64,000 bases of DNA, taken from a virus. This document shows positions 1 to 64,000 of this stretch, in pieces (within the stretch, counting starts at the first letter, position 1; each line of letters begins with the position of its first letter). The DNA lies in IMG/VR virus record IMGVR_UViG_3300035698_006183, positions 24,797 to 88,796 of that record. The stretch is one strand, 5' to 3'. Made by a program: the position numbers and the translations under genes. The notes under the pieces were generated by a model. That model did no database searches. It was not told the origin of the DNA and worked only from the letters and a program-made list of their open reading frames with translations.

Positions 1-2
1 AC

Positions 3-1565
3 ATTGGCCAATGGTCTAGGCCACAACGGGTGACTTTCCCTACGGCACACACGGCTACATATTTCCAGGCGGTTCAATCAGCTCTGGTTGTCTTGTTCCT
101 GTGTCGGCCAGATTTGGTAACAAAAGATGAATTGGTACAGCTCCTGACACCTCAGCAGATGACCAAAATAGATGGTGGCCAATTTATTGTTGAAGGGACG
201 GCAGATGAGAAGTGTGGATTAGAATCCCTGAAACAACTTCTTCGAGTGATGTACGACGGTGTGCATGGTCCAAGCCAGCAGTGGAAACGAAATGATTCCC
301 TCCCAGTAGATTTCAGAGTCTCCTTAGATAGACGAGTGCGGAAGTTTACCCAGGATTTATATGCTAAGACTGGGCCGATGTCTGAGATTGAGAAGTTCGT
401 GACCGAGAGTACCGAGAAACTCCGCAGTGTGAAATGGGGAGAGATTTTAGATGCTTCTGGTTTGTTCCCGAACAGTGACTTCACAGATGATTTCAAAGAG
501 GCCACTTTATTAGAAGCCCTCACTAATGATGCAGGTAAAGATACCACGTCTGGGCTGGCTGTTAATCCGTGGAGTATTGGTATCAAAGCTGATGATGCTC
601 TCATGAAAGATGGTTTGATTACAGGCCGTACCCCACAGATGTTTGAAGCCTCTACAGGTGATCCTGACGTAGTATTGAAACGGGAACTTCCAGCATCTGA
701 ACTGGCTGAGTACATAACAACACTCCCAGAGAATTACCGTGCCATATATGAAGCCAGCCCTATTGATGATGATAATGTTGTCAAAGTTTCTGATGAGAAC
801 TATAAGACGATGGAGGCTATGAAGAAAGGCCACAAAGAAGGCTCTGGTGACCGTTCTCCCGTCGTGTTCACAGATGTTGAGGGCATTAACCGAGTTATTG
901 CTGGCACGTCCAGTGGAGATGCTGCCAAGGCTTCTAAGATAGTCTTTGCTCGAAAACTCCTGGTAGAATATGAAGGTGGCCAGCTTATCCAAGAAGCCAA
1001 GATTGCTTTGGGCTTAGCAGGCAACCTTTGGAAACGAAATGATGATGGAGCATGGATTGCAATTCGATTCTTGGATGTAATGCCAGGCATTGATGATTTC
1101 CTTGAAACAATCCGTAACTGGGTTGAAGCTATCAAAGATGCCATCCAGTCCATCGTAGACACAATCGTTAAGTATATCGAATGGTTAGAAGCTCGTATCA
1201 TCGAGATTCAGCAACTGATTCGTCGTATCAATGCTCTCATCCAGTCCCTCCTGGGTCACTTATTCCAGGTGCCTGCATGTTCAGCTTTGATGTGTATCTC
1301 GAACGGAACAGACGGCTTAGTGTCTGACTTGACGGGTTCTCAGTACAAACCGAATGATGGACCCCTGGCTTATGGGGCTGGGGTTGCTTTGGTAGTTCCA
1401 TTCATGCCATCGTTTGTTTACGATTTATTATTGATGATATTCCAAAAACAAGATGGTGAGCCTGACGGTTCCTTGGGTGGGACTGACCCACCAGCAGGAA
1501 TCCCGTTAGAAGGTTTACCAGGGGCACCTGACGAATCTCAGGATGACCCACCTGACGTATTATAG
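3..1565 (+). CDS. Virion structural protein, 5'-partial (frame is open from position 3 and runs off the window)
   Basis: No stop codon upstream of the GTG at 30. C-terminal helical/coiled-coil segment. First gene of the structural operon. Confidence 0.6.
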   Translation: MGQWSRPQRVTFPTAHTATYFQAVQSALVVLFLCRPDLVTKDELVQLLTPQQMTKIDGGQFIVEGTADEKCGLESLKQLLRVMYDGVHGPSQQWKRNDSLPVDFRVSLDRRVRKFTQDLYAKTGPMSEIEKFVTESTEKLRSVKWGEILDASGLFPNSDFTDDFKEATLLEALTNDAGKDTTSGLAVNPWSIGIKADDALMKDGLITGRTPQMFEASTGDPDVVLKRELPASELAEYITTLPENYRAIYEASPIDDDNVVKVSDENYKTMEAMKKGHKEGSGDRSPVVFTDVEGINRVIAGTSSGDAAKASKIVFARKLLVEYEGGQLIQEAKIALGLAGNLWKRNDDGAWIAIRFLDVMPGIDDFLETIRNWVEAIKDAIQSIVDTIVKYIEWLEARIIEIQQLIRRINALIQSLLGHLFQVPACSALMCISNGTDGLVSDLTGSQYKPNDGPLAYGAGVALVVPFMPSFVYDLLLMIFQKQDGEPDGSLGGTDPPAGIPLEGLPGAPDESQDDPPDVL

Positions 1566-1574
1566 GAGGTTTCC

Positions 1575-2441
1575 ATGAGTTCTTTTGATAAAATGGTATC
1601 GTGGCCAGTTGGTTATTTCAGAGCAACTACCAGTTGGCTTCTTCGAAACCGAAAAGAAATCGGGGCACGTATTGATACTATCAATGCTGAGATTGACCGT
1701 ATTGGTCATGTGTCTGTTGAGTATGCAGCTTCAACTTCGGAAGAAGGAGAGCTGACAGAAACCAGGACAGCCATCTCAGTTACGGCTGATTCAAATGTTG
1801 GGCGGTTGATGCAGGCTTATGTGGCCAACGGAGGTAATCCTTTCGACATCTCCCCGTTCATGCACCCCCAAGAAGGTTATCCTCACGGTGGTGTGGTTGC
1901 TCCACAGTCGGTAGATGATAACGAAGACAAACAGCCCGTCATGTTGAAGAATGAAGATGGGACAGATAGTGTTGACTCTGGTTATGGTCCCTCGATGGGT
2001 GGTTGGATGAAGACCGACAGGTATTATGCAGCCCGACAGGGAGGACGTACTTCCCAGGGAAGTTTTGATGCTGATACTGTCCTCACAGGAATGGACTTGG
2101 TTCGTAAATGGGCAAATAAAGAAATTAAAGAACGTCTCCAGGATATGGAGTGGAGGGTTATCAAACAGTGTGATTTACGTGAGCAGTTGATTAAGGAACG
2201 TGATGAAGTTCTCGTCACTGCTTTCGGTGGTGTAGTTGCTGGAGTTCCTGAGCCTGATGAAGGCCGATTTGACTCCAGCCTTCTGGTTCAAAATGTGGTT
2301 CAGGAAATGTATCAACTGATTTATCAGACGGATGAGACAGGTTTGGTGTCTTCTTTTGCTCCGAATCCTCTGGTTCCTCTATATGGGTTCACATTTAAGG
2401 ATGTGGCCTCAGAGATGAATCGGTTCGAAATGGGATGCTGA
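1575..2441 (+). CDS. Hypothetical virion/baseplate-associated protein (288 aa)
   Basis: AGGAGG RBS; located in the structural operon. Confidence 0.55.
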   Translation: MSSFDKMVSWPVGYFRATTSWLLRNRKEIGARIDTINAEIDRIGHVSVEYAASTSEEGELTETRTAISVTADSNVGRLMQAYVANGGNPFDISPFMHPQEGYPHGGVVAPQSVDDNEDKQPVMLKNEDGTDSVDSGYGPSMGGWMKTDRYYAARQGGRTSQGSFDADTVLTGMDLVRKWANKEIKERLQDMEWRVIKQCDLREQLIKERDEVLVTAFGGVVAGVPEPDEGRFDSSLLVQNVVQEMYQLIYQTDETGLVSSFAPNPLVPLYGFTFKDVASEMNRFEMGC

Positions 2442-2444
2442 CTC

Positions 2445-2460
2445 GGTGCAGTGCCTATAA
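2445..2460 (+). promoter_or_regulatory. Putative late promoter motif GGT-N8-TATAA
   Basis: Intergenic GGTgcagtgccTATAA; similar motifs at 17063, 25234, 39958 and 48047. Confidence 0.45.
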
Positions 2461-2495
2461 AAACCTACCAGTAGACCATAGGAGGAGTCCGTTGA

Positions 2496-3674
2496 ATGTC
2501 AAGAGAATTTCAAATAGCATGGCCATGTGACCACCGAACAATCGAAGAAGGAGTTCTTCTTGGTGATGACCGGCGTTCATTGCTTACCAGACAACCTATA
2601 GCGGGGTCTAAGACCGTCCGAGTGATGGTTAATGATGAGCTGTTTGTTCCGCTCGGTGGTTTGTATTCTCCTGCCCAACTTTACGGTTCTACTTCTGGTC
2701 CCTTCGACCTGACTGAAGGGGATGACACTCTGATAGTTGAAACCTCAGCAGGAACTTCAACTGTTTCTTTTGGAGTTACGGGTATTACTCGGCTGACTAC
2801 AGACCAGGTTATCCAGGAACTCCAAAGACAGCAATTCAATAGTGCCGTGGCTGAGAATATTAACGGCCACCTGGTCTTTTCTGACGGTTTAGTCGTCGGC
2901 CCTGACTCCTATGTAAAAGTTAGAGGTAAAGCTGCGGAATCCCTTGGTTTCGGTTCGGCAGAATGCAACAAAGGGGCCTCGAATCAACGTGGTGCCAGAG
3001 GGTTGCAGTTGTATCCGAGCTGGAATCTTTCAACTCGTCCTGACGATTTAGTAAACCGTTTCCCAGTATTTGATTACCCTGTGAGGGGAAATCCTCTGTT
3101 CAAGGTATCCTACACGGTTATCCCAGAGAGATGCCTTCGATGTGGTGGTTCTTACGTGGAAAACGATTATAGATATGGGATTGATGGCCAGTCAATCATG
3201 ATTGAAAACGAGAACTTACTGTACCAGGCGTGTTTGAAGATGCTCCTGACTGATATAGGTAGTAATCCTTATCATACGTGGTATGGAACCAAGATTATGA
3301 GCCGAATTGGAACGAAGGCCGTGTCTGGGGTGTCTATGTTGATTAGTGAAGATGTTCGGAATGCTCTGGCTCGTTACCAGTCCCAGCAGGTAGAGCAGGG
3401 GAAATACCAACCCGTGTCTCTGAAAGAACAGCTTTATTCGATTTTGAATGTCCAGGTTGTCCCTCATAAGCAGGACCAGACGACGTTCCTGATTGATGTG
3501 ACAGTTCGGAGTGCCTCGGGCGACCCTGTAACTTTGAGCATTGTATTTACGGCTCCTTCGGCAGTGGCTTTGATGGGGTCCAATGGACTCATGCTGGGAA
3601 CCGAATCAGTAGGGTTGGGTGATGATAGAGTGTTTCCTAATCAACTGAACCTTAACGGTGTTCCTACGGAGTGA
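2496..3674 (+). CDS. Baseplate wedge protein with C-terminal gp25/GPW-like domain
   Basis: C-terminal LYQACLKMLLTDIGSNPYHTWYGTKI...IDVTVRS matches the gp25 pattern; CxxC motif; immediately precedes baseplate J. Confidence 0.75.
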   Translation: MSREFQIAWPCDHRTIEEGVLLGDDRRSLLTRQPIAGSKTVRVMVNDELFVPLGGLYSPAQLYGSTSGPFDLTEGDDTLIVETSAGTSTVSFGVTGITRLTTDQVIQELQRQQFNSAVAENINGHLVFSDGLVVGPDSYVKVRGKAAESLGFGSAECNKGASNQRGARGLQLYPSWNLSTRPDDLVNRFPVFDYPVRGNPLFKVSYTVIPERCLRCGGSYVENDYRYGIDGQSIMIENENLLYQACLKMLLTDIGSNPYHTWYGTKIMSRIGTKAVSGVSMLISEDVRNALARYQSQQVEQGKYQPVSLKEQLYSILNVQVVPHKQDQTTFLIDVTVRSASGDPVTLSIVFTAPSAVALMGSNGLMLGTESVGLGDDRVFPNQLNLNGVPTE

Positions 3675-3678
3675 TAAT

Positions 3679-6600
3679 ATGACGACAGAAGATACAAGAA
3701 CACCTAAATTTTATGGACCTGACAACGTACTCCGCTCGGAATATATATTTTCGACGGACTTATCGTTTCGTGTATTCAATGGGACTGTTGATGCAGACAC
3801 TGTAGATGTGCAAGTTTCTCTGAGAAACGGAGCCTTCTCGTCTGACCCGGACTTGATTTCATTTGAGGGAACAACTTTCACAGTCCCGAACTCCGCAGCA
3901 TTTCCTGACGGCTTACAGCTTCTTCCGGGGGAAAACATTATTTCTGTTCGGGCAGTTATGTCCAATGGTGATACCTCTCCAATAGGAACCATCCAGGCAA
4001 ATCTTTCCTTGGAACGAGATGTCAAGGCTGGAGTCATTGCTCCCAGTGGTATCTATGTAGAACGTCTGGATAACAAAGTTCAAGTTTACGTGGATGGCCT
4101 TGAAGATGCCAACGTCACAGGTTACCAGTTCTATGCTTCAATAGAAGCTGGAGGTGGTGCCACAGGATACAAACGGATTTCAATAGGCCCTGTGATTTCT
4201 GGGGAAGTCTATGAGAAAATCACCCCTCTTGGGGAATTGGACATGGATGCTAACGTGGTCCGGACCGATGATGGCAGTCTGGCTTCCGAACCTCAATACA
4301 TTCATATGCTCAGCACTCAGGAAGACCGAACTGGAGTAGTTTTCCAGACTGATTTGAACCAACGTATCAGTATATCTGATACCACCACTCAATTCCGAGC
4401 CAACATCGTACTCGATGGAGTGCAGGAGTTGAATAGATTCTCGTTCATTCATAACCGTAAAGCTACGGCCAGCCTAACAGAAGCATACCCAGCAGTCCCA
4501 CACTCAGAATTCTCAGCCATGCTGGACACAGACCCTCTATATTATGTGGTGACCGCACTGTATATAATTGACGGGAAAGAGTACGAATCTTCTTACTCTC
4601 CTGAAGTCGGGGCAACCCCAATCATCGTGTCGCCTCTGGTATCGGCATTACCAACAGTATCCAGGCAGCAGATTGTCAAAGACGTGTCCTTGTCCATTTT
4701 CAGGTCACACCCTGAGCTGGATATTAAACCAGGCTCAATGATTCGTGATACTTTCGTGGACCCGTTCTCCAGTGAAGCTGAACGTATTCGTTTCATCTTG
4801 AACTTCGTCCAAACTTGCCAGGCATTCTCGACACTGTTAGACGTTGATGACCCGAACAACACAGGTCAATCTATCACGGTGAACAACTCACCGTTCAAAT
4901 TAGCTTTGAAGCAGGCTTTCTATCTGCAATCCAATACCGATGTGCAGAATATGATTGACAATGCTTTCGATAAACTGGCCTCTCAGAGAGGAGTCGTCCG
5001 AAACATTGGGCGTCGTTCTCGTGGTGAGGTTGTAGCTTACGTTACAACTAAGCCAGTGACTTCAATCTTCATCCCTCTGGGGACAATTGCCTATGCAGGC
5101 AGTCAGCAATTCAGAACAACTTCCAGTGGTTACATCACTTCGACTGGGATTGGGTCTTCATACGACCCAGTTACTGGCCGATACTTCACCAGATTATACG
5201 TCCAGGCTGTGAATCCTGGGGGTGCTGGCAATGTAGCTGGTGGGCAGATTCGTGCATTCCAGAGTGGCCCACAGGGTGTTCTCTGTTATAACGATGTTCC
5301 AACCTATGGTGGACGTGACCTTGAAACTAACCGTCAGTTGGCCACTCGGGCCGACGGAGCATTATCAGGTGTAGATACGGGAACTTACCGTGGATACGTG
5401 CAGACCACAAATAACATCAGTGGGGTGCAAGAGTCTACCGTGGTAGATGCTGGCCATTCTCTGATGCTTCGAGATATCAACCCTGAAACCAACCAACACA
5501 CAGGTGGTAAAGTGGATGTGTGGGTACGGGGTGAAAACCTGGCTTCCATCCAGGATAGCTTTGCATTCTCTTTCGAGATTGTGGACAGTGGCCAGTTTGA
5601 ACCGGTTGGTGCCATTCAAGACCTCAAGTTCAGAGCTGTTAATGCCAATCTTTCCATAGATAATCCTATTATGGAGATGTTGGATAACGAAGCCTGGGGC
5701 TTCATGTTCACGGATGACACAACGGGCAAAGTATTTGATTTGACCGACGTTGAAGTTCTGACGTTTGATACCATACAATTATCCTCTGCTCTCAATGACC
5801 CGACCAACATTGCCCTGACAGATGTGTTCCGTGGGTCTTACCGTTACCGAACCAGTAACAAGTATGTGTTCCAACGTCAGCCTGTACGGTCAGTGACCAG
5901 TTTGGTCGGGACAACCCAGAATGTGGACGAGGGCTATTTCAAATTGTTTGCAGGCAGCCAGCCTTTAGACCTGGGACGTTCTACTGAGTCCGGGGATTAT
6001 TTGCAGGTTGTGCAGCCTGTTGGGGATTACATTCAGATTCCTTCAGGTGAGCCTATTGAAGTGTCGGATGAACGGCATGTGCTTTTGGAAAGTACTGAAT
6101 ACCTGGATAACTTGGGAATCAATCCCATCACTGTTCGGGTGTACAATGTAGAGAGAACCATCGAATATTACGGCCCATATCATCCTGACGTGGAGCCTGA
6201 CTTCACATTTGTGGATGAAGTAGGGGATTACCCTCTGGGAATTCTGCCCACCTCCCTAAGCCGAATGGTTGAGGGTCAGGAAGTGGCCGTGGATTATAGC
6301 CACGATGAGAACTTTGTCGTGACCTACCAAGTCAACTCTTTGATTGGGACAACCCAAGAAGATTTAGATGATACTCGGAACATCATGGCCGATGTATTGG
6401 CCAAAGATTCCCTCCCGATTGGTGTAGATATCACAGCTACCATCGTGACCAAGAAGAACAACAGCGTTTATGTAGTGGATAGTGATGTTCGGACGGAATT
6501 AGCTCGGTTGTTTGGGACTTTCAACCTGGGAACTCCTGTACGGCAATCTGACGTACTTGGAGCCCTAGAGCTTGTCGAGGCTGTTTCCTATGTCGTTGTA

Positions 6601-7197
6601 CCTCTGACGAAGATGACGCGTACAGACGGCTCTCAGGCTCTCCTGGAACGTGTTCTGACAGACACCGAGATAGACTATGAGGAAATCACTGAATGGTCCA
6701 CAGACTTGGTGGGTATTTACATTTTGAAGAACCAATTGGAATCAGGAACTGCCAACGGCGGTGGTGAATTTAATGAGACAAAGGGAGTGTACCAGGGCTA
6801 CACTTTGCTGGAAACCTACGATACAACTCCCGACTCTCACGGAGTTCCTCTGAACCGAACAGAAAACGGGGCTTACATCATTGGAAATGAGGGGATGACC
6901 ATCCCAGGGTATAGTGATGATGCTACTCTGAAAACCATGTATCCGTTTGCTTCTGATGCTGAACTCGTTGAACACAGAGTAGAAATTACAGCCAACCGAG
7001 TTCTCGTGGCATTGCCGACAGCGGATACTCCTTTAGATCAGGTTTACCAGGTAACATACGTTGTGTCTGGTGACACAGGTGTGAAGAATATTAACCCGGA
7101 CCCGATTCAATATTTACAGTTGGGTGATTTGGACTTCACGTATGATGAAGACCCTGATTTCTCATCCTTAGTTAGTGGTGGAAGACGGAGTAGTTGA
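3679..7197 (+). CDS. Baseplate J-like wedge protein with N-terminal Ig/FN3-like extensions (~1172 aa)
   Basis: DIKPGSMIRD, FDKLASQRGVVR, VQAVNPGGAGNV, GGRDLETNRQL and GGKVDVWV are typical baseplate J motifs. Start moved to ATG 3679 after GGAG. Confidence 0.85.
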   Translation: MTTEDTRTPKFYGPDNVLRSEYIFSTDLSFRVFNGTVDADTVDVQVSLRNGAFSSDPDLISFEGTTFTVPNSAAFPDGLQLLPGENIISVRAVMSNGDTSPIGTIQANLSLERDVKAGVIAPSGIYVERLDNKVQVYVDGLEDANVTGYQFYASIEAGGGATGYKRISIGPVISGEVYEKITPLGELDMDANVVRTDDGSLASEPQYIHMLSTQEDRTGVVFQTDLNQRISISDTTTQFRANIVLDGVQELNRFSFIHNRKATASLTEAYPAVPHSEFSAMLDTDPLYYVVTALYIIDGKEYESSYSPEVGATPIIVSPLVSALPTVSRQQIVKDVSLSIFRSHPELDIKPGSMIRDTFVDPFSSEAERIRFILNFVQTCQAFSTLLDVDDPNNTGQSITVNNSPFKLALKQAFYLQSNTDVQNMIDNAFDKLASQRGVVRNIGRRSRGEVVAYVTTKPVTSIFIPLGTIAYAGSQQFRTTSSGYITSTGIGSSYDPVTGRYFTRLYVQAVNPGGAGNVAGGQIRAFQSGPQGVLCYNDVPTYGGRDLETNRQLATRADGALSGVDTGTYRGYVQTTNNISGVQESTVVDAGHSLMLRDINPETNQHTGGKVDVWVRGENLASIQDSFAFSFEIVDSGQFEPVGAIQDLKFRAVNANLSIDNPIMEMLDNEAWGFMFTDDTTGKVFDLTDVEVLTFDTIQLSSALNDPTNIALTDVFRGSYRYRTSNKYVFQRQPVRSVTSLVGTTQNVDEGYFKLFAGSQPLDLGRSTESGDYLQVVQPVGDYIQIPSGEPIEVSDERHVLLESTEYLDNLGINPITVRVYNVERTIEYYGPYHPDVEPDFTFVDEVGDYPLGILPTSLSRMVEGQEVAVDYSHDENFVVTYQVNSLIGTTQEDLDDTRNIMADVLAKDSLPIGVDITATIVTKKNNSVYVVDSDVRTELARLFGTFNLGTPVRQSDVLGALELVEAVSYVVVPLTKMTRTDGSQALLERVLTDTEIDYEEITEWSTDLVGIYILKNQLESGTANGGGEFNETKGVYQGYTLLETYDTTPDSHGVPLNRTENGAYIIGNEGMTIPGYSDDATLKTMYPFASDAELVEHRVEITANRVLVALPTADTPLDQVYQVTYVVSGDTGVKNINPDPIQYLQLGDLDFTYDEDPDFSSLVSGGRRSS

Positions 7198-8585
7198 TGG
7201 CAGACCAACCACAAGATAAAAATCTATTTCCATCATCTATCCCTCAGAATCCTTCACCTCTGGGAGATAGTCAGAATAGGAAGAATGCTGTCCGTAGCCA
7301 GGTAGACCGGATTATGTCGGCCTTCATGAAAGTGTTGCCGAGTAACTACGTGTCTCAGGTATCAGGACCATTCTATAATCTCCAGTTCCAGGCAGCTGCT
7401 GAGGAAATTGCCAACATTCAGATTACAGCCCAGGAAACAATGGCTGATGCTTTCACCGACTACACCCGACCAGAGTTCCTCTGGCAGATTGTGGGTTCAT
7501 TGGTGTTCCCCGATGCCAAGACAGATGGCTGGCCAGACCTTGAGGGTGATTTAACCTATCGTGACTTCCTTCAACGAATGGTTCTCCTGCTCCTTCAAGG
7601 AGCCAAACCCTCTGTGATTAAGGACGGAATAGAACTGCTGACCGATGCCACCGTTGAGGTTATCGAGCGGGGTGTAGAAGCTCGGAAACTGAAGGGTACG
7701 TCAGCTTGGGGTGTTGATGACCAGTTCACATTTGAAATCAACATCAGTGAAGAAGCAGGGACAGTGGAGATTGATGGGGAGGAAGTTGTCCTCAACCGAT
7801 TCCCTACAGAAGAACCTTTCAATCTGGCCAGAAACATCCAGATTGTTTTGCGGGCTTTGAAGCCTGGCCATACTCTCTATGATTACAGGCACTTATTCTT
7901 CGACAGCTTTAATCATCTGTTCACAGATACATGGTCTTCTGAGTTCACGACCTATTATTACCAGGACTTCCGAAGGTTCTGGCTAGGTGCCAAAAATGTG
8001 ACAGGGACAGAGGGTAAAACTCTCTTAGACCGTGCATTGTTTACGGATGCTACCCGAGATTTCACATCCATCCAGCCTGGAGCCATCTTGACAATCTTAG
8101 ATGGTCCAAACTCTGAGCACATTGGGGATGCAGAAGGTATTCCTGTCCAGGTAGAGGAGGATTACACGGGGAACTTCAGAGTAGAAGAAGTTTTATTCTT
8201 CCCAGTTGGAGATGATGCCGTACCACGAGCGTACACGACCTCACCGACAGGGTTGTCTGGAACGGCCACTGTGATGGGTGATATATTAGAAGACCCCTTT
8301 CAATCGTGGGAGAATGCAGCCGAGGGAGAAATTCTGACTTTTACCACGGGACCTAATTCTGGTTCTTATCGTTTAAAAACTTTAGTTGGGACTTTTGGCG
8401 GACCTGTAGGGTTTGCTGAAGGGCCAGCTACTAAAGTGAAAATAGCACCGAGTATCCTACGTTTACACCGTAGAATGTCTCAGTCAGGTGAGTCTCAGGC
8501 TTATAAAGTTGAGGTTGACAGACTGGGAATGCAGACACCCCGACGAGTTGAGGGTGAGGATGCCACTGTCTTTTTTATCAGGTGA
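7197..8585 (+). CDS. Baseplate wedge protein, P2 gpI-like
   Basis: YRDFLQRMVLLLLQGA...IELLT and LRALKPGHT (KPAH-like) motifs; follows the J-like gene with an overlapping TGATG. Confidence 0.7.
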   Translation: MADQPQDKNLFPSSIPQNPSPLGDSQNRKNAVRSQVDRIMSAFMKVLPSNYVSQVSGPFYNLQFQAAAEEIANIQITAQETMADAFTDYTRPEFLWQIVGSLVFPDAKTDGWPDLEGDLTYRDFLQRMVLLLLQGAKPSVIKDGIELLTDATVEVIERGVEARKLKGTSAWGVDDQFTFEINISEEAGTVEIDGEEVVLNRFPTEEPFNLARNIQIVLRALKPGHTLYDYRHLFFDSFNHLFTDTWSSEFTTYYYQDFRRFWLGAKNVTGTEGKTLLDRALFTDATRDFTSIQPGAILTILDGPNSEHIGDAEGIPVQVEEDYTGNFRVEEVLFFPVGDDAVPRAYTTSPTGLSGTATVMGDILEDPFQSWENAAEGEILTFTTGPNSGSYRLKTLVGTFGGPVGFAEGPATKVKIAPSILRLHRRMSQSGESQAYKVEVDRLGMQTPRRVEGEDATVFFIR

Positions 8586-8642
8586 CGTGGTTTTCGGTTG
8601 ATACTCATCCTCTTACAGAGGTGTTTTGATTAAGGAGATACC

Positions 8643-11387
8643 ATGCCAGCAGATATCAGATATTCAGTCGTCCGAGGAGCCACAACATTAGGCCCCTTCA
8701 CCAATACCAGTGAGAATATTCTCCGTAAAGGAGATGTTATCAACCTGGAATGCCCGAACATTGACCAGACCAGTTACTACTGGGTTCTGTCCTACAAGCC
8801 AGTTTCCTCTGGTGGGACTGAATCTACAGCAGCTCTGACTTCGGCTAATACACGGACAACAAGTTTCACCGCGGACTTTGACGGAGCCTATTTGGTTCAG
8901 TTGACAGTTAACCAAGGTGTAGAAGGTGAAGACACCCAGTTTATACGTGTCAGAGGATTGACGAAGTTCGTTAATCTAAGCCTGATTGCTGCTGGGGAGC
9001 GTTACAACCAGGATGGTCCCGTTCCTGTGGATGCTACTTCCCAAGGTTGGTCAGATTTCCTGAACAATAACCTTCAGAAAGTTCTGGCCATCACTCGTAG
9101 AAATGCCACTACAGGCCGTCAGCTTTATGTTGATGCTAATAGGCCACGAGGTTGGGAAGGTGCAGGGACTGGGGACATCGATGATAACCCTGCTAATGAC
9201 CCGACCAAACATGTTCATTTCCCAGGGACTGACCAGACCACTACAACTACCGAAGCCCAGACGGGAATCAATATCCCGACGGAGGGTGTGGGTGATTTCA
9301 GCACTATCCAGGATGCTATAGATTACGCTGTAGCAATGGACCCAATACCTTCGTTGAATAACCCTGTGTGGGTTATCGTGAAGCCTGGTTTGTATGTAGA
9401 GGATATAACATTCCACTCCTACGTTCATGTCCTATCTGAAACATCTTTTACCGAACTTAGTGGTTCAGCATTGATAGTTGGGGATGCAGAGGTTTTTGCT
9501 GTGGTTCGGACGTATTCTGTTATAGTTCAGTCTGAAACTTCTGCGGGTCATTCTTGGGAAGCACCTCATATGCCCTCGTTCGACGAGTGGGCACAACTTC
9601 TGGCTTTTTGGGAAAATTTTCCAGTAATTCTATCTTCCGGTATTTCTTTTGAAAACTGGTTAGAGAGTCCCGCAGGTAGCCCTCAACCTATGTTGAGTTT
9701 GACAGGTACAGGTTTACTGCTCTCCAGTTCTGATTTCATTCAGATGGGGTCTACTGCAACACAGGAAGCAGGGTCCCCTATATCTGTTGTGAACCCACAA
9801 CATGGTGTTGGTGACATTACCCAGAGAGATTGGTTCTTACTTTATTTGAAGGACTGTTTCTTAGTTAAAGCTCCTGTACAAGCATATGATGATGAAGACC
9901 CTATCATTATGATGGATTCAGCAGGGGCCGTTCAACTCTTAGGGCTTGTTCAGCTTTTGAATGCTGAGGATTCTATCAGGATTCCTGATGAAGCCTCAAT
10001 AGATGATGGGACAGGATTAGGCCCTAAAGCCGGAGATTGCTCTATCTCGGTAATTGGCAATTATGTGACTGGTGGGGAACTGGATGGTTCAACTTTTCTT
10101 AGAGGTGTTCCTGAAAGTTTGTCCATCAGTGATTCAAAGCTGGATATGGACATTATCTTTGATTCTGACATAGCAACCCCAAACATCAACTATGAACCTA
10201 CGGTTTATATTGGTGGTAATTCCAGTTTTGGTGGAAATCTTATCATCAATGATAGTATCTTTGACCCCATCGAGAGTGATGGGGCTGACATAGAAATAGG
10301 AGTAGTGGAAACTTCGGGTACTTACGAAGATAGTGATTACCGGCACCCTGTAGTGTTGACAGCAGCACCAGGGTTGGTGAAAACTTCTATCCGACCTCGG
10401 CATGGGGCATCTTATGGGATGCAGTATGATACTAGATATATCTCTCCTGCCTCTGGTCCCGCAGGTGACCCTGTATTATTCCATGAACAACAGTGGTGGC
10501 AATACGACCGACCATCATTCCAGAACTTTGCCGATATGATGCTCCAGTTATCATTGCCAATAGCTCCACCTAATCCAGGTGACCCTGATTATATAGACGA
10601 ACGCTCGTTCACTCCCACATTGGGATCGATGTATAAGGGTATCTTGAATTTAGGGGATGCAAGTTCAGCCCCTAGTGCTGGTGAAGGTTTCGGGCGGGCT
10701 ATTGATGTTGAGCTTCGAACATTTGGAACTTTAGAAGGATATTACCTCCCAGTTCAGATTCGACCTCCTGATGACTCTCCAACCGAAGGTTTTATAACTG
10801 ACCGTCGGTTACTTCGATTTGGGACAGGTAATGAAGATGCTGGTGGGACTTATGTCGATGTTGGTTGTGAAGCAAACGGAACCCTGAAAGTTTACGGTGA
10901 CGTTGAAGCTGACAATATTGGTCCTGCTCCTGCTGCTACTAGAGCAACGGAATTTGCTGAATGTATAGCTGATGCAACTCTCTGGCCTGGTGATTTAGGA
11001 TTCCCCGGCTCTCAAACTGTTATTGGTGGTCAAGACTATGATGTGGCTGCTGACACTTTGGTTTACGGTGTTCTCTGGGAACCTGGGGATAATTCTCCCC
11101 ACATTTACCTCCCTCGTTCCAGAACTGCTGGTGGTATTCCTGACCAATGGCCGAAAGAAGGTCAGATTGTTACAGTGAAAGACATCTCGGGTACTGTTGC
11201 AACAGGTGGTGGTGGAGGTCAACCTATTACAATCACGACCTCTCACCAAGTTGGTGTTATAACTGATGCCTTATTTGAAAGTGGTCCTGGAGATTACGTT
11301 ATGACCACTGCTGATTTTGAATCGGCAACTTTTGTTTACCATTATCGATCATCAACAGATATCGGTTACTGGTATAAGATAGACTGA
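8643..11387 (+). CDS. Tail fibre/spike-like protein (Ig/PKD-like N-terminus, beta-helix cap, fibre-type C-terminal domain)
   Basis: YYWVL..KP...SFTADFDGAYLVQLTV; GDFSTIQDAIDYA..IVKPGLYVEDI; C-terminal IYLP..GQIVTVKD..ATFVY..WY. Confidence 0.6.
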   Translation: MPADIRYSVVRGATTLGPFTNTSENILRKGDVINLECPNIDQTSYYWVLSYKPVSSGGTESTAALTSANTRTTSFTADFDGAYLVQLTVNQGVEGEDTQFIRVRGLTKFVNLSLIAAGERYNQDGPVPVDATSQGWSDFLNNNLQKVLAITRRNATTGRQLYVDANRPRGWEGAGTGDIDDNPANDPTKHVHFPGTDQTTTTTEAQTGINIPTEGVGDFSTIQDAIDYAVAMDPIPSLNNPVWVIVKPGLYVEDITFHSYVHVLSETSFTELSGSALIVGDAEVFAVVRTYSVIVQSETSAGHSWEAPHMPSFDEWAQLLAFWENFPVILSSGISFENWLESPAGSPQPMLSLTGTGLLLSSSDFIQMGSTATQEAGSPISVVNPQHGVGDITQRDWFLLYLKDCFLVKAPVQAYDDEDPIIMMDSAGAVQLLGLVQLLNAEDSIRIPDEASIDDGTGLGPKAGDCSISVIGNYVTGGELDGSTFLRGVPESLSISDSKLDMDIIFDSDIATPNINYEPTVYIGGNSSFGGNLIINDSIFDPIESDGADIEIGVVETSGTYEDSDYRHPVVLTAAPGLVKTSIRPRHGASYGMQYDTRYISPASGPAGDPVLFHEQQWWQYDRPSFQNFADMMLQLSLPIAPPNPGDPDYIDERSFTPTLGSMYKGILNLGDASSAPSAGEGFGRAIDVELRTFGTLEGYYLPVQIRPPDDSPTEGFITDRRLLRFGTGNEDAGGTYVDVGCEANGTLKVYGDVEADNIGPAPAATRATEFAECIADATLWPGDLGFPGSQTVIGGQDYDVAADTLVYGVLWEPGDNSPHIYLPRSRTAGGIPDQWPKEGQIVTVKDISGTVATGGGGGQPITITTSHQVGVITDALFESGPGDYVMTTADFESATFVYHYRSSTDIGYWYKID

Positions 11388-11398
11388 GACGGTGATGA

Positions 11399-14300
11399 AT
11401 GACCGACCAGAACAACAGAACCGACCCGACGGAGAACTTTCGTACAAGTTCCTTCGGGTTTGGACCATTTCCACCACCAGGGTACGTTGGAGTATTAGCA
11501 GCATCCCCATATCCTGATTACGCCGGTTTCGGTGGCGTTGCTTGGGCTACACTTCCAATTTCAGACCCTGCACCAATTGGTGGAGCTTATGGTTTATCCC
11601 CTTACGGGGGAGTCGTACACCCTCCTGCTCCGACCCCTCTCCCTGCATTACCTAACCCAGGTGGTAGTGGGGCTTCTGGTGGAGTTGGCTTCGGTGGTGA
11701 CCCTTTCGGTTTATCTCCTTTCGGTGTTGGTGGAGGTGCAGGCGGAGGAAGTACAGCAGTATCAGGAGCTCTGAGCCTGAATGGTTATGAGATTGAAATC
11801 TTCTTCACTAATCCTATAAACACTAGTGACCCAGCACTTTATCAAGTGGCCTCTTACAATTTAACTGCTCTCTTAGGAGCAGCTCCAGCCACCGTGTTAA
11901 GTGTACGTTCCGAAACTCTGGGGTTGGAAGCAGCTTCCAGTGTCTCATCAGTTATTATTACCCACACAGGAACAACCTTGGGTGGCTCGTACCGAGTCCA
12001 TGTGAGTGGCCCTGGTGGTATCATAAATGATTCTGTAGATATCCTGACGAAGGGTGATGCACCAACTTATACTGTCAGTGTCCTGGGCGGTGAAGATTTA
12101 GTTCTTACATTCTCTGACCCCATGTTAGAGGACACTGGAGCTTCTGTAGGGAATTCTGGGATTACAGACCCAGCTTCTTACGAGTTCTCATCAGAACCCG
12201 ATTACCCAATTACATTGACCCCACTTGAAATCACTCATCCTTATGAGAGTGACCTTCACAAAGTTCAGATGACCGTCAAAGGTATGACATCGTTACAATA
12301 TACTTGTAACATCACACCATCTGAGGCATTTGATTACGAGGCATTAGTTCTACCAGATGTTGACCCAACACTAACCGGTGTAGAGATTAACCCTGACCAG
12401 GGAGAGTCCTACGTTGACGGTGGGTATCTCTGGATGTCCAAGCTACGTTTCCGTGTTTACGGTTGGAAGTTCCTCGATGACAGTGGTCGAGTAGTTCCAG
12501 ATGTGACGACGTTCCGAGGCAGCCTGACCTTTGATGCTGCTTCAGCCACGTACAACCCACCTCTGAATGCTTTCACGAGCCTGACGGTTGCTTCCCTCAT
12601 CTTTGAGGATGGTCCCGCAGGAACTGGTGTTCGAGTCAAAGTTGGACTGACTCGACAGACAGGTATAGATTATCTCAGAGTTCAGTGTGGAACCTTCGAC
12701 TCATCAGTTCAACAGACATGGACTTCTGGTGAGAATGCTATTGCTCTGGTACGAAACCTGAAAGCTGGGACATATTCTGTCCTGTTGAATGGCCTGCCTG
12801 TGCTCACAGCCTTGATTGCTGACTTTGATGGAGTATCTGAAGGAACAGGAGCTGGGATTTCATGTGTCTTGGTAGCCGACGGGTTTGATGTGTCTGGTTT
12901 CAAGGTACAGGAAACAACCTTCTCAGCTACCAGCACGGTGTACTCAGGTTCATGGAACTTCTTGCACGATACCGAGAGTACCCCATTTACAGGCTCAGAT
13001 GCTCTGACTCGTGACCACATCATGACTCAACGTGGCCCAGTCGTAAAAGGTTGGGGTGATGCAACTCCAGCTACCAAACAGGATGTTGAAGTCCTAATTG
13101 CTGGTACGGCTGTGGGAGTTAAGGATGTGAATCCCTACATCGGTGAGATTTGGCCGACGTATCCGATTCCATTGCTACCTTATGATGACCCCCAAGCTGA
13201 TGTGAAGCTCAACTATTACTGGATGGCTTCTCCTATTATGGAGATGGCTGGACTGAATACTCCTGGCTTGGTCTTGAACCAATGGGACAGGCAGGATGGA
13301 CATACAAGCCCTGCAGCTCATGGGCAACCACCAACTCACCCGTCACACATTGACACTCAGCCTGCTCAGGTTATCCCATTTGAGGATGATGAGGTTGCAA
13401 TCAGGTTCCCAATGGGAACAGTATTGGGACCGATGGACCGACCGAAGCCTTTACAGATTGGCCATCGATACATGGGTTTCGAGAAAGAAACCTCTGCTCT
13501 CCTGAATGACCCGACGAGCCTGCTGTTGAATCAGAATCCTTATGCCACTGCCGTAGATGATTTCGAGCGGGAGATGACAGGGGAGTCCATTGCTTACGAG
13601 GGTACGGAAACACCTCTCGTAGCATCCCCAGCCTGGCTGTTAGAAGGTCAAGATGCTGGATGGGTAGATGTTGGTGAGGGGACTTACACTCTGATTGATG
13701 CTCTGCCTGCTGAATTTGAACCAGACCTCCGAACTGTGACCATGTATCATCGGGAAGTGGATTTGACATTCCCCGCAGCTACTACCTTGGCCACTCGGTT
13801 CATCGTTGAGGATTACACTCTGGAAGGAGTGTTCACGGGCGTAGGCTTCGGAATCCATGACAATGACCATTTGTACCAAGTTGGCCTGTTAGTTATCAAT
13901 AATATCCGACACTTAGGGATGCTCATTGACCCGAAGAAACCAGAGTATAGAGAATCCTGGCACCTCGGACCGACAGCAGCTTCTTCCGTTCTGAACTCTA
14001 AGGCCATCAGCATTGTGTCTGATTTGGTTCCTATAGATTTTCAATCTGGGATGCAGTTCCAGATATTTGACCATGCTCAAGCTGGTGTTTATACTGCTAC
14101 CTCGGTCATCCATCAGTGTGATGGCTCCACGACAGTTACCATTGCAGAAGAATTTCCAGCAGACCCAACCATGTGGAAGCAGGATAATCCAGAGGTCGTG
14201 TTCGAAGTACGTTGGGACGAACATCCTCTAACCTATCGTTTCGTAGCAGACCTGGATAATGAGGCTGCTTCTTTAGAGATAGCTGGTGAGATTTCAGCTA

Positions 14301-17044
14301 CTGTCTTCCAACTGGACGGCAGTGTGAATCCGTGGCCTGTACCCTCAGAATCTGCATTAGTGCTAGATACGTCGGGCAAAGGGCAAGTTTTCTGGGGTTC
14401 CTTGAGTTATTTGGCAGCAAATCGTACCAAGTGGTCATTTTTCCGTTATGATGTGGTTCCTGATTTCACTGCTCTGAATGTTCCGACTATCGTTGTGCAG
14501 ACAGAGATGGACGTTCTTCCCCAGGATACCCTGGAGAAACCGTGGTTTACTACCCAGTCTTTCGGGACGGGGATGATTGACCAGACAGGAGATGCCCTTC
14601 TTCTGAAATCTGCGGTGGCCAGTGACACATTAGATTATACTTTCGGGTACTCCCGTATTGAACCGTTTGTGAATGAAGATGCTGGGGTTGACATCCGAGC
14701 AGAGTTCCGAGTAGATTCTGGAATCTTGGGAGCTGGTGATGCTGAAGTTGTCATCAACAATGGCACTAAGGAAGTTCGACTGGCAACCATTCTGTATGCC
14801 GAAGGCTATCCTGGATTGGAATACCGTCGGCTTTTTACTATCCCCTCTGTTTCAATGTCAGGGATTCAAGACCCCGACCAGCAGGGATGGTCAATTATAT
14901 CCGGCTCTAACGGCTCAGACCTTCGACATGAGTACGACCTGATTGTTACCCAAGGAGCTGGCCAAACACAGCGGTATCGAGCCTCTGTGGACACTTCCAG
15001 CTTTACCGTGGACTCAGGCTACCGTATTGCCGAAGCTCAGCTTGGAGTGGATGCTTACACGACAGATGCTAACGGAAACACTGGAATCGTGTTCCAGGCT
15101 GACATTGGCCCGAACAGATGGTTTGGTGCTAGACTGAACGATGATGGGACTCCCAAAATCCAGTTGGTTGACCAGGTAGATTCTGTTATTCATGAGTATG
15201 AGTTCGACTGGACGGATGGGGAAACTCACACGTACCGAATCGTCGGTGCTCTTGGTGTCCTCTCTGTGTTTGTGGATGATGTTCTCATGACCCCGACACT
15301 GAACATTGATTTGTTCTTGGGTGGGGCAGGCACAGATACTTTCCTGTTTGGTGCAACAAACCTCATCACAGGTGTGGCCAATACAACATTATCAAGTACT
15401 GTTCGATGGCGTACTGTTTCATATCACCCCACAGCAGCCCCTCAGTGCCTTCGTACCGTAGGTATTTGGAAGGGTGGGGACAAAGACCATATCAACTCCT
15501 GGGAACTCCCTAGAACGGATAGCTCAACAGCTCCGAACTCTAGTCATGTCGGCCCAGAGATTACCGTGATGGACTGGCGACAGAGCATGGAAGTCCGTCT
15601 TCTCCTGAAGGCTGACTTCGGTGTGACACTGTATCGTCCTGATTTGCCATTACCTCCTTATTACCAGGCAGAATCTGATGTTGTAGGGACAGGATTCATC
15701 AACCAGACGAACGAACCCTCAGCAGGCTGGGTGAATGTTGAATATTCTCAACTGCCTCATGTCTCCTCGATGTTCGGTTTCGTTGGGTTCGGGTCTTTTG
15801 ATTCCCGTTCCATAACCCAGCAACGATGGGATTGGGTCAGGTATCGTATTTTCAAAGCCCTGACTGAAGATTATATTGCTCCTCAGCACATGGTTCTCAA
15901 TCAGTACAACGTCATCACGAGCGGTGAGCGGACCAGGGACATTACTCTGGAGAATGTCGTCGTCCAAACCATTGATAATCGTCGAGTATCTCTGCTTCCT
16001 ACTCATCTGTATGCCGAGGATATCTACAAAATCGTGGATGGTGACACCATTTACACCAGGGAATCCTGGACATTTGACTCAGATTCCCAGCTCATTACCT
16101 TGGGGCAGGATGCCAACTACGACGATTTGCATTTCTCTGGTGACCATGTGCCGGTCAACATTATCTTCCAGCCAGGTAAACCAGTTACAAACACCTATCT
16201 CGAAAACCAGCCTCTGGCTGACAGCGTGACCAAGTTGAATGAGGGGACACCCCCGATTCCATTGAGCCAAGCTAACGGGATTGATAAAGTAATCACAACT
16301 AATGCAGCAGATACTGGTGATTATAGAACCCTCGACCACGAAGTTGATGCCGAGACCTTGTACGAATCTATGGAATTCATGGAAGTTTCAAATGGTGGCC
16401 GTCGTGGTTTGATAGCAATTGCTGGAGAAGGAACTCTCCCCGAAGGATTCTCGGGATACTCTGAAACAGAAGGAAAAGCAGTTGGTGCTCATGTTTTAGA
16501 TTTCCGTGGGACTAAATTCTGGGAAGGAGCACAATTCCCGAAACCTGAAGCCTTTGAACAAGGCGGTGGCCTCCCAGGAACAACCTTGTTCTGTAGTGGT
16601 GGTAATTATGTTGGCCCCGTTGCCGTGAGTGGAGGAACTCCTTCTATTGGAGCCCCTGAAACTTGGAAAGCTGGCTTGATGGCACCTTTGGGCGGTGTTC
16701 TTGGTCCGGACCCAGAAATGGCAATTCTCCATCCAACGTATTGCTCAGGTGATGTAGTTCGTGGAAATGATGGAGGGAAAATCAATCGGAGCACCGAATG
16801 GTATTTGCGTATTGGTTATCCTGTTGTCTATCCTGAAGGAGCAGCTTCATATATTTCCACAGACACCCCACTGACTGAGGATATGAACTGGGGGTTAGTA
16901 GATAACATCCCTCCGAGTGAACCTGCTGGGATAGAACCTAATCCAGATGGTACTCCTAACCCTGATAGTTTAGGAGCCTGTTATGTGAAAATGTGGTGGG
17001 CTTCAAGTGGGGTTGTGATACTTGAGGGTACTATCTATGGTTAA
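11399..17044 (+). CDS. Giant virion structural protein (1881 aa) with Gly/Pro-rich N-terminus and Ig/lectin-like beta domains
   Basis: Long beta-rich acidic ORF in the baseplate module; YGLSPYGG / FGLSPFG repeats. Confidence 0.6.
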   Translation: MTDQNNRTDPTENFRTSSFGFGPFPPPGYVGVLAASPYPDYAGFGGVAWATLPISDPAPIGGAYGLSPYGGVVHPPAPTPLPALPNPGGSGASGGVGFGGDPFGLSPFGVGGGAGGGSTAVSGALSLNGYEIEIFFTNPINTSDPALYQVASYNLTALLGAAPATVLSVRSETLGLEAASSVSSVIITHTGTTLGGSYRVHVSGPGGIINDSVDILTKGDAPTYTVSVLGGEDLVLTFSDPMLEDTGASVGNSGITDPASYEFSSEPDYPITLTPLEITHPYESDLHKVQMTVKGMTSLQYTCNITPSEAFDYEALVLPDVDPTLTGVEINPDQGESYVDGGYLWMSKLRFRVYGWKFLDDSGRVVPDVTTFRGSLTFDAASATYNPPLNAFTSLTVASLIFEDGPAGTGVRVKVGLTRQTGIDYLRVQCGTFDSSVQQTWTSGENAIALVRNLKAGTYSVLLNGLPVLTALIADFDGVSEGTGAGISCVLVADGFDVSGFKVQETTFSATSTVYSGSWNFLHDTESTPFTGSDALTRDHIMTQRGPVVKGWGDATPATKQDVEVLIAGTAVGVKDVNPYIGEIWPTYPIPLLPYDDPQADVKLNYYWMASPIMEMAGLNTPGLVLNQWDRQDGHTSPAAHGQPPTHPSHIDTQPAQVIPFEDDEVAIRFPMGTVLGPMDRPKPLQIGHRYMGFEKETSALLNDPTSLLLNQNPYATAVDDFEREMTGESIAYEGTETPLVASPAWLLEGQDAGWVDVGEGTYTLIDALPAEFEPDLRTVTMYHREVDLTFPAATTLATRFIVEDYTLEGVFTGVGFGIHDNDHLYQVGLLVINNIRHLGMLIDPKKPEYRESWHLGPTAASSVLNSKAISIVSDLVPIDFQSGMQFQIFDHAQAGVYTATSVIHQCDGSTTVTIAEEFPADPTMWKQDNPEVVFEVRWDEHPLTYRFVADLDNEAASLEIAGEISATVFQLDGSVNPWPVPSESALVLDTSGKGQVFWGSLSYLAANRTKWSFFRYDVVPDFTALNVPTIVVQTEMDVLPQDTLEKPWFTTQSFGTGMIDQTGDALLLKSAVASDTLDYTFGYSRIEPFVNEDAGVDIRAEFRVDSGILGAGDAEVVINNGTKEVRLATILYAEGYPGLEYRRLFTIPSVSMSGIQDPDQQGWSIISGSNGSDLRHEYDLIVTQGAGQTQRYRASVDTSSFTVDSGYRIAEAQLGVDAYTTDANGNTGIVFQADIGPNRWFGARLNDDGTPKIQLVDQVDSVIHEYEFDWTDGETHTYRIVGALGVLSVFVDDVLMTPTLNIDLFLGGAGTDTFLFGATNLITGVANTTLSSTVRWRTVSYHPTAAPQCLRTVGIWKGGDKDHINSWELPRTDSSTAPNSSHVGPEITVMDWRQSMEVRLLLKADFGVTLYRPDLPLPPYYQAESDVVGTGFINQTNEPSAGWVNVEYSQLPHVSSMFGFVGFGSFDSRSITQQRWDWVRYRIFKALTEDYIAPQHMVLNQYNVITSGERTRDITLENVVVQTIDNRRVSLLPTHLYAEDIYKIVDGDTIYTRESWTFDSDSQLITLGQDANYDDLHFSGDHVPVNIIFQPGKPVTNTYLENQPLADSVTKLNEGTPPIPLSQANGIDKVITTNAADTGDYRTLDHEVDAETLYESMEFMEVSNGGRRGLIAIAGEGTLPEGFSGYSETEGKAVGAHVLDFRGTKFWEGAQFPKPEAFEQGGGLPGTTLFCSGGNYVGPVAVSGGTPSIGAPETWKAGLMAPLGGVLGPDPEMAILHPTYCSGDVVRGNDGGKINRSTEWYLRIGYPVVYPEGAASYISTDTPLTEDMNWGLVDNIPPSEPAGIEPNPDGTPNPDSLGACYVKMWWASSGVVILEGTIYG

Positions 17045-17062
17045 GAACGAGAACAAACACAC

Positions 17063-17078
17063 GATAATATGGTTATTA
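17063..17078 (+). promoter_or_regulatory. Putative late promoter variant GAT-N8-TATTA
   Basis: cGATaatatggtTATTA upstream of the AGGAG RBS of the 17102 gene. Confidence 0.3.
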
Positions 17079-17101
17079 AAAGCCTTGTTAGGAGAACACT
17101 T

Positions 17102-17761
17102 ATGTTGCATAAAGAACAGATGAATAAAAACACTCAGGCAATGAAATCCATGATGCAATCTCACTACGAGGAAGCAACTCGGCTTATGAGTATGGCCAAA
17201 GGGTCTTTCCACTTGAAAATGTGGGATGCCAAGACAGGTGAAATTCTAGCTGAATGGGAAAAACCTAATGTTTTGACATTAGATTCAGGTATCCTTGCAG
17301 CTCGGTTATTCAAAAACAGTCAAGACCCTTTTGCAGGGGTGAATAATGGAATCAACATGTTGGCCATTGGGACTGGAGCTACGGGTAATATTCTGAACCC
17401 TGATGCTCCACAGCAAGAACAACGTAGGCTTAATAACGAAATCCAACGGAAAGCATTCTCGTCATCTCAATTCAGGACGACTGAGGGTGTGGCTGTAGCT
17501 TACCCGACAAACATTGTTGATTTCACCACGGTTTACGGTGAGGCTGAGGCAGTTGGGCCATTGAACGAGATGGCTTTAATGCACACTTACTCTCAGAACC
17601 CTGCCACAAAGAATTTAATTCCGGCTGAGTATGAGGGTGTAAACTATGACCCTTCATTCGATGTCACCAATTATGACATGATGGGTAACTACTTGACATT
17701 CAGTGTGATTTCGAAGCCATCAACGGCCATCTTGTCGATAACGTGGCGGTTGACATTTTGA
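17102..17761 (+). CDS. Tail-collar/fibre-attachment baseplate protein (DUF3751-like)
   Basis: LAIGTG...RLNNEIQRK...FTTVYGEAEAVGPLNEMAL...ISKPSTAILSITWRLTF pattern. Start at ATG 17102 after AGGAG. Confidence 0.65.
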   Translation: MLHKEQMNKNTQAMKSMMQSHYEEATRLMSMAKGSFHLKMWDAKTGEILAEWEKPNVLTLDSGILAARLFKNSQDPFAGVNNGINMLAIGTGATGNILNPDAPQQEQRRLNNEIQRKAFSSSQFRTTEGVAVAYPTNIVDFTTVYGEAEAVGPLNEMALMHTYSQNPATKNLIPAEYEGVNYDPSFDVTNYDMMGNYLTFSVISKPSTAILSITWRLTF

Positions 17762-17797
17762 TTTGCCATGTAAATAACAACCGACAGAAGGTGAGAT

Positions 17798-20700
17798 ATG
17801 GCGACCAAAGACTATAAAAAGAATTATTCTGGGATTCAAGAGGCTGGGAGTTCTGTTCCTGTTCCTAATGAGGTTTCTCGGGATTTAAGTGCTGGTGACA
17901 AAGCCTTTGAATCAATCATCTGGGAAACGGGTAAACCCGTTCTGGATTCTGAACTTGCAGTCCATCAGGACGCAATCAAATGGGAAAACCGATTGTATCG
18001 GGGACAACATTTGAATTCAGGTTGGTTCAGGGGGATTTCACGAGTTGATGGGTACGACGATTACGGAACTGAAACAGATTCCGTAGTTGTGGATAACTCA
18101 GATGCCGACTTGATTGACGGTGACATCCTGGTGAACTCTTTCGTGATGAATAAGATGACGGCTCTGGTAGCCGGACGTACTGTAGTGATCGAATATACGA
18201 ACACCGAAACTCCAAACCGAAACTTGATTCAATTACCAGAACCTCCTATTTTTGCTCCAGACACACCTCAGAAGACCGACTTTGTTTGGCTTGAAGTCTG
18301 GTTGGCCTTGGTAGCCCCGAGTCCTCGTGCAGCAGGAGCTGTTCAAGTGGCCAGTATTCCTTCAGTAGGAGATACTATCACCATCAATAGTGTCGCTCTG
18401 GCTGGTGTTGCTGCTGCTCCCGTAGCAGGAGAGTTCCTCATCGGTGCAGATGAAGAAACCACAGCCGTCAATATTGTGGCAGCTATCAACGACCCTTTAA
18501 ATGCAACGTCAAGTTACGTTGTAGCCCGAGTAAATGTAAACTTTGTCGTCATCGAGTCCATAGTGGCTGGTGAAGGCCAAGGTGCTGTAGTTCCTTATAC
18601 TGGTAATTTCATTACCTTAGCTTCTACTGCTCCTGCTTTAGTAGCTTCAGGGATGACATTGCAAGACGGCCAAGATAGGCCAAACAAACCAGAAGAAGAC
18701 CAAAGCAAGTTGTTCAGACATGGGAACGTACAATCTCCTGAGAACACCTGGCTTGATGATGAAATTATAGACCCCGTAGTGAATTCGGAATCCTCTCAAC
18801 GTGTTCAATTACAATATCGTTTCCGATACACGGACTCTGAGGCAATCAATTACAAGACTCACCCTGATGGGTTCTCAAATTCAACGGCAGGAGCTGGTGC
18901 TCCCTTAGTTATTGCCCAAGGTGCTCGACAAACTCCAGCTTTGAATGTAGACGGCACTCGAACATATCCGTTCGTCCCAGCCGACACTGAATCTACCTGG
19001 CTGGAGTCTAGTGCTATTGCCTATGCTCTTAAAGATAATGGCTTGTGGGTTGCAGGCTCTGGTGATGACCAGTCTGTAAAAGACCTCGGAACCATTGATG
19101 GCTATGTATATGCAATTCCTCTATGTTTTGTATTCCGTCACAGTAACGTATCGTTCACTGGGATGCCTTTCGGGTTTGACCCATTAAACAATGCCAATGG
19201 TGCTCCGATGCACGACCACAGTGGCTATGACGGCCCTCTGGGAGCAATCCCTGCTGACCATTCTGACCGTCCTGACGGTGAGTTTGCCGATGTAGTGACT
19301 CTGGATAACATGCTGGACTTGAGAAGGTCCATTGTTTCTCCAGGGATTAGCCTGACGAGTGAGCTTCAATACCAAATGCAATCCCTTCTTGATGCCAATA
19401 ATCAGACATGGGCTGTAAGTTCTCATGACAAACATGGTTATGGTGGCAGTGTGAACGGAGATGTTTCGACTCGGTTCCTTATCTGTAATGCCATTGGGAG
19501 AGACACAGTGGCAGATGGAATGCACATTCGTGATTTTGATCATGTAGCCCGACGATTCGGAAGTAACCCTGTTGTCGAGCGTGTTGTGTATGCTTTCTGG
19601 CCAGGTGATAGAGAAACGGCTGGAGAAGTAGCCCCAGGTCTTGTGAATTCTGGTAAATATATTGATAAATCAATAGGTTCCACAGGTGGTGTTTGGACAG
19701 AGACAGATGTTCTTCATCTTGATTTGGCTGAGCTGGACACTCATGGATTAGGTTCTCTATTCCAAGGGGGCACTAACGGATTATCTTTACCTGGAACACC
19801 TCAACCTTTTATTGATAAAGCACCTCCAGGTACAACCATAACAGATGTACTGTCCATCTATCATGATGATGGCCATTATGACAACGACACAGACCATCAG
19901 GAAGTCGAGGCTTCCTTAATCAAGGGATTGGGGACAGGTCATCTTGAAATCACTCTGGATGCCAATGGGACACTCGTAACGGGTGGTCTTGATACAGCTC
20001 CTGGTGGTGAGTACCCGATGGTAGATAGTGCAACACCTCCGGCTGACGGTTCGATGCGGAGAATATTCGTTGAGGTTGAAATCAGCTACCCGATAGGTGA
20101 CGATGCTTATCATGGCCTGACAGACACTCCTTTGTTGGATTTGGCTGAACCTGATGCAATAGTGTATGACGGAACTTTGATAAATCCTGTGGTAGGTGAA
20201 GATTACTTAGCTGGCCCAGGAAGTGCTGTAGCCGTAGATGAAGACCAATCACCTGGGGACATGGCTTCAAAAAACCCTCCAGCTTTCAGAGAAGGTTTCC
20301 GAGAGGTTCGTTTGGACTATGTGACGGACTCAACACAATCAGAATTACTCCCTAACCCAGACCCTGTGACCGATGGTACAAGTATTGGCCCATTATGGGG
20401 ACTTGTTAGCCGAGGACCCGAAGAAATCCGAACACCTCGCCGTCTGTACGGCATACCATTTAGTGCTGGTGGTGGATTCCCAGTGATTGAAGATGTCCCT
20501 GCTGCTGTTGCAGTAGACCCAGACTTTGACCTGACAGAATATGGTAGTAGCTCTCGTAAAATCGTCATGGATGATGTTCTCTCAGGAGCTGGTAAAACAC
20601 TTTGCAATGTCACGTATGAACCTCAAGACCCCATTCCTAACTACGGGGATAGTGGTTATACTGTGATGGTTTATTATAGAGCAGCAGCTCCACAGACTGC

Positions 20701-21403
20701 CGGTGTTATCGAGGGAGATTTCAAAACTTCCGTAAGTAGTGGTGGAACAGTTCCAACAGAGCTGAGAATTGAACCTCTGGCCATCAGTCCTCATACTTGG
20801 ACTGGTCAAGTAGGCATGGGTTCGACGGATGCAGCTTTCCCATATGCTTCTCCTTTAGACCAGCTTCCTCTTTTGGAAGGTATCCCAGGCACAGAGCATA
20901 ATCAGGATTGGTTCTTCTGTGCCTCAGCTACTGTCACGATTGACGATTTCAATGCTGACACTGGAATGCTGACGTTACAATCAATGGTACAAGCCGACCA
21001 GCAGCCTGAGTGGGTGTTGGGAGGATTAGATAACTATGCTTCCCCCAGACCAGATGCTGAGTTCAGGGCAATGTATCCATATGTTGAAGGCTTGAATGGG
21101 TACCGTCCTACGGTAATAGCTCAGCCTTTATTTGGGTCAACCCGACACAAAGTATTCGTCCCAGTCCTGGCTCGTATAAAAGAAACCGTACCTGGAGCTA
21201 CAGGAGGTATATTATACAGACAGGATGAGTTAGTTCTTGTAGTGTTGACACGATTTGCGGAACTGGATGAAGATAACAACCTCCAATTTATTGGTGGCTT
21301 ATCCAGTGAAGGTAATGAAGGTTTAGAGAATGCTGAGAATAACAGAACCTGTGCTGCTGTATATAGAACTCGCAACTTACTTTTAGCTGTGGGTGGAAGA
21401 TAA
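17798..21403 (+). CDS. Large baseplate/tail protein, paralog A (1201 aa)
   Basis: N-terminal FESIIWETGKPVLDSEL resembles DUF4815/DUF6519-type starts; shares many motifs with 32516..38938. Confidence 0.65.
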   Translation: MATKDYKKNYSGIQEAGSSVPVPNEVSRDLSAGDKAFESIIWETGKPVLDSELAVHQDAIKWENRLYRGQHLNSGWFRGISRVDGYDDYGTETDSVVVDNSDADLIDGDILVNSFVMNKMTALVAGRTVVIEYTNTETPNRNLIQLPEPPIFAPDTPQKTDFVWLEVWLALVAPSPRAAGAVQVASIPSVGDTITINSVALAGVAAAPVAGEFLIGADEETTAVNIVAAINDPLNATSSYVVARVNVNFVVIESIVAGEGQGAVVPYTGNFITLASTAPALVASGMTLQDGQDRPNKPEEDQSKLFRHGNVQSPENTWLDDEIIDPVVNSESSQRVQLQYRFRYTDSEAINYKTHPDGFSNSTAGAGAPLVIAQGARQTPALNVDGTRTYPFVPADTESTWLESSAIAYALKDNGLWVAGSGDDQSVKDLGTIDGYVYAIPLCFVFRHSNVSFTGMPFGFDPLNNANGAPMHDHSGYDGPLGAIPADHSDRPDGEFADVVTLDNMLDLRRSIVSPGISLTSELQYQMQSLLDANNQTWAVSSHDKHGYGGSVNGDVSTRFLICNAIGRDTVADGMHIRDFDHVARRFGSNPVVERVVYAFWPGDRETAGEVAPGLVNSGKYIDKSIGSTGGVWTETDVLHLDLAELDTHGLGSLFQGGTNGLSLPGTPQPFIDKAPPGTTITDVLSIYHDDGHYDNDTDHQEVEASLIKGLGTGHLEITLDANGTLVTGGLDTAPGGEYPMVDSATPPADGSMRRIFVEVEISYPIGDDAYHGLTDTPLLDLAEPDAIVYDGTLINPVVGEDYLAGPGSAVAVDEDQSPGDMASKNPPAFREGFREVRLDYVTDSTQSELLPNPDPVTDGTSIGPLWGLVSRGPEEIRTPRRLYGIPFSAGGGFPVIEDVPAAVAVDPDFDLTEYGSSSRKIVMDDVLSGAGKTLCNVTYEPQDPIPNYGDSGYTVMVYYRAAAPQTAGVIEGDFKTSVSSGGTVPTELRIEPLAISPHTWTGQVGMGSTDAAFPYASPLDQLPLLEGIPGTEHNQDWFFCASATVTIDDFNADTGMLTLQSMVQADQQPEWVLGGLDNYASPRPDAEFRAMYPYVEGLNGYRPTVIAQPLFGSTRHKVFVPVLARIKETVPGATGGILYRQDELVLVVLTRFAELDEDNNLQFIGGLSSEGNEGLENAENNRTCAAVYRTRNLLLAVGGR

Positions 21404-21413
21404 GGAGATTGGG

Positions 21414-24400
21414 ATGCCGAGGAATCTGAACCCAAAAAATATTAAGATTGGCCCGGGTCAAACAGTTCCTGACCGAGGAGCTGATGCTGGTCTTGTAAAT
21501 GGTGCTGTGACAGGTGGTGGTGGAGCTGGTGGGGATGCTAATTTAGTTCTGGCAGCCTTGAAAGCTCATATCCTTGACCCTAAGAATGCTCATGATTCAT
21601 CAGCTATATCAGTAAATCCAATACCTCCGTTAGTCTCTGACGATGTTGAAGATGTTTTAGAGGATGTTGTAGGCGGTATGCCTTATGAGCCCCCGATGCT
21701 CGGTAAATCTACTCGGTATGTTGATTTCCATAGTGTTCCTGATTGGGGTTCTATCAAGTTGAATGATACTCCTATCTTCCTTAGAGATAGTGATTTTGAT
21801 GGGTTGGTAAATACAAATGATTTCGGGGATGTCTATCCTTATTTCCATAGACCTCCTTTCTTGAATATTGACACCTCGTTAATGAATTACAATGAAGATT
21901 TCGATAGTAACCAGCAGTATTCTCCTGGCTTTATACCTTCGAATCCTCATGTCACACCTGAATTTGATGGGCAGGTACAGAATAAAAAATATGACCTGAG
22001 AGAACACGGGACGATGTTTCCTAATGGTGGGGATGTTTTTGCAGACCGTGTTTTCAATTACCCTGATGTGTTGGGTGTTGATAACACCTGGGACATGAAA
22101 TCTGGTGGTACAGGCCGTTGTTATGCTGGTGGATTTACTCGGGCTGATGACAAGGTACAGAAAACTTTAAGGCTTATGGCCAATGAGATTGCTGGCCCGT
22201 GGCCCATGTTGGTGACAATATCAGGTTCCATCTACCCTGCTGATAGAGGTGTAATAGCATTATTACATTTTCCTCATATTCCTGAACCTACCTCTACAGA
22301 ACCCTGGTCAGATGAACGACGAGATGCTTTCCTTGGTCAAGATATAACAGACCGTTGTATTGCAGCTTTGTTATTGGGGCAGGGTGTGTTAGGTGATGCT
22401 TGCATTGAATCCTTCGGGCAGGCTTCGATAGGTGCTCCTTATCCTCCTGCTTGTGATGGTGGCCCCGGAGGTATTTTTGGGGTTGGTGTTGACAGTGAGG
22501 GTGATTATGACCCCTTCACATATCCAGGCCGAGCAGGGGGCCAATACGACCTTGAAGAACTGCATACAGGAACCTCTGTTATCTCAGGTATAGGTACTCT
22601 TCCTCACCCGTGGGGCAATTTGACTGACCAGGGAGCAGGAGCTGGTTCTAAACGAGCACATTATCAAATCCCTGGAGATGATTTCTATCCTGCAGCAGGT
22701 CAGGTCCGACTCGGTTCAGACCCTGATGCTGGTGATGTTCTAGCTTGGGGTATTCCAATACTCGGTGGAACTGTCGAGGCTTATATGGATGCCGTGTCTA
22801 TTCCCAATTACACGGATTACCCAAATATCCCTTACATAGGGCAATCAGCTATCCACGACACAAATTTCTTTAAGTATCGTTTGCCAGTACTTGATGACTA
22901 TTCAAACACTTCGGGGTTGAAACACACACCTCAAAGTAGCACTACTCCAACAGTTGGGGAAAGTCACAGGTATTTCAGAGCTCCTGATACAAGTAGTCCT
23001 TCAGAGAATCCTTATGACTGGGGTGCAACATCCGTTACTTTTGAAGTAGCTGGTAACTACCCTCCGTTCCAACAGGACTGCACAACCTGGCAGATTGCTC
23101 GATACCGACATACCTTTGCTATGGAAGGCAGTCAGAACTTAGGTTCTTATGCCATATTCCATTTTAAATCGGAACGAGATTTCGAGGCATTGATGATAGA
23201 TGGTGTTATACCTGATGATTTGTATGGGATTCATTTCCTAACAGACCAGTCCAACGTGGTTAATGAAAATATCACTGTAACGGATGACCCTGAATACAAT
23301 GGGCCTATTCCAGGATTTGGATATGAAGCCACATTTTATAATGGTTTAAGGGATGAGGTTTTCGTCAGTGGTTCTGTAGACGACCATGTGGTAGACCGTG
23401 GTGACATTGTTACTAATACTTTTGACTGGGAGGTTCCAGTTTTAGCTTCCGACCCTGGGATTATGTGGGTGTCGGGTGTAGCTTATTACACAGCTAAGAA
23501 GTTCTTAGGCGGTGGTGATTCATTCAAACTTACTGAGGTTGCTACTGAGGTATCCAATGCATGGGACAAATGCTATAGAACGGATGATATTCCAGGTGAT
23601 GGTTTATCGGGGATAACTCCGCCTGCTCTGGAAAACAGTCCCAACCCAGCATTTATGAATTTGAAGTGTTTCGGTAATAATGTTGAAAGTGATTTACCTG
23701 GTTCTTATCCAGGTGCTTGGTATCGTCAAAATCAATATGCTGTTGAATTCCCATTCAACACATTAGGTTCTAATGGATTTGGGGATTTTAGCTGGGATAA
23801 TGGTCCCGCAAACAGTGATTCTTTATCTATTGCTATTGTAGACGATGTTATTCTATCCGGTGATGAAGATGAACCTTCTTTCTCATCAAATGCCCAACCC
23901 TGGTTTGGTATCCGTCGGCCATTAACTCATGGTGGTGACTGGGAAGGTGTTATACAACCAGCTTGGGACCTTACAAATGGTCATGGCTTTGCATTAGAGA
24001 ATTCAGAGATAGTCTTACTCCATACTACAAGTGTGTGGGTAGATGACCCTGATGGTAGTGGTTTCGATGGTTCCTATGGTAATTTCGTGAAAGCCTCAGC
24101 TATAAGTACTGTATATCTTAGTCATTACACTGCATTTAGTAATTTATTAACCGCAGAAAAAGATGTCAGTGAAAGATTCCTGGATGAGATTTACCGTTAT
24201 CGTAATCGGTATAGTAACAACAACCATCCAATTGATTCAGAAGCTCTAAATTCTTTGGTTGGCCCCGGAATAGGCACCTGGCATGGTGGCCCCGTTCCAA
24301 TACCTACCAGAGCAGGACAATATTATTCTGCAGCAGAATTCCCTGAACCTTGGACGACTTATGAAGATATTGATGGCTATCCCACTGTTGTGTGGATCAG

Positions 24401-25226
24401 TAATATGTCTTGGACACAGTTGAAAAAACACGAAAAAGGTTTATTTGATTTCAGTTTGACTACTCCGACTCCAGACGAACTTCAAGTTGTAGGGCTTCCT
24501 CCCAGAAACCCGAAACTGTTGGACTGGGCTACAGTTCCGTTCCCGAGTGCTGGATTACTTCGTTACCCTGTGGAGAATTACACGTTAACCTCGTATCGGC
24601 CAGATACAACAGATAATGCTGATGCGACACTTCGTGATTATAGTACAGGTTATGGGGATGACATTAAAAACTATGTTCGTGTCTTCGATACTTCGTTTAG
24701 CCGTTCTAATCCAGCAAGTTCTACGCCCCCGTGGGATGCCGCAGGACAACCGTTTGTGACTTTACGGGTGGATGGACTCAAACTAGAGGATTTCAAATAT
24801 ACAGTACCTGGTTTAGGGACGTTATCTGAAGCAGGTTATCCAAAAATATCAGTTCAGGTGAAAGCACCTGGGTTGACGACGTGGATGGATGCTGGTCGTC
24901 CTGACGGGTCCGGACCAAGTAAACAAAACCCAACTCTTGATGGTGCTGGCTGTCAAGTAATTAGCCCCCATACTTTTGATGGCCTCGACCCTGAGACGGG
25001 TATGGTGTACTGTCAGATACGTGTGAATGTCGGTCCCTTTGTTAATTTATCAACTGGGATTGATGGTGAAGTACCTGTAATGGTTAGGATTCAGATGAAT
25101 GAGATGAATGCAGGCGAGTATGATTTACGTGGTGGTGGCTCGGGGACAGCAGCTTCGGATGTTCGTGGGGTCACAGGACTCCATGTTATACACCCTGATG
25201 AAGTAGAAACAGCTCCTACAATCTAA
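21414..25226 (+). CDS. Large virion structural protein (~1270 aa)
   Basis: AGGAG RBS before ATG 21414; HILDPKNAHDSSAIS is a fibre-type His motif; structural context. Confidence 0.55.
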   Translation: MPRNLNPKNIKIGPGQTVPDRGADAGLVNGAVTGGGGAGGDANLVLAALKAHILDPKNAHDSSAISVNPIPPLVSDDVEDVLEDVVGGMPYEPPMLGKSTRYVDFHSVPDWGSIKLNDTPIFLRDSDFDGLVNTNDFGDVYPYFHRPPFLNIDTSLMNYNEDFDSNQQYSPGFIPSNPHVTPEFDGQVQNKKYDLREHGTMFPNGGDVFADRVFNYPDVLGVDNTWDMKSGGTGRCYAGGFTRADDKVQKTLRLMANEIAGPWPMLVTISGSIYPADRGVIALLHFPHIPEPTSTEPWSDERRDAFLGQDITDRCIAALLLGQGVLGDACIESFGQASIGAPYPPACDGGPGGIFGVGVDSEGDYDPFTYPGRAGGQYDLEELHTGTSVISGIGTLPHPWGNLTDQGAGAGSKRAHYQIPGDDFYPAAGQVRLGSDPDAGDVLAWGIPILGGTVEAYMDAVSIPNYTDYPNIPYIGQSAIHDTNFFKYRLPVLDDYSNTSGLKHTPQSSTTPTVGESHRYFRAPDTSSPSENPYDWGATSVTFEVAGNYPPFQQDCTTWQIARYRHTFAMEGSQNLGSYAIFHFKSERDFEALMIDGVIPDDLYGIHFLTDQSNVVNENITVTDDPEYNGPIPGFGYEATFYNGLRDEVFVSGSVDDHVVDRGDIVTNTFDWEVPVLASDPGIMWVSGVAYYTAKKFLGGGDSFKLTEVATEVSNAWDKCYRTDDIPGDGLSGITPPALENSPNPAFMNLKCFGNNVESDLPGSYPGAWYRQNQYAVEFPFNTLGSNGFGDFSWDNGPANSDSLSIAIVDDVILSGDEDEPSFSSNAQPWFGIRRPLTHGGDWEGVIQPAWDLTNGHGFALENSEIVLLHTTSVWVDDPDGSGFDGSYGNFVKASAISTVYLSHYTAFSNLLTAEKDVSERFLDEIYRYRNRYSNNNHPIDSEALNSLVGPGIGTWHGGPVPIPTRAGQYYSAAEFPEPWTTYEDIDGYPTVVWISNMSWTQLKKHEKGLFDFSLTTPTPDELQVVGLPPRNPKLLDWATVPFPSAGLLRYPVENYTLTSYRPDTTDNADATLRDYSTGYGDDIKNYVRVFDTSFSRSNPASSTPPWDAAGQPFVTLRVDGLKLEDFKYTVPGLGTLSEAGYPKISVQVKAPGLTTWMDAGRPDGSGPSKQNPTLDGAGCQVISPHTFDGLDPETGMVYCQIRVNVGPFVNLSTGIDGEVPVMVRIQMNEMNAGEYDLRGGGSGTAASDVRGVTGLHVIHPDEVETAPTI

Positions 25227-25233
25227 TAGAGTC

Positions 25234-25249
25234 GGTGGAATGGTTATAG
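25234..25249 (+). promoter_or_regulatory. Putative late promoter motif GGT-N8-TATAG
   Basis: Intergenic cGGTggaatggtTATAG. Confidence 0.45.
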
Positions 25250-25291
25250 TTCACCTCTGTTAGAAGTATGGCTTGAACATAAGAGGTAGAT

Positions 25292-28200
25292 ATGGCGTAC
25301 GACCCAAATAAAGTGAATCTCGGGGCTGACCCTTTAACGAACCCAACAGCTTCGGATAGAGACCCTTGGCAAGAGGCGTTTAAACGCTTCTCATCTGTCC
25401 CTGAATCGAAAACCTTACGTGCTTCAGAAGCTCTGGCAGGGATGACTGGTTCATGGGCATCTCAATATAAAATGGGTCCTACTGTAAATGATAATTCAGG
25501 AAGTCCTGAAACGACAACCCCCTCTGATTTCCAGATGAAGAATAACAAACTTGGGCGTCCTGGTATGCCTGAGATTGATTTCGTACCTTATAGTCATAAC
25601 ACTAACCGATTTGGTAACAAAGGTGGGGCACTTCTTGGTGAACCTATTTCATTCGCCTGTGTTGGACCAACTGCCAAAATTGGTGGTGAGAAGATGGTTT
25701 GGCAATGGGTAGTGGATTACGATAACTTGGTTGCTGACCATTATGTCATTCTCTTGGATGATATCATCGTGGATACTTCTGCTCCAACCTGGACAACTGC
25801 TGCTCGAACTGCTGATGTGAGTGATTACTACAATATCCAATCAGGAGATGTCGGGACACGTTTCGATGGTGGTTTATATCTGATGGTTCAGGAAACTGGC
25901 CACACTAGTGAAATTGACCCTTCCTCTCCTGTTACAGGTGGTGTTGGTGATGGTGCTCTCATTCAAGATGGGATAACAACTCGGGTTCCAATTGAACCTT
26001 TGACTTCCAACAGTAAAACGGAATTGTTCCGTATCGTTGAGTTGTACGAAGATGGTGGAGTTCTTGGGTTTGTACTGGATTCCAATAAATCCCTGGAAGA
26101 TTATTTCGATGTGGCTGGGGACCCCGCAGAACCAGACATCATTCGTCATATTACATTAGTTGAGCCTGCTGCTACTCGATTGGTAGCTATCCCTGACTCT
26201 GGTGAAGGCCGTAGCCGAGAACAAGTGTTTGCATTTACACCACCTCGACGGGCAATGACCTCTGAACATCAACCAATAGCCTCAGATTGGGAAGTTCTTG
26301 GGTATTCAGAATATCCGTGGTTTGTGGAAACCACGTTTACTGATTTAAACATGTTTTATTATGATTATGCCCCCCAACTCCCTATTCAAAAACCATATAT
26401 TGAATGGGCTGATGTGATCATCCCAGATACTTCTGGATTCGGGGGTGGTGGTTCTTTAGGTATTACGGAAGTTCACTGGGATTCTGGTGCCGATGAGGTT
26501 TTGCCAGAAATCGGGGACATCCTGAAAATACACTCCATTCAAACAGATGACAGTTCCACTTGGGTTCCTGCCAATGGACGGTCTGTTAAATGGGGTAGTA
26601 TCCTCGGATTTTTTGAAGTCTATGATGTGTATTTCCGGGGTGCGACTATTTGGGGAGTTAAGCTGAGGCGTTATGCTGAAGTTAACCCTGAAACTGGAAA
26701 CTCTATGTGGGGTGTTCAGAGACAATTCAGTGCTGACCTGGTGAATGATGAACCGACATTGAAATGTTCGGTCCACAAACCGGTTAAAGAACTCTGGAAT
26801 AACCCCTGGTTCGATGCTGATGCATTAGACTCAACCAGACTGACCAGTATCATTGACCCTCGATGGGTTGAACGAGCTGGAATCGAAAGCACGGATTTAA
26901 CCGAACATGCTTTAGGTAAGAGTCCTTACCGACCAGATAGAGCTATCTTCGACACAGCTTCTTCTAATGCTGGTGCTGATGGTTCGAATGCTGACCCTGG
27001 AAACCTTCAGAACTTGGGCTTCCGAGTTGTTTTGTTCCCAGGTAAAATAAAAACCGTTCCGACTTCCACTGGTGGTACCGAAGATATCATTGCTCCTGAT
27101 TGGAGCCGTCCAATCACGTCCAATGAGCTGACAATTGACCCGACTGTTAATGAGAAACAATATATTGAGGTGGACTATGCTAACGGTTTCGTCCGTTTGT
27201 CACATCCTCCCCAAGCAGTGGATGCTTCTGACCCAGATGCTGGGGATTTAGCTCCTGCTGATGACATTTTTGCAATTGATACAGATGATAACCCTCGTGG
27301 TGAACAGGTGTTGTTTGCAGCATGTGTTCCTTACACTCAGGACATTGGCCAGATTGGGTCCGGACCTCGTGTAACAGCCCAAGCCTCCAGTAAAGATGTT
27401 TGTGACGGGGTTGGTAATACGGCAGGTTCTGGTAGTTTCTACGATGTCTACAGCCACAGGGTAGCTTTTGATGTGGATACCACCTCAGCTCAGATTATTA
27501 CATGCCGTAACCAGGTAGGTTCAATAGACCAACAACTAAGTTTGACAGGATTATTAGCTGACCAGTTACCCCCAACAGGTTTCTTTGAACTGTTCCAGAG
27601 TGGTGACCCTGTTCTTACAACTACGAACGTCCGTGGCTCCTTGTTTGGTTATTATGGAGTTGAAGAATCTGGTGGTAATACCATTCTTCATGGTGTTCAT
27701 GGTGGGCTAGAAGCAGATGTTGACACCGTAAATATTAGTATTTCAGCTCCTGCACAGATTATCTTGCGGAGAGAGATGACTACTCCGAATGATCTTTACG
27801 GAACAGCAACAGTTACATACCAGGATGATGTGACTTATGGTGATGCTAAACGAGCAGGAACACTTCGTTTTACTGGGGTTGATACCGTCGTAAACTTGGA
27901 TGGTTCGGTTACTATTCGGATTCAGGATACTGCTGAAGATGCTTATGATAACCTGGGAGATTTGTTTTCCTCTTGGGTATTTGCTGGTGGAGAACTTACA
28001 GGGTATTATGATGGGGGTGGCCCCGATTATGGTGTGAACATTGCCGAAACCACAATCATGTACCAAGGTTCCAGATTAGTTGTCCCAGCAGGGTTCTTAG
28101 TGACTGGGGAAACAGACTTCGGTTATGTCTATGTAGATGGTTCTGATTGTTCCTACGGACTTTCGGCCACCATACCTTTGGCAGACCCAGAGCTTGTTCT

Positions 28201-31200
28201 TTTAGGTTCCTATGAAGGAACGGCAGCACTGGCTCCTGAAACAGCAGACCTCCGATATCCTTTATTGGATATTGACCGTCGGTTGGACATCTTCGTAGGT
28301 CTTCGACAGGATGGTAGTGGGACACCGTTGACCGGACACCACTTCTCTACTTTGGTTGAAGCAGTAACTTATGCCAATGAAATTCAGAATCCTACGTCAG
28401 GTAATCCTGACTTAAAGGTCCGTATTCGAGTTGTAGGGTACACAGAAGAACCAGAAGCTGCATTACCTATCATGATAGGCACAGACGGGCTGATGATTGA
28501 ATCTGACCCCTCAATGGGCCAATCACAGTCTGTTACCTGGGATGCTGATGATAAATGCCTGATTGATTTGAATGGTCATGATGGTTTGACCTTTGAAGGG
28601 ATATCTTTTCTCAGCACAAGTGCCGTAACAGAGAACACTGAACCTCTCCGAGCTTTGTTTACGAATACTGGAGGTACTGCCCGACGGCTACATGTCAATA
28701 ATTGCCGTTTGATTGGAAGTCAGGGCTTCATGGCCATTAGTGAAGAACGTCTGGAAGATTGTTCCATTACCAACAATTATGGTGAAGATTTACTGGATTT
28801 CGGTATTTACTTAACCAAAGAAACTTATAGTTCCTTAACCTTAATAGGTACGGTTGGTACGGTAGTGGTTACTTCGGGCTTCATTCGATTCATTGACCCT
28901 ATTACAACACAATTTTTAGATATGACAGTTACTACTGGAGGGACTATTACTGCGGGGCTTGGTAATGTTACTATATCTAATGGTGTTGACCCTGATTTAG
29001 TAGTATCCACGAGAGCTGATATAGAATCTTATGGTGAAGGTACTATTACTCAGGGTGCTTCTGTCATAACATTTGAATATGGTGATAGAGGTATAATAGA
29101 TATAGGTAAGATATCTACTTCTTCCATTTATATAGGTGTGGATATTTTAAACAACAGTGTTATCAAGAAGAACACTTTTATTCAAAGTTCTACTATCGGT
29201 AATATGTCTGATAACCTACAGGAATTAGCTCTAACTGAGACATCTACCATTGATACAGATGCTGGATTCACTTTGACATTTACAGATAGTGTTACTTCCT
29301 TAGTTATCCCTCCAAGTTCTTCTTATACCCTTCAGAATGTAGCAGGGACTGCTGTAATTACTGGAGGTGCTGGTTTAATCATAGGGTTGAACGACACATT
29401 TGCATTTAATGGTAGTGGCACGGGCTCTGCAACAATCACCCCGCCTGTAGGTGACCCGATTGTAGTCACAGCAGACACCTATGGGTATTTGATAACTCAG
29501 GGTGCCACTGATGTTGTCACTTTAAAACACAGCCCTATAGAGGGTCCCGTGACAGGTGGGGTTACTTCTTATATTGGTTATGATTTTGATTTACTGAATC
29601 CCCATAACCAAATTAAAGATAATACCCTTATAGGTTTCCATACTGGTATTCACAGTAATTCTTTAAACAATTCTGAGGTGGCCTTTAACAATATTAGAGA
29701 TACTAAAAACTCTGGTATTTATATAGGTGGTTTTTCACGATTTAATGATGTAAATGATAATATCCTAGATCATGTCTTCACTGAAGAACGTCTTGGATGG
29801 GAACCTTTCCAATGGCCAACTCAGGAGTCAACAACAGGTCCCTTTGATTCAAGTACCGAAGCCTATAAAATTGGTTTGTTCGGAGAAGGTGACCATAATA
29901 CTGTTGATTCAAATGTAGTGTCTACTGCCCAATATTCAGCACCTCTACATCTACCACTTACTTTTGGAGCCGTACCTGATCCAGGTTGGAATTATCCAGT
30001 ATATGATATTTGGACTGACGGGGACTATGTAAATATAAGTAACAACACAGTAACTTGGTTTATTGGCGGTAAAGGGGATAATTCCCAAGTAAGAGATAAT
30101 GTTGTATTATGGTATGGTTTCCGAGATCAAATCATAAACACAAGTCTTTGGTTTTCAGGTTCAAGGGGTGGTTATATAAAATCTAACAACAAAATTAGTG
30201 GTAATATATGCACAGGATATCTTTCCTTGTCCGATTCCCGTGAGACACGAGTTGAAGGGAATACAGCAGAGCGTTTCTATACCTCCAACCTTTATCAAAG
30301 TGGCCTTTCATCTACTCATAAGGGTTCCCCATTTTGTGAAATTATTGGTAACAATATAATTTATGGTATGTATATTAACGGCCCAGAAGATTATCGTTCT
30401 GAGGGGTGTCGTGTTGAAGGGAATACTGCTCCTTATCTACACATAGATGATTATAGTAGAGATGTTGTCGTTACTGGAAATACAATAAGTATCGTAGATG
30501 ATTCGAGGTCAACTGCTTTGTTCTGTCAAGGCAAAAACTGTACGATTACAGGTAATCTATTCCAAAGGATTTGGGAAGGTGTGGAGGCAAGCATAGTAAT
30601 AGTAATAGTTGAGGGTGATACGGATTTAGTCTTAATTACTGGGGATAATTGTGTGTTCAGTGGAAATGAAGCTCTTCTTGAGTATGTTGCTGAATATATA
30701 ATATCACCAATAGCTCCGAGTGGTTATGGTCCGGTAACTTTTGATGCTTATTTAATTCCCGTGTCTGTGAAGAATGACGGAACTAGTGATGGTTCTTACG
30801 GTCGTAATGCTGTTATTACCGGAAATAATATTAAGATTGAAGTTAACTTGGAACTTATTGAGGGTACTCACGACCATAGTATAACGGTTGAAGGTAACCA
30901 TATAGGTCTTTGGGTAAATGGGGTGACTAATGATTCGTATGGTAAAACTACTGGTCATACTATTACAGGGAACCGTATAGAAATTATTCAAAGACTTGTG
31001 ACCGCAGGAACAGTGACTCCTGATGTAGTAAACCATGATGATGTTATTGGGATTAAATTTGACCCTGTTGGGGCATTAGCTAATAGTACAATATCTGGTA
31101 ATAATGTGTCGTCTACTTTCTTTGTTGATGCTGAAGGAGATATTACAGCAACGGCCATTTTCAATGGTATCCAGGGATTAAATAACGATGGTAATGTTAC

Positions 31201-31654
31201 ATATAATGGAAACTTCATCAGTACCTCAGTAGACCTGACCTCGGGTGGGGATATGACGAGTGTGAGTAGTGGGATAGCAGCTTTAGTTGCTTATGGGGAT
31301 GGGTCTACTGTAGTTGGAAACTCTGTTTCTAACCATATAGCTCGATCTATCGGAGGAGTTAATAATGTGACTCCCGGTATAGAAGCTGCCATGTATGTAC
31401 AGAATGGTTTAGTATCTGGTAACTATCTTGCAGAAGGCACTGATATTGATGGTAAGTTATTATTAGCAAACACCAGTAGTATAGTCATAACAGGTAATGT
31501 TATGGAAATGATTGATGCTATAACTCCTGGGACAGTTCCTCCAAATGCTTTGATTTCTAATAACCGTATTACAGATGGTGGTGGTACAGGTTGGTTTGGT
31601 ATAGCTATTCCAGCATGGGCGGCCCCAGCAACAATCGGTGATAATAGAACATAA
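25292..31654 (+). CDS. Giant tailspike/fibre protein with C-terminal right-handed parallel beta-helix (2120 aa)
   Basis: FSTLVEAVTYA cap followed by many I/V-x-G-N-x-I repeats (ITGNLF, ISGNNV, VVGNSV, ITGNVM). Confidence 0.75.
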   Translation: MAYDPNKVNLGADPLTNPTASDRDPWQEAFKRFSSVPESKTLRASEALAGMTGSWASQYKMGPTVNDNSGSPETTTPSDFQMKNNKLGRPGMPEIDFVPYSHNTNRFGNKGGALLGEPISFACVGPTAKIGGEKMVWQWVVDYDNLVADHYVILLDDIIVDTSAPTWTTAARTADVSDYYNIQSGDVGTRFDGGLYLMVQETGHTSEIDPSSPVTGGVGDGALIQDGITTRVPIEPLTSNSKTELFRIVELYEDGGVLGFVLDSNKSLEDYFDVAGDPAEPDIIRHITLVEPAATRLVAIPDSGEGRSREQVFAFTPPRRAMTSEHQPIASDWEVLGYSEYPWFVETTFTDLNMFYYDYAPQLPIQKPYIEWADVIIPDTSGFGGGGSLGITEVHWDSGADEVLPEIGDILKIHSIQTDDSSTWVPANGRSVKWGSILGFFEVYDVYFRGATIWGVKLRRYAEVNPETGNSMWGVQRQFSADLVNDEPTLKCSVHKPVKELWNNPWFDADALDSTRLTSIIDPRWVERAGIESTDLTEHALGKSPYRPDRAIFDTASSNAGADGSNADPGNLQNLGFRVVLFPGKIKTVPTSTGGTEDIIAPDWSRPITSNELTIDPTVNEKQYIEVDYANGFVRLSHPPQAVDASDPDAGDLAPADDIFAIDTDDNPRGEQVLFAACVPYTQDIGQIGSGPRVTAQASSKDVCDGVGNTAGSGSFYDVYSHRVAFDVDTTSAQIITCRNQVGSIDQQLSLTGLLADQLPPTGFFELFQSGDPVLTTTNVRGSLFGYYGVEESGGNTILHGVHGGLEADVDTVNISISAPAQIILRREMTTPNDLYGTATVTYQDDVTYGDAKRAGTLRFTGVDTVVNLDGSVTIRIQDTAEDAYDNLGDLFSSWVFAGGELTGYYDGGGPDYGVNIAETTIMYQGSRLVVPAGFLVTGETDFGYVYVDGSDCSYGLSATIPLADPELVLLGSYEGTAALAPETADLRYPLLDIDRRLDIFVGLRQDGSGTPLTGHHFSTLVEAVTYANEIQNPTSGNPDLKVRIRVVGYTEEPEAALPIMIGTDGLMIESDPSMGQSQSVTWDADDKCLIDLNGHDGLTFEGISFLSTSAVTENTEPLRALFTNTGGTARRLHVNNCRLIGSQGFMAISEERLEDCSITNNYGEDLLDFGIYLTKETYSSLTLIGTVGTVVVTSGFIRFIDPITTQFLDMTVTTGGTITAGLGNVTISNGVDPDLVVSTRADIESYGEGTITQGASVITFEYGDRGIIDIGKISTSSIYIGVDILNNSVIKKNTFIQSSTIGNMSDNLQELALTETSTIDTDAGFTLTFTDSVTSLVIPPSSSYTLQNVAGTAVITGGAGLIIGLNDTFAFNGSGTGSATITPPVGDPIVVTADTYGYLITQGATDVVTLKHSPIEGPVTGGVTSYIGYDFDLLNPHNQIKDNTLIGFHTGIHSNSLNNSEVAFNNIRDTKNSGIYIGGFSRFNDVNDNILDHVFTEERLGWEPFQWPTQESTTGPFDSSTEAYKIGLFGEGDHNTVDSNVVSTAQYSAPLHLPLTFGAVPDPGWNYPVYDIWTDGDYVNISNNTVTWFIGGKGDNSQVRDNVVLWYGFRDQIINTSLWFSGSRGGYIKSNNKISGNICTGYLSLSDSRETRVEGNTAERFYTSNLYQSGLSSTHKGSPFCEIIGNNIIYGMYINGPEDYRSEGCRVEGNTAPYLHIDDYSRDVVVTGNTISIVDDSRSTALFCQGKNCTITGNLFQRIWEGVEASIVIVIVEGDTDLVLITGDNCVFSGNEALLEYVAEYIISPIAPSGYGPVTFDAYLIPVSVKNDGTSDGSYGRNAVITGNNIKIEVNLELIEGTHDHSITVEGNHIGLWVNGVTNDSYGKTTGHTITGNRIEIIQRLVTAGTVTPDVVNHDDVIGIKFDPVGALANSTISGNNVSSTFFVDAEGDITATAIFNGIQGLNNDGNVTYNGNFISTSVDLTSGGDMTSVSSGIAALVAYGDGSTVVGNSVSNHIARSIGGVNNVTPGIEAAMYVQNGLVSGNYLAEGTDIDGKLLLANTSSIVITGNVMEMIDAITPGTVPPNALISNNRITDGGGTGWFGIAIPAWAAPATIGDNRT

Positions 31655-31664
31655 TGAGGTTTAG

Positions 31665-32501
31665 ATGAGAGTCCTTATAGATCAAAAAGAACTGATAATA
31701 GATGGGCCTTCGGCTGACCTGAAGATTACCCAGGTGGACAAAACCCCTCCCAACTATGAAGACGGGACAGCTATCAATGGCCGTTTCATTCTTCCCGTTG
31801 TAGATGGTGTGGAGTTTCAAGTAGACTCTGATTCTTATGTCCTTCCAATTGATGGTGATGACATAAGTAGCCAGGCTTTTGCCCATCTGCTGGCCACGTT
31901 CCCAATGTATGGCCATATCTTCTTCAATCCACTCATCACTGCTCTGAATCTTGCTGATTCTGAGGGTGGTATTGATTTTTCTAAGACTTTTAAAGATGAC
32001 AGCAACACACCACCAGACCCACCGATTTATTATAATCCTCGACTACAAACAGGTCGGGAATCTGGTTCGGATGCTGGAAATTATCCGACTCACACGGCTT
32101 TACTGCCTCTCAATGATAAAGTAATAGCTCCTGCTCCAGACCGTCCAGGCCTTATGGTTACTAAGGAAATCGACCTTACTCCTTATACTGGCTCTGATGG
32201 AACAGATGAATTCTGTCTGTATTGGAAGCTGTTCAATTTTGAAACCTGTGAAGACCTTGCCGGGGACCATGAGAACGATGTTGTGGGTGAAAACACTCCA
32301 GCAATTCGTCAAATTTTCGAGACAGACCCAGAACCAGATGACTTGTCTGTCTATATTTCCCCTGATAATGGAATCCATTGGTGTGAAGCAGGGTTCCTAG
32401 AACCGGTTGCTTTCACGTTCAAGACGACGAGCATTCGGCTGGCATTTTTGAACCGTGGTGATAGCAAAATTTACATTGCCAATTATTCAGCAATGTTTTA
32501 G
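31665..32501 (+). CDS. Virion structural protein (278 aa)
   Basis: C-terminal VYISPDNGIHW (Asp-box-like) and beta-sandwich pattern; operon context. Confidence 0.55.
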   Translation: MRVLIDQKELIIDGPSADLKITQVDKTPPNYEDGTAINGRFILPVVDGVEFQVDSDSYVLPIDGDDISSQAFAHLLATFPMYGHIFFNPLITALNLADSEGGIDFSKTFKDDSNTPPDPPIYYNPRLQTGRESGSDAGNYPTHTALLPLNDKVIAPAPDRPGLMVTKEIDLTPYTGSDGTDEFCLYWKLFNFETCEDLAGDHENDVVGENTPAIRQIFETDPEPDDLSVYISPDNGIHWCEAGFLEPVAFTFKTTSIRLAFLNRGDSKIYIANYSAMF

Positions 32502-32515
32502 TAAGGGATTGACAC

Positions 32516-35500
32516 ATGGCAAATTTCGGACCCGATGTAAGCAGAACACTAGAGGCCGTCAATCGGCAGTTCAATACAGTCCTGTGGAGGAAGAATAAGC
32601 CCCCACTCGATGCTGAACTGAACCTGATGAGCCAGATAGAGTGGGATAACCTTCGGGATGTTCTGCGTTCGATGATGCCTTCAGGTTTCATCACTGACCC
32701 AACACGTCCTCTGGAAGATTTCCAGTTTGACCCATCATGGTCAAATATGTTCGTCCTGGGTAACCCTACGAAGCAGACTCTTGGTGAAACAACTACAATC
32801 GAATCAAACCCAGTCGTTTGGGCTAATGTCAACGGTTGGTTAATCCCAGTCGTCGGAACAAATATTGACTCCGCCTGGTTAGCCTCTCAGGGTGAACCAA
32901 CAAACATCGTTCGTCTGAATCCTCCCCCTGAATCTGATGCACGAGTTGATTTCGTGTTTCTTGAAGCCTGGCAAACCAGACTCGATGCAAACCCTGCTTC
33001 GGCTCATAAGCCAGCTTCTGATAAAATCTGGAAGTACGGAAATGTTGAGTTTGGTGGAACTAATCTACCAGACGACCTTGAAGACCCAACTATTGGCCAC
33101 CAGACTTCGGCTCGTGTGCAAGTTCAGTATCGAATCCGAGTGTTCGGTTCAGGTGCTGGCCAAGGCCAGAGTGCAGACCTCATGAACTACCCTGACGGAT
33201 TGGGATACCCCAGCATCCTCGGGCAAGGTGCATCCTCTGCTGTAGTAGCAGGATACCCTTTCCAAAATATGCGTGAAGAACTTGGTGACCCCTCCTTATG
33301 GAGAGCTGGTGATGGCAACACAGCCAACGGGATGGAAACTGTAGACGGTTTCTCTTATGCTATTCCCATCTGTGCCGTGTTCCGTCGTAACTCCCGAGTG
33401 TATGTGGCCATGACTGCTGCTGGTAACCCTAACCACAATGGTGGTTTCAACAGGACCCCAGCAACTAGCCTGCTACCTAATCCTCTGACAGGAGCCAAAG
33501 CTCTGACTACGGCTACTATCGTAGGAGTCGGTGCTCACACAGGGATTGCAGCTTCTGATGGTTTCAGTGATTCAGGATTCGGTGTACCCGCAACTTCTGC
33601 TGATATTCCAATGCCTTACGGTAATTCTATAGAATTTGAAATCAATGTCTCTGGACTAGATGGCTCTGGTTTAGACGATACTGCTCAGAACTGGCCATAC
33701 ACGTACATCAAGATTGAAGATGAGATTTTCAGTGTAGCCTCCGTGGATAAAGTTGCTGGCACTATCAGGATTCCTGAGAATGGCCGAAGCCGGTTCGGAA
33801 CAACTGTCACTGGTCATCTGACTGGTACAATCATTGAGTTCTACAACACTCGACCAGATGGCCTTTATTCCGACCAGGTTGACTGCTGTGACATCTTAGA
33901 CCTCCGACGCGGTCTCAATGCCAATGACTGGGACTTTGGCCGTCTGCTGGAACGTGGAGTGGCTGACCTCCTAACAGGTAAACTGAGAACAGCTTGGAAA
34001 CGAGAAGGTGCTTCCTACGGTGGAACTCAAGGTCCCGTCGTTCATGAAGTTGACCATCTCTATGCTTATGATTCAACTCACCCGAACGGCACTGACCCAA
34101 TTGATGGGCCAGATGGTGTTCGTACAGTTTGGTCTGATGCAGCTGCTATACAGCCTAACGTGACGACCCTTCTGGATAATGCTGCTGTGACTTCAGGTTC
34201 GACCCCACAGACCGTGGAATCTTTCAATGCTTCGGTCGAATGGGATGTAGCTCCTGGCTTCCGTCCTTCAGGTTTCTTGAATACTGGTGGTGGGCTAACA
34301 GAAGAAGAATCATTCTCGAATGGTTCTGTCCTCTTATTCCACATCGGTGGTGATGATGGTACTGAAGGTGCCCGAGGAACTTTCCGTGATGGAAGTACCC
34401 GAGCAGTTCGGTTCCTGATGCCTAAAGAGATGTGGCGTTCAGGCTACCCCGTGGTAGACCCTGGAAATGGCCAACAACATCCAATCCAACTTCGATTCTG
34501 GGGGGAGAGAGCTTTCGAGCCTGCTCCTGAGAACCTCGATGCAGTGAAAGCTGCCCGACATGTTGGCCCGATGTATCCTTGGAAAGACCTGTCATTCGAA
34601 TATCCCTTCATTGCTCTTGGAGGAATCCTGAATGATGGTGGTTTGATGCAGATTGATGTGCCAAACTCATCTTTCCAGGCAGTCACCGAATATGATACTG
34701 AGGTCTTCTCTAACTACGACATCATCGAGATTGACCTCAATAGCTATGATTTCAATGCTAATGGCACTTATGGCCATTGGACCGAAGATTCTATCGGTGC
34801 TAAACAGTTCACTAACGACCCGTCATTGGTCAGCAAACCTCTCCTGAGAGGTGAACGTACTCTATACGGCCTCCTGACAGACAATGGCCGTGACTTGACA
34901 GGTTTGTCTTCGGAAGTTTACCTGGTCATCTACGGTGATGATACATGGCGTGATAACAACGGTGCTTTCCAGGTTATCGGTGTTGGTACCGAAGGGTACA
35001 CCACTAATAATGCTGTCAACGGCACGAGTTTGGTTCTCCGTCCTCTGTCTGCTGACTTCGTAGATTTCGATTTTACTACGGCCAAAACATTGAGAGTAGA
35101 GTTTAGAACTCCTTACCATAATGCTGATGATGCTTCTGATGCTGAGAGCAGAGTAGCTGATTTGGCCGTCGTCTTAACAGACCTTGGTGGCATCCTGGAT
35201 AAAGAAATCCGGGTCAGTGACATGACTATCTCAACTGGTGACCATCCTTGGAAACGGGAGCATCTGGGTGATGTAGCAGGGACAACTTACGACCTGGCTA
35301 TTCCTTATGATACTGGTGCTCCCGCAGTCAACATTGCAGCTTGTAAAGCTCTGGTGGATTTGACTCTGATTTATCATCCTGGCCGAGGTTCAATGAACCG
35401 TGTGCCAGATGAACTGAATAGATTTGCTTTGAAAGGGAATAACACTCTGCCTGCCTCTGGTGGATACCTGAGAGGAAACCCTGCTAACATTGATACAACC

Positions 35501-38500
35501 TTTGCATCTACGTCTGGTGCTCCTTCAGATGAAATCTGGTGGGACCCAGCTCATGTTCAGTTATGGAATCGTCTTCCTTCTTTAGGATGGCCAGCTCCTT
35601 CTGCTGAAAACTATGGTGGTGAGGTTGTCGGTTACACAGAACAGGACAGAGAAAACGAACTGTTCTATGATAGAGGAAGCAAAACAGCTATCTTCCGACC
35701 GTTCCGTGACCGCCAGATGACCCTTCAGGCCGTCAGCATCCGAAACGACGACGGAACCACAGGCTTCCCGAATGCAACTACAGGTTTGGAAGGTGGTTTT
35801 GAGTACCTGACCAAAGCTATCAATAAAGATGCTGGACAGCTCTTTACACCGAACAAGTTTGCTGGTTTCCCAGTACCATTCGAGTTCATGCCACGGTTTG
35901 GCCGACAGGACATTCCTTACTATGTGGATATCAACTCTGGTAATGGACCATTCCTGAGTGGTATCAACCACTTGTTCGAGGACACCATCAACGTGGTATC
36001 CAACATCTTCAACATTATCGGTGGTGAGCCGAAGACTTCGGAAGTGGCCACTTTGATTTTCCGGACAGATACTCCAGCTCGTTATGCTGAATACGACACC
36101 TACACAGGTATCGAGAACGAACGTCCTGTGATGTTTGCCCGTAAAACCACGGACATCAATATTCCTGCAGCTGCATTCGGCCCGGAGATTCTGGCTCAGT
36201 TGGCAGCAGTGAACTCATCCGACTTCGGTAAAGGACTCAAAGGAATTCAGCTTCCGCCGTACATTGGCCCAGCTCGTGTCCTTGGTGTATATGAGAAGAC
36301 AGACTTCGAAGCCAAAGGTGGTCATACCTTTAAAGGGAACCGCTGGCAGATGGAAGAAGCTGCTCCCCCGAACTTGCTGAGAACCGATGCTGACCGTCAG
36401 ACTTTGTTCATCCTCCAGGATGGTGCAAAAGACTTGACAACGGAAGATGGAGACCACACGTACATCATCCCGTCGAATGCAATCGACTTCACCAGGTCTT
36501 TGACTTATATCACGGCAGGGGATGCTACCAAGACCTTTGAAGATTACGAATACGTGGTGGAATGCACAGTCTTCGGATTTGCCAAAGGCTTCATCAACGA
36601 AAACAACTATGTTCTGATGCGTGAACTCAATGGCCACAATACTGGGGCAAACGTGGATAACTTCCCCGACCCCATCGAGTACGACGACATCCGTATGGTT
36701 ATCCCATGCCCAGCCGGTGACAGTGACCAACTGTACTCGGCTTACAACCGAACTGTTTACCAGGGTGACCCCTACTTCTCCGTGAATGGGAGTGCCGCTG
36801 ATTATACTAACAGATATGGCCAAATCAGCATCGGTGACCAGTATGACATGAGGATTCCAGTCCAACAGTACGACAGCAATGGTAACTTCATACCTGAAAT
36901 CACCAACCCCAAATCATTTGAAGTTCTGGCCTCAATGGACTTCTACACGACTATGGGAACTGGTAAAATGGCTGGGGACTTTTACCCAGGAACTCCGCTG
37001 GACATTGGCCACACAGAATGGAATCGGGATGCTTCTTTCAGAAGCCCTGAAACTAATACCAGCCCAGCCTGGAGAATTATGCCTCGGACATATTCTGAGG
37101 GACAGAAATCGAACCCGAACCGAGCAGGATTAACCCTCATCTGCCAGGATAATGCTGGTTGGTGTGTAGATGCCGACCCGGACTACAGCTTCATCCGATT
37201 CCGTTTCGGTTTATTGGATGGAACTCTGGTAGACCTCTATGGTGCTACCTCTGATACAGCCAGCATTCTGACTACGGGACTGGGGCTTGACAGTGCTGAT
37301 GTATTCGAAGTGGATGCAAATCAGGCTCAAGAGATTCTCGAAGGTTCCGAAGATAAAGATATAAACATCCCTGCTGGTGGTTCTACAGAGTACACTGTTG
37401 CAGTGGTAGGTTGTGTATCAGGAGATTCTGTGATTGTGAACTCTCCAGATTTACCGACCCGTCTTGTTACAATGAGTAAGGTTACAACTCCAGGTGAAGT
37501 TACAGTTACAATAATTGACCCTGGTGAAAAAGTTGACACCTACGTGACAGGGGATGAGTCAATCGTTTTTGCCAATCCTCTCCCTGCTAATACTTCAGCA
37601 TCTTCAACGGTATCAATCCCTCTGGCAGATTTGCCTGATGATGATTATACTTTGTATGTGGAAGACACAGAACAGAACCCGTTATCTATTGACAGAATGA
37701 TTTTCACATGTCAGTCGGCTATTAACGGTGCAAACTTGGATGTTAAGGTGTTTATCCATAATATTTCAAGTTCCTCCATACTTCTGGGTACACGGATTGT
37801 TAGAATCGGAGTAGCTGGTTCTCGAGATGCTACTACTCAAAGTGATGTGACTCTCCATGCTAAAGTATTCCAGACAGTTGGAAAAATGTCAGCTACTCTG
37901 GTAAACCTGATGGAGACCATCAATACTCACCCATCACTCTATCAAAATGTGAAGACTCTCGGTGAAGGTGACAACACTCTCAAAATCATCTCTGTCCCAA
38001 CAGGAGCAGAGGGTAATGACATCACAGTTACAGCTCAAATGGTGGGTGTGGATGCTTCGGGTTCTCCAGTAGTTATTGCTGGTGAGTACACAGCACAGGA
38101 TAAAGTTTATCCTCTGGAAGCTATTCCTTCTAATCAGAATCCACAACCGTTCGTGGCTTCGGCTTCGACTCCACTCATCGGTGGGATTAACTTCCCATTG
38201 AATGCTGGGAACGGCACAAGTCAAATAGGTCTGACTGGTATGACAGAGAGACTGCCTATGGGAGCATTGCTCCAGGACAGTGATTTCCTCTGTGAGAATC
38301 CTTTGAATGACCAGGCTTCGGCAGTGAAAACTGCTCCAGTTGGACCACATCCGATTCAAACTCTGATGCCGATGACGCAACAGGGTGAAGAATTTGAAAG
38401 ATTCAACGGAGCACCTGGCCAGCTTCTAGCTCTGTCCGATGGATTTGAGTGTATCTCTGGTAACTTCAGCTCTTGGACTTCCACTCACACCACAGGCACG

Positions 38501-38938
38501 AAGAAATATCGTATCTACCGTGGAGCTGGTGCTCCCTACGTGTTATCGGGTAATAATCCTGGTGGCCCGATAGACTGGGTTTCGGATACATTCCCACCTT
38601 CCAGCCAGCCTGTCCTTAAAGGTGGAGTGTTGGCTTGCAGGGCTATGTTGGTCCGTAACTTCCCAGAATATCTGGTAACTTCTGACAAACATCCTTCTGA
38701 GGGTGATGAAATTCAGATGATTGTATTGACCTACGGACATCTTGGTGATGGCCGTTCCCAGTTCACTGGGGTTACTTTAGATGGCATTATTTCACCATCT
38801 GGGTATGGTGAAGGATATGCTGCTGCTGACCGTTACCGAATCGGTGGACGCCCGATGTTCCGAGGCTTCTCCCGTCAAGTACCGAACCCAGCTACAGTTC
38901 AATTGGCGGTTTACCCTGATGCTATAAGGGAACCTTAA
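32516..38938 (+). CDS. Giant baseplate/tail protein, paralog B (2140 aa)
   Basis: VSRTL..FNTVLWRKNKPPLDAELN, DFVFLEAW, RVQVQYRIR, YAIPICAVFR and RPDG..ILDLRR are shared with 17798..21403. Confidence 0.65.
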   Translation: MANFGPDVSRTLEAVNRQFNTVLWRKNKPPLDAELNLMSQIEWDNLRDVLRSMMPSGFITDPTRPLEDFQFDPSWSNMFVLGNPTKQTLGETTTIESNPVVWANVNGWLIPVVGTNIDSAWLASQGEPTNIVRLNPPPESDARVDFVFLEAWQTRLDANPASAHKPASDKIWKYGNVEFGGTNLPDDLEDPTIGHQTSARVQVQYRIRVFGSGAGQGQSADLMNYPDGLGYPSILGQGASSAVVAGYPFQNMREELGDPSLWRAGDGNTANGMETVDGFSYAIPICAVFRRNSRVYVAMTAAGNPNHNGGFNRTPATSLLPNPLTGAKALTTATIVGVGAHTGIAASDGFSDSGFGVPATSADIPMPYGNSIEFEINVSGLDGSGLDDTAQNWPYTYIKIEDEIFSVASVDKVAGTIRIPENGRSRFGTTVTGHLTGTIIEFYNTRPDGLYSDQVDCCDILDLRRGLNANDWDFGRLLERGVADLLTGKLRTAWKREGASYGGTQGPVVHEVDHLYAYDSTHPNGTDPIDGPDGVRTVWSDAAAIQPNVTTLLDNAAVTSGSTPQTVESFNASVEWDVAPGFRPSGFLNTGGGLTEEESFSNGSVLLFHIGGDDGTEGARGTFRDGSTRAVRFLMPKEMWRSGYPVVDPGNGQQHPIQLRFWGERAFEPAPENLDAVKAARHVGPMYPWKDLSFEYPFIALGGILNDGGLMQIDVPNSSFQAVTEYDTEVFSNYDIIEIDLNSYDFNANGTYGHWTEDSIGAKQFTNDPSLVSKPLLRGERTLYGLLTDNGRDLTGLSSEVYLVIYGDDTWRDNNGAFQVIGVGTEGYTTNNAVNGTSLVLRPLSADFVDFDFTTAKTLRVEFRTPYHNADDASDAESRVADLAVVLTDLGGILDKEIRVSDMTISTGDHPWKREHLGDVAGTTYDLAIPYDTGAPAVNIAACKALVDLTLIYHPGRGSMNRVPDELNRFALKGNNTLPASGGYLRGNPANIDTTFASTSGAPSDEIWWDPAHVQLWNRLPSLGWPAPSAENYGGEVVGYTEQDRENELFYDRGSKTAIFRPFRDRQMTLQAVSIRNDDGTTGFPNATTGLEGGFEYLTKAINKDAGQLFTPNKFAGFPVPFEFMPRFGRQDIPYYVDINSGNGPFLSGINHLFEDTINVVSNIFNIIGGEPKTSEVATLIFRTDTPARYAEYDTYTGIENERPVMFARKTTDINIPAAAFGPEILAQLAAVNSSDFGKGLKGIQLPPYIGPARVLGVYEKTDFEAKGGHTFKGNRWQMEEAAPPNLLRTDADRQTLFILQDGAKDLTTEDGDHTYIIPSNAIDFTRSLTYITAGDATKTFEDYEYVVECTVFGFAKGFINENNYVLMRELNGHNTGANVDNFPDPIEYDDIRMVIPCPAGDSDQLYSAYNRTVYQGDPYFSVNGSAADYTNRYGQISIGDQYDMRIPVQQYDSNGNFIPEITNPKSFEVLASMDFYTTMGTGKMAGDFYPGTPLDIGHTEWNRDASFRSPETNTSPAWRIMPRTYSEGQKSNPNRAGLTLICQDNAGWCVDADPDYSFIRFRFGLLDGTLVDLYGATSDTASILTTGLGLDSADVFEVDANQAQEILEGSEDKDINIPAGGSTEYTVAVVGCVSGDSVIVNSPDLPTRLVTMSKVTTPGEVTVTIIDPGEKVDTYVTGDESIVFANPLPANTSASSTVSIPLADLPDDDYTLYVEDTEQNPLSIDRMIFTCQSAINGANLDVKVFIHNISSSSILLGTRIVRIGVAGSRDATTQSDVTLHAKVFQTVGKMSATLVNLMETINTHPSLYQNVKTLGEGDNTLKIISVPTGAEGNDITVTAQMVGVDASGSPVVIAGEYTAQDKVYPLEAIPSNQNPQPFVASASTPLIGGINFPLNAGNGTSQIGLTGMTERLPMGALLQDSDFLCENPLNDQASAVKTAPVGPHPIQTLMPMTQQGEEFERFNGAPGQLLALSDGFECISGNFSSWTSTHTTGTKKYRIYRGAGAPYVLSGNNPGGPIDWVSDTFPPSSQPVLKGGVLACRAMLVRNFPEYLVTSDKHPSEGDEIQMIVLTYGHLGDGRSQFTGVTLDGIISPSGYGEGYAAADRYRIGGRPMFRGFSRQVPNPATVQLAVYPDAIREP

Positions 38939-38948
38939 TCAAGGAGGA

Positions 38949-39413
38949 ATGAAGATGAAGAATTTAGTATGGTTATTGGTATTAGCAGCATTCACGATGA
39001 GTGGATGTGCGGCTCTCGATTATTTCAAGAAAGCCGACAATCAGGAAAACCTGGTAAAATTGGGAATCACTTGCTTTGAAAGTAAAGATTACACGATTGG
39101 TATCGAATACGGTCTTACCAGAGATGGTGAAGAAATCACGAATGCTACTCAGGTCGGTGGGATTATCGGATGTGATAACAAGAAGTTCTCAGTTATATGT
39201 GATGTTACCAAAGGACCAGATGAGAACCCTTGCTCGGATGTGAAGTCTTATACAGAAGACCCACCATCTAACTCAGCCCCTGCTGCAGAACCTGTTATAG
39301 AAGAACCCGTAGTTGAGCCTGCTGTTGAAGAACCCGTAGAAGTTAAGCCAGAACCTGTTACCCTAGCAATTAGCCTGGGTCTGAAGATGAAACCTGCGGA
39401 GATGTGGTGCTAA
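38949..39413 (+). CDS. Lipoprotein with Pro/Glu-rich linker
   Basis: Signal peptide with lipobox MSG-C; EEPVVEPAVEEPVEVKPEPV; AGGAGG RBS. Confidence 0.65.
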   Translation: MKMKNLVWLLVLAAFTMSGCAALDYFKKADNQENLVKLGITCFESKDYTIGIEYGLTRDGEEITNATQVGGIIGCDNKKFSVICDVTKGPDENPCSDVKSYTEDPPSNSAPAAEPVIEEPVVEPAVEEPVEVKPEPVTLAISLGLKMKPAEMWC

Positions 39414-39760
39414 TGGATGAAGAGAAAAGCCCTTATTCAACTCATAACTCTATAGACGTTGAGGATGTAATTGCATTCCTCAACGATCTATTACGAGTTG
39501 ACCGTTCAGCGGTCAGTCGGCTAATAGAGACAAGAGTTCCCTGTAACGAGTGTGTGGCCAACCACCCCTCGGTACAGGTGCAAGCAGACCCGGGTGGTAA
39601 GAACCCGTCTGTGGGCTTCTTGGGTGTCTTAAATGGCATGTTTGGAGTAGATGAAGAAGGGTGGGGACAGATTGGAATGGAAGTTACCGACGATGGTAGA
39701 ATCCTCCACTTTTTCAAGAGCTCCCCTCTGCAAAGGAAATATGGACCATGCCTGTCATAA
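39413..39760 (+). CDS. Hypothetical phage protein
   Basis: TAATG overlap with the upstream stop; CNECVANHPSVQV...VGFLGVLNGMFG motif. Confidence 0.6.
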   Translation: MDEEKSPYSTHNSIDVEDVIAFLNDLLRVDRSAVSRLIETRVPCNECVANHPSVQVQADPGGKNPSVGFLGVLNGMFGVDEEGWGQIGMEVTDDGRILHFFKSSPLQRKYGPCLS

Positions 39761-39957
39761 AACGAGAAGACATTGACCGGTCTATTCGGGCACCACATGA
39801 AAAAACGTACAAAGCCCAGCTCAAGAAGGCTTTACATGACCCCATGCTGACCCCCGAAGATAAAGATCACATCAAGGAGCAACTGGCAACCATTGGCCAA
39901 GCCAAGGTTTACAGGAAGGATTCACCCGTGAAACCCGGAGCTCTCGACCTCGTTTAG
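39748..39957 (+). CDS. Hypothetical protein (69 aa)
   Basis: Overlapping operon ORF with upstream AGGA. Confidence 0.55.
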   Translation: MPVIKREDIDRSIRAPHEKTYKAQLKKALHDPMLTPEDKDHIKEQLATIGQAKVYRKDSPVKPGALDLV

Positions 39958-40012
39958 GGTATAATGGTTTTAGGCCGTCCTTTCCGGGCGGTAAATTTAC
40001 AAGGAGATGAAA

Positions 40013-40408
40013 ATGAAAAAAGTATTGCTTGTTCTGGTTCTGATGTTTCTTCTGATGTTCACCATGACGGTGAATGCTTCGATGATGGAGAATGGCCTGG
40101 AGCCGTTGGAAGTAGATGGAGACATTGAAGCTGAAGTAACAGAGGTTGCTGAAGTAGCTGCCCCAATGGACACCGAGAAGGCTACGGAGGTTCCGGCTGC
40201 TGCCACACTCTCTCCAGACGAGGAAAAACCAGTCATTCCGGCCATTATAAAGGAAATGCCAAACGTGCCGGATGTCGAGAAAGTTACAGACCTTGCTGAA
40301 GATGAAGCTGATGATGCTGGATGGGGCACTTATGGAGGCATCTTCGTGTTGCTTATTGCTGCCGTCATAGGAATTGTTCGTGTGAGACGTAAGAAAAAAC
40401 TGGTCTAA
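40013..40408 (+). CDS. Exported acidic protein with C-terminal transmembrane anchor and basic tail
   Basis: Sec signal (MKKVLLV..VNA); acidic low-complexity middle; GWGTYGGIFVLLIAAVIGIVRVRRKKK. Confidence 0.7.
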   Translation: MKKVLLVLVLMFLLMFTMTVNASMMENGLEPLEVDGDIEAEVTEVAEVAAPMDTEKATEVPAAATLSPDEEKPVIPAIIKEMPNVPDVEKVTDLAEDEADDAGWGTYGGIFVLLIAAVIGIVRVRRKKKLV

Positions 40409-40440
40409 TCCAGTTATCTGTTGCGAGCCTGAGCAAAATT

Positions 40441-40478
40441 AAAGCCCCGATAGGTTAATCCTGTCGGGGCCTTTTTAT
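40441..40478. terminator. Rho-independent terminator, probably bidirectional
   Basis: Stem GCCCCGATAGG / CCTGTCGGGGC with TTAAT loop, T-tract on the right and A-tract on the left, between convergent genes. Confidence 0.85.
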
Positions 40479-41417
40479 TTAGATTACTATTCCGTAGTAA
40501 TGGGCAAGAAGAAGTTTTCTCACGAGCCTTTTGTAAGCAATGGCCACTTCCCATCTCTTTTCAAGAGGGTTCCATTTTCGTTCCTGTCGGGGAATAGAAG
40601 TTTTCAGTGCATCTTTGAATTTTCTGTTAAAAGGAGTTTTGACATATACCAGAGTAGCATCTGAAGTTAGGGCTTTCGGGTTCAACACAGGCTTCTGGGC
40701 TGGAGTAATAGGTTGAGGCTTTGGTGCAGGCTGGGTTAATGATCTCTGGTAGTCACGGAGGTCAGTCCAGCGTTTTCTGGCAATTGTCCATACTCCAGTA
40801 GTATCATCTGCTTTAGTTCCACAGGCCAGTTTACCACCAAGGTAGATACCCAGAATGATGTCGAGGAGACGTTTCTGGTTCATTGGTACATTCCAGATAA
40901 GTTTCCGTCCCTGTTTGGTTCCAGTATCTTCAGCATTTGGAATTTCATTCATGCTTTTAATGATTTTCCATTGGTTGGGGATGGCTACGAAGTATCTGTC
41001 ATTGTCAGCATCCTTCAGGATAGTGACCTGAGTTCTGTCAACTTCCAGACGATCAGCCATTTCCGTGTATCCGAGTTCACGGATGATACGGGAACATTTG
41101 AAGACTTCATTACGGTCGTGGTATTTACAGGCAGCCCAATACACCAGCAAGTTGGAACCGAGCCGTGCATTGGCTTTTTTGTTGTTCACCAGTTTACGGA
41201 AGCCGTGGATGATGTCCTCTGGGAGTCCTGAAATCAATAGGAGTCCCAGAGATGACATAACCATCTCTTCAGTTGGTTCATGGAGGGGGTTGTAGTAGCG
41301 TTTGGAACATACAGGGCCAATACCATGTTCAACAGATTCAGCATCTGTTAAAGGTTTGCCACATATACAGCATCGGGATGCTGTGAGTTTCGTGATGTCA
41401 GTGTTAGGGTTTGTCAT
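40479..41417 (-). CDS. DUF6011-type Zn-finger protein with C-terminal HARP/DUF5710-like domain
   Basis: CCICGKPLTDAESVEHGIGPVC; VKTPFNRKFKDALK..RKWNPLEKRWEV; AGGAGG RBS. Confidence 0.65.
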   Translation of the reverse strand: MTNPNTDITKLTASRCCICGKPLTDAESVEHGIGPVCSKRYYNPLHEPTEEMVMSSLGLLLISGLPEDIIHGFRKLVNNKKANARLGSNLLVYWAACKYHDRNEVFKCSRIIRELGYTEMADRLEVDRTQVTILKDADNDRYFVAIPNQWKIIKSMNEIPNAEDTGTKQGRKLIWNVPMNQKRLLDIILGIYLGGKLACGTKADDTTGVWTIARKRWTDLRDYQRSLTQPAPKPQPITPAQKPVLNPKALTSDATLVYVKTPFNRKFKDALKTSIPRQERKWNPLEKRWEVAIAYKRLVRKLLLAHYYGIVI

Positions 41418-41438
41418 AATCAAAGTACCTCCTTACAT

Positions 41439-41468
41439 CAACAACTCGAAACTCAGACCAACTAAGCC
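41439..41468 (-). promoter_or_regulatory. Phage bipartite promoter-like motif, copy 1 (GGCTTAG-N13-CGAGTTGTTG)
   Basis: Minus strand GGCTTAG ttggtctgagttt CGAGTTGTTG, just upstream of the RBS of the 41417 gene. Confidence 0.8.
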
Positions 41469-41475
41469 AATTCTT

Positions 41476-41601
41476 TTAAAAGGTGCTAAGAAATGCTGAG
41501 ACTTGGTCACTGCAGCCAGAACATTGGCTGAAACCAGCGGCCACGAGGCCGATAACGACAACTACAACCATGAGTTCCACGAGTGTGTAACCTTTTTTCA
41601 T
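41476..41601 (-). CDS. 41-aa type IV prepilin-like micro-protein (not in the ORF track)
   Basis: Manual translation MKKG|YTLVELMVVVVVIGLVAAGFSQCSGCSDQVSAFLSTF: class III signal with G-1 and E+5; GAAAGGA RBS upstream. Confidence 0.8.
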   Translation of the reverse strand: MKKGYTLVELMVVVVVIGLVAAGFSQCSGCSDQVSAFLSTF

Positions 41602-41641
41602 TGTTCGATCCTTTCAAGTTAGGGTTTAGTATCTAAAGCAA

Positions 41642-41833
41642 TCAACAGTTGGGTACAACTACGTAACAGAAACCATCTTGGAGTTTAGGGTCAAATCTGA
41701 TATAAACCCTGTCAGCCTTGAAAGGGACCATTTCACAATCCCCACCGATCTCTATTAGATTTTTCAGATGATCCTCAAGAAGAAAAGGTTTTTGATCAGT
41801 GTATGTGGATTCTATTGAGTTCTGTTCGGCCAT
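41642..41833 (-). CDS. Hypothetical protein (63 aa)
   Basis: AAGGT RBS; operon position. Confidence 0.55.
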   Translation of the reverse strand: MAEQNSIESTYTDQKPFLLEDHLKNLIEIGGDCEMVPFKADRVYIRFDPKLQDGFCYVVVPNC

Positions 41834-41845
41834 GATAGTTTACCT

Positions 41846-42163
41846 TTAGGATACGAAAGCCGTAGCAATACGGTTCAGGTCTTTAATAATATCTTTGAAC
41901 GCTTCTGGGTGGATGTTAAGAGCTAGTTCAATCTGGTAATCCCGTTGGGGGTTTTTACTGATAATATTTGAGAAACCATTGTTCTCCGTCCATTTTTCCA
42001 GACGAGCATAACTCTGGAAACGGTAGGTGCTGTCATAATGGATGTTAATCTTGAATCTCTGAGTGCCAATACCAAACAAAATCGTTTGGTTGTAGTTACA
42101 TTCATTCTGTAGGTCTGCAAGAAAACCAGTGTCTTCAATAATAGTGATTTCAGCTTTAGCCAT
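41846..42163 (-). CDS. Hypothetical protein (105 aa)
   Basis: GGAG RBS; first gene downstream of motif copy 2. Confidence 0.65.
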   Translation of the reverse strand: MAKAEITIIEDTGFLADLQNECNYNQTILFGIGTQRFKINIHYDSTYRFQSYARLEKWTENNGFSNIISKNPQRDYQIELALNIHPEAFKDIIKDLNRIATAFVS

Positions 42164-42202
42164 TATATGCTCCGTTTCAGTAAATTTTAATATTCTCTAC
42201 CA

Positions 42203-42232
42203 CAACAACTCGAAACTCTGATAAACTAAGCC
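42203..42232 (-). promoter_or_regulatory. Phage bipartite promoter-like motif, copy 2
   Basis: Minus strand GGCTTAG tttatcagagttt CGAGTTGTTG. Confidence 0.8.
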
Positions 42233-42246
42233 GAGAAAATTATTTT

Positions 42247-42276
42247 GGCTTAGTTGCTCCTACTTCCGAGTTGTTG
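42247..42276 (+). promoter_or_regulatory. Phage bipartite promoter-like motif, copy 3 (divergent from copy 2)
   Basis: GGCTTAG ttgctcctacttc CGAGTTGTTG. Confidence 0.8.
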
Positions 42277-42319
42277 TAGTGTAAGACGGAAACGTCATTT
42301 AAACCAGGAGATGAAAAGA

Positions 42320-42922
42320 ATGGCACTGTTAATGTTACAAGACGCTGAAAATACTGCTAAAAGGATGCGTCCGTGGTCTCTCAGACTGGAATTTACAGGG
42401 GTCAATGCAAACAATAAAAATGGAGTTAGTGATAAATATTGGTATGCCACCGGACGAGGGCTGAATGAAGCCGTCGAAATCGGATGGGGTGCCGTAGGAA
42501 AAAAATCTCAAACATTACTCACCACATGGGCGGAACTTAGGAACAGGCTTCCAGACAAGCTCGCCAAGGGCTATATGTATGTTAGTCATCCCTATGTCCG
42601 AATGTCTGCTGGTAATATTGCCAAGATGCTCGGTCAAGTTCCAACACCTCCGCCTCCCTCACCCAAGACGACAGCACCTGCCAAGAAACCGAAGCAGGTA
42701 GCTGTGTCGTCCCAACCTTCAAGTAATTGGGTGATGGGTGCTGCTCAGAAAGCTCTGGGTCGACCGTGGGATTTGATTTGGAGCCTCCAGATTATGCGGA
42801 AGAATACACGAGTTTTTGGCTTCACAGCTTTAGACAGGGGTGGTAAAGAACTTCTGAAATTTGATGTAGATGGTGGCCGAGAATTTGCTCGAGATCACAA
42901 TCTGGACATTATTTTTATATAA
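42320..42922 (+). CDS. WGR-like domain protein
   Basis: SDKYWYATGRG..VEIGWGAVG..KLAKGY followed by a Pro-rich linker; start placed after AGGAG. Confidence 0.55.
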   Translation: MALLMLQDAENTAKRMRPWSLRLEFTGVNANNKNGVSDKYWYATGRGLNEAVEIGWGAVGKKSQTLLTTWAELRNRLPDKLAKGYMYVSHPYVRMSAGNIAKMLGQVPTPPPPSPKTTAPAKKPKQVAVSSQPSSNWVMGAAQKALGRPWDLIWSLQIMRKNTRVFGFTALDRGGKELLKFDVDGGREFARDHNLDIIFI

Positions 42923-42935
42923 AATGTCGTTTTTT

Positions 42936-42965
42936 GGCTTAGTTACTCTAAGTAGCGAGTTGTTG
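42936..42965 (+). promoter_or_regulatory. Phage bipartite promoter-like motif, copy 4
   Basis: GGCTTAG ttactctaagtag CGAGTTGTTG. Confidence 0.8.
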
Positions 42966-43004
42966 TAGTAAGAGGCAACAAAGCCTGAATAAAGGAGCAA
43001 GACA

Positions 43005-43790
43005 ATGAAACATTTAATAAAAACAGCAATCCTGACAGCCATTTTGATTATTTCCCTTACAGGTTGTGGAACCATCATAAGTGTTGGTGACGGCAATCCC
43101 TTTGAAGACGGTGACGTAGATTCCGAAGGAACTGAACTCGATGGTGATGTAGAAGATTCTGAAAACGAAGCACCTTTACCTGATGGTGACACGGAAATTA
43201 CCGAAGATTCCGAAGATACCGAAGATACCGAAGATACCGAAGGTGAAGACACTGAGGATACCGAAGGTGAAGACACTGAGGATTCCGAAGATGTTGAGCT
43301 TGTTTGTGATGAGCCCGATGATTTTAGTGATTTAATTTGGCTTTTTGCTGAAGATATGGATAATAATCTAATAACGGAATTACATATAAATATAACTTGG
43401 AATCAAGCTAACAACTACTGTGAAGGTCTGGAACTTGATGGTTTTGATGACTGGAGACTACCTACAATCCACGAACTTCGTTCATTGATAATTGAAGATT
43501 CCTGTCCCGAAGCTGAAGAATGTGGCCTCATAGACCGTTGCTTACAAGGACTTGAAGAAGACAGTTCTTGTAATAAGATATGTGATTGGGACCAGAATAT
43601 AAATCCTGAAGGTTATGGTGACCTTGATTATGTTATAAGTAGTGTGAGTTATTGGTCATCTACAGAATCTACAGTTGAAGATGAACATTGGATTTTGAAT
43701 TTTGCACATGCTTCATTGAATAGTGGTAATGAAAACCATATACTTGCTGGAACATGTGTCCGTTCAGATGAGGACGAGGACATTCTATAA
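43005..43790 (+). CDS. Lipoprotein with acidic repeat stalk and DUF1566 (Lcl C-terminal, C-type-lectin-fold) domain
   Basis: Lipobox LTG-C; TWNQANNYC..DDWRLPTIHELRSL..YWSST..WILNF..CVR. Confidence 0.8.
   Translation: MKHLIKTAILTAILIISLTGCGTIISVGDGNPFEDGDVDSEGTELDGDVEDSENEAPLPDGDTEITEDSEDTEDTEDTEGEDTEDTEGEDTEDSEDVELVCDEPDDFSDLIWLFAEDMDNNLITELHINITWNQANNYCEGLELDGFDDWRLPTIHELRSLIIEDSCPEAEECGLIDRCLQGLEEDSSCNKICDWDQNINPEGYGDLDYVISSVSYWSSTESTVEDEHWILNFAHASLNSGNENHILAGTCVRSDEDEDIL
43200..43292 (+). repeat. In-frame tandem repeats: 9-bp (A/T)CCGAAGAT units plus two 24-bp ACCGAAGGTGAAGACACTGAGGAT units
   Basis: Read directly from the sequence; encodes TED/SED and TEGEDTED repeats. Confidence 0.9.
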
Positions 43791-44002
43791 TGGACATGAT
43801 TTATCGGGTAGCCATAACGGTTAGCCCCGACCCTACAGACGATACTCCACAATACAGAGAGGTCACTGCCAATAGTGACCTCTCTGCTATTGGTAAAGCT
43901 CTCGAACTGGCTCACAAGATGACCCCTCCCAAAGCCCCTAAAGAAGTTTGGGTTCATGCTTGGGGTAAAGATTTTCATGTGATAGAGACACCTACTGGGT
44001 AG
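43790..44002 (+). CDS. Hypothetical protein (70 aa)
   Basis: TAATG coupling to the upstream gene. Confidence 0.55.
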   Translation: MDMIYRVAITVSPDPTDDTPQYREVTANSDLSAIGKALELAHKMTPPKAPKEVWVHAWGKDFHVIETPTG

Positions 44003-44045
44003 AATTATCATACTATAACCCCACGCCTGTTGAGAGGTAACACTT

Positions 44046-44381
44046 GTGAATGACGAGGAAATCAGAACAGAAGGCAAATATATTGTCATCTATGAAAAAA
44101 AATCTGGAAGGATGCCAGAGTATGGTTCAGTATCCCAAGTTAAAGTTGGGGATGTTGTAAATATATATGGAGACGAAGGCCATCAGGCTTTTAAAGTTGA
44201 TAAGATAACTGGTTCTAAGTGGACCAAGAAGATACGTTCAGCCCCAACTTCTTATCATGGATTCGTCCTTACTGGAGCACAGACCATAGACCCCCGAACT
44301 ATCCGTCGAATACTACGACTGAAAGAAGGGGAGAAACATGCCCCTACGATGGAAGAACGTGAAAAAGCCGACAAGGACTAA
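44046..44381 (+). CDS. Hypothetical protein (111 aa, possibly SH3-like barrel)
   Basis: GAGG RBS with GTG start; VSQVKVGDVV motif. Confidence 0.55.
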   Translation: MNDEEIRTEGKYIVIYEKKSGRMPEYGSVSQVKVGDVVNIYGDEGHQAFKVDKITGSKWTKKIRSAPTSYHGFVLTGAQTIDPRTIRRILRLKEGEKHAPTMEEREKADKD

Positions 44382-44662
44382 GTTCTGAGTATCTTCTGTA
44401 GTCGGGCAATCTGTCCCTTCAGATGCTTTTGAGCAATTACCTTTGCTCCTTCGGGTGTTTCTGCATGTCCAAGTGTTTCTGTATGTTCCCACCAATACTG
44501 GTCATCCACACCATTAAACTCAGACTCTGTAACCTTTTCAACTTGTGTTTGGCAGGTATACTCAATTCTACCCCCTGAGAACTCCTCGGGTCCAACATGG
44601 TAACGATAACCAAAATCCTGTATTTCACAAACTTCTGCTTCTCCTGATTCTTCCCACTTCAT
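44378..44662 (-). CDS. Hypothetical protein (94 aa)
   Basis: AGGAG RBS; lies downstream of UvrD. Confidence 0.6.
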   Translation of the reverse strand: MKWEESGEAEVCEIQDFGYRYHVGPEEFSGGRIEYTCQTQVEKVTESEFNGVDDQYWWEHTETLGHAETPEGAKVIAQKHLKGQIARLQKILRT

Positions 44663-44678
44663 AATTCTTCTCCTTTTT

Positions 44679-47264
44679 TCAAAGACTGATTTTATCTATC
44701 AGTTTTTCTTTCGTCACTGCATGTTCAATGTAAGATTCATTGATGAACTGACTGGAAATTCCAGAGTGTTGGTTCGGGATGTCAATCATTACACAGCGTT
44801 CCATTGCCCTTGTAATGGCCACATAAGCCAACCGACGCTCTGACCATAGCTCTGAACATTCAGGCATGGTATCCTTCTTCTTCCGTGTCCGTGGGAACTT
44901 CCCACCAATCATAGGAACGTACATGTTCCGAACTTCCAAACCTTTCCAACTATGAACTGTGCCGATGGTGACAGCATCTCGGCCTATATGGGCGACAGTA
45001 TCTGCTGTAGAAATCTTCTCGTTCACTTCTTGAAGTGTTCGAATGAATTCCATTGTGGGTCCTAGCTCGTCTTTGTCCTTCATCAAATCTAACAGAGGCT
45101 CGATGGGAGCCATTGCCTGTTCCAGAACCATCGTTTCGGAAGGAACTCCCGTTTCAGACTGACTGGCCAAGTCACCCATGATTCTATCGTTGTCCAGGAT
45201 GCCCTGAATCATCGTCTGCTGCAATGTTTTGTCGTCTATGCCTGTCAGGGTCATGATGTTGGAGACCAGCCCCAGAGGGCTTCCTGTGAACTCTGTGACT
45301 TTTTTTACATTCTCTGCAAAATGCTCAGCATATTCAGACCATTCTCCGAAGCTGTAGATTTCTTTCCAGCCCCCAGACGTGAGCCATTCACTCCAACCAC
45401 CGACGGCCAAGGACTTCATCTTGGCAAAGAACTTCTGGCCAATCAGGGAACGAGGACTCTTAGCTGCCAGAGACAGAGCTTTCTCTACTTCTTCATCGGT
45501 GCTATTCAGTCCTTTCTCAGCAATCGTCAGCCAGGCAATCAGAGCTTTGGTGTTGGTGTCCTTGAAGAACCTGACATTGGATTTGAAAGGGATGCCTTGT
45601 TTAATCATCTCAGCACTGTACAAGTAGGCTTCTGCATTGGAACGAACCCCGATGCCGAAATCTGAATACTTGACGGAATCTCCACCGGTGTTCTTGAAGA
45701 ATTTGATATCATCAGCAATAGAAGCTGCAGCGGAGGCCGTCGTCGGCTCAGTTCTCTGGATAACATAACCAGAGCCATTCCGTTTGACATCAGCTTTACA
45801 GACCATTGGCACTTGATGTTTGTTGTTTGAGATGAGTTTGTCAGCACACCTGATGATATCCTCACCTGACCTGTAGTTCAAATCCAGGATTCGAGTGTCG
45901 AATACACCCTGGTCTTCGGTGAGGTCAGACTTCTTGATGAACTCGTCAGGCTCAGCCCCACGGAATTCGTAGATAGCCTGCCGGTCGTCACCAATCAGAG
46001 CATAGGTGTCAGCAGTCATGTCGCCTGACTCCTTCGGCTCCATCGAGTCAGGGTCAAGTTCACCTGAAATCAGGCCGAATAGGAGGTATTGAACTTGGTT
46101 GAGGTCTTGTGCTTCATCTACCAGGATAATTCTATACATTTTTTGAATCTCTTGAAGTATCTGGGGGTCTCCAGATAGAGCTGTGACAGCATCAATCAGA
46201 AGATCATCGAGGTCACCACAGCCAACGAAGCTGGGTTCTCCATCAGCACTCATGAGCCACTCATAGGCTCCGTAAACGGCAGCTTCTGTAGAGTGTGGGT
46301 CGAAGGGTCCGTGGCCTGCCCATGCTTCTGAGGGGCTAATTCCTTTCCCTTTGAAGACACTGATGGCATTCTTGAATCCACCGATGGGGAGCAGTTTAGT
46401 TTCTCCTCCCTCAAGCTCTCGGGTCATTTTCCGACCTCGGTTGAACCATTGGTTAGCTGGACGTTTGTAGAACACGTAATTCTCCAGGCCGAACCTGGAA
46501 GCAGCTACTTTCGGGATGGGGGTGGCCGTATCCATCTGGGTGATGGGAGGTTTTATCTTGGCCAGCATGTTGACTAGCATCTTTCGTTGTTTCCAAGTGA
46601 AACCGCCTGGGTCTCTGTCCTTGATACCATGAAGGAAAGGTAGCACGGTTCCTCGAACCCAACTGGCTGGTCCAGGTGACCATTTGTGGGCAGCATCATC
46701 GTAGAACAGCAAAGCTCTGTCCATAATCAGGGTGTGTTCGTCAGATGAAACAGGGTACTGAGGGTCTAAGGCCATTGGCATACCTACCGTGTCCTGTACT
46801 TCTCTGGGGCCATCTTCCCAGAAACACTCTGGGTCTGGAGCTGTTGTTTCCTGAACAGAGTTGAAAGATACTTGCTGCATGGCCAGCCTGACTAATGTAG
46901 TCTGATTCCACCATTCGTTTTTTCCGAAGTATCGTGCTCGACGATACGAGGGAGCCACAGAGTTCAGGATTCTCCCTGCAATGGAATGGGTGGTTCCGAA
47001 GGTGTAGCTTTTATCTAACTCCACACCAAATTCTTTTACTCGTCGAATCAACTCTGAGGCTGCTTTGGTAGTGAAGGAAGTGGCCAGAATTTGTTGGGGG
47101 TCTACTCCCAATTCATTGGCATGATAGGCAACCTTGGCAGCCAGGGTTCGTGTTTTCCCTGACCCTGCTCCAGCAGCTATTAGAACTTTCCCTCGACTCA
47201 TCATAGCTTTCTCTTGGTCGGGGGATAATTCAGCTTTTTTTCCTGTCTCTGTCGAATACTTCAT
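44679..47264 (-). CDS. UvrD/PcrA/Rep-family SF1 DNA helicase
   Basis: AGAGSGKT, SFTTKAASE, TTHS, LVDEAQD, GDDRQAIYEFRGA, NYRS, TVHSWKGLE, ERRLAYVAITRA. Confidence 0.95.
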   Translation of the reverse strand: MKYSTETGKKAELSPDQEKAMMSRGKVLIAAGAGSGKTRTLAAKVAYHANELGVDPQQILATSFTTKAASELIRRVKEFGVELDKSYTFGTTHSIAGRILNSVAPSYRRARYFGKNEWWNQTTLVRLAMQQVSFNSVQETTAPDPECFWEDGPREVQDTVGMPMALDPQYPVSSDEHTLIMDRALLFYDDAAHKWSPGPASWVRGTVLPFLHGIKDRDPGGFTWKQRKMLVNMLAKIKPPITQMDTATPIPKVAASRFGLENYVFYKRPANQWFNRGRKMTRELEGGETKLLPIGGFKNAISVFKGKGISPSEAWAGHGPFDPHSTEAAVYGAYEWLMSADGEPSFVGCGDLDDLLIDAVTALSGDPQILQEIQKMYRIILVDEAQDLNQVQYLLFGLISGELDPDSMEPKESGDMTADTYALIGDDRQAIYEFRGAEPDEFIKKSDLTEDQGVFDTRILDLNYRSGEDIIRCADKLISNNKHQVPMVCKADVKRNGSGYVIQRTEPTTASAAASIADDIKFFKNTGGDSVKYSDFGIGVRSNAEAYLYSAEMIKQGIPFKSNVRFFKDTNTKALIAWLTIAEKGLNSTDEEVEKALSLAAKSPRSLIGQKFFAKMKSLAVGGWSEWLTSGGWKEIYSFGEWSEYAEHFAENVKKVTEFTGSPLGLVSNIMTLTGIDDKTLQQTMIQGILDNDRIMGDLASQSETGVPSETMVLEQAMAPIEPLLDLMKDKDELGPTMEFIRTLQEVNEKISTADTVAHIGRDAVTIGTVHSWKGLEVRNMYVPMIGGKFPRTRKKKDTMPECSELWSERRLAYVAITRAMERCVMIDIPNQHSGISSQFINESYIEHAVTKEKLIDKISL

Positions 47265-47316
47265 CAGGGTCCTTTATTTTCATTGTGGGTAGGGTATTAG
47301 ATAATAGGAGGTTCTA

Positions 47317-48045
47317 ATGAACATACAAATTATCAGTGATATCCATGCCGAATTCTATCAAGATGGTGGCCATTCCTTCGTAAAAACTCTTGTTCCTAAA
47401 GATAATACCCAAATTTTGGTGATTGCAGGGGATTTCTGTAAGGTAGATCAACACAGAGAGCTTGTCCCAATCCTGCTCAAGGCTTACCCTCATGTCATTA
47501 TGGTAGCTGGGAATCATACCTATTACCAGAGTAGTTATGAAGAAGTCTGGGAAGAGCTGAATAAGCTCACTGAGAAGTATGAAAACTTCCATGTTCTGGA
47601 GAACAGCTCCGTAACCATAGAAGGCCAGCGGTTCATTGGGGCTACTATGTGGTTCCCGGACACAGAAGAAGCAAGACCCCACCAGGGAATGCTTAATGAT
47701 TTCCATGTCATTCAGGGTTTCAGAACGTGGGTATTTGAGGAAAATGCTAAATCTGTGAAGTATCTCACGGAAAATGTTAAGAATACTGATGTGGTTGTAA
47801 CTCACCACCTCCCAAGTTTTCAGGTATCTTCTTCAAAATGGGCTACATCTCCACTCCAGCCTTTCTATATCTGTGATATGGAGAAACTCATTGTTGACAA
47901 ACAACCTAAACTCTGGGTGTTTGGCCATACTCATGATAGTCACGACTCTACCATCAAAAAAACTCGGCTGATTTGTAATCCTTTCGGATATGCCGATTAT
48001 GATGAAAACCCTGACTACCAGAAGAACCTGATAATTTCCGTTTGA
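47317..48045 (+). CDS. Calcineurin-like metallophosphoesterase
   Basis: SDIH, AGD, GNH, THH and GHTH motifs. Confidence 0.9.
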   Translation: MNIQIISDIHAEFYQDGGHSFVKTLVPKDNTQILVIAGDFCKVDQHRELVPILLKAYPHVIMVAGNHTYYQSSYEEVWEELNKLTEKYENFHVLENSSVTIEGQRFIGATMWFPDTEEARPHQGMLNDFHVIQGFRTWVFEENAKSVKYLTENVKNTDVVVTHHLPSFQVSSSKWATSPLQPFYICDMEKLIVDKQPKLWVFGHTHDSHDSTIKKTRLICNPFGYADYDENPDYQKNLIISV

Positions 48046-48046
48046 T

Positions 48047-48062
48047 GGTTAAATCCCTATAA
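48047..48062 (+). promoter_or_regulatory. Putative late promoter motif GGT-N8-TATAA
   Basis: GGTtaaatcccTATAA before the GGAGG RBS. Confidence 0.4.
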
Positions 48063-48085
48063 ACACCATAAGGTGGAGGTACTGA

Positions 48086-48862
48086 ATGCACCGAATGAAC
48101 TTGGTCAGCTATAAAGGGCTGTTAGTTTGCCGTGAAATGGCAACGGCTCTTCAGATAGCAGATAAAAAAGCTGCTGAGATTGGTAAATGGCAGATGATCC
48201 TGGAAGGTCCCGAAGCAGGGCTTGAAATGGATAATCCTTTGTCATTGAAACCAGCAGGCCGTGAGATTCATGTTCATCTGGATAGAGAGGACATCACCGA
48301 CCCCCAGACGAAGCTGAATGCTTTGTGGGGATTCTTGGTGCCTCTGGGGTTTGTTCCTCATCAACGGTATCCTCTGGCCGACCAACCCAAGGCCAATGTA
48401 TTCTATTTTCTGGGTCCTTGGAAGATTATTCTCGACCAGTTGATGTCTGAAGGTCGAGGACATCTGGCTTGGCCGTCAGTTTGTGCAGCTACCCAGACAG
48501 ATGTGGGTACATGGGCAAGTGATAACCCTGATCAGAGATTCGTTCAAGGACAGCTTCACAGGATTGGGAAGAATGTTGGTGCAGTAGATGGCATCATCGG
48601 TCCCCGGACAGTTGAAGCTATGGAGAGTCTGGGGTTGAATCGGGCTGTGTTTGCAAAAGTACAAGAGTTTTTAAGGACCGCAGAACCTCCCCAGAGAGAA
48701 CCGATGGCTCGAACTACTGGGCATGTAGCTATCCCAGGCTGGGATTTGAATGTGGTGGCTTTTGGAGGTGTGAAGTCAGTACAAACACGTCAGGGTGCAA
48801 CCCTCACCATTGATGGTCCTGGACGGGTCATTATTGATGTTGACGGAGGAGTTCCAAAATGA
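48086..48862 (+). CDS. Peptidoglycan-binding-domain protein with degenerate M15-peptidase-like N-terminus
   Basis: VQGQLHRIG..GAVDGIIGPRT is the PG_binding_1 signature. Confidence 0.55.
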   Translation: MHRMNLVSYKGLLVCREMATALQIADKKAAEIGKWQMILEGPEAGLEMDNPLSLKPAGREIHVHLDREDITDPQTKLNALWGFLVPLGFVPHQRYPLADQPKANVFYFLGPWKIILDQLMSEGRGHLAWPSVCAATQTDVGTWASDNPDQRFVQGQLHRIGKNVGAVDGIIGPRTVEAMESLGLNRAVFAKVQEFLRTAEPPQREPMARTTGHVAIPGWDLNVVAFGGVKSVQTRQGATLTIDGPGRVIIDVDGGVPK

Positions 48863-49392
48863 ATTCAATGGATATAATCATTCGGAGTGCTAAGGAAATC
48901 ACTAAAGAGTTTTCTAATGAAGTTGGTAAAATTGCCAAACTTTACATGAGGCAACTGACAGCTCAGTTAGTAGGAGCTGGTGTCCCTGTGGCATATCTTC
49001 CATATGCTTATAAAATTGTTTTTGAAGGTCAGCGTCGTTGGCGTGTTCTCCCGAAAGATAAATATCTTATCTCTGCTCTGAACGGTGTGGTTGTTGATGA
49101 AATGGTAGTTCCCAACTACAATCGGTCACAGAAAGCAGACCAAGACTACAGTGCTAATATCAATGAAGCTCTCAAAGAAACAGCTAAATGGGCACGAAGC
49201 CATCTTGCCCGTCCTATGCAGCACACCTACACGAAGATTGCTACCAAGTACGCAATCAAAGCTAATAAAGAGATGCCTGAGTATTCAGTTGGTGAGTGGC
49301 TGGAGGATTTCCAGCAGACTATTTCAGAATCTCCTAGTCTTTATCCAGGTGGAAACAGAACAGCAGAGATTTTACACACCATTCTCAAATAA
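48859..49392 (+). CDS. Hypothetical protein (177 aa)
   Basis: ATGA overlap; GGAGGAG RBS. Confidence 0.6.
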   Translation: MNSMDIIIRSAKEITKEFSNEVGKIAKLYMRQLTAQLVGAGVPVAYLPYAYKIVFEGQRRWRVLPKDKYLISALNGVVVDEMVVPNYNRSQKADQDYSANINEALKETAKWARSHLARPMQHTYTKIATKYAIKANKEMPEYSVGEWLEDFQQTISESPSLYPGGNRTAEILHTILK

Positions 49393-49458
49393 AAAATTCG
49401 TTTTGGGGTAATATAGAAGATCGAAGTTTGACCCTGTTCATGAGGGAGATGTATATCT

Positions 49459-51069
49459 ATGTCAAATATGGCTCAAGTTCAAGCCCAATTAAAGAAGATT
49501 AGGGAACGGAAAGACCTTGCCCTAAAACCAACTAAATACCTTAAAGAAACCTTCACTGATTTCGATGGGACTGAGAAGCCTCTGAAAATCAGATACTATC
49601 AGGTTCAGGGTATTTTCCACCTCTTACTGATGAAACGGTTTATATTGGGTGACGATACAGGGTTAGGGAAAACCCTTGAATCTATTGGAGCCCTTTGCTA
49701 TCTCTGGGCTAAGAACCCGAACCAAAAAGTCATCATCCTGACAACGAAGTCGGCCACTAACCAGTGGGCTGGTGAGTTTCAGAAGTTTACCCGAGGTGTA
49801 ACAACCATCTTAGGTAAAGGACCCCCCAAAGTCAGAGCAAAAGCCCGAGAAGCCTTTGCCCAAGCTACTGGTCCAACAGTCATGATTATGGGCTACCGTT
49901 CCGCAGTGCAGGATTTCACCCACCTTCAACATTTCAAAGATTTCGTTCTGATTGCTGATGAAGCAACTGCTTTCAAAAACCCCAAGACTCAGGTTCACCA
50001 GGTTTGCCGTCATTTGGCTGCCAACGCCGACCGAGCATGGGGATTGACTGCTACACTTATAAAGAACAATCTGATGGAAGGTTATGGGATTTACCAGGTG
50101 ATTGTACCAGGACTGTTCGAGATGTCTGCCAATCAGTTCATGCTTTATTACTGTTTGGTTCGGATGCAGCCACTTCCAAGAAGCAACCGAAAAGTTCCTG
50201 TCATCATGGGCTATGCCAAGTCCAAAGTCCTGGAGTTCAAGGACACGATTGCCCCGTACTTCTTGGGACGGCCTAAATATGACGTGGCTTCCGAGTTGCC
50301 ATCCTTGACAATCCAGAACATTCCAGTAGAGCTGACAAGTGAGCAGGATTCCAGATACAAGGACGCTTTGGAAGGTCTGCTGGAGATTGGCACTGAAGAA
50401 GGACTGGTCGAGAAGGAAACCACAAAACTGACGGCTATCACATACTGTCAGGAGATTGTGAATGACCTGGAGTTGATTGGCGTACCTGATTGTAAATCCC
50501 CGAAGCTGGAGACCCTGATAGACCTGTTATCTGACGGGGATTTTGCTGAGGAAAACGTCATTGTCTTCACCCGATTCAGGAAGATGGTGGACATTATCAT
50601 GCCTCGGTTGAAGAAAGCCAAGATTTCTGCCTGTCGTATCACAGGGACTGAAGACGAGAACCAACGTGAGAAGGCCAAGGCTGATTTTCAGAACCCCAAA
50701 TCTGATGTCCGTGTGGCTTGTATTACAATGGCCGGTTCTGATGCTATTAACCTTCAGGCTGCTAAAGTTCTGATTTGCTATGATACTCCGTGGTCGGCTG
50801 GTGATTTCATCCAGTTGGTTGGTCGAATGATTCGTATCGGAAGCGTCCACGATGCCTGCTATGCCCTTCATCTGGTGGCCAAGAGCTACATGCATGGAGC
50901 CACGATTGACAAACGAGTCATGGATGTTTTGGGTAAGAAGATGGACTTGATTGAAACTGTCCTTGGTAAACGATTCAAGGGCCAAGAGGATACATCGGTT
51001 ATTGAAGTGTCTAATGATATATCGGACATTTTCAGTGGTTTGGTGAACGATGCTAAAGGATTATTATGA
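49459..51069 (+). CDS. SNF2-family (SF2) helicase/ATPase
   Basis: DDTGLGKT, IADEAT, LTATLIKN, AINLQAA, QLVGRMIRIG. Confidence 0.92.
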   Translation: MSNMAQVQAQLKKIRERKDLALKPTKYLKETFTDFDGTEKPLKIRYYQVQGIFHLLLMKRFILGDDTGLGKTLESIGALCYLWAKNPNQKVIILTTKSATNQWAGEFQKFTRGVTTILGKGPPKVRAKAREAFAQATGPTVMIMGYRSAVQDFTHLQHFKDFVLIADEATAFKNPKTQVHQVCRHLAANADRAWGLTATLIKNNLMEGYGIYQVIVPGLFEMSANQFMLYYCLVRMQPLPRSNRKVPVIMGYAKSKVLEFKDTIAPYFLGRPKYDVASELPSLTIQNIPVELTSEQDSRYKDALEGLLEIGTEEGLVEKETTKLTAITYCQEIVNDLELIGVPDCKSPKLETLIDLLSDGDFAEENVIVFTRFRKMVDIIMPRLKKAKISACRITGTEDENQREKAKADFQNPKSDVRVACITMAGSDAINLQAAKVLICYDTPWSAGDFIQLVGRMIRIGSVHDACYALHLVAKSYMHGATIDKRVMDVLGKKMDLIETVLGKRFKGQEDTSVIEVSNDISDIFSGLVNDAKGLL

Positions 51070-51995
51070 CAAAGACTGATTACCCATCTGGGGATGGATT
51101 GCCAGACTGCCCTGAATGCCGAGGTAGAGGTGTCGTACCCCTGACGAGAGAAGAACGCCCCCCAATGGCTATTGGGGAAATAACTCGAATTTGCAGTTGT
51201 GTGATGGTTCGAGATGTGATGCAAAACCTGGAACGAGGCTGGAAGGGCTTATCGAAAGCCAACCCTATCAAATCGTCACCATTGACCGGTAAACACACGG
51301 ACAACGTGATGATTACTGCTACATCTTTTAAATTGAAACAACACCTTCGACACATTGCAGCCCGAAAAGGACCACGGTGGAATTTCCTCGTGGTGTCAGA
51401 TGCAACTCTGATGGATGCTTGGCTGTCTAAAGGCTTGAATGTTTACGACCCCGACATTGCTGGGATTCGTGAAGAAGACCGTCGGAAAATGGAGAAATCT
51501 CCCATCGAGGCTCTGTCCGAGTTGGTGGAACATGCTGCTTTGCTGGTTGTCTGTCTGGGTGTGAAGGCAGCTCGAAATTCTGCCATGCCCGAAGTCATGT
51601 TGGAGACCCTGACTCTCAGGGACTTCCGAGACAAACCGACATGGATTGTTGACCAACCTGCCTACCCGCTGATGGAAGGACACATATCATATAGTGTTCA
51701 TGTAGGTTCTCAGATTGAAGACTGGGAGCACATTGCATTAGACCCCTATGCAGGAGTGTCTTCGATGGATATCGGGACGGCTGTGCCAGGTGAAACTGCA
51801 CAAGCTAACCTCCCAACACCTTCCAGAAGACTTCCGGGTAGTTGCATACCTCGACAGAAACTAACACCTCCTGACCCTGTTTCACAGACAGCAGCTCCTT
51901 CTCATGTAGTCGGGGAACTTGATGTGGATGAGGAAATTAGACGTATGGAAGAAAAAGAACGTAAAAACAAATGGAAGAAAGGAGGAAGACATTGA
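51066..51995 (+). CDS. DnaC/IstB-like helicase loader with Zn ribbon and degenerate P-loop
   Basis: CPECRGRG..CSC; LLVVCLG at the Walker B position; RDFRDKPTWI; directly upstream of DnaB. Confidence 0.55.
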   Translation: MTKTDYPSGDGLPDCPECRGRGVVPLTREERPPMAIGEITRICSCVMVRDVMQNLERGWKGLSKANPIKSSPLTGKHTDNVMITATSFKLKQHLRHIAARKGPRWNFLVVSDATLMDAWLSKGLNVYDPDIAGIREEDRRKMEKSPIEALSELVEHAALLVVCLGVKAARNSAMPEVMLETLTLRDFRDKPTWIVDQPAYPLMEGHISYSVHVGSQIEDWEHIALDPYAGVSSMDIGTAVPGETAQANLPTPSRRLPGSCIPRQKLTPPDPVSQTAAPSHVVGELDVDEEIRRMEEKERKNKWKKGGRH

Positions 51996-53638
51996 AAACA
52001 CTACTTCGTTCAACATTCATTGCAGCACCCAGTGACAATCCTGACCTGTATATACGAAATTACATCAAGCTCGATGATTCCTCTTTACAGTTTGACCTTC
52101 CTGAAGATGTGACCATCTGGGAATTTGTCAAACAGTTTGTCAGAGCTCATAACCATGTCCCTGACATCAGTACCTTACAAACTCACTTCTCCAGAATTGG
52201 AGAGGATACTGTTCTTGAACGGCTTCGAGTGTTAGAGAACCTTCCAGGCTTCTCTCAGGGTGATTTTGATACCCGACTGGGAGTTAAAGCTGAGGAACGT
52301 CGTGTCCGTGAAGTTACGGAACTGATGAAAGATGCCAGTACAATCTTGACAACAGGATTAGAGATCAAAAAAGGCAGAGAGAAAAAGATACTGAAGGGTC
52401 CTATGGACTCGGTTCATTACTTCTTGGAGAAAAGCCACAGTGTGGTAGCTCCAGTCACAGGCTCTCGTCTGTCTGGAGAAGTAACCCAAGATGGAGAAGA
52501 CTTCACCCGCCGGTATGAACGTGTTGAGGCCGACCCTCTGGCTGGAATCGGCCAACATACTGGATTAACTCAAATTGATGTTGCTACTAATGGTGCCAGA
52601 AAGTTCGAACTGTGGATTCACGCAGCGTTCACTGGCGGGATGAAGTCTACTTGGGTTTTGAACTGGTGTTACAATCAGGCAATCTACCACCTCCACTCCA
52701 GTCTGTTGTTCAGTCTGGAAATGCCCTATGAGCAATGCAGGAACCTTCTGTATGCCATTCACTCAAGCCATCCTAAGTTCAGGCTTATCAGATATTTCCT
52801 GGGCCTTCAATCGTCCCCCGTAGATACTGTAGGCTTGGAGTATGAGAATCTTCGTGATGGTACTTTGGACAGGTTCCATGACAATGCTAAACGATTCTTG
52901 TTCGATTACGTCGTACCTGATTTCAACGGCAAAGTTGTGGACGTGGATACTTGCCCCCTGACTGGGAACAAGTACCATGACCCAGTAACCAAAGAAGTCC
53001 TGAGCTGTACTGTGGACGAGATGGGCAAACCCTATCCGAAATCCAGTGAGTACGGGAAAATCCACATTGAAGTGGCTGACCCGAACAGGATGGACTTCAC
53101 GATGGATAATCTCAGGCAGAAGGCCGAGCTTATCTACTCCAAGAGTCCCTTCAGAATGATTGTCATTGATCATGTAAGTTTGCTTTCACCTCGTAAATGG
53201 GTGGCCAGCCGTACTGACAGAGATAATGAAATCATTCGTGATACGAAGAAACTGGCCATGTCGTTCAACAGAGGTGAGGGGATTGCTGTTGTGGCACTAT
53301 TCCAAATCTCTCGTGAGGGCCATAAGTCGGCTATGAAGATAAAAGAGAAGACAGGTTCAGCTCGGTATGAGTTGACAGCTCTCTCTTATGCCAATGAAGC
53401 TGAGAGGTCGGCAGATATCGTTACATCCTCCTGGATTGATGAGGACCTCATTGCTGCCAACAGGGTTCAGTTCCAGTGTTTAAAATCTCGTGATCAGAAA
53501 CCATTCGAGATGTTTTTGTCTCGTGTGGAATGGCCATGCCGTCGGATTCTGACATGTTTCGACATGCCGATGACCAGCACTCAGAATCAAGATGTTGGAG
53601 ACGAGGTAGACAAGCAGGCTGAATTGCTAGATATATGA
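51992..53638 (+). CDS. dnaB: Replicative DnaB-like SF4 helicase
   Basis: AAFTGGMKST, FSLEM, IVIDH, LFQISR, ERSADIV, KSRD; TTG start after GGAGG. Confidence 0.85.
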   Translation: MKTLLRSTFIAAPSDNPDLYIRNYIKLDDSSLQFDLPEDVTIWEFVKQFVRAHNHVPDISTLQTHFSRIGEDTVLERLRVLENLPGFSQGDFDTRLGVKAEERRVREVTELMKDASTILTTGLEIKKGREKKILKGPMDSVHYFLEKSHSVVAPVTGSRLSGEVTQDGEDFTRRYERVEADPLAGIGQHTGLTQIDVATNGARKFELWIHAAFTGGMKSTWVLNWCYNQAIYHLHSSLLFSLEMPYEQCRNLLYAIHSSHPKFRLIRYFLGLQSSPVDTVGLEYENLRDGTLDRFHDNAKRFLFDYVVPDFNGKVVDVDTCPLTGNKYHDPVTKEVLSCTVDEMGKPYPKSSEYGKIHIEVADPNRMDFTMDNLRQKAELIYSKSPFRMIVIDHVSLLSPRKWVASRTDRDNEIIRDTKKLAMSFNRGEGIAVVALFQISREGHKSAMKIKEKTGSARYELTALSYANEAERSADIVTSSWIDEDLIAANRVQFQCLKSRDQKPFEMFLSRVEWPCRRILTCFDMPMTSTQNQDVGDEVDKQAELLDI

Positions 53639-54852
53639 GAGCAATCTCTGTAGTCCGAAAACCAATGGAGTCAACAACTCCGATGAACTGTGTCCGATTC
53701 GGTACGGGAGCACTTAATATAGACCCGTGCCGAATCGGAACTCAGGAGAAAATCAAAGCGGGTGGGGCAGGTATGCTCCTATCCCACATCCGTGATGGAA
53801 AACCTGGGGAAGGTTCCGATTACAAACAGAATCCTGGAGGGCGGTGGCCGTCCAATGTCATCTTAAACCACCCAGAATCCTGTACCCCTGGGTATTGTGT
53901 ATCAGGATGCCCGATTCCTCAGATGGATGCTGATAGCCTTCAAGGTGGAATCCATGCTGCGGGTAATAAAAAGAAGGCTAAGACAACGGAGAAAGGTCAT
54001 ACTTTTAACTTTGCAGCCTTCGACCACAACCCTGATTACTATGGGGACTCTGGTGGGGCATCTCGGTTTTTCAAGTGTGTGAAAGAAGATAAACTCATGA
54101 ACATACCACAGGAACTATTAGATTACCTTATAACACTCATATCTACACCGACTATGGCAGCTCTGTACAAGGATGACATCAGTACGTGGGTAGTCGGTCT
54201 GCATCCCGACAACTCCTGGCCGGGTCTTGTAGCCTATGGGCAGCCTTCAGAAGAACAGGCTGCCGACCTGAAGAGAGTTCTGATGCCTGGGGCACACTTA
54301 CTACTGATTGCTCCTGATTCGGAGCCTACAGGCCACACAGGGACGTGTCGAGTTGAGGATGCAGGCTTTGAGATTCGTGATGCAATCCTGTGGGTTCAAG
54401 AAGCTGGCCATTTCCATTATGTCCCCAAGGCTTCACGTTCAGAACGAGAGGCTGGGTGTTATGCTATTGGCCCTCAGAAACGTGATGAGTCTCGTCAAGA
54501 AGGCGACCCTGGAGGTGACAATCCTCGGAATAGAGGGGTGAACCCTGTCAAGAACTTCCACCCTACAGTAAAGCCTATCAAGTTGATGGAACGGTTGTTA
54601 TCAGGTGTGCCTGTTAAAGACGGACCCATCCTTGACCCGTTTATGGGAAGTGGTTCTACTGGGATTGCCTGCCTACAAACTGGCCATGATTTCATTGGTG
54701 TGGATAGAGAAAAAGATTACGTCGGGATTTCAACATCTCGAATCAGACACTGGGATAGTGAACAAGGTTACATCCACCGACAGGTGGAATCAGATTATAA
54801 ACCAGAAGTTATCGAACAAGAGCCTGTAGATTTATGGGACATGGAGGACTAA
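53635..54852 (+). CDS. N6A/N4C (beta-class) DNA methyltransferase-like protein with SAM-binding motif but no DPPY
   Basis: HPTVKP and LDPFMGSGSTG are present; the expected TDPPYG reads GLVAYG; N-terminal RKP..GTGALNID..GRWPSN..GGASRFF module. Confidence 0.8.
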   Translation: MRAISVVRKPMESTTPMNCVRFGTGALNIDPCRIGTQEKIKAGGAGMLLSHIRDGKPGEGSDYKQNPGGRWPSNVILNHPESCTPGYCVSGCPIPQMDADSLQGGIHAAGNKKKAKTTEKGHTFNFAAFDHNPDYYGDSGGASRFFKCVKEDKLMNIPQELLDYLITLISTPTMAALYKDDISTWVVGLHPDNSWPGLVAYGQPSEEQAADLKRVLMPGAHLLLIAPDSEPTGHTGTCRVEDAGFEIRDAILWVQEAGHFHYVPKASRSEREAGCYAIGPQKRDESRQEGDPGGDNPRNRGVNPVKNFHPTVKPIKLMERLLSGVPVKDGPILDPFMGSGSTGIACLQTGHDFIGVDREKDYVGISTSRIRHWDSEQGYIHRQVESDYKPEVIEQEPVDLWDMED

Positions 54853-55662
54853 ATGCCAAACAAAGCCATTGGAATCGTTGGGGTTGATTACTGTGGTTCC
54901 ACTCTGCTGAATTATATTTGGGATGGTATCCCTGGTGTATTTGGTGCCGGTGAAACTCATTGGGTTTTAGATAAACCTGAAATCAATTGCCGACAATGCA
55001 ATCGTCCTCGATGCTTGGTATGGAAACCAGAGATTCGAGAGTATTTACCTCAAGCAGCAGACAATGGGAAATGGTGGGATGCACTTCGAGAAATGGCCAA
55101 GGCTGAAATCGTTGTGTCTTCTGACAAGAAAGCTGTCCATTACGAACAGTTTGGAGTTCCTTCCCGACTTGTTTTCAGTTTCAAGGAGCCACTGGCTCAT
55201 ATTTTCAGCCGAGCTGCTGTCAAGTTGGGGAAAAGTGATGCTGCTGTTAACATTGAAATTAACAATGACACATTGGATGAGGCTATCACTTGGTGGGTAG
55301 ATGAAACCAATACCACTCTTGATTGGCTTATGGAACAGGATTCAGAGTTCAAGGTTGTCAAGATGGAGTTGTTAGTGGATAAACCTGCTGCTCACCTGAA
55401 AGCCTTCTGTAAATGGGCTGGTGTGAAATATGATGCTACGGCACTAACATTCTGGCGGAAACGTCACCATTATATCGGTGGTAATCATGCCCTAACTCGT
55501 CTGAAACGCTCATACTATTTCTTCAGGAAGCTCAAGAAAGACGAACGCTGGAAAGATTGTTTCACACAGGAACAAGTGGATAGAATCCAGAGTGCTGATG
55601 ATGTGAAAGCTGTCACAAAACGTCTGGAAGCTCTCTTAACCCCTGAAAAGTTACTGGCTTAG
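54853..55662 (+). CDS. PAPS-dependent sulfotransferase-family protein
   Basis: 5'-PSB loop GVDYCGSTLL, GE, SSDK, MELLVDKP..L..FCKWAGV; CxxC-x4-C. Confidence 0.75.
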   Translation: MPNKAIGIVGVDYCGSTLLNYIWDGIPGVFGAGETHWVLDKPEINCRQCNRPRCLVWKPEIREYLPQAADNGKWWDALREMAKAEIVVSSDKKAVHYEQFGVPSRLVFSFKEPLAHIFSRAAVKLGKSDAAVNIEINNDTLDEAITWWVDETNTTLDWLMEQDSEFKVVKMELLVDKPAAHLKAFCKWAGVKYDATALTFWRKRHHYIGGNHALTRLKRSYYFFRKLKKDERWKDCFTQEQVDRIQSADDVKAVTKRLEALLTPEKLLA

Positions 55663-55685
55663 AAGGTCAGAGTTTCGAGTTGTTG
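55656..55685 (+). promoter_or_regulatory. Phage bipartite promoter-like motif, copy 5
   Basis: GGCTTAG aaggtcagagttt CGAGTTGTTG; its TAG is also the sulfotransferase stop codon. Confidence 0.8.
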
Positions 55686-55701
55686 GAATAGGAGAGGTTA
55701 G

Positions 55702-56343
55702 ATGATCAGTAAAAAATATACAGATTCTGTAATGCAAACTACTGTTAAAAGAAAGGCTCAGAAAGCTATTGCACTGGCCACACTCGCCACACTCCAAATG
55801 AAGGACAGACTCAGTAAAAGTCAGTTAGAAGACTATGCTATGGACTTGATTGAAAAGCCCGAGGATGAGTTAGATACCCTTTTAGAAGAATTCAAAGTCA
55901 GTCCTAAAGACAAGACTAACCAACATATATTGAAAAAATGCCCGAATGATGGGTGTTGTAGTGATGGGCTTCAATTGGAAGTTCATGGTGGCCCGGATTT
56001 CGATTATGTGCAGTGTAACTCCTGTGGAACTCGGGGTCCTGTGTTTGATGGACACCCCGAAGATGCCATCAGAGCTTGGAACAACCTCCCACGACCATCA
56101 AAAGTTCAGAGGTTGCAGCAGTGGGTTGAAGACCTGCAATCAGGTATGTACGTCAATTGTGTCTACTGTGGCCATCGTTATGGTCCGAAAGAAGATACTC
56201 CTGTTGCAATGGCTGAAGTGTTGAAAGAACATATTCAACATTGTCCTGACCATCCGTTGAGCCATGCCAACCAGGAAATTACAGAACTGAAGACTACGAT
56301 AACAGAGATGCAGTCTTCAATAGACCGTTTGAAAAGGAAATAA
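55702..56343 (+). CDS. Multi-domain protein with Lar (restriction alleviation)-like Zn finger and a second Zn finger
   Basis: LKKCP..C..YVQCNSCGTRGP..EDAIRAWN; CVYCGH..HIQHC. Confidence 0.65.
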   Translation: MISKKYTDSVMQTTVKRKAQKAIALATLATLQMKDRLSKSQLEDYAMDLIEKPEDELDTLLEEFKVSPKDKTNQHILKKCPNDGCCSDGLQLEVHGGPDFDYVQCNSCGTRGPVFDGHPEDAIRAWNNLPRPSKVQRLQQWVEDLQSGMYVNCVYCGHRYGPKEDTPVAMAEVLKEHIQHCPDHPLSHANQEITELKTTITEMQSSIDRLKRK

Positions 56344-56344
56344 A

Positions 56345-56828
56345 ATGGCAGAGAACACAGAAGCAGAGAAAAAATACAAAGGTGAAGTAATGATTCACCA
56401 GACCGATGTTTTCAACCAGATGCAGATTGTTCTGGATGAGATAGAACACCGACAGGCTACTCATGACAGGTCCAAGCTCAGTGAGGATGAATTCCCGACA
56501 TATGCTCGGGTCATTCCGAAGATGAAGGGTCTGCCTTTCGGCTCTCCTGAAGCCAAGGCTATTGTGAAAGAACTCGGCCCTGCTCTCCAGCACCATTACG
56601 AGAACAACCGACATCACCCTGAACATTTCGAGAATGGTATCGCTGGTATGAATCTTCTTGATATGATTGAGATGGTGTGTGACTGGAAAGCTGTTTCCGA
56701 AGCTAAAGGGAACGACTTGAAAAACAGGTATGGTTGAAGTTCTGTTCCCGAAACACAAAATAACAGAGCCCTTGGCAACTATCCTGTTGAATACAGCGGA
56801 CATGCTGGAAAAAGGTGATGAAGAATGA
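56345..56828 (+). pseudogene. DUF5662-family (HD-like) protein with a +1 frameshift at the A5 run 56720-56724
   Basis: HDRSK, HHYENNRHHPEHF and EMVCDW are present. The +1 frame continues TGMVEVLFPKHKITEPLATILLNT..* to the TGA overlapping the next ATG. Confidence 0.7.
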
Positions 56829-57064
56829 AAGGCATTAACGTACAAGTAAAAGAAGGTCTCATTGACATCAATATTGACACCAAAGTTGCCATTGATGTCA
56901 AAGCTATGATGAAAATGCAACGTCAAGGAGGCTGGGACCAAGGTTTGAATCAAGTAGTGTCCAGACTTTTAGACCCGATGCTTTTGGAAATCCAACAGGA
57001 ACTTGAACGTACTCTCCATCAGGCAATCATCCGTGGAGAGATTGACTATAAGGCAGCTATCTGA
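56825..57064 (+). CDS. Hypothetical protein (79 aa)
   Basis: ATGA-coupled operon ORF. Confidence 0.6.
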   Translation: MKGINVQVKEGLIDINIDTKVAIDVKAMMKMQRQGGWDQGLNQVVSRLLDPMLLEIQQELERTLHQAIIRGEIDYKAAI

Positions 57065-57345
57065 TGACGGAACCACACTCAGAAATTATGGTAGATGGGG
57101 AGTTTGTAAAACGAGAAGTTATCACGGAAATCCCTGCTGAGTTTGACACAAGTAGTTTGTTGTTCGATAAGCTCTTGAAGATGCTCAATAAAGCATGGCC
57201 TCTTGATGATGGTGTTGTGGAATTCAAAATAGAAGACCGTGAGATTGTAGCCTACCATAAGACTCTGTTAAATGAAGCTGCTTTGAGTTCCTTTGAGAAT
57301 TATGCCCGAGGGTGGATTGGTTGTTACCAACACCTGAGTAAGTAG
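57064..57345 (+). CDS. Hypothetical protein (93 aa)
   Basis: TGATG coupling. Confidence 0.6.
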   Translation: MTEPHSEIMVDGEFVKREVITEIPAEFDTSSLLFDKLLKMLNKAWPLDDGVVEFKIEDREIVAYHKTLLNEAALSSFENYARGWIGCYQHLSK

Positions 57346-57356
57346 AGAGAAGTGAA

Positions 57357-57557
57357 ATGAAGCATCTTTACATATGTGCTTTCTGTGGAGAAAAATACAC
57401 GGAATACGAAGCAGCATTACTGCCTCAGAGTAACAGTACAGCACCGGCACCTATGTGTTGTGGTTTCTCAATAAATCATCAAACCTGGGAAGACGAGGGA
57501 TTGTCTGCCCTTATAAACGATGCTGCAACAGAGGCTTTAGGGGAGAATGACAAGTGA
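57357..57557 (+). CDS. Small Zn-ribbon protein
   Basis: CAFCG...MCCG. Confidence 0.55.
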   Translation: MKHLYICAFCGEKYTEYEAALLPQSNSTAPAPMCCGFSINHQTWEDEGLSALINDAATEALGENDK

Positions 57558-58264
57558 CTCAGAAACTGAACATACATCAGTCCGACTGTAAGATTTTCAT
57601 GCAAGCCCTTGCAGAGAACTCCCTCGGTGGGATTGTCTGTGACCCTCCATATGGCCTCTCATTCATGAATAAAGAATGGGATGACCTCGATCAATGGAAA
57701 ACAGGTGCTGCCATGAGCAGTCCTGGCATTGGCCAACGTGAGATAGAATGGCCAGCCTACGGAGGAACTCAACCTTTCGGTGGAGCCAACCCAACATGTA
57801 AAACCTGTGGTGGACGGCTTCGGGGTGTTAAGAAATGCACCTGTGACGAACCAGAATGGCTCGTAGACGGTGAACCCGTCGGAGATGGAGCCAATGTATC
57901 AGTTAACATCTCCTTGGACAACGTACACGCTCAGCAGGCTTGGCATCTGAATTGGCTGAAAGAAGCCTTTCGGGTATTAAAACCAGGAGCAGTGATTAAA
58001 GCCTTCGGCGGAACCAGAACTTTCCATAGGTTGGCAGCTGCAATGGAGCAGGCAGGATTCGTAGATATTCAGATGGATGCCTGGATATACGGCAGCGGTT
58101 TCCCGAAGTCCTTGAACATCTCCAAAGCACTCCGTCGGAAGATGGATTCTGTGAACCATACGTTAGTCCCTACGGATGAGGCTTTACTTGAAAGATTCGA
58201 AGGTTACGGCACAGCTTTGAAGCCAGCTTGGGAACCGTTCATTATTGGGAGGAAACCTGAATGA
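57554..58264 (+). CDS. N6A/N4C DNA methyltransferase, N-terminal catalytic half only (DPPY present, no FxGxG)
   Basis: CDPPYGLSFM..WD, RVLKPG, WIYGSGFPKS; ends at GTALKPAWEPFIIGRKPE*. Confidence 0.85.
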   Translation: MTQKLNIHQSDCKIFMQALAENSLGGIVCDPPYGLSFMNKEWDDLDQWKTGAAMSSPGIGQREIEWPAYGGTQPFGGANPTCKTCGGRLRGVKKCTCDEPEWLVDGEPVGDGANVSVNISLDNVHAQQAWHLNWLKEAFRVLKPGAVIKAFGGTRTFHRLAAAMEQAGFVDIQMDAWIYGSGFPKSLNISKALRRKMDSVNHTLVPTDEALLERFEGYGTALKPAWEPFIIGRKPE

Positions 58265-58836
58265 GTGACACATTAAAACGTATTCAAAAATACCGAGGAT
58301 ATCCTAATCCCCCTCTGGCAGGACCCTTGACAATATCTCTAATGGTTGATGCTTTTGCATTTATTGAAAGGTTTGATATACGAGTGGAGAAGATTGTTGG
58401 ATCAGGGCTCTTACATGAATTGATTCGGCAAACAAAAGAAGCAGGAGTTTATTCAGAAAGTAAACCCACTGGTAATTTATGGGGTGCTGACTTTGAGTTT
58501 GCAGATGTGTCTGATAAAAAAATATATCTTCTTGGGGAGTTAGCTTCGGAAGAGAAAACTTTTATAAATGAACATTGTACAATAAGTTGTATTGATACAG
58601 AGAGGACTTCAAAAGTTATTCAACAGAATACAATAGCTTTCTTGAAGACTTCAGAAGGCCAGGCTTTAGAATTAGCTTGGGAAAAATCTTGTCACCCTAT
58701 GGAACTCATCTGTCAAGACTGTGTGCCTAAAAACGAGTCTTGCTGGGAACCTCTTCTTGGGAAAGGTCATTGTCAGCGTTGTGGGAAAATTGCCCCTTGG
58801 TTTGGAGATATGGGGGGTAAGTCAAATGACAGTTAA
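58261..58836 (+). CDS. Hypothetical protein with capsid-A-domain-like N-terminal module and C-terminal Zn ribbon
   Basis: LTISLMVDAFAFIERFDIRVEKIV..NLWGADFEFADVSDKKIYLLGE; CQDC..CQRC. Confidence 0.55.
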   Translation: MSDTLKRIQKYRGYPNPPLAGPLTISLMVDAFAFIERFDIRVEKIVGSGLLHELIRQTKEAGVYSESKPTGNLWGADFEFADVSDKKIYLLGELASEEKTFINEHCTISCIDTERTSKVIQQNTIAFLKTSEGQALELAWEKSCHPMELICQDCVPKNESCWEPLLGKGHCQRCGKIAPWFGDMGGKSNDS

Positions 58837-59392
58837 GGTTATAAGTTATCAGGATTTCCGTCCAGTAGATGCCATAGACACGACATCTCGTAGCCGAACG
58901 TGGTCTCGTGGTTTGAGTCCCTTCTTCGTTGGACCTATTCCTTTGTGGGATGGTTCTTCGTCGGTGAACATGGAAAATGCTTGGCAATTCTCTAAAGTAT
59001 ATCCTGAACACGTTGGACCAGATGGGCTACCCTCAGATGTCTGGAAAGAATGGTCCCAGACAGGATGGGCAGATGAGCGGGCACACCGTTACCCAATGGG
59101 AAAAGGTGTAGCTCCTTTGTATTCCTGGTGGGGTGGTGAGAAGCTGTCCTATGTGGATGCCCGTAAAAAGATATATTTCCCGTTATATGCAAAAGCTGTG
59201 GTATTAACGGAGGCTTTTCAGACATTACAGAGAATATACGAGGCAGTAGGGTCAGTGACGTTGGTTGATTTCGACGGATATGACCACCGAGCATTAGGAT
59301 TGGATTGGAAAGGTGTGTTGAACAACACAAACAAACCGATGGGACATGCCTTTGTTATCGGGTATTTGCTGGAACAGTTGGGGACAACATGA
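58826..59392 (+). CDS. DUF6939-like (NADAR-related) protein
   Basis: LSPFFVGP, MENAWQFSKVY, YVDARKKIY, LVDFD and MGHAFV; start reassigned to ATG 58826. Confidence 0.6.
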   Translation: MTVKVISYQDFRPVDAIDTTSRSRTWSRGLSPFFVGPIPLWDGSSSVNMENAWQFSKVYPEHVGPDGLPSDVWKEWSQTGWADERAHRYPMGKGVAPLYSWWGGEKLSYVDARKKIYFPLYAKAVVLTEAFQTLQRIYEAVGSVTLVDFDGYDHRALGLDWKGVLNNTNKPMGHAFVIGYLLEQLGTT

Positions 59393-59874
59393 TTTTAGCT
59401 ATCACTGGCCACAGACCCAATAAGTTGGGAGGTTACGACCCGAACCCGACCAGCAAACAAGTTCAGAAAGCAATAGAACGAGCTCTTTTACTTCTAAAAC
59501 CTGATAAACTTATCACAGGAATGGCACTGGGAGTTGACCAATGGGCAGCTGCTTTGTGCATTCGACATAGCATTCCTTTTATTGCAGCCGTTCCTTGTAT
59601 GGAACATGAGATTAAGTGGAACGATAAATCCCAGGAGCTTTACTTCAGGTTGTTGAATAAAGCTGAGGAAGTGGTGGTTGTGACACAGACCCCATATAAT
59701 TCGAAGGTGATGCAGAAACGGAATGTCTGGATGGTAGACCATGCGGACACCCTTTTAGCTGTGTGGGATGGAAGCAAGAGTGGCACGGCCAATTGTATAG
59801 CCTCTGCTCGGAAACAAGGAAAGAAACTCTATCGAATCACCCCAGGTGATGATCTTTTGAAAGGAATGCCATGA
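59389..59874 (+). CDS. YspA/DUF1273-type SLOG family protein
   Basis: AITGHRP, ITGMALGVDQWAA, RNVWMVD, AVWDGSKSGTANC. Confidence 0.88.
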   Translation: MILAITGHRPNKLGGYDPNPTSKQVQKAIERALLLLKPDKLITGMALGVDQWAAALCIRHSIPFIAAVPCMEHEIKWNDKSQELYFRLLNKAEEVVVVTQTPYNSKVMQKRNVWMVDHADTLLAVWDGSKSGTANCIASARKQGKKLYRITPGDDLLKGMP

Positions 59875-60353
59875 GTGACGACAAAAAACCCCGAGACCCT
59901 GTAATCAAAAAAGATAATGGTTGGTATTTTTCCGACGAAATATGGTCAGACACCATTGGACCTTTCGAGACTGAAGCTATGGCCAGACACCACTTAGAAG
60001 AATATGCCAAGTATCTGGATAAGGGTCCACCTGAAACTCAGTGTGCTACGATGGCAGAGTGGATTAACATCCTGGCTGATGCCCATGAAGAAAGTAAAAA
60101 GGTTACTCTAGCAGATGACCCTCCTAATCGTAGGTTAGGGTTCAGAGTTAAAGGTGCTATTTTTTCAGTTACTTTGCCTATGGTTCAAAGTCGAGGATGG
60201 AATACCCCAGAAGGTCTTGAAGCTCTGAAACGTATTGATTTCGATGACCATTCTTTTGGACACTCTATTCAGAGTCCTGGTGGTAGAGAAGCTCTTTTCA
60301 CAAAACTAGCCCACGTAAAAAGGAAATATTGCAGAGGAGGGGACAGGAAATGA
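59871..60353 (+). CDS. Hypothetical protein (160 aa)
   Basis: ATGA coupling; GWYFSDE.W..IGPFET motif. Confidence 0.6.
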   Translation: MSDDKKPRDPVIKKDNGWYFSDEIWSDTIGPFETEAMARHHLEEYAKYLDKGPPETQCATMAEWINILADAHEESKKVTLADDPPNRRLGFRVKGAIFSVTLPMVQSRGWNTPEGLEALKRIDFDDHSFGHSIQSPGGREALFTKLAHVKRKYCRGGDRK

Positions 60354-61150
60354 CAAGACTTGTAATGATGGGACACTGGACGACGTTCAACCGTATGTTG
60401 ACCATCAAAGATGAAATCGTTGGCCTCCCAAAATACCCTGGGGAATCAGATGAGAAACTTTTGGCTTTGATGCCGTGGGCAAAAGACCGAGCAGATGACC
60501 CCATCTCAATCTCTACGGCTATGAGGCCACTCCTGTCTTTGGGTGTTGATAAAGTTTTCCTACTTCTAAAAGTGAATGGACAACCTTACCAATACCAAGA
60601 AGGGCTGGAATATGGCCTTCGGGTGATGAAGCATGGTGCTCCTGATTATACTTCATCACATGAGCTCCTTCAAAATGCCTTAGATGACTTTAAAGATACA
60701 GGCGAAGAAAACCTTAAACTCACCCCTTTCAATGTTGCATCCAGTTGTCACACCACAATACAAGCCCGAATGAAACAGCAACGGAGAGAAGAACAGTGGG
60801 TTGATGAGGAGGACTGGCAGCTTCGAGAGTTCCTAAACGTGTTTGGGATGTTTCCTGCCGATGATGCAACTATGGCCCGTACCAAAGACTGGGAGGGCAC
60901 TCCTGAACAGGGTAAGCTAACAAGAGAACTGGTGTTTGAGGCTTTCTTCAAAGTACAGAAACCTACAACTATCATAACCTCAGAAGCTACAAGAGGGTCT
61001 CTTATTCATATGCTGGTGGGTCCTGATAACCATGAAGACTTGGGTGCAAATAATCTTTGTGGCGCTCACATGGAAGTTGGTGATGTCCCTGATGATCAGA
61101 TTTTTTTCATTGGTGAACATGACGTACAAAGGTTGGATATCACAGAATGA
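60350..61150 (+). CDS. Hypothetical protein with C-terminal module paralogous to the N-terminus of 58261..58836
   Basis: KLTRELVFEAFFKV..NLCGAHMEVGDVPDDQIFFIGE. Confidence 0.55.
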   Translation: MTRLVMMGHWTTFNRMLTIKDEIVGLPKYPGESDEKLLALMPWAKDRADDPISISTAMRPLLSLGVDKVFLLLKVNGQPYQYQEGLEYGLRVMKHGAPDYTSSHELLQNALDDFKDTGEENLKLTPFNVASSCHTTIQARMKQQRREEQWVDEEDWQLREFLNVFGMFPADDATMARTKDWEGTPEQGKLTRELVFEAFFKVQKPTTIITSEATRGSLIHMLVGPDNHEDLGANNLCGAHMEVGDVPDDQIFFIGEHDVQRLDITE

Positions 61151-62742
61151 TAGTTATTACTGTAGCTCGGAAACCATTTCCGAAGACACTGGTGGATAAC
61201 ATCCACCAGAATGGGACGGGTGCATTAAACATTGATGCCAGCCGTATAGCTCCCACTGGGGAATGGCTGGGCGGTGGTGATGAACATGCAGCTACCATAG
61301 ATAAAAAACGAAGTGACTGGAGCCAGCCGTGGATGCACCGACCTGAAGATGCCCAACGTCATGCCGACATGATGAAAGAGGACATCCGACGACATTCATT
61401 GATGGGTAGGTTCCCTTCAAACGTCATCTTCGAGCATAAGCCTGAGTGTCTCTCCTTGGGAACGGCCAAAGTCAAAGGTTCCCCGCAAGTTAACTTCGAC
61501 AAACTCCCTGTAGAAGAACGAAAAGCATCAGGAGAACAGCATGGCCAAATTTGGGGTCGTGGTCGTGGGATTGGTGTGAAGGGTGTCAGTTACACAGTAG
61601 GCTTTGGTGATGACTCTGGGATGGAATCTTTCCAGTCCTGGGAGTGTGTGGGTGATTGTCCTGTACGGCAGCTTGACGTACAGAGTGGTAGTTCCAAATC
61701 TACGGGTGGCCGGACGGCCAACATCTCCACTACTTCTGTTATCTTTGGTAATGGCCAAGGTCTGGGTCAAGATATTGATGCTGATGATGTACGAGGAGAC
61801 CCTGGTTTCGGTGACTTAGGTGGAGCTTCTCGGTATTTCAAACAAATAAAACCGTCTGGTTTAATAGTCCTGTCGTTATTCGACGGACTATCCTGTGGCC
61901 AGATTGCTTTGGAACGTGCCGGTGTGAAAGTATCTCGGTATTATGCTTCCGAAATTGATAAATATGCCATGCAGGTAACTCAGAAAAACTACCCTGAGAC
62001 AATACAGCTTGGTGATGCCACAAAAATCCAATCAGAAGAACTTCCGAAGATTGACCTGTTGATTGGTGGTTCCCCCTGCCAAGGGTTCAGTTTTGCTGGT
62101 AATGGCTTGAACTTTGAAGACCCTCGGAGTAAGTTGTTCTTTGAATTTGTTCGTCTTTTGAGAGAGTTGAAGCCTAAATACTTTCTCTTGGAAAACGTGA
62201 AGATGAAGAAAGAGTATGAGTATGCTATCACTGAATTACTCGGAGTAAGTTGTGTTCGAATAAACTCGTCGTTAGTTTCAGCTCAGAATAGGCAACGATT
62301 GTACTGGACAAACATCCCTGGAGATAGTGACTATGTAATTGGAAACTATATTGGTCAGCCCGAAGATAAAGGCATCCTCTTGAAGGACCTTCTTGAATCT
62401 GGGGTAGTAGATAGAGACAAATCTTATTGTTTGGATGCTAGTTACTACAAAGGTGGTAACTGGGAACAGTATATGAGAAAGAAACGACGGCAGGTTGTAT
62501 TCCCTGACCTTGATGCTTTGAAGCTGGCTCAGGAGTTATATAAACCTGAGAAGGGTGCTACCACAAAAGAAGATGTGAACCGTGTGAAGACTCGGCTCTT
62601 AACACCTCTGGAGTGTGAGAGAATACAAACTGTTCCTGATGGGTACACAGAAGGTGCCAGTAACACTCAGCGGTACAAGATGCTTGGAAATGGATGGACT
62701 GTGGACGTTATCGTTTACATTCTGAAAAATATATTGAGGTAG
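61147..62742 (+). CDS. C5-cytosine DNA methyltransferase fused to an N-terminal amino-MTase 'middle' module
   Basis: N-terminus ARKP..GTGALNID..GRFPSN..GGASRYFK; C-terminus LSLFDGLSCG, GGSPCQ, LENV, QNR, LGNGW. Confidence 0.88.
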   Translation: MIVITVARKPFPKTLVDNIHQNGTGALNIDASRIAPTGEWLGGGDEHAATIDKKRSDWSQPWMHRPEDAQRHADMMKEDIRRHSLMGRFPSNVIFEHKPECLSLGTAKVKGSPQVNFDKLPVEERKASGEQHGQIWGRGRGIGVKGVSYTVGFGDDSGMESFQSWECVGDCPVRQLDVQSGSSKSTGGRTANISTTSVIFGNGQGLGQDIDADDVRGDPGFGDLGGASRYFKQIKPSGLIVLSLFDGLSCGQIALERAGVKVSRYYASEIDKYAMQVTQKNYPETIQLGDATKIQSEELPKIDLLIGGSPCQGFSFAGNGLNFEDPRSKLFFEFVRLLRELKPKYFLLENVKMKKEYEYAITELLGVSCVRINSSLVSAQNRQRLYWTNIPGDSDYVIGNYIGQPEDKGILLKDLLESGVVDRDKSYCLDASYYKGGNWEQYMRKKRRQVVFPDLDALKLAQELYKPEKGATTKEDVNRVKTRLLTPLECERIQTVPDGYTEGASNTQRYKMLGNGWTVDVIVYILKNILR

Positions 62743-62745
62743 AGA

Positions 62746-63672
62746 ATGAACGTATTGTCGTTATTTGATGGGATGTCTTGTGGGCAGGTTGCCCTTAATA
62801 GACTGGGCATCAAGTACGGCAAGTATTATGCTTCGGAGATAGATAAATTTGCCATCCAGATAGCCCGGAAGAATTATCCTAAAACTATTCATCTTGGAGA
62901 TGTTACTCAGGTAAAGAATCTCCCACAAATAGATTTATTACTCGGTGGTTCTCCCTGTCAAGGCTTCAGTTTTGCTGGGAAGCAGTTGAATTTCAAAGAC
63001 CCTCGTAGCAAACTGTTCTTCGAGTTCGTCAGACTTCTGAAAGAATGTAAACCGAAATACTTCCTCCTGGAAAACGTGAGGATGAAGAAAGAACATCAAG
63101 CCATCATTACTGAGATGCTTGGTGTGAACTGTGTTTGTATTAACTCATCCTTAGTTTCAGCTCAGAACCGAAACAGGTTGTACTGGACGAATATCCCTGG
63201 AGATGGGGATTATGTTATTGGGAACTACATAGAGCAACCGGACAATAAGAAAATATATCTGAAGGACATAGTTGAACCTGGCAGGTTGAAAGAAAAAACC
63301 TACACCAGCAACCAGAACTTTCAGAAAAGTTTCACGGCAGACGGCACCCCTATTGTTTTCGACAGGTGTTTTAAAATAGGTGATGCTGACATGAATACTG
63401 ACTATGAGGCTATCAAACGTGTGTACTCAGTACATGGCAAATCACCCAGTCTGTTGACTATGCAGGGTGGGAACAGACAACCTAAGATAGCGGTAGATGA
63501 GAAGTATTACAGAATGCTGACTCCGTTAGAGTGTGAACGATTACAGACTCTGCCTGATGGTTATACCGAAGGTGTGAGTAACAGCCAACGATACAAAATG
63601 ATAGGGAATGGCTGGACTGTGGATGTCATAACCCACATTCTGAAGAATATACCCGAGGCAGATATCACATGA
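62746..63672 (+). CDS. C5-cytosine DNA methyltransferase
   Basis: LSLFDGMSCG, GGSPCQGFS, LENV, QNRNR, IGNGW. Confidence 0.93.
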   Translation: MNVLSLFDGMSCGQVALNRLGIKYGKYYASEIDKFAIQIARKNYPKTIHLGDVTQVKNLPQIDLLLGGSPCQGFSFAGKQLNFKDPRSKLFFEFVRLLKECKPKYFLLENVRMKKEHQAIITEMLGVNCVCINSSLVSAQNRNRLYWTNIPGDGDYVIGNYIEQPDNKKIYLKDIVEPGRLKEKTYTSNQNFQKSFTADGTPIVFDRCFKIGDADMNTDYEAIKRVYSVHGKSPSLLTMQGGNRQPKIAVDEKYYRMLTPLECERLQTLPDGYTEGVSNSQRYKMIGNGWTVDVITHILKNIPEADIT

Positions 63673-64000
63673 ACGTATTGTCCTTGTTCGACGGGATGTC
63701 CTGTGGACAGATTGCCCTCAACAGGCTTGGCATTAAGTATGAGAACTACTTTGCCAGTGAGGTGGATAAATATGCCATCCAAATCACCCAGAAAAACTAC
63801 CCTGACACCATTCAATTAGGTGATGTCACCCAAGTATTTGCCAAGGATTTACCAAAGATTGATCTTCTTATTGGAGGTTCACCCTGCCAAGGATTCAGCT
63901 TTGCGGGTAAAGGGTTGAATTTTAAAGACTCTCGAAGTAAACTGTTCTTCGAATTCGTTAGACTCCTGAAAGAATGTAAGCCGAAGTATTTCCTCCTTGA
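63669..64000 (+). CDS. C5-cytosine DNA methyltransferase, 3'-partial (not in the ORF track)
   Basis: ATGA overlap; manual translation MNVLSLFDGMSCGQIALNRLG...GGSPCQGFSFAG...KPKYFLL runs off the window. Confidence 0.92.
   Translation, partial: MNVLSLFDGMSCGQIALNRLGIKYENYFASEVDKYAIQITQKNYPDTIQLGDVTQVFAKDLPKIDLLIGGSPCQGFSFAGKGLNFKDSRSKLFFEFVRLLKECKPKYFLL

Follow-up and report, generated by a model that had tools for sequence, protein, structure and literature searches.

The p105-p63-p41 locus of a giant salt-lake phage

The window, meaning the whole 64,000-nucleotide stretch of DNA analyzed here, carries on its minus strand a compact unit of three genes, p105, p63 and p41, followed by the gene of a DUF6011 protein (Table 1). 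It belongs to a virus record of 88,796 bases, which CheckV rates at about 17% completeness and which carries giant tail genes, and the seven DNA runs containing the stretch are labelled salt-lake metagenomes, with no RNA run listed among them; contigs of runs X1-X4 leave 41488-41679, and with it most of p41, uncovered. The source is a giant uncultured lytic-type phage from a salt lake. The last gene of the unit, p41, has exactly the 41-residue translation given in an earlier note on this DNA, which had described it as an unannotated phage micro-pilin. "Unannotated" is not strictly right, as the ESM Atlas contains the p41 sequence letter for letter, so some pipeline has already called it.

Table 1. 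Features at and around p41 (coordinates within the window)
Feature	Coordinates	Strand	Remarks
Envelope-cluster protein	38949..39413	+	lipobox protein (...MSGC)
Envelope-cluster protein	40007..40408	+	
DUF6011 protein gene	40479..41417	-	312 aa from ATG 41417; PF19474, 44.6 bits
Bipartite motif copy 1, GGCTTAG-N13-CGAGTTGTTG	41439..41468	-	7 nt past p41 stop, ahead of the ribosome site of the DUF6011 gene
p63 + p41 insert, about 0.38 kb	41469..41845	-	between p105 stop and motif copy 1; absent in 4/4 p105-keeping relatives
p41, 41-aa micro-prepilin ORF	41476..41601	-	ATG start, TAA stop; PF07963, TIGR02532
Shine-Dalgarno-like GAAAGGA	41609..41615	-	7 nt before p41 ATG
p63, 63-aa ORF	41642..41833	-	no known family; its occurrence goes with that of p41
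p105, first gene of the p105-p63-p41 unit	41846..42163	-	conserved in relatives
Bipartite motif copy 2	42203..42232	-	presumed promoter of the p105-p63-p41 unit
Bipartite motif, further copy	42247..42276	+	
Bipartite motif, further copy	42936..42965	+	
Envelope-cluster protein	43005..43790	+	lipobox protein (...LTGC)
Bipartite motif, further copy	55656..55685	+	

The unit lies between two copies of a 30-nt bipartite motif, GGCTTAG-N13-CGAGTTGTTG, which occurs five times in the window against zero occurrences expected by chance, and every copy is followed by a ribosome site; the motif probably serves phages of this clade as a promoter of non-structural genes. The place of p41 as the third gene after motif copy 2 is as the earlier note had it. 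Consensus scans for promoters and terminators gave matches at chance level in this region. A weak hairpin resembling a terminator (41873-41860) separates p105 from p63 and counts against a single unit, although matches of this sort are no commoner here than chance would give. The window contains no tRNA genes. Variants of the GGCTTAG half are seen ahead of orthologous genes in related loci (L015, position 2093; L016, 1307; L051, about 479 and about 889), and contigs of other salt-lake runs carry GGCTTAG-N13-CGAGTTGTTG with unlike flanks.

p41 fills the gap between p63 and motif copy 1 exactly, and the GAAAGGA ribosome-binding site noted before is present at a suitable distance from its ATG. 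In this record an SD-like 4-mer at -17 to -5 precedes 25 of the 37 long ORFs and 29 of the 295 small ones, making such sites about 7 times commoner ahead of long ORFs; because they are rare before small ORFs, the ribosome site of p41 lends mild support to a real gene. Its codon score is 0.014 per codon versus 0.273 +/- 0.061 for long ORFs, which places it at the 74th percentile of 416 small ORFs. These observations bear in opposite directions on a first alternative, namely that p41 is an inert remnant, in which the first 25 or so codons of a pilin gene were captured or cut by recombination and a further 15 codons are read-through into unrelated DNA, leaving an ORF that is neutral or untranslated. 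The unremarkable codon score would suit such a remnant, but a well-spaced SD site would be a rare accident before a small ORF here, and the start codon stands exactly where a prepilin leader needs one. Together with the comparative evidence below, we regard this explanation as somewhat unlikely.

Among the neighbors, p63 has no family match and no ESM Atlas feature match, and its Atlas model is poor (pLDDT 0.44). No lysis genes were identified adjoining p41. p105 matches the TATA-binding-like domain of TOTE conflict systems below threshold (19.2 bits, cut-off 27; E 9.5e-4). A cluster of three envelope proteins surrounds the unit; one of its two lipobox proteins combines an Lcl_C domain with long acidic ED/T repeats, and the third protein has a signal peptide and a C-terminal anchor.

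A prepilin signal without a globular head

Read from its translation, p41 opens with a leader of four residues that includes two lysines and ends in Gly4, followed by Tyr5 (+1), Glu9 (+5) and a hydrophobic run to Phe24 that forms a helix of about 20 residues. The features of a prepilin signal are thus found together, namely a short basic leader, Gly at -1, an aromatic residue at +1, Glu at +5 and a hydrophobic stretch of about 20 residues. Counted after Gly4, the predicted mature peptide has 37 residues with Tyr1, Glu5 and Gly14; position 22 is Gln, not Pro, and Cys23 and Cys26 belong to the CSGC sequence of a 17-residue tail, so that the product of about 37 residues, the CSGC tail and the lack of Pro22 described in the earlier note can be read directly from p41. 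Pro22 matters for some pilin functions, and its lack counts against a pilin-like role of p41.

Profile searches lead to the same assignment. PF07963 (N_methyl) matches residues 2-23 of p41 with 32.8 bits (cut-off 21.2, E 4.4e-8) and TIGR02532 matches with 31.2 bits (cut-off 16.3), so p41 belongs to both families by their curated cut-offs; the class III signal that the earlier note had recognized, and for which it had suggested these two models as a check, is real. When all 88,796 bases of the record were scanned in six frames, p41 was the sole PF07963 match (E 4.5e-9), and a lone match at this level indicates that the signal is more than chance. The prepilin signal at the start of p41 is thus genuine, and the protein is complete at 41 residues.

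Models of full-length pilins and pseudopilins align only to p41 residues 2-29 and score far under their cut-offs: 26.8 bits for GspH (cut-off 80), 23.6 for GspG (88.85), 19.1 for PilA (400) and 17.8 for ComGC (75). Type IV pilins and type II secretion pseudopilins share with p41 the Gly-ended leader, the aromatic +1 residue, Glu+5, Gly14 and the hydrophobic alpha1-N helix, but they continue into alpha1-C and a globular beta-sheet head, both of which p41 lacks, ending as it does at 41 residues. The absence of a head remarked on earlier is therefore borne out. That p41 might be the stub of a longer, frameshifted pilin gene, a case which the earlier note had named against itself, was rejected. 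The 58 nt past the p41 stop are taken up by motif copy 1 (41439-41468) and by AGGAGG, the ribosome site of the DUF6011 gene that comes next with its ATG at 41417; since these begin directly after the stop, there is no room for a frameshifted continuation, and none is found downstream. A Flp/Tad pilin was rejected as well. No Flp family appears among the Pfam matches of p41 up to E 1, and, compared with the generally known form of the Flp motif, the p41 motif is of the type IVa/pseudopilin kind.

The same N-terminus could in principle be a lipoprotein signal, with signal peptidase II cutting before Cys30 (between CSG and C) and leaving a 12-residue lipopeptide. Two neighboring phage proteins do have classical lipoboxes (...MSGC and ...LTGC), and p41 has SGC. 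A lipobox requires a residue of the Leu/Val/Ile type at -3, small residues at -2 and -1 and Cys at +1, but relative to Cys30 of p41, position -3 is Cys and position -4 is Gln, and relative to Cys27, position -1 is Gln. Moreover, its hydrophobic region contains a Glu, and the prepilin HMMs account for the same residues at high score. We know of no precedent for a 12-residue mature lipoprotein. For want of a proper lipobox (Cys -3, Gln -4) this candidate was rejected, and we hold it to be highly improbable.

A further alternative grants the helix and dissociates it from pili. p41 would then be a small membrane peptide in which the prepilin helix is an anchor or a PilD-dependent insertion signal, and either the CSGC tail is the active part, as a redox or metal site or an envelope inhibitor, or the peptide perturbs the membrane for lysis timing. 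The CxxC-type pair in the tail agrees with this, but the complete prepilin motif (Gly-1, aromatic +1, Glu+5, Gly14) exceeds what an anchor needs, and no lysis genes were identified beside p41. A charged Glu in a helix that only anchors has its cost, unless it is put to the use that pilins make of it; this also counts against the alternative, which we judge unlikely.

A lineage-specific insert and the recurrence of short prepilins

No full-length homologue of p41 was found among proteins of 22-72 aa by word-indexed search or among 1.84 billion representatives by exhaustive phmmer, which returned only 3 matches at E 1e-3 or better, all of 120-269 aa and all confined to the p41 N-terminus. The homology of p41 to other proteins ends at about residue 23-29. 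In each of the three best matches (P0001, P0002 and P0003) a complete prepilin N-terminus occurs twice; either the gene caller may have joined short pilin genes lying in tandem, or these may be real tandem fusions. At the DNA level, tblastn with p41 against 50,697 phage records (low-complexity filter on) and blastn of 40400-42300 against phages gave no match, INPHARED holds no close relative of the phage, and scanning IMG/VR with one protein at a time (DUF6011 protein, helicase, p105, p63) gave no relatives.

Relatives were found by alignment-based scans with 24 sequences, that is, the DUF6011 protein of the window and 23 of its 42 homologues, the closest of which (P0004, 73% identity) lies on a 3.8-kb contig. 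These scans gave 44 related loci, 38 from metagenomes and 6 from IMG/VR records of 6.5 to 536 kb, five of them of 109-536 kb. Homologues of p222, p69, p133 and p105 stand in the same order in related loci. p105 is kept in four of them (L015, L051, L029 and L017), and in all four the DUF6011 gene follows directly; in L015, p105 stops at 2478 and the DUF6011 gene starts at 2483, and in L051, which has the closest p222 (83% identity), a motif copy lies 7 nt past the p105 stop. By contrast with these flanking genes, p63 and p41 are missing. A regular-expression scan found a prepilin-like motif in 0 of the 44 loci, tblastn with p41 and p63 gave no match in the related loci, and p63 has no relatives in 5 giant-phage records and no tblastn match in 51 other loci. 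Because both genes are absent from 4/4 relatives that retain the flanking genes, the pair is a lineage-specific insert in a hypervariable slot; on this comparison of gene order, p63 and p41 constitute a two-gene insert immediately before a motif copy that was already in place. Between the p222 homologue and the DUF6011 gene, the slot varies in length from 125 to 2586 nt, and what it contains is unrelated from locus to locus (12 of 44 loci). The conservation in related phages that the earlier note had proposed to look for was not found, there being no whole-peptide homologue and no such gene at this position in relatives, and with p41 absent from the 44 loci and from 4/4 slots, purifying selection on the ORF cannot be shown.

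The slot itself shows signs of gene traffic elsewhere. In L003, the Zn-ribbon part from the N-terminus of the DUF6011 protein is found a second time in a 42-aa ORF (2925-3053 and 3072-3284 region), some 2 kb upstream of the complete gene at 5001-5918, and ORFs which by eye resemble a C5 DNA methyltransferase and a LAGLIDADG-type endonuclease lie between the two copies. A similar endonuclease-like ORF of 273 aa precedes the DUF6011 gene in L016. These features of the two loci suggest homing-element traffic in the slot.

Much of this comparison would suit an inert remnant. p41 is an orphan, with no full-length homologue and no counterpart in relatives, its homology breaks off at about residue 23-29, and the slot is variable (125 to 2586 nt, 12 of 44 loci). 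In addition, the p41 stop falls 7 nt before a motif copy that occupies the same place in the insert-free L051, so this point could be a recombination joint. Against a remnant stand short prepilin ORFs that occur independently in related and in other phage-like DNA from metagenomes, one of them with a conserved tail and ATGA coupling, and a truncated phage PilA that recurs in six phages (PMC12952977).

The first of those independent ORFs came to light in a PF07963 search of 5 IMG/VR records, taken at full length, from which related loci derive. There was one match (30.7 bits), a 46-aa ORF in G003, a record of 435.8 kb with terminal repeats that is rated complete. ATGA overlaps join this ORF to a 148-aa gene upstream and a 26-aa hydrophobic ORF downstream. 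It resembles p41 in the N-terminal motif only (11/19 identical), the tails being unrelated, and it is not syntenic with p41, lying at 169 kb of a genome whose DUF6011 gene is at about 320 kb. A profile built from p41 and the G003 ORF retrieved 4 short proteins, including the G003 product itself. One of 45 aa (P0048) is identical to the G003 product at 30 of 45 positions, among them the last nine residues, and the remaining two (P0049 and P0050), 44 and 36 aa long, likewise contain nothing beyond the prepilin part and a tail, which differs. Within the G003 family, conservation is higher in the tail than in the helix. As judged from these sequences, short prepilins have arisen repeatedly and are under selection elsewhere.

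In the ESM Atlas, 29 of the 30 clusters nearest to p41 carry N_methyl; the representatives of the top three are 39-45 aa long, with 70-135 members per cluster, and their scores of 0.90-0.91 serve as leads only. Bacterial genomes provided a control. Among the best 80 of 114 matches to the same N-terminal words, 72 complete ORFs were 105-412 aa long (median 151) and 0 were at or below 60 aa, the other 8 running off the locus. Three further IMG/VR matches are ordinary pilins, two of 150 and 144 aa and a third with no stop within its 70 residues.

The other giant-phage micro-prepilins (the G003 ORF with P0048, P0049 and P0050, and the Atlas clusters of 39-48 aa) are 36-46 aa long. Like p41, they have 2-3 leader residues before the Gly, Tyr or Trp at +1, Glu at +5 and a short tail; unlike p41, they have unrelated tails and another genome position, so that only the N-terminal motif is common. 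Parts of this set speak for the small membrane peptide set out above. The better conservation of the G003-family tail over its helix argues that the tails do something specific, and the 26-aa hydrophobic ORF coupled to the G003 gene suggests sets of small membrane peptides. In 4/5 micro-prepilins a Gly-(x)-Cys ... Asp stretch follows the helix, about 26-32 residues from the start, but this Cys/Asp pattern rests on 5 short gapped sequences. The 26-aa ORF, at 1352-1432(-) of L008, is purely hydrophobic and shares its ATGA overlap with the stop of the 46-aa ORF; the two may be a pair of small membrane peptides.

A possible role for p41 in host type IV filament systems

Of the explanations weighed here, we tentatively favor the one in which p41 is a real accessory (moron-like) gene whose product would be cleaved by host PilD and, as a head-less pilin, would disturb a type IV filament system of the host. 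p41 would insert in the inner membrane with its N-terminus in and its C-terminus out, and a host peptidase of the PilD/GspO type would remove the leader after Gly4 and methylate Tyr1. The 37-residue product would stay in the membrane as an alpha1-N assembly helix with its CSGC tail of 17 residues in the periplasm, and could then act on the type IV filament system of the host, either a pilus or a type II secretion pseudopilus. Most likely it would enter or block the assembly platform as a head-less subunit; by a second route, it may mimic a full inner-membrane pool of pilins and so deceive a kinase that senses pilins (PilS- or PleC-like). The phage would presumably gain from an early loss or change of the host's pili, through superinfection exclusion of pilus-dependent phages or a halt of motility. 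The pilin-mimic reading put forward in the earlier note is supported as to its signal, its head-less form and the exclusion of a frameshift, but not as to conservation, as p41 has no whole-peptide homologue and is absent in relatives; the piliated host which that note took to be implied is a prediction of the reading.

The phage records searched leave the maturation of p41 to the host. Peptidase_A24, the prepilin peptidase family, was found in 0/5 records (that of p41 itself and four related ones), and the T2SSE ATPase above its cut-off in 0/5 phage records, with three short sub-threshold matches only; any processing of p41 must accordingly be the host's. Relatives of the p41 N-terminus span Pseudomonadota, Bacillota, Planctomycetota, Nitrospirota and Patescibacteria (best 80 of 114), and since its N-terminal words occur in so many phyla, no host can be named from them.

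Among the closest described counterparts is the truncated PilA (P-PilA) reported in Cell Rep 2026, which comprises the N-terminal 60 residues and occurs in six non-temperate virulent Pseudomonas phages; incorporation without phage-binding sites, or inhibition of assembly, was put forward there as a proposal only (PMC12952977). P-PilA and p41 are alike in being phage-encoded, in consisting of the pilin N-terminal helix alone without a head and in belonging to non-temperate phages (PMC12952977). By description, p41 is shorter (41 aa, 37 after cleavage) and has a different, CSGC-containing tail, and it comes from an uncultured giant salt-lake phage rather than from Pseudomonas phages. The roles considered here for p41 have already been proposed in print for a truncated phage PilA (PMC12952977), and the idea is less new for that. 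The same source describes prophage P-FimU, which enters the pilus and blocks tip-binding phages (PMC12952977). P-FimU likewise is a type IV pilus subunit in a phage-borne version, relies on host machinery and alters susceptibility to pilus-dependent phages; as described there, however, the P-FimU of F10-like Pseudomonas phages is a functional minor pilin of full length, which takes the place of FimU at the tip and supports twitching. Without a head domain, p41 cannot be a functional replacement of this kind.

A precedent for the activity of the helix comes from Caulobacter PilA. According to that study, a 17-residue pilin transmembrane peptide (CIP) alone signals through the PleC kinase and cuts phiCbK susceptibility by 77%, and an intramembrane PilA-PilS interaction is cited there (PMC7196804). 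The pilin transmembrane segment alone suffices to signal, to impair pili and to lower susceptibility to a pilus phage, from which it follows that a head-less pilin helix can be biologically active (PMC7196804). CIP differs from p41 in being, as described, a laboratory truncation of a host Flp-type pilin and not a phage gene (PMC7196804).

A broader proposal, which on the sequences at hand we consider a long shot, is that giant phages maintain diverse, fast-evolving micro-prepilins of 36-46 residues, moving in small cassettes beside phage promoters, as mimics of the host's inner-membrane pilin pool, with p41 as an orphan allele. Once freed by PilD cleavage, their bare alpha1-N helix would bind the transmembrane segments of PilS-/PleC-like kinases or the assembly platform, and pilus production, surface sensing or cell-cycle signaling would be switched off within minutes of infection. 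Such peptides would not be building blocks of pili, and the variable periplasmic tail (CSGC in p41) would tune the target.

Returning to p41 as a putative accessory gene, its product, if made and processed, would be near the smallest possible pilin, 37 residues forming a helix without a head, and would offer a natural probe of what the alpha1-N helix by itself can do to type IV pili or to the type II secretion machinery, as well as a candidate superinfection-exclusion or host-takeover factor of giant phages. Its value alone is limited, because it is an orphan, its gene product is putative and the idea is in print; the main interest of p41 is as part of a recurrent class of phage micro-prepilins, and several unrelated short forms in huge phages and metagenomes suggest a common strategy. 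The p41 N-terminus also matches three short PHROG families of unknown function, phrog_13280, 11263 and 10597, with profile lengths of 67, 72 and 59, which may or may not be the P-PilA family.

Follow-up and report, generated by a model that had tools for sequence, protein, structure and literature searches.

The window analyzed here is a stretch of 64,000 nucleotides, and its end is also the end of the 88,796-base viral record from which it derives. Three open reading frames on the + strand, designated P1, P2, and P3, were found to encode parts of DNA methyltransferases (Table 1). They lie where the original prediction had placed the pieces of a split amino-methyltransferase, one of them reused on a C5 methyltransferase. 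The start of P1 overlaps the stop of the DnaB-like gene (53635/53638) and its own stop directly adjoins the following start (54852/54853). P2 shares bases with its neighbors on both sides (57554/57557 and 58261/58264), and P3 overlaps the upstream reading frame (61147/61150).

One-chain phage β-class methylases (PF01555 N6_N4_Mtase, phrog_67 type), e.g., Mycobacterium phage BigMau gp61 (431 aa), have the same motif order as the split set: DPPY...GFPKS...ALKPAxEP..ARKP (A), GTGxLNID...GRWPxN...GGxSRFF (B), and HPTxKP...FxGSG (C). Such enzymes are as common as had been assumed, since A, B, and C shared one reading frame at 73 of the 79 viral loci fetched with the A profile. BigMau gp61 matches PF01555 profile positions 1–220 and, across 99% of P2, shares 38% identity with it. 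The one-chain enzymes are single polypeptides without A', whereas here the break follows the ..RKP strand, which occurs on either side of it, and a second copy of the catalytic half that lacks DPPY (A') lies between B and C.

Table 1. Positions of the assigned genes, modules, and motifs in the window.
Feature	Position	Strand	Remarks
DnaB-like helicase gene	51971..53638	+	PF03796, E = 7e-15; synteny anchor directly 5' of P1
P1, body subunit B1-A'-C	53635..54852	+	405 aa
B1, N-terminal strand (MRAISVVRKP) and middle, TRD-position module	53635..54084	+	B profile 179 bits
A', DPPY-less paralog of catalytic half, strands β4'-β6'	54097..54420	+	PF01555 from position 33
C, SAM-binding half	54421..54852	+	NFHPTVKP residues 307–314; motif I FMGSG residues 336–340 (nt 54640–54654)
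P2, catalytic half A (motifs IV–VIII)	57554..58264	+	236 aa, GTG start, ends WEPFIIGRKPE, then stop
Catalytic motif IV, DPPY	57641..57652	+	residues 30–33; invariant in 51 aligned A-only proteins
Four-Cys insertion C82, C85, C95, C97	57797..57844	+	between motifs IV and V
P3, B2 and C5 domain	61147..62742	+	531 aa
B2, second middle module, long subtype	61147..61854	+	starts MIVITVARKP, ends GGASRYFKQIKP
C5 cytosine methyltransferase domain fused to B2	61855..62742	+	PF00145, TIGR00675
Two more tandem C5 methyltransferase genes	62746–63672 and 63669 onward	+	PF00145, 178 bits; second gene cut by contig end

Reading frame and Pfam analyses agree that P2 is A alone, with DPPY retained, no SAM-binding motif, and an end at RKPE. 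Only positions 24–89 of the 221 in the PF01555 profile were matched (33.3 bits; cut-off 26.7), and P2 contains no FxGxG motif. The four-Cys insertion is probably a zinc ribbon; its consensus, NPTCxxCGGRLRGxKKCxC, was found in most A-only homologs and is missing from short ones (e.g., P0086, P0096, P0099). The A-only layout was shared by 117 of the best 120 P2 homologs, 104 of which end at most 12 residues from the PAWEP..VGRKP motif.

P1 was found to have the predicted layout of B, a degenerate A, and C. Residues 206–366 match PF01555 profile positions 33–219 (68.1 bits), and because the match opens at position 33 the DPPY end is missing. FMGSGST and NFHPTVKP are both present; no Pfam family was matched by the N-terminal 150 residues. 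The site proposed as equivalent to DPPY, PDNS, did not hold. In the fold model of P1 the secondary structure of A' is E195–201, H206–215, E216–225, H234–242, and E246–254, and the β4-equivalent strand is residues 195–201 (PGLVAYG), which places the equivalent at about QPSE (202–205) rather than at PDNS. Among the best 120 P1 homologs, 95 had B+A'+C and 25 had A'+C; [FW]xGSG was found in 119 of the 120 and [DNS]PP[YFW] in one. Full-length A' was found on only six other viral contigs of the 80 loci kept and in none of 50,697 deposited phage records (0 covering at least 80%).

The C half of P1 resembles the SAM-binding half of the solved enzymes CcrM (6PBD), M.BceJIV (8URK/9C3S/9C3U), M.RsrI (1EG2), and M1.HpyAVI (5HEK/5HFJ) (sequence E = 8e-12 to 6e-3; Z 5.7–6.2, rmsd 1.6–2.7 over 72–88 residues), and module B is covered by none of these structures. 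Against PDB sequences, residues 300–371 match M1.HpyAVI (chain named DpnA), M.BceJIV, and CcrM (E = 8e-12 to 9e-9), and residues 262–389 of the model superpose on CcrM, RsrI, and BceJIV (Z about 6, rmsd 1.6–2.7). The whole monomer model departs from solved β-class enzymes (Foldseek TM 0.15–0.3, rmsd about 20 Å): A' and C never superpose jointly on one of them, and VIA-align matched residues 262–389 and 150–255 one at a time.

The B family combines invariant anchors with variable middles. Its invariant residues are R8, K9, P10, G25, N28, R33, G69, R70, P72, N74, G140, R144, and F146. In B1 the anchor motifs are GTGALNID, GRWPSN, and GGASRFF, and residues 39–65 and 111–134 form variable loops with pLDDT < 50 in the fold model. 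Stand-alone B proteins made up 60 of the best 150 B representatives, and their genes occur in arrays of up to seven; tandem B-B(-B) within one protein also exists, e.g., P0363, which is B-B-B-A'-C. B is probably a DNA-reading module, judged from its variable middle (TRD-position) place in the one-chain enzymes.

BLASTP, the B profile, and PF00145 agree that P3 is a second B fused in-frame to a C5 methyltransferase, as predicted. Residues 1–236 match P1 by BLASTP (E = 3e-8) and score 118 bits with the B profile. The C5 domain scores 166 bits with PF00145, from residue 241, and 158 bits with TIGR00675; SPCQGFS, ENV, QNRQR, and GNGW are readable in its translation. Both B copies open on the same M-x-x-I-x-V-x-RKP strand and have the H..C..C..C segment in common, as noted before. 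Over its full length B2 shares 38–42% identity with the B modules of one-chain A-B-C and of B-A'-C proteins, and 34% with one stand-alone B.

A-only, B-only, and (B-)A'-C proteins were found to make up large and conserved families, encoded on contigs from phages with an estimated size of ~0.5 Mb, and the same split points recur in hundreds of diverged proteins. A-only genes were present at 3 of the 79 viral loci, all three with an A'-C gene. All six other contigs with full-length A' have an A-type reading frame within 10 kb, although one of them (L085) is atypical. On contig L005, one A'-C, six A, and six B genes lie directly after DnaB, as in the window, and the order of DnaB followed by the A'-C body is repeated; L031 has seven B, one A'-C, and two A genes. 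Four close relatives (L162–L165; A identity 63–87%) keep the piece order of the window as far as each contig reaches: L163 and L165 have all three pieces (B-A'-C ... A ... B-C5), L162 has A and B-C5, and L164 has B-A'-C and A. The dN/dS ratios between the window and the relatives (NG86) were 0.15 for B1, 0.06 for C, 0.10 for A, and 0.07–0.15 for B2; these values are rough, since dS is saturated (1.0 to 4.0; undefined in two segments). In two of the four relatives, L163 and L165, an insert of 7 or 9 nt directly behind DPPY breaks the A gene, and these copies are either inactive or in need of recoding.

Modeling of P1 together with P2 gave ipSAE values of 0.88, 0.89, and 0.89 against 0.01 for the best of three controls, with a contact agreement of at least 88% and a partner pLDDT of at least 73. 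Among solved complexes 58 of 80 passed the mark used for this score, and among mismatched pairs 2 of 110; these counts hold only roughly since our own alignments were used. Halves of one split known fold tend to pass such a test by likeness alone, and the score may mirror likeness to solved one-chain β-class enzymes. Contacts were modeled between P1 333–334 (β1, just before FMGSG) and P2 27–28 (β4, just before DPPY), between P1 27–29 and 72–75 and P2 218–226, and between P1 234–238 and P2 158–162. Invariant residues are enriched in the interface, both for B (7/13 compared to 26/150 interface overall, p = 0.002) and for A (13/18 compared to 79/236, p = 0.0006).

Altogether, we consider it likely, at a probability of about 0.7, that P1 and P2 form a single β-class amino-methyltransferase as its two subunits and that P3 is a B module joined to an intact C5 methyltransferase. 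The class is N6-adenine or N4-cytosine, the sequence being compatible with either m6A or m4C. A huge uncultured phage thus probably encodes the catalytic and the cofactor-binding protein of one amino-methyltransferase separately, with assembly in trans as suggested by the model. P2 would give strands β4–β7 and the DPPY catalytic loop, and P1 the AdoMet-binding strands β1–β3 (motifs X and I–III). The modeled pairing of β4 of P2 with β1 of P1 would build a Rossmann-type fold and active site across two chains. B1 would clamp the C-terminal GTALKPAWEP segment of P2 via the invariant GTGALNID and GRWPSN, and its variable loops probably read the DNA sequence, considering their variability and their position in one-chain enzymes. 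In the model A' packs helix-to-helix on P2, and it probably gives the body an internal scaffold or a pseudo-dimer partner. B2 of P3 may offer the P2/P1 core another choice of reading module, which would tether the C5 enzyme to it. The likely purpose is methylation of the phage DNA at several motifs, and thereby escape from host restriction.

Of the original prediction, the part in which catalytic and SAM-binding halves complement in trans is supported by co-occurrence, purifying selection, and the complex model. Its description of B as a docking tag survives in part: the invariant motifs sit on the GTALKPAWEP of A in the model, but a variable TRD-position module with stand-alone and tandem genes exceeds a mere tag. 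The further proposal that B gathers amino- and C5 methyltransferases is weakened, as the C5 fusion is limited, in the sequences compared, to this phage's close relatives.

P1 and P2 may also complement each other while P3 is independent, with B2 acting solely in cis, as an accessory domain for DNA binding or recognition of the C5 enzyme, or being an accidental passenger of stop loss. This is the strongest competitor, although we regard it as clearly less probable. The fusion is rare (2 of the best 150 B representatives; 5 among the best 120 of 127 matches at E <= 0.001). At the junction a natural B C-terminus, GGASRYFKQIKP, directly meets a natural C5 N-terminus (LSLFDG); among the orthologs the linker length ranges between about 5 and 17 residues, and one ortholog (P0245) keeps the old start (GMNILSLFDG). 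In the relatives a B-only gene lies immediately 5' of the B-C5 gene and overlaps it. The most likely origin of P3 is a lost stop codon where a B-only gene met the gene that opened the C5 array, and comparison with the relatives indicates selection for the fusion ever since. Identity is higher in B2 (78–83%) than in the C5 part (68%). B2 retains all 13 family-invariant residues, seven of them in the modeled contact with A, and the strand at its N-terminus, MIVITVARKPFPKTL, hardly varies across five ortholog clusters, although there is no A or A' sheet in cis for it to join. No confident fold was predicted for B alone (mean pLDDT 46 from an alignment of 16 rows). These points argue against independence. 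P1 already has its own B1 in cis, a point counted against access for B2 and for the extra B-only proteins of the relatives.

That P1 is autonomous, e.g., a SAM-binding regulator or a non-DPPY methyltransferase, with P2 using another partner, is improbable. The highly conserved A' motifs APDxEPTGHTG and EDAGFEIRD suggest a function of its own, and A' and C form separate lobes in the monomer model, an arrangement also compatible with a C half that is free to take up a partner. However, the PF01555 search of the 88.8-kb record gave P1 and P2 only, with no other SAM-binding half, an A-type reading frame is always near A' on the six other contigs, and the complex model sets β4 of P2 against β1 of P1.

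Joining of the pieces into one chain during or after translation, by split-intein trans-splicing, frameshifting, or read-through, is very unlikely: inteins are common among homologs of A, C, and B-C5 and the relatives show short coding gaps after DPPY, but searches of P1, P2, and P3 gave no Hint or intein family, five reading frames occupy the 2.7-kb gap between P1 and P2, the order is B-A'-C and then A, and a simple junction would not duplicate the GRKP strand that both ends A and begins B. We give as little credence to decaying or inert remnants of rearranged one-chain genes, to which the lack of a SAM motif in P2, the lack of DPPY in P1, and the interrupted A genes could point, since this is contradicted by break points shared among hundreds of diverged proteins, invariant catalytic and SAM motifs, dN much lower than dS in every module, synteny in four relatives, and intact reading frames overlapping their neighbors.

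In the literature searched no description was found of a split methylase with a module fused to a C5 enzyme. The multispecific C5 methyltransferases of Bacillus phages SPR, phi3T, and rho11s carry tandem TRDs inside one enzyme, and several target-recognizing modules on one catalytic core thereby protect the phage DNA at several motifs. In the present set, most modules are proteins of their own that would serve a split amino-methyltransferase, with tandem B-B(-B) as well. In Type I systems DNA recognition falls to HsdS, separate from HsdM, which allows several specificities for one catalytic core; HsdM belongs to another permutation class and its catalytic domain is complete, and the fold of HsdS is its own, comprising two TRDs and coiled coils. 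In contrast, B matches no Pfam family, and here the catalytic fold too is split. M.AquI and M.EcoHK31I are C5 enzymes divided inside the variable region, behind it, or at motif IX into two fixed subunits, and are not known to have exchangeable reading modules or a dead duplicate half, whereas here an amino-methyltransferase would be split between catalytic and SAM-binding half-folds. The separate S specificity subunit of Type I restriction-modification is described in 10.1101/2023.12.13.571470, and the need of the natural enzymes M.AquI and M.EcoHK31I for two separately encoded polypeptides in PMC3404938.

The catalytic half (A) and the SAM-binding half (C) of a beta-class amino-methyltransferase were found on two proteins, P2 and P1, while a third protein, P3, carries a second copy of the middle module (B2) in front of a C5 methyltransferase. 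The motifs of P2 run to GFPKS and GTALKPAWEPFIIGRKPE and are followed by a stop codon; the protein has a four-Cys insertion (C82, C85, C95, and C97) and matches PF01555 at profile positions 24-89 of 221 only (33.3 bits, cut-off 26.7). P1 begins with its own module B (B1), identified by GTGALNID, GRWPSN, an H/C cluster, and GGASRFF. A second part of P1, from residue 206, aligns to PF01555 positions 33-219 of 221 in one stretch (68.1 bits, cut-off 26.7), and this stretch consists of a paralog of the catalytic half that lacks DPPY (A'), joined directly to C (NFHPTVKP and FMGSGST). The B motifs of P1 recur in P3 (BLASTP of P3 against P1, E = 3e-8), in which a complete C5 methyltransferase occupies residues 241-529 (PF00145, 166 bits, cut-off 22; TIGR00675, 158 bits, cut-off 100.65). 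With LFDGLSCG, SPCQGFS, LENV, QNRQR, and GNGW legible, this part is a C5 cytosine methyltransferase by score and by motifs I, IV, VI, VIII, and X. The pieces and their gene overlaps had been described correctly in the original prediction, as judged from ORF coordinates, translations, Pfam, and BLASTP.

Genes of the split methyltransferase region and their neighbors (window positions)
Feature	Position	Strand or location	Remarks
P1 (B1-A'-C)	53635-54852	+	405 aa; N-terminus MRAISVVRKP
P2 (A)	57554-58264	+	236 aa; DPPY at residues 30-33
DUF6939 protein	58721-59392	between P2 and P3	37.7 bits
YpsA/SLOG-DprA-like protein	59305-59874	between P2 and P3	72 bits
P3 (B2-C5)	61147-62742	+	531 aa; N-terminus MIVITVARKP
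At least two more tandem C5 methyltransferase genes	62746-64000	3' of P3	last one cut by contig end

Genes are closely packed at 51971-64000, all of them in + orientation. The C5 array may be longer than observed, since its final gene is truncated. The ORF at 54853-55662 abuts the P1 stop codon and resembles sulfotransferases only weakly (PF13469, E = 8e-4, 20.1 bits against a cut-off of 27), with no match in PHROG or NCBIfam, and no family was matched by the ORFs at 58261-58836 and 60329-61150. The window forms the final 64 kb of its 88,796-base IMG/VR source record. CheckV estimated this record to be only 17% complete, and the phage is therefore probably about 0.5 Mb. For four other records with the same system the estimates were 40% (213 kb), 42% (223 kb), 9% (41 kb), and 24% (126 kb).

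P1 and P2 each pass the gathering threshold of PF01555 (N6_N4_Mtase), each over a partial profile. The order motif IV followed by FxGxG was not found in either polypeptide: P2 has DPPY without FxGxG, whereas P1 has FMGSG without a DPPY-like motif, and both motifs are present only across the pair. Because the motifs are divided over two chains, P1 and P2 together represent a split form of the PF01555 family and not a standard member. Chemistry and fold are, from the sequence, those of PF01555 enzymes, with activity predicted. What is new is the architecture, i.e., a fold split between half-domains, a dead duplicate half in the body, and separate, multiple middle modules.

Type I systems keep their catalytic domain whole and have separate recognition, a very different form from that in the window, where the catalytic fold itself is split. 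The separation of recognition from catalysis in type I systems is covered in 10.1101/2023.12.13.571470. Natural two-polypeptide C5 methyltransferases, M.AquI and M.EcoHK31I, are likewise described in PMC3404938. In these enzymes the C5 motifs are divided over two polypeptides, whereas in the window the C5 domains are whole and it is the amino-class enzyme that is split. No description of a split beta-class methyltransferase was found in the full-text literature, a coverage that excludes subscription journals, REBASE, and supplementary files; within the same coverage the matches for split methyltransferases were only the C5 enzymes M.AquI and M.EcoHK31I and engineered splits.

The break points recur among database homologs. 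By module profiles the best 120 homologs of P2 (length 129-413) comprised 117 A-only proteins and three with A and B. The PAWEP..VGRKP motif was located at most 12 residues from the C-terminus in 104 of the 117 A-only homologs, and DPPY was found in 91 of them, the other 26 beginning just past it. DPPY and 14 further positions were invariant in 51 aligned A-only members. The best 120 homologs of P1 were divided between B+A'+C (95) and A'+C without B (25); [DNS]PP[YFW] was present in 1/120 and [FW]xGSG in 119/120. Many homologs of both proteins are encoded on contigs of 300-540 kb.

Four metagenome contigs carry close relatives (L162-L165; A 63-87% identical), and the piece order of the window is kept as far as the contigs reach. 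L163 and L165 have all three pieces (B-A'-C, A, and B-C5, in this order) plus extra B-only genes; A and B-C5 are present in L162, and B-A'-C and A in L164. Between the window and the relatives NG86 dN/dS was 0.15 for B1, 0.06 for C, 0.085 for the whole of P1, 0.10 for A, and 0.07-0.15 for B2, ratios that are only rough because dS was saturated (1-4). The method gave no defined dS for A' in the comparison of the window with L163, nor for the C5 part in that with L162. Despite the saturation dN was far below dS in every segment. The proposal that the pieces are not products of random decay therefore held in the relatives: the search for the same layout gave no intact single genes carried in their place, and evolution of the pieces is not neutral (dN << dS). 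The A gene of the window is intact, unlike those of L163 and L165. In L163 (6447-6660) a 7-nt insert immediately after DPPY(G) causes a frameshift without a stop codon, and in L165 (10001-10210) a 9-nt insert at the same place consists of TAA and 6 nt. The last insert triplet (AAT in L163, AGC in L165) repeats, in its last two bases, those of the codon preceding the insert (TAT and GGC, respectively).

A profile of A-only proteins retrieved 79 viral loci; with P2 alone as the query, exact-word matching against viral contigs gave nothing. The one-chain order A-B-C was found in 73 loci and a modular layout in three; two loci were truncated by contig ends and one (L008) had A-B with a separate C. 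In the modular locus L005 an intein-laden DnaB gene is directly followed by one A'-C gene and then by six A-only and six B-only genes. L031 has six B-only genes, one A'-C gene with an intein, two A-only genes, and one further B, while L012 reads A, B-A'-C, B. B-only genes of the modular loci all have starts like MIVITVARKPL and ends like GGASRFFKQVKR, and the A-only genes have the C-terminus ...EPFLVGRKP. In the seven B-only genes of L031 (5124-7917 and 10977-11366) the first ~33 residues are near-identical, MI[VI]HVLRKPL[IV]GTVAANALQHGCGALNI, and the middles differ; from their sequences these genes look like cassettes that could recombine.

Of the 80 loci retained with an A'-specific query, only 7 had a full-length A', six of them distinct as L086 and L087 are identical in sequence. 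In all seven, A' lacks DPPY and an A-type ORF lies no more than 10 kb away. An A-only gene ending in ..GRKP together with a DPPY-less A'-C body on the same contig was found in the window and also in L005, L012, L031, L084, L086/L087, and the relatives L163-L165; L085 is atypical in that its A-type ORF has 206 aa and no DPPY was seen in it. Among deposited phage genomes, one-chain mycobacteriophage methylases of at most 38.5% identity were closest to P2, no record covered 80% or more of A', and a search for near-identical DNA gave no match.

Other divisions of the enzyme were also observed. L008 has a 301-aa A-B ORF (4176-5078) with stop codons on both sides and a 400-aa ORF (5544-6743) with C at its end, a layout that may reflect another point of division, A-B / C. 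Gp151 of Mycobacterium phage LittleE (L168:1501-2673; 390 aa, annotated 'DNA methyltransferase') lies two genes after a DnaB-like helicase and has A and B modules; the SAM-binding half was not detected by Pfam (positions 26-107 only) or by the C profile. This protein of a cultured phage is a candidate for a further incomplete or split form.

P1 was modeled with AlphaFold2 using a 60-row alignment (A3), and for P2 a 51-row alignment (A4) was made, both hand-picked from near-full-length matches among the 120 homologs listed for each protein. The P1 model had a mean pLDDT of 80.5 and a pTM of 0.72; confidence was high in the N-terminal strand (2-8; pLDDT 97) and low in two loops of B, 39-65 and 111-134. 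Foldseek with the whole model returned TTHA0409, CcrM, M1.HpyAVI, and M.BceJIV at E ~1e-4 and rmsd ~20 Å, a deviation that we read as a mismatch of domain arrangement and not as evidence of a new fold. With VIA-align the C half (262-389) matched the SAM-binding halves of CcrM, RsrI, and BceJIV (Z ~6, rmsd 1.6-2.7), while A' (150-255) had separate matches to other class-I methyltransferases (Z ~5), never together with C. Since the two match only separately, A' in the model does not lie beside beta1 of C, the place of a catalytic half in one-chain enzymes.

The P1 + P2 complex was predicted with ESMFold2, using A3 for P1 and A4 for P2. It scored ipSAE 0.88, 0.89, and 0.89 against 0.01 for the best of three controls; in calibration, 58 of 80 solved complexes and 2 of 110 mismatched pairs attained the mark. 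Contacts agreed by at least 88% across runs, and partner pLDDT was at least 73. In the model the strand before FMGSG (P1 333-334) contacts the strand before DPPY (P2 27-28), and P1 353-354 contacts P2 5-6. The GTGALNID and GRWPSN regions (P1 27-29 and 72-75) contact P2 218-226 (GTALKPAW), and the A' helix (P1 234-238) packs on the homologous A helix (P2 158-162). In the model the two chains together recreate the fold of the one-chain enzymes, and A' forms an additional lobe packed on A. Enrichment of invariant residues in the modeled interface was seen both for B (7/13, p = 0.002) and for A (13/18, p = 0.0006). As solved one-chain relatives exist, the passing score may stem from likeness to them; what it shows, as a prediction, is that the halves fit as in the one-chain fold, not that they bind. 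The proposed complementation in trans of the catalytic and SAM-binding halves is well supported in silico, as a predicted assembly, and we consider it likely that P2 and P1 complement each other (probability about 0.7). Decay to pseudogenes, joining of the pieces by trans-splicing, and an independent function were weighed as alternatives and are judged unlikely.

The region between motif VIII and motif X of beta-class enzymes is the target-recognition region, and module B sits in this position. Thirteen anchor residues of B are invariant, and the middles vary strongly. Neither P1 residues 1-205 nor P3 residues 1-240 matched a Pfam family at E <= 0.01, and the B modules of both differ in sequence from type I HsdS (Pfam Methylase_S). 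Searched against a library of 1.84 billion representatives, B2 had 3,940 matches at E <= 1e-3, of which 1,240 reached E <= 1e-10. The best 150 of the 3,940 were A+B+C (73), stand-alone B (60), B+A'+C (7), A+B (5), B+C (3), and B+C5 (2), the stand-alone B proteins being 137-432 aa and mostly 200-230. Thirteen proteins had two or three tandem B modules, e.g., the homolog P0363 with B-B-B-A'-C. B modeled alone, with a 16-row alignment of modules picked by eye from the loci (A6), had a mean pLDDT of 46, whereas the same residues within P1 had 86-97. From the models we conclude that B would need the core to be ordered and is more than a tag. The original prediction had taken B for a docking tag that would assemble amino- and C5-methyltransferases; this reading was partly supported and partly revised, and we regard B as an exchangeable, probably DNA-reading module of the enzyme family, i.e., of specificity type, with the C5 fusion a clade-specific add-on.

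PF00145 fusions were confined to this clade, with 5 among the 120 matches listed (127 with E <= 0.001) and 2 among the best 150 B representatives, and a B-C5 fusion was present in all three relatives whose contigs extend to its region. At the junction the natural end of B directly meets the natural start of a C5 enzyme. Ortholog linkers are ~5-17 residues, the old Met persists in one of them (GMNILSLFDG), and in relatives a B-only gene overlaps the start of the fused gene. Together these sequence features point to a stop-loss fusion of neighboring genes.

B2 is a normal long-subtype B; its full-length identity is 38-42% to the B modules of A-B-C and B-A'-C proteins, compared to 34% identity to a stand-alone B. 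It retains the N-terminal strand and all anchor residues, and it is 78-83% identical between the window and the relatives, compared to 68% for the C5 part. Since strand and anchors are kept and conservation exceeds that of the C5 part, B2 has some function. That function may be exerted in cis for the C5 enzyme, a tentative reading. About as probable is that B2 docks on the P2/P1 core, giving an alternative specificity and tethering the C5 enzyme. A further-reaching possibility, rather unlikely, is that P2 and the C half of P1 accept swappable readers, of which B2 carries a C5 enzyme as cargo in this clade; one complex would then yield m6A/m4C and m5C, with B2 setting a second amino-methylation specificity and placing the C5 enzyme on the same DNA. 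The B-C5 fusion offers an experimental handle on whether B is only a reader or also recruits other enzymes to the core. If the modeled assembly is true, it would be a natural amino-methyltransferase with a Rossmann fold built by two proteins and with the DNA-reading module as a separate, swappable part. It would explain how very large phages resist many restriction systems using few genes, and would provide a natural scaffold for programmable methylation.

The copies in the window are intein-free. Inteins were frequent in homologs, where they were located in C inside NFHP/TVKP, in A inside GS/GFPKS, in the B-C5 fusion (PF14890/PF13403), and in the neighboring DnaB; cases are L031:7917-9752, L084:9365-11923, L164:81-2405, L165:5643-7862, and L005:4452-8609 among the loci and P0042, P0006, P0243, and P0245 among the database proteins.
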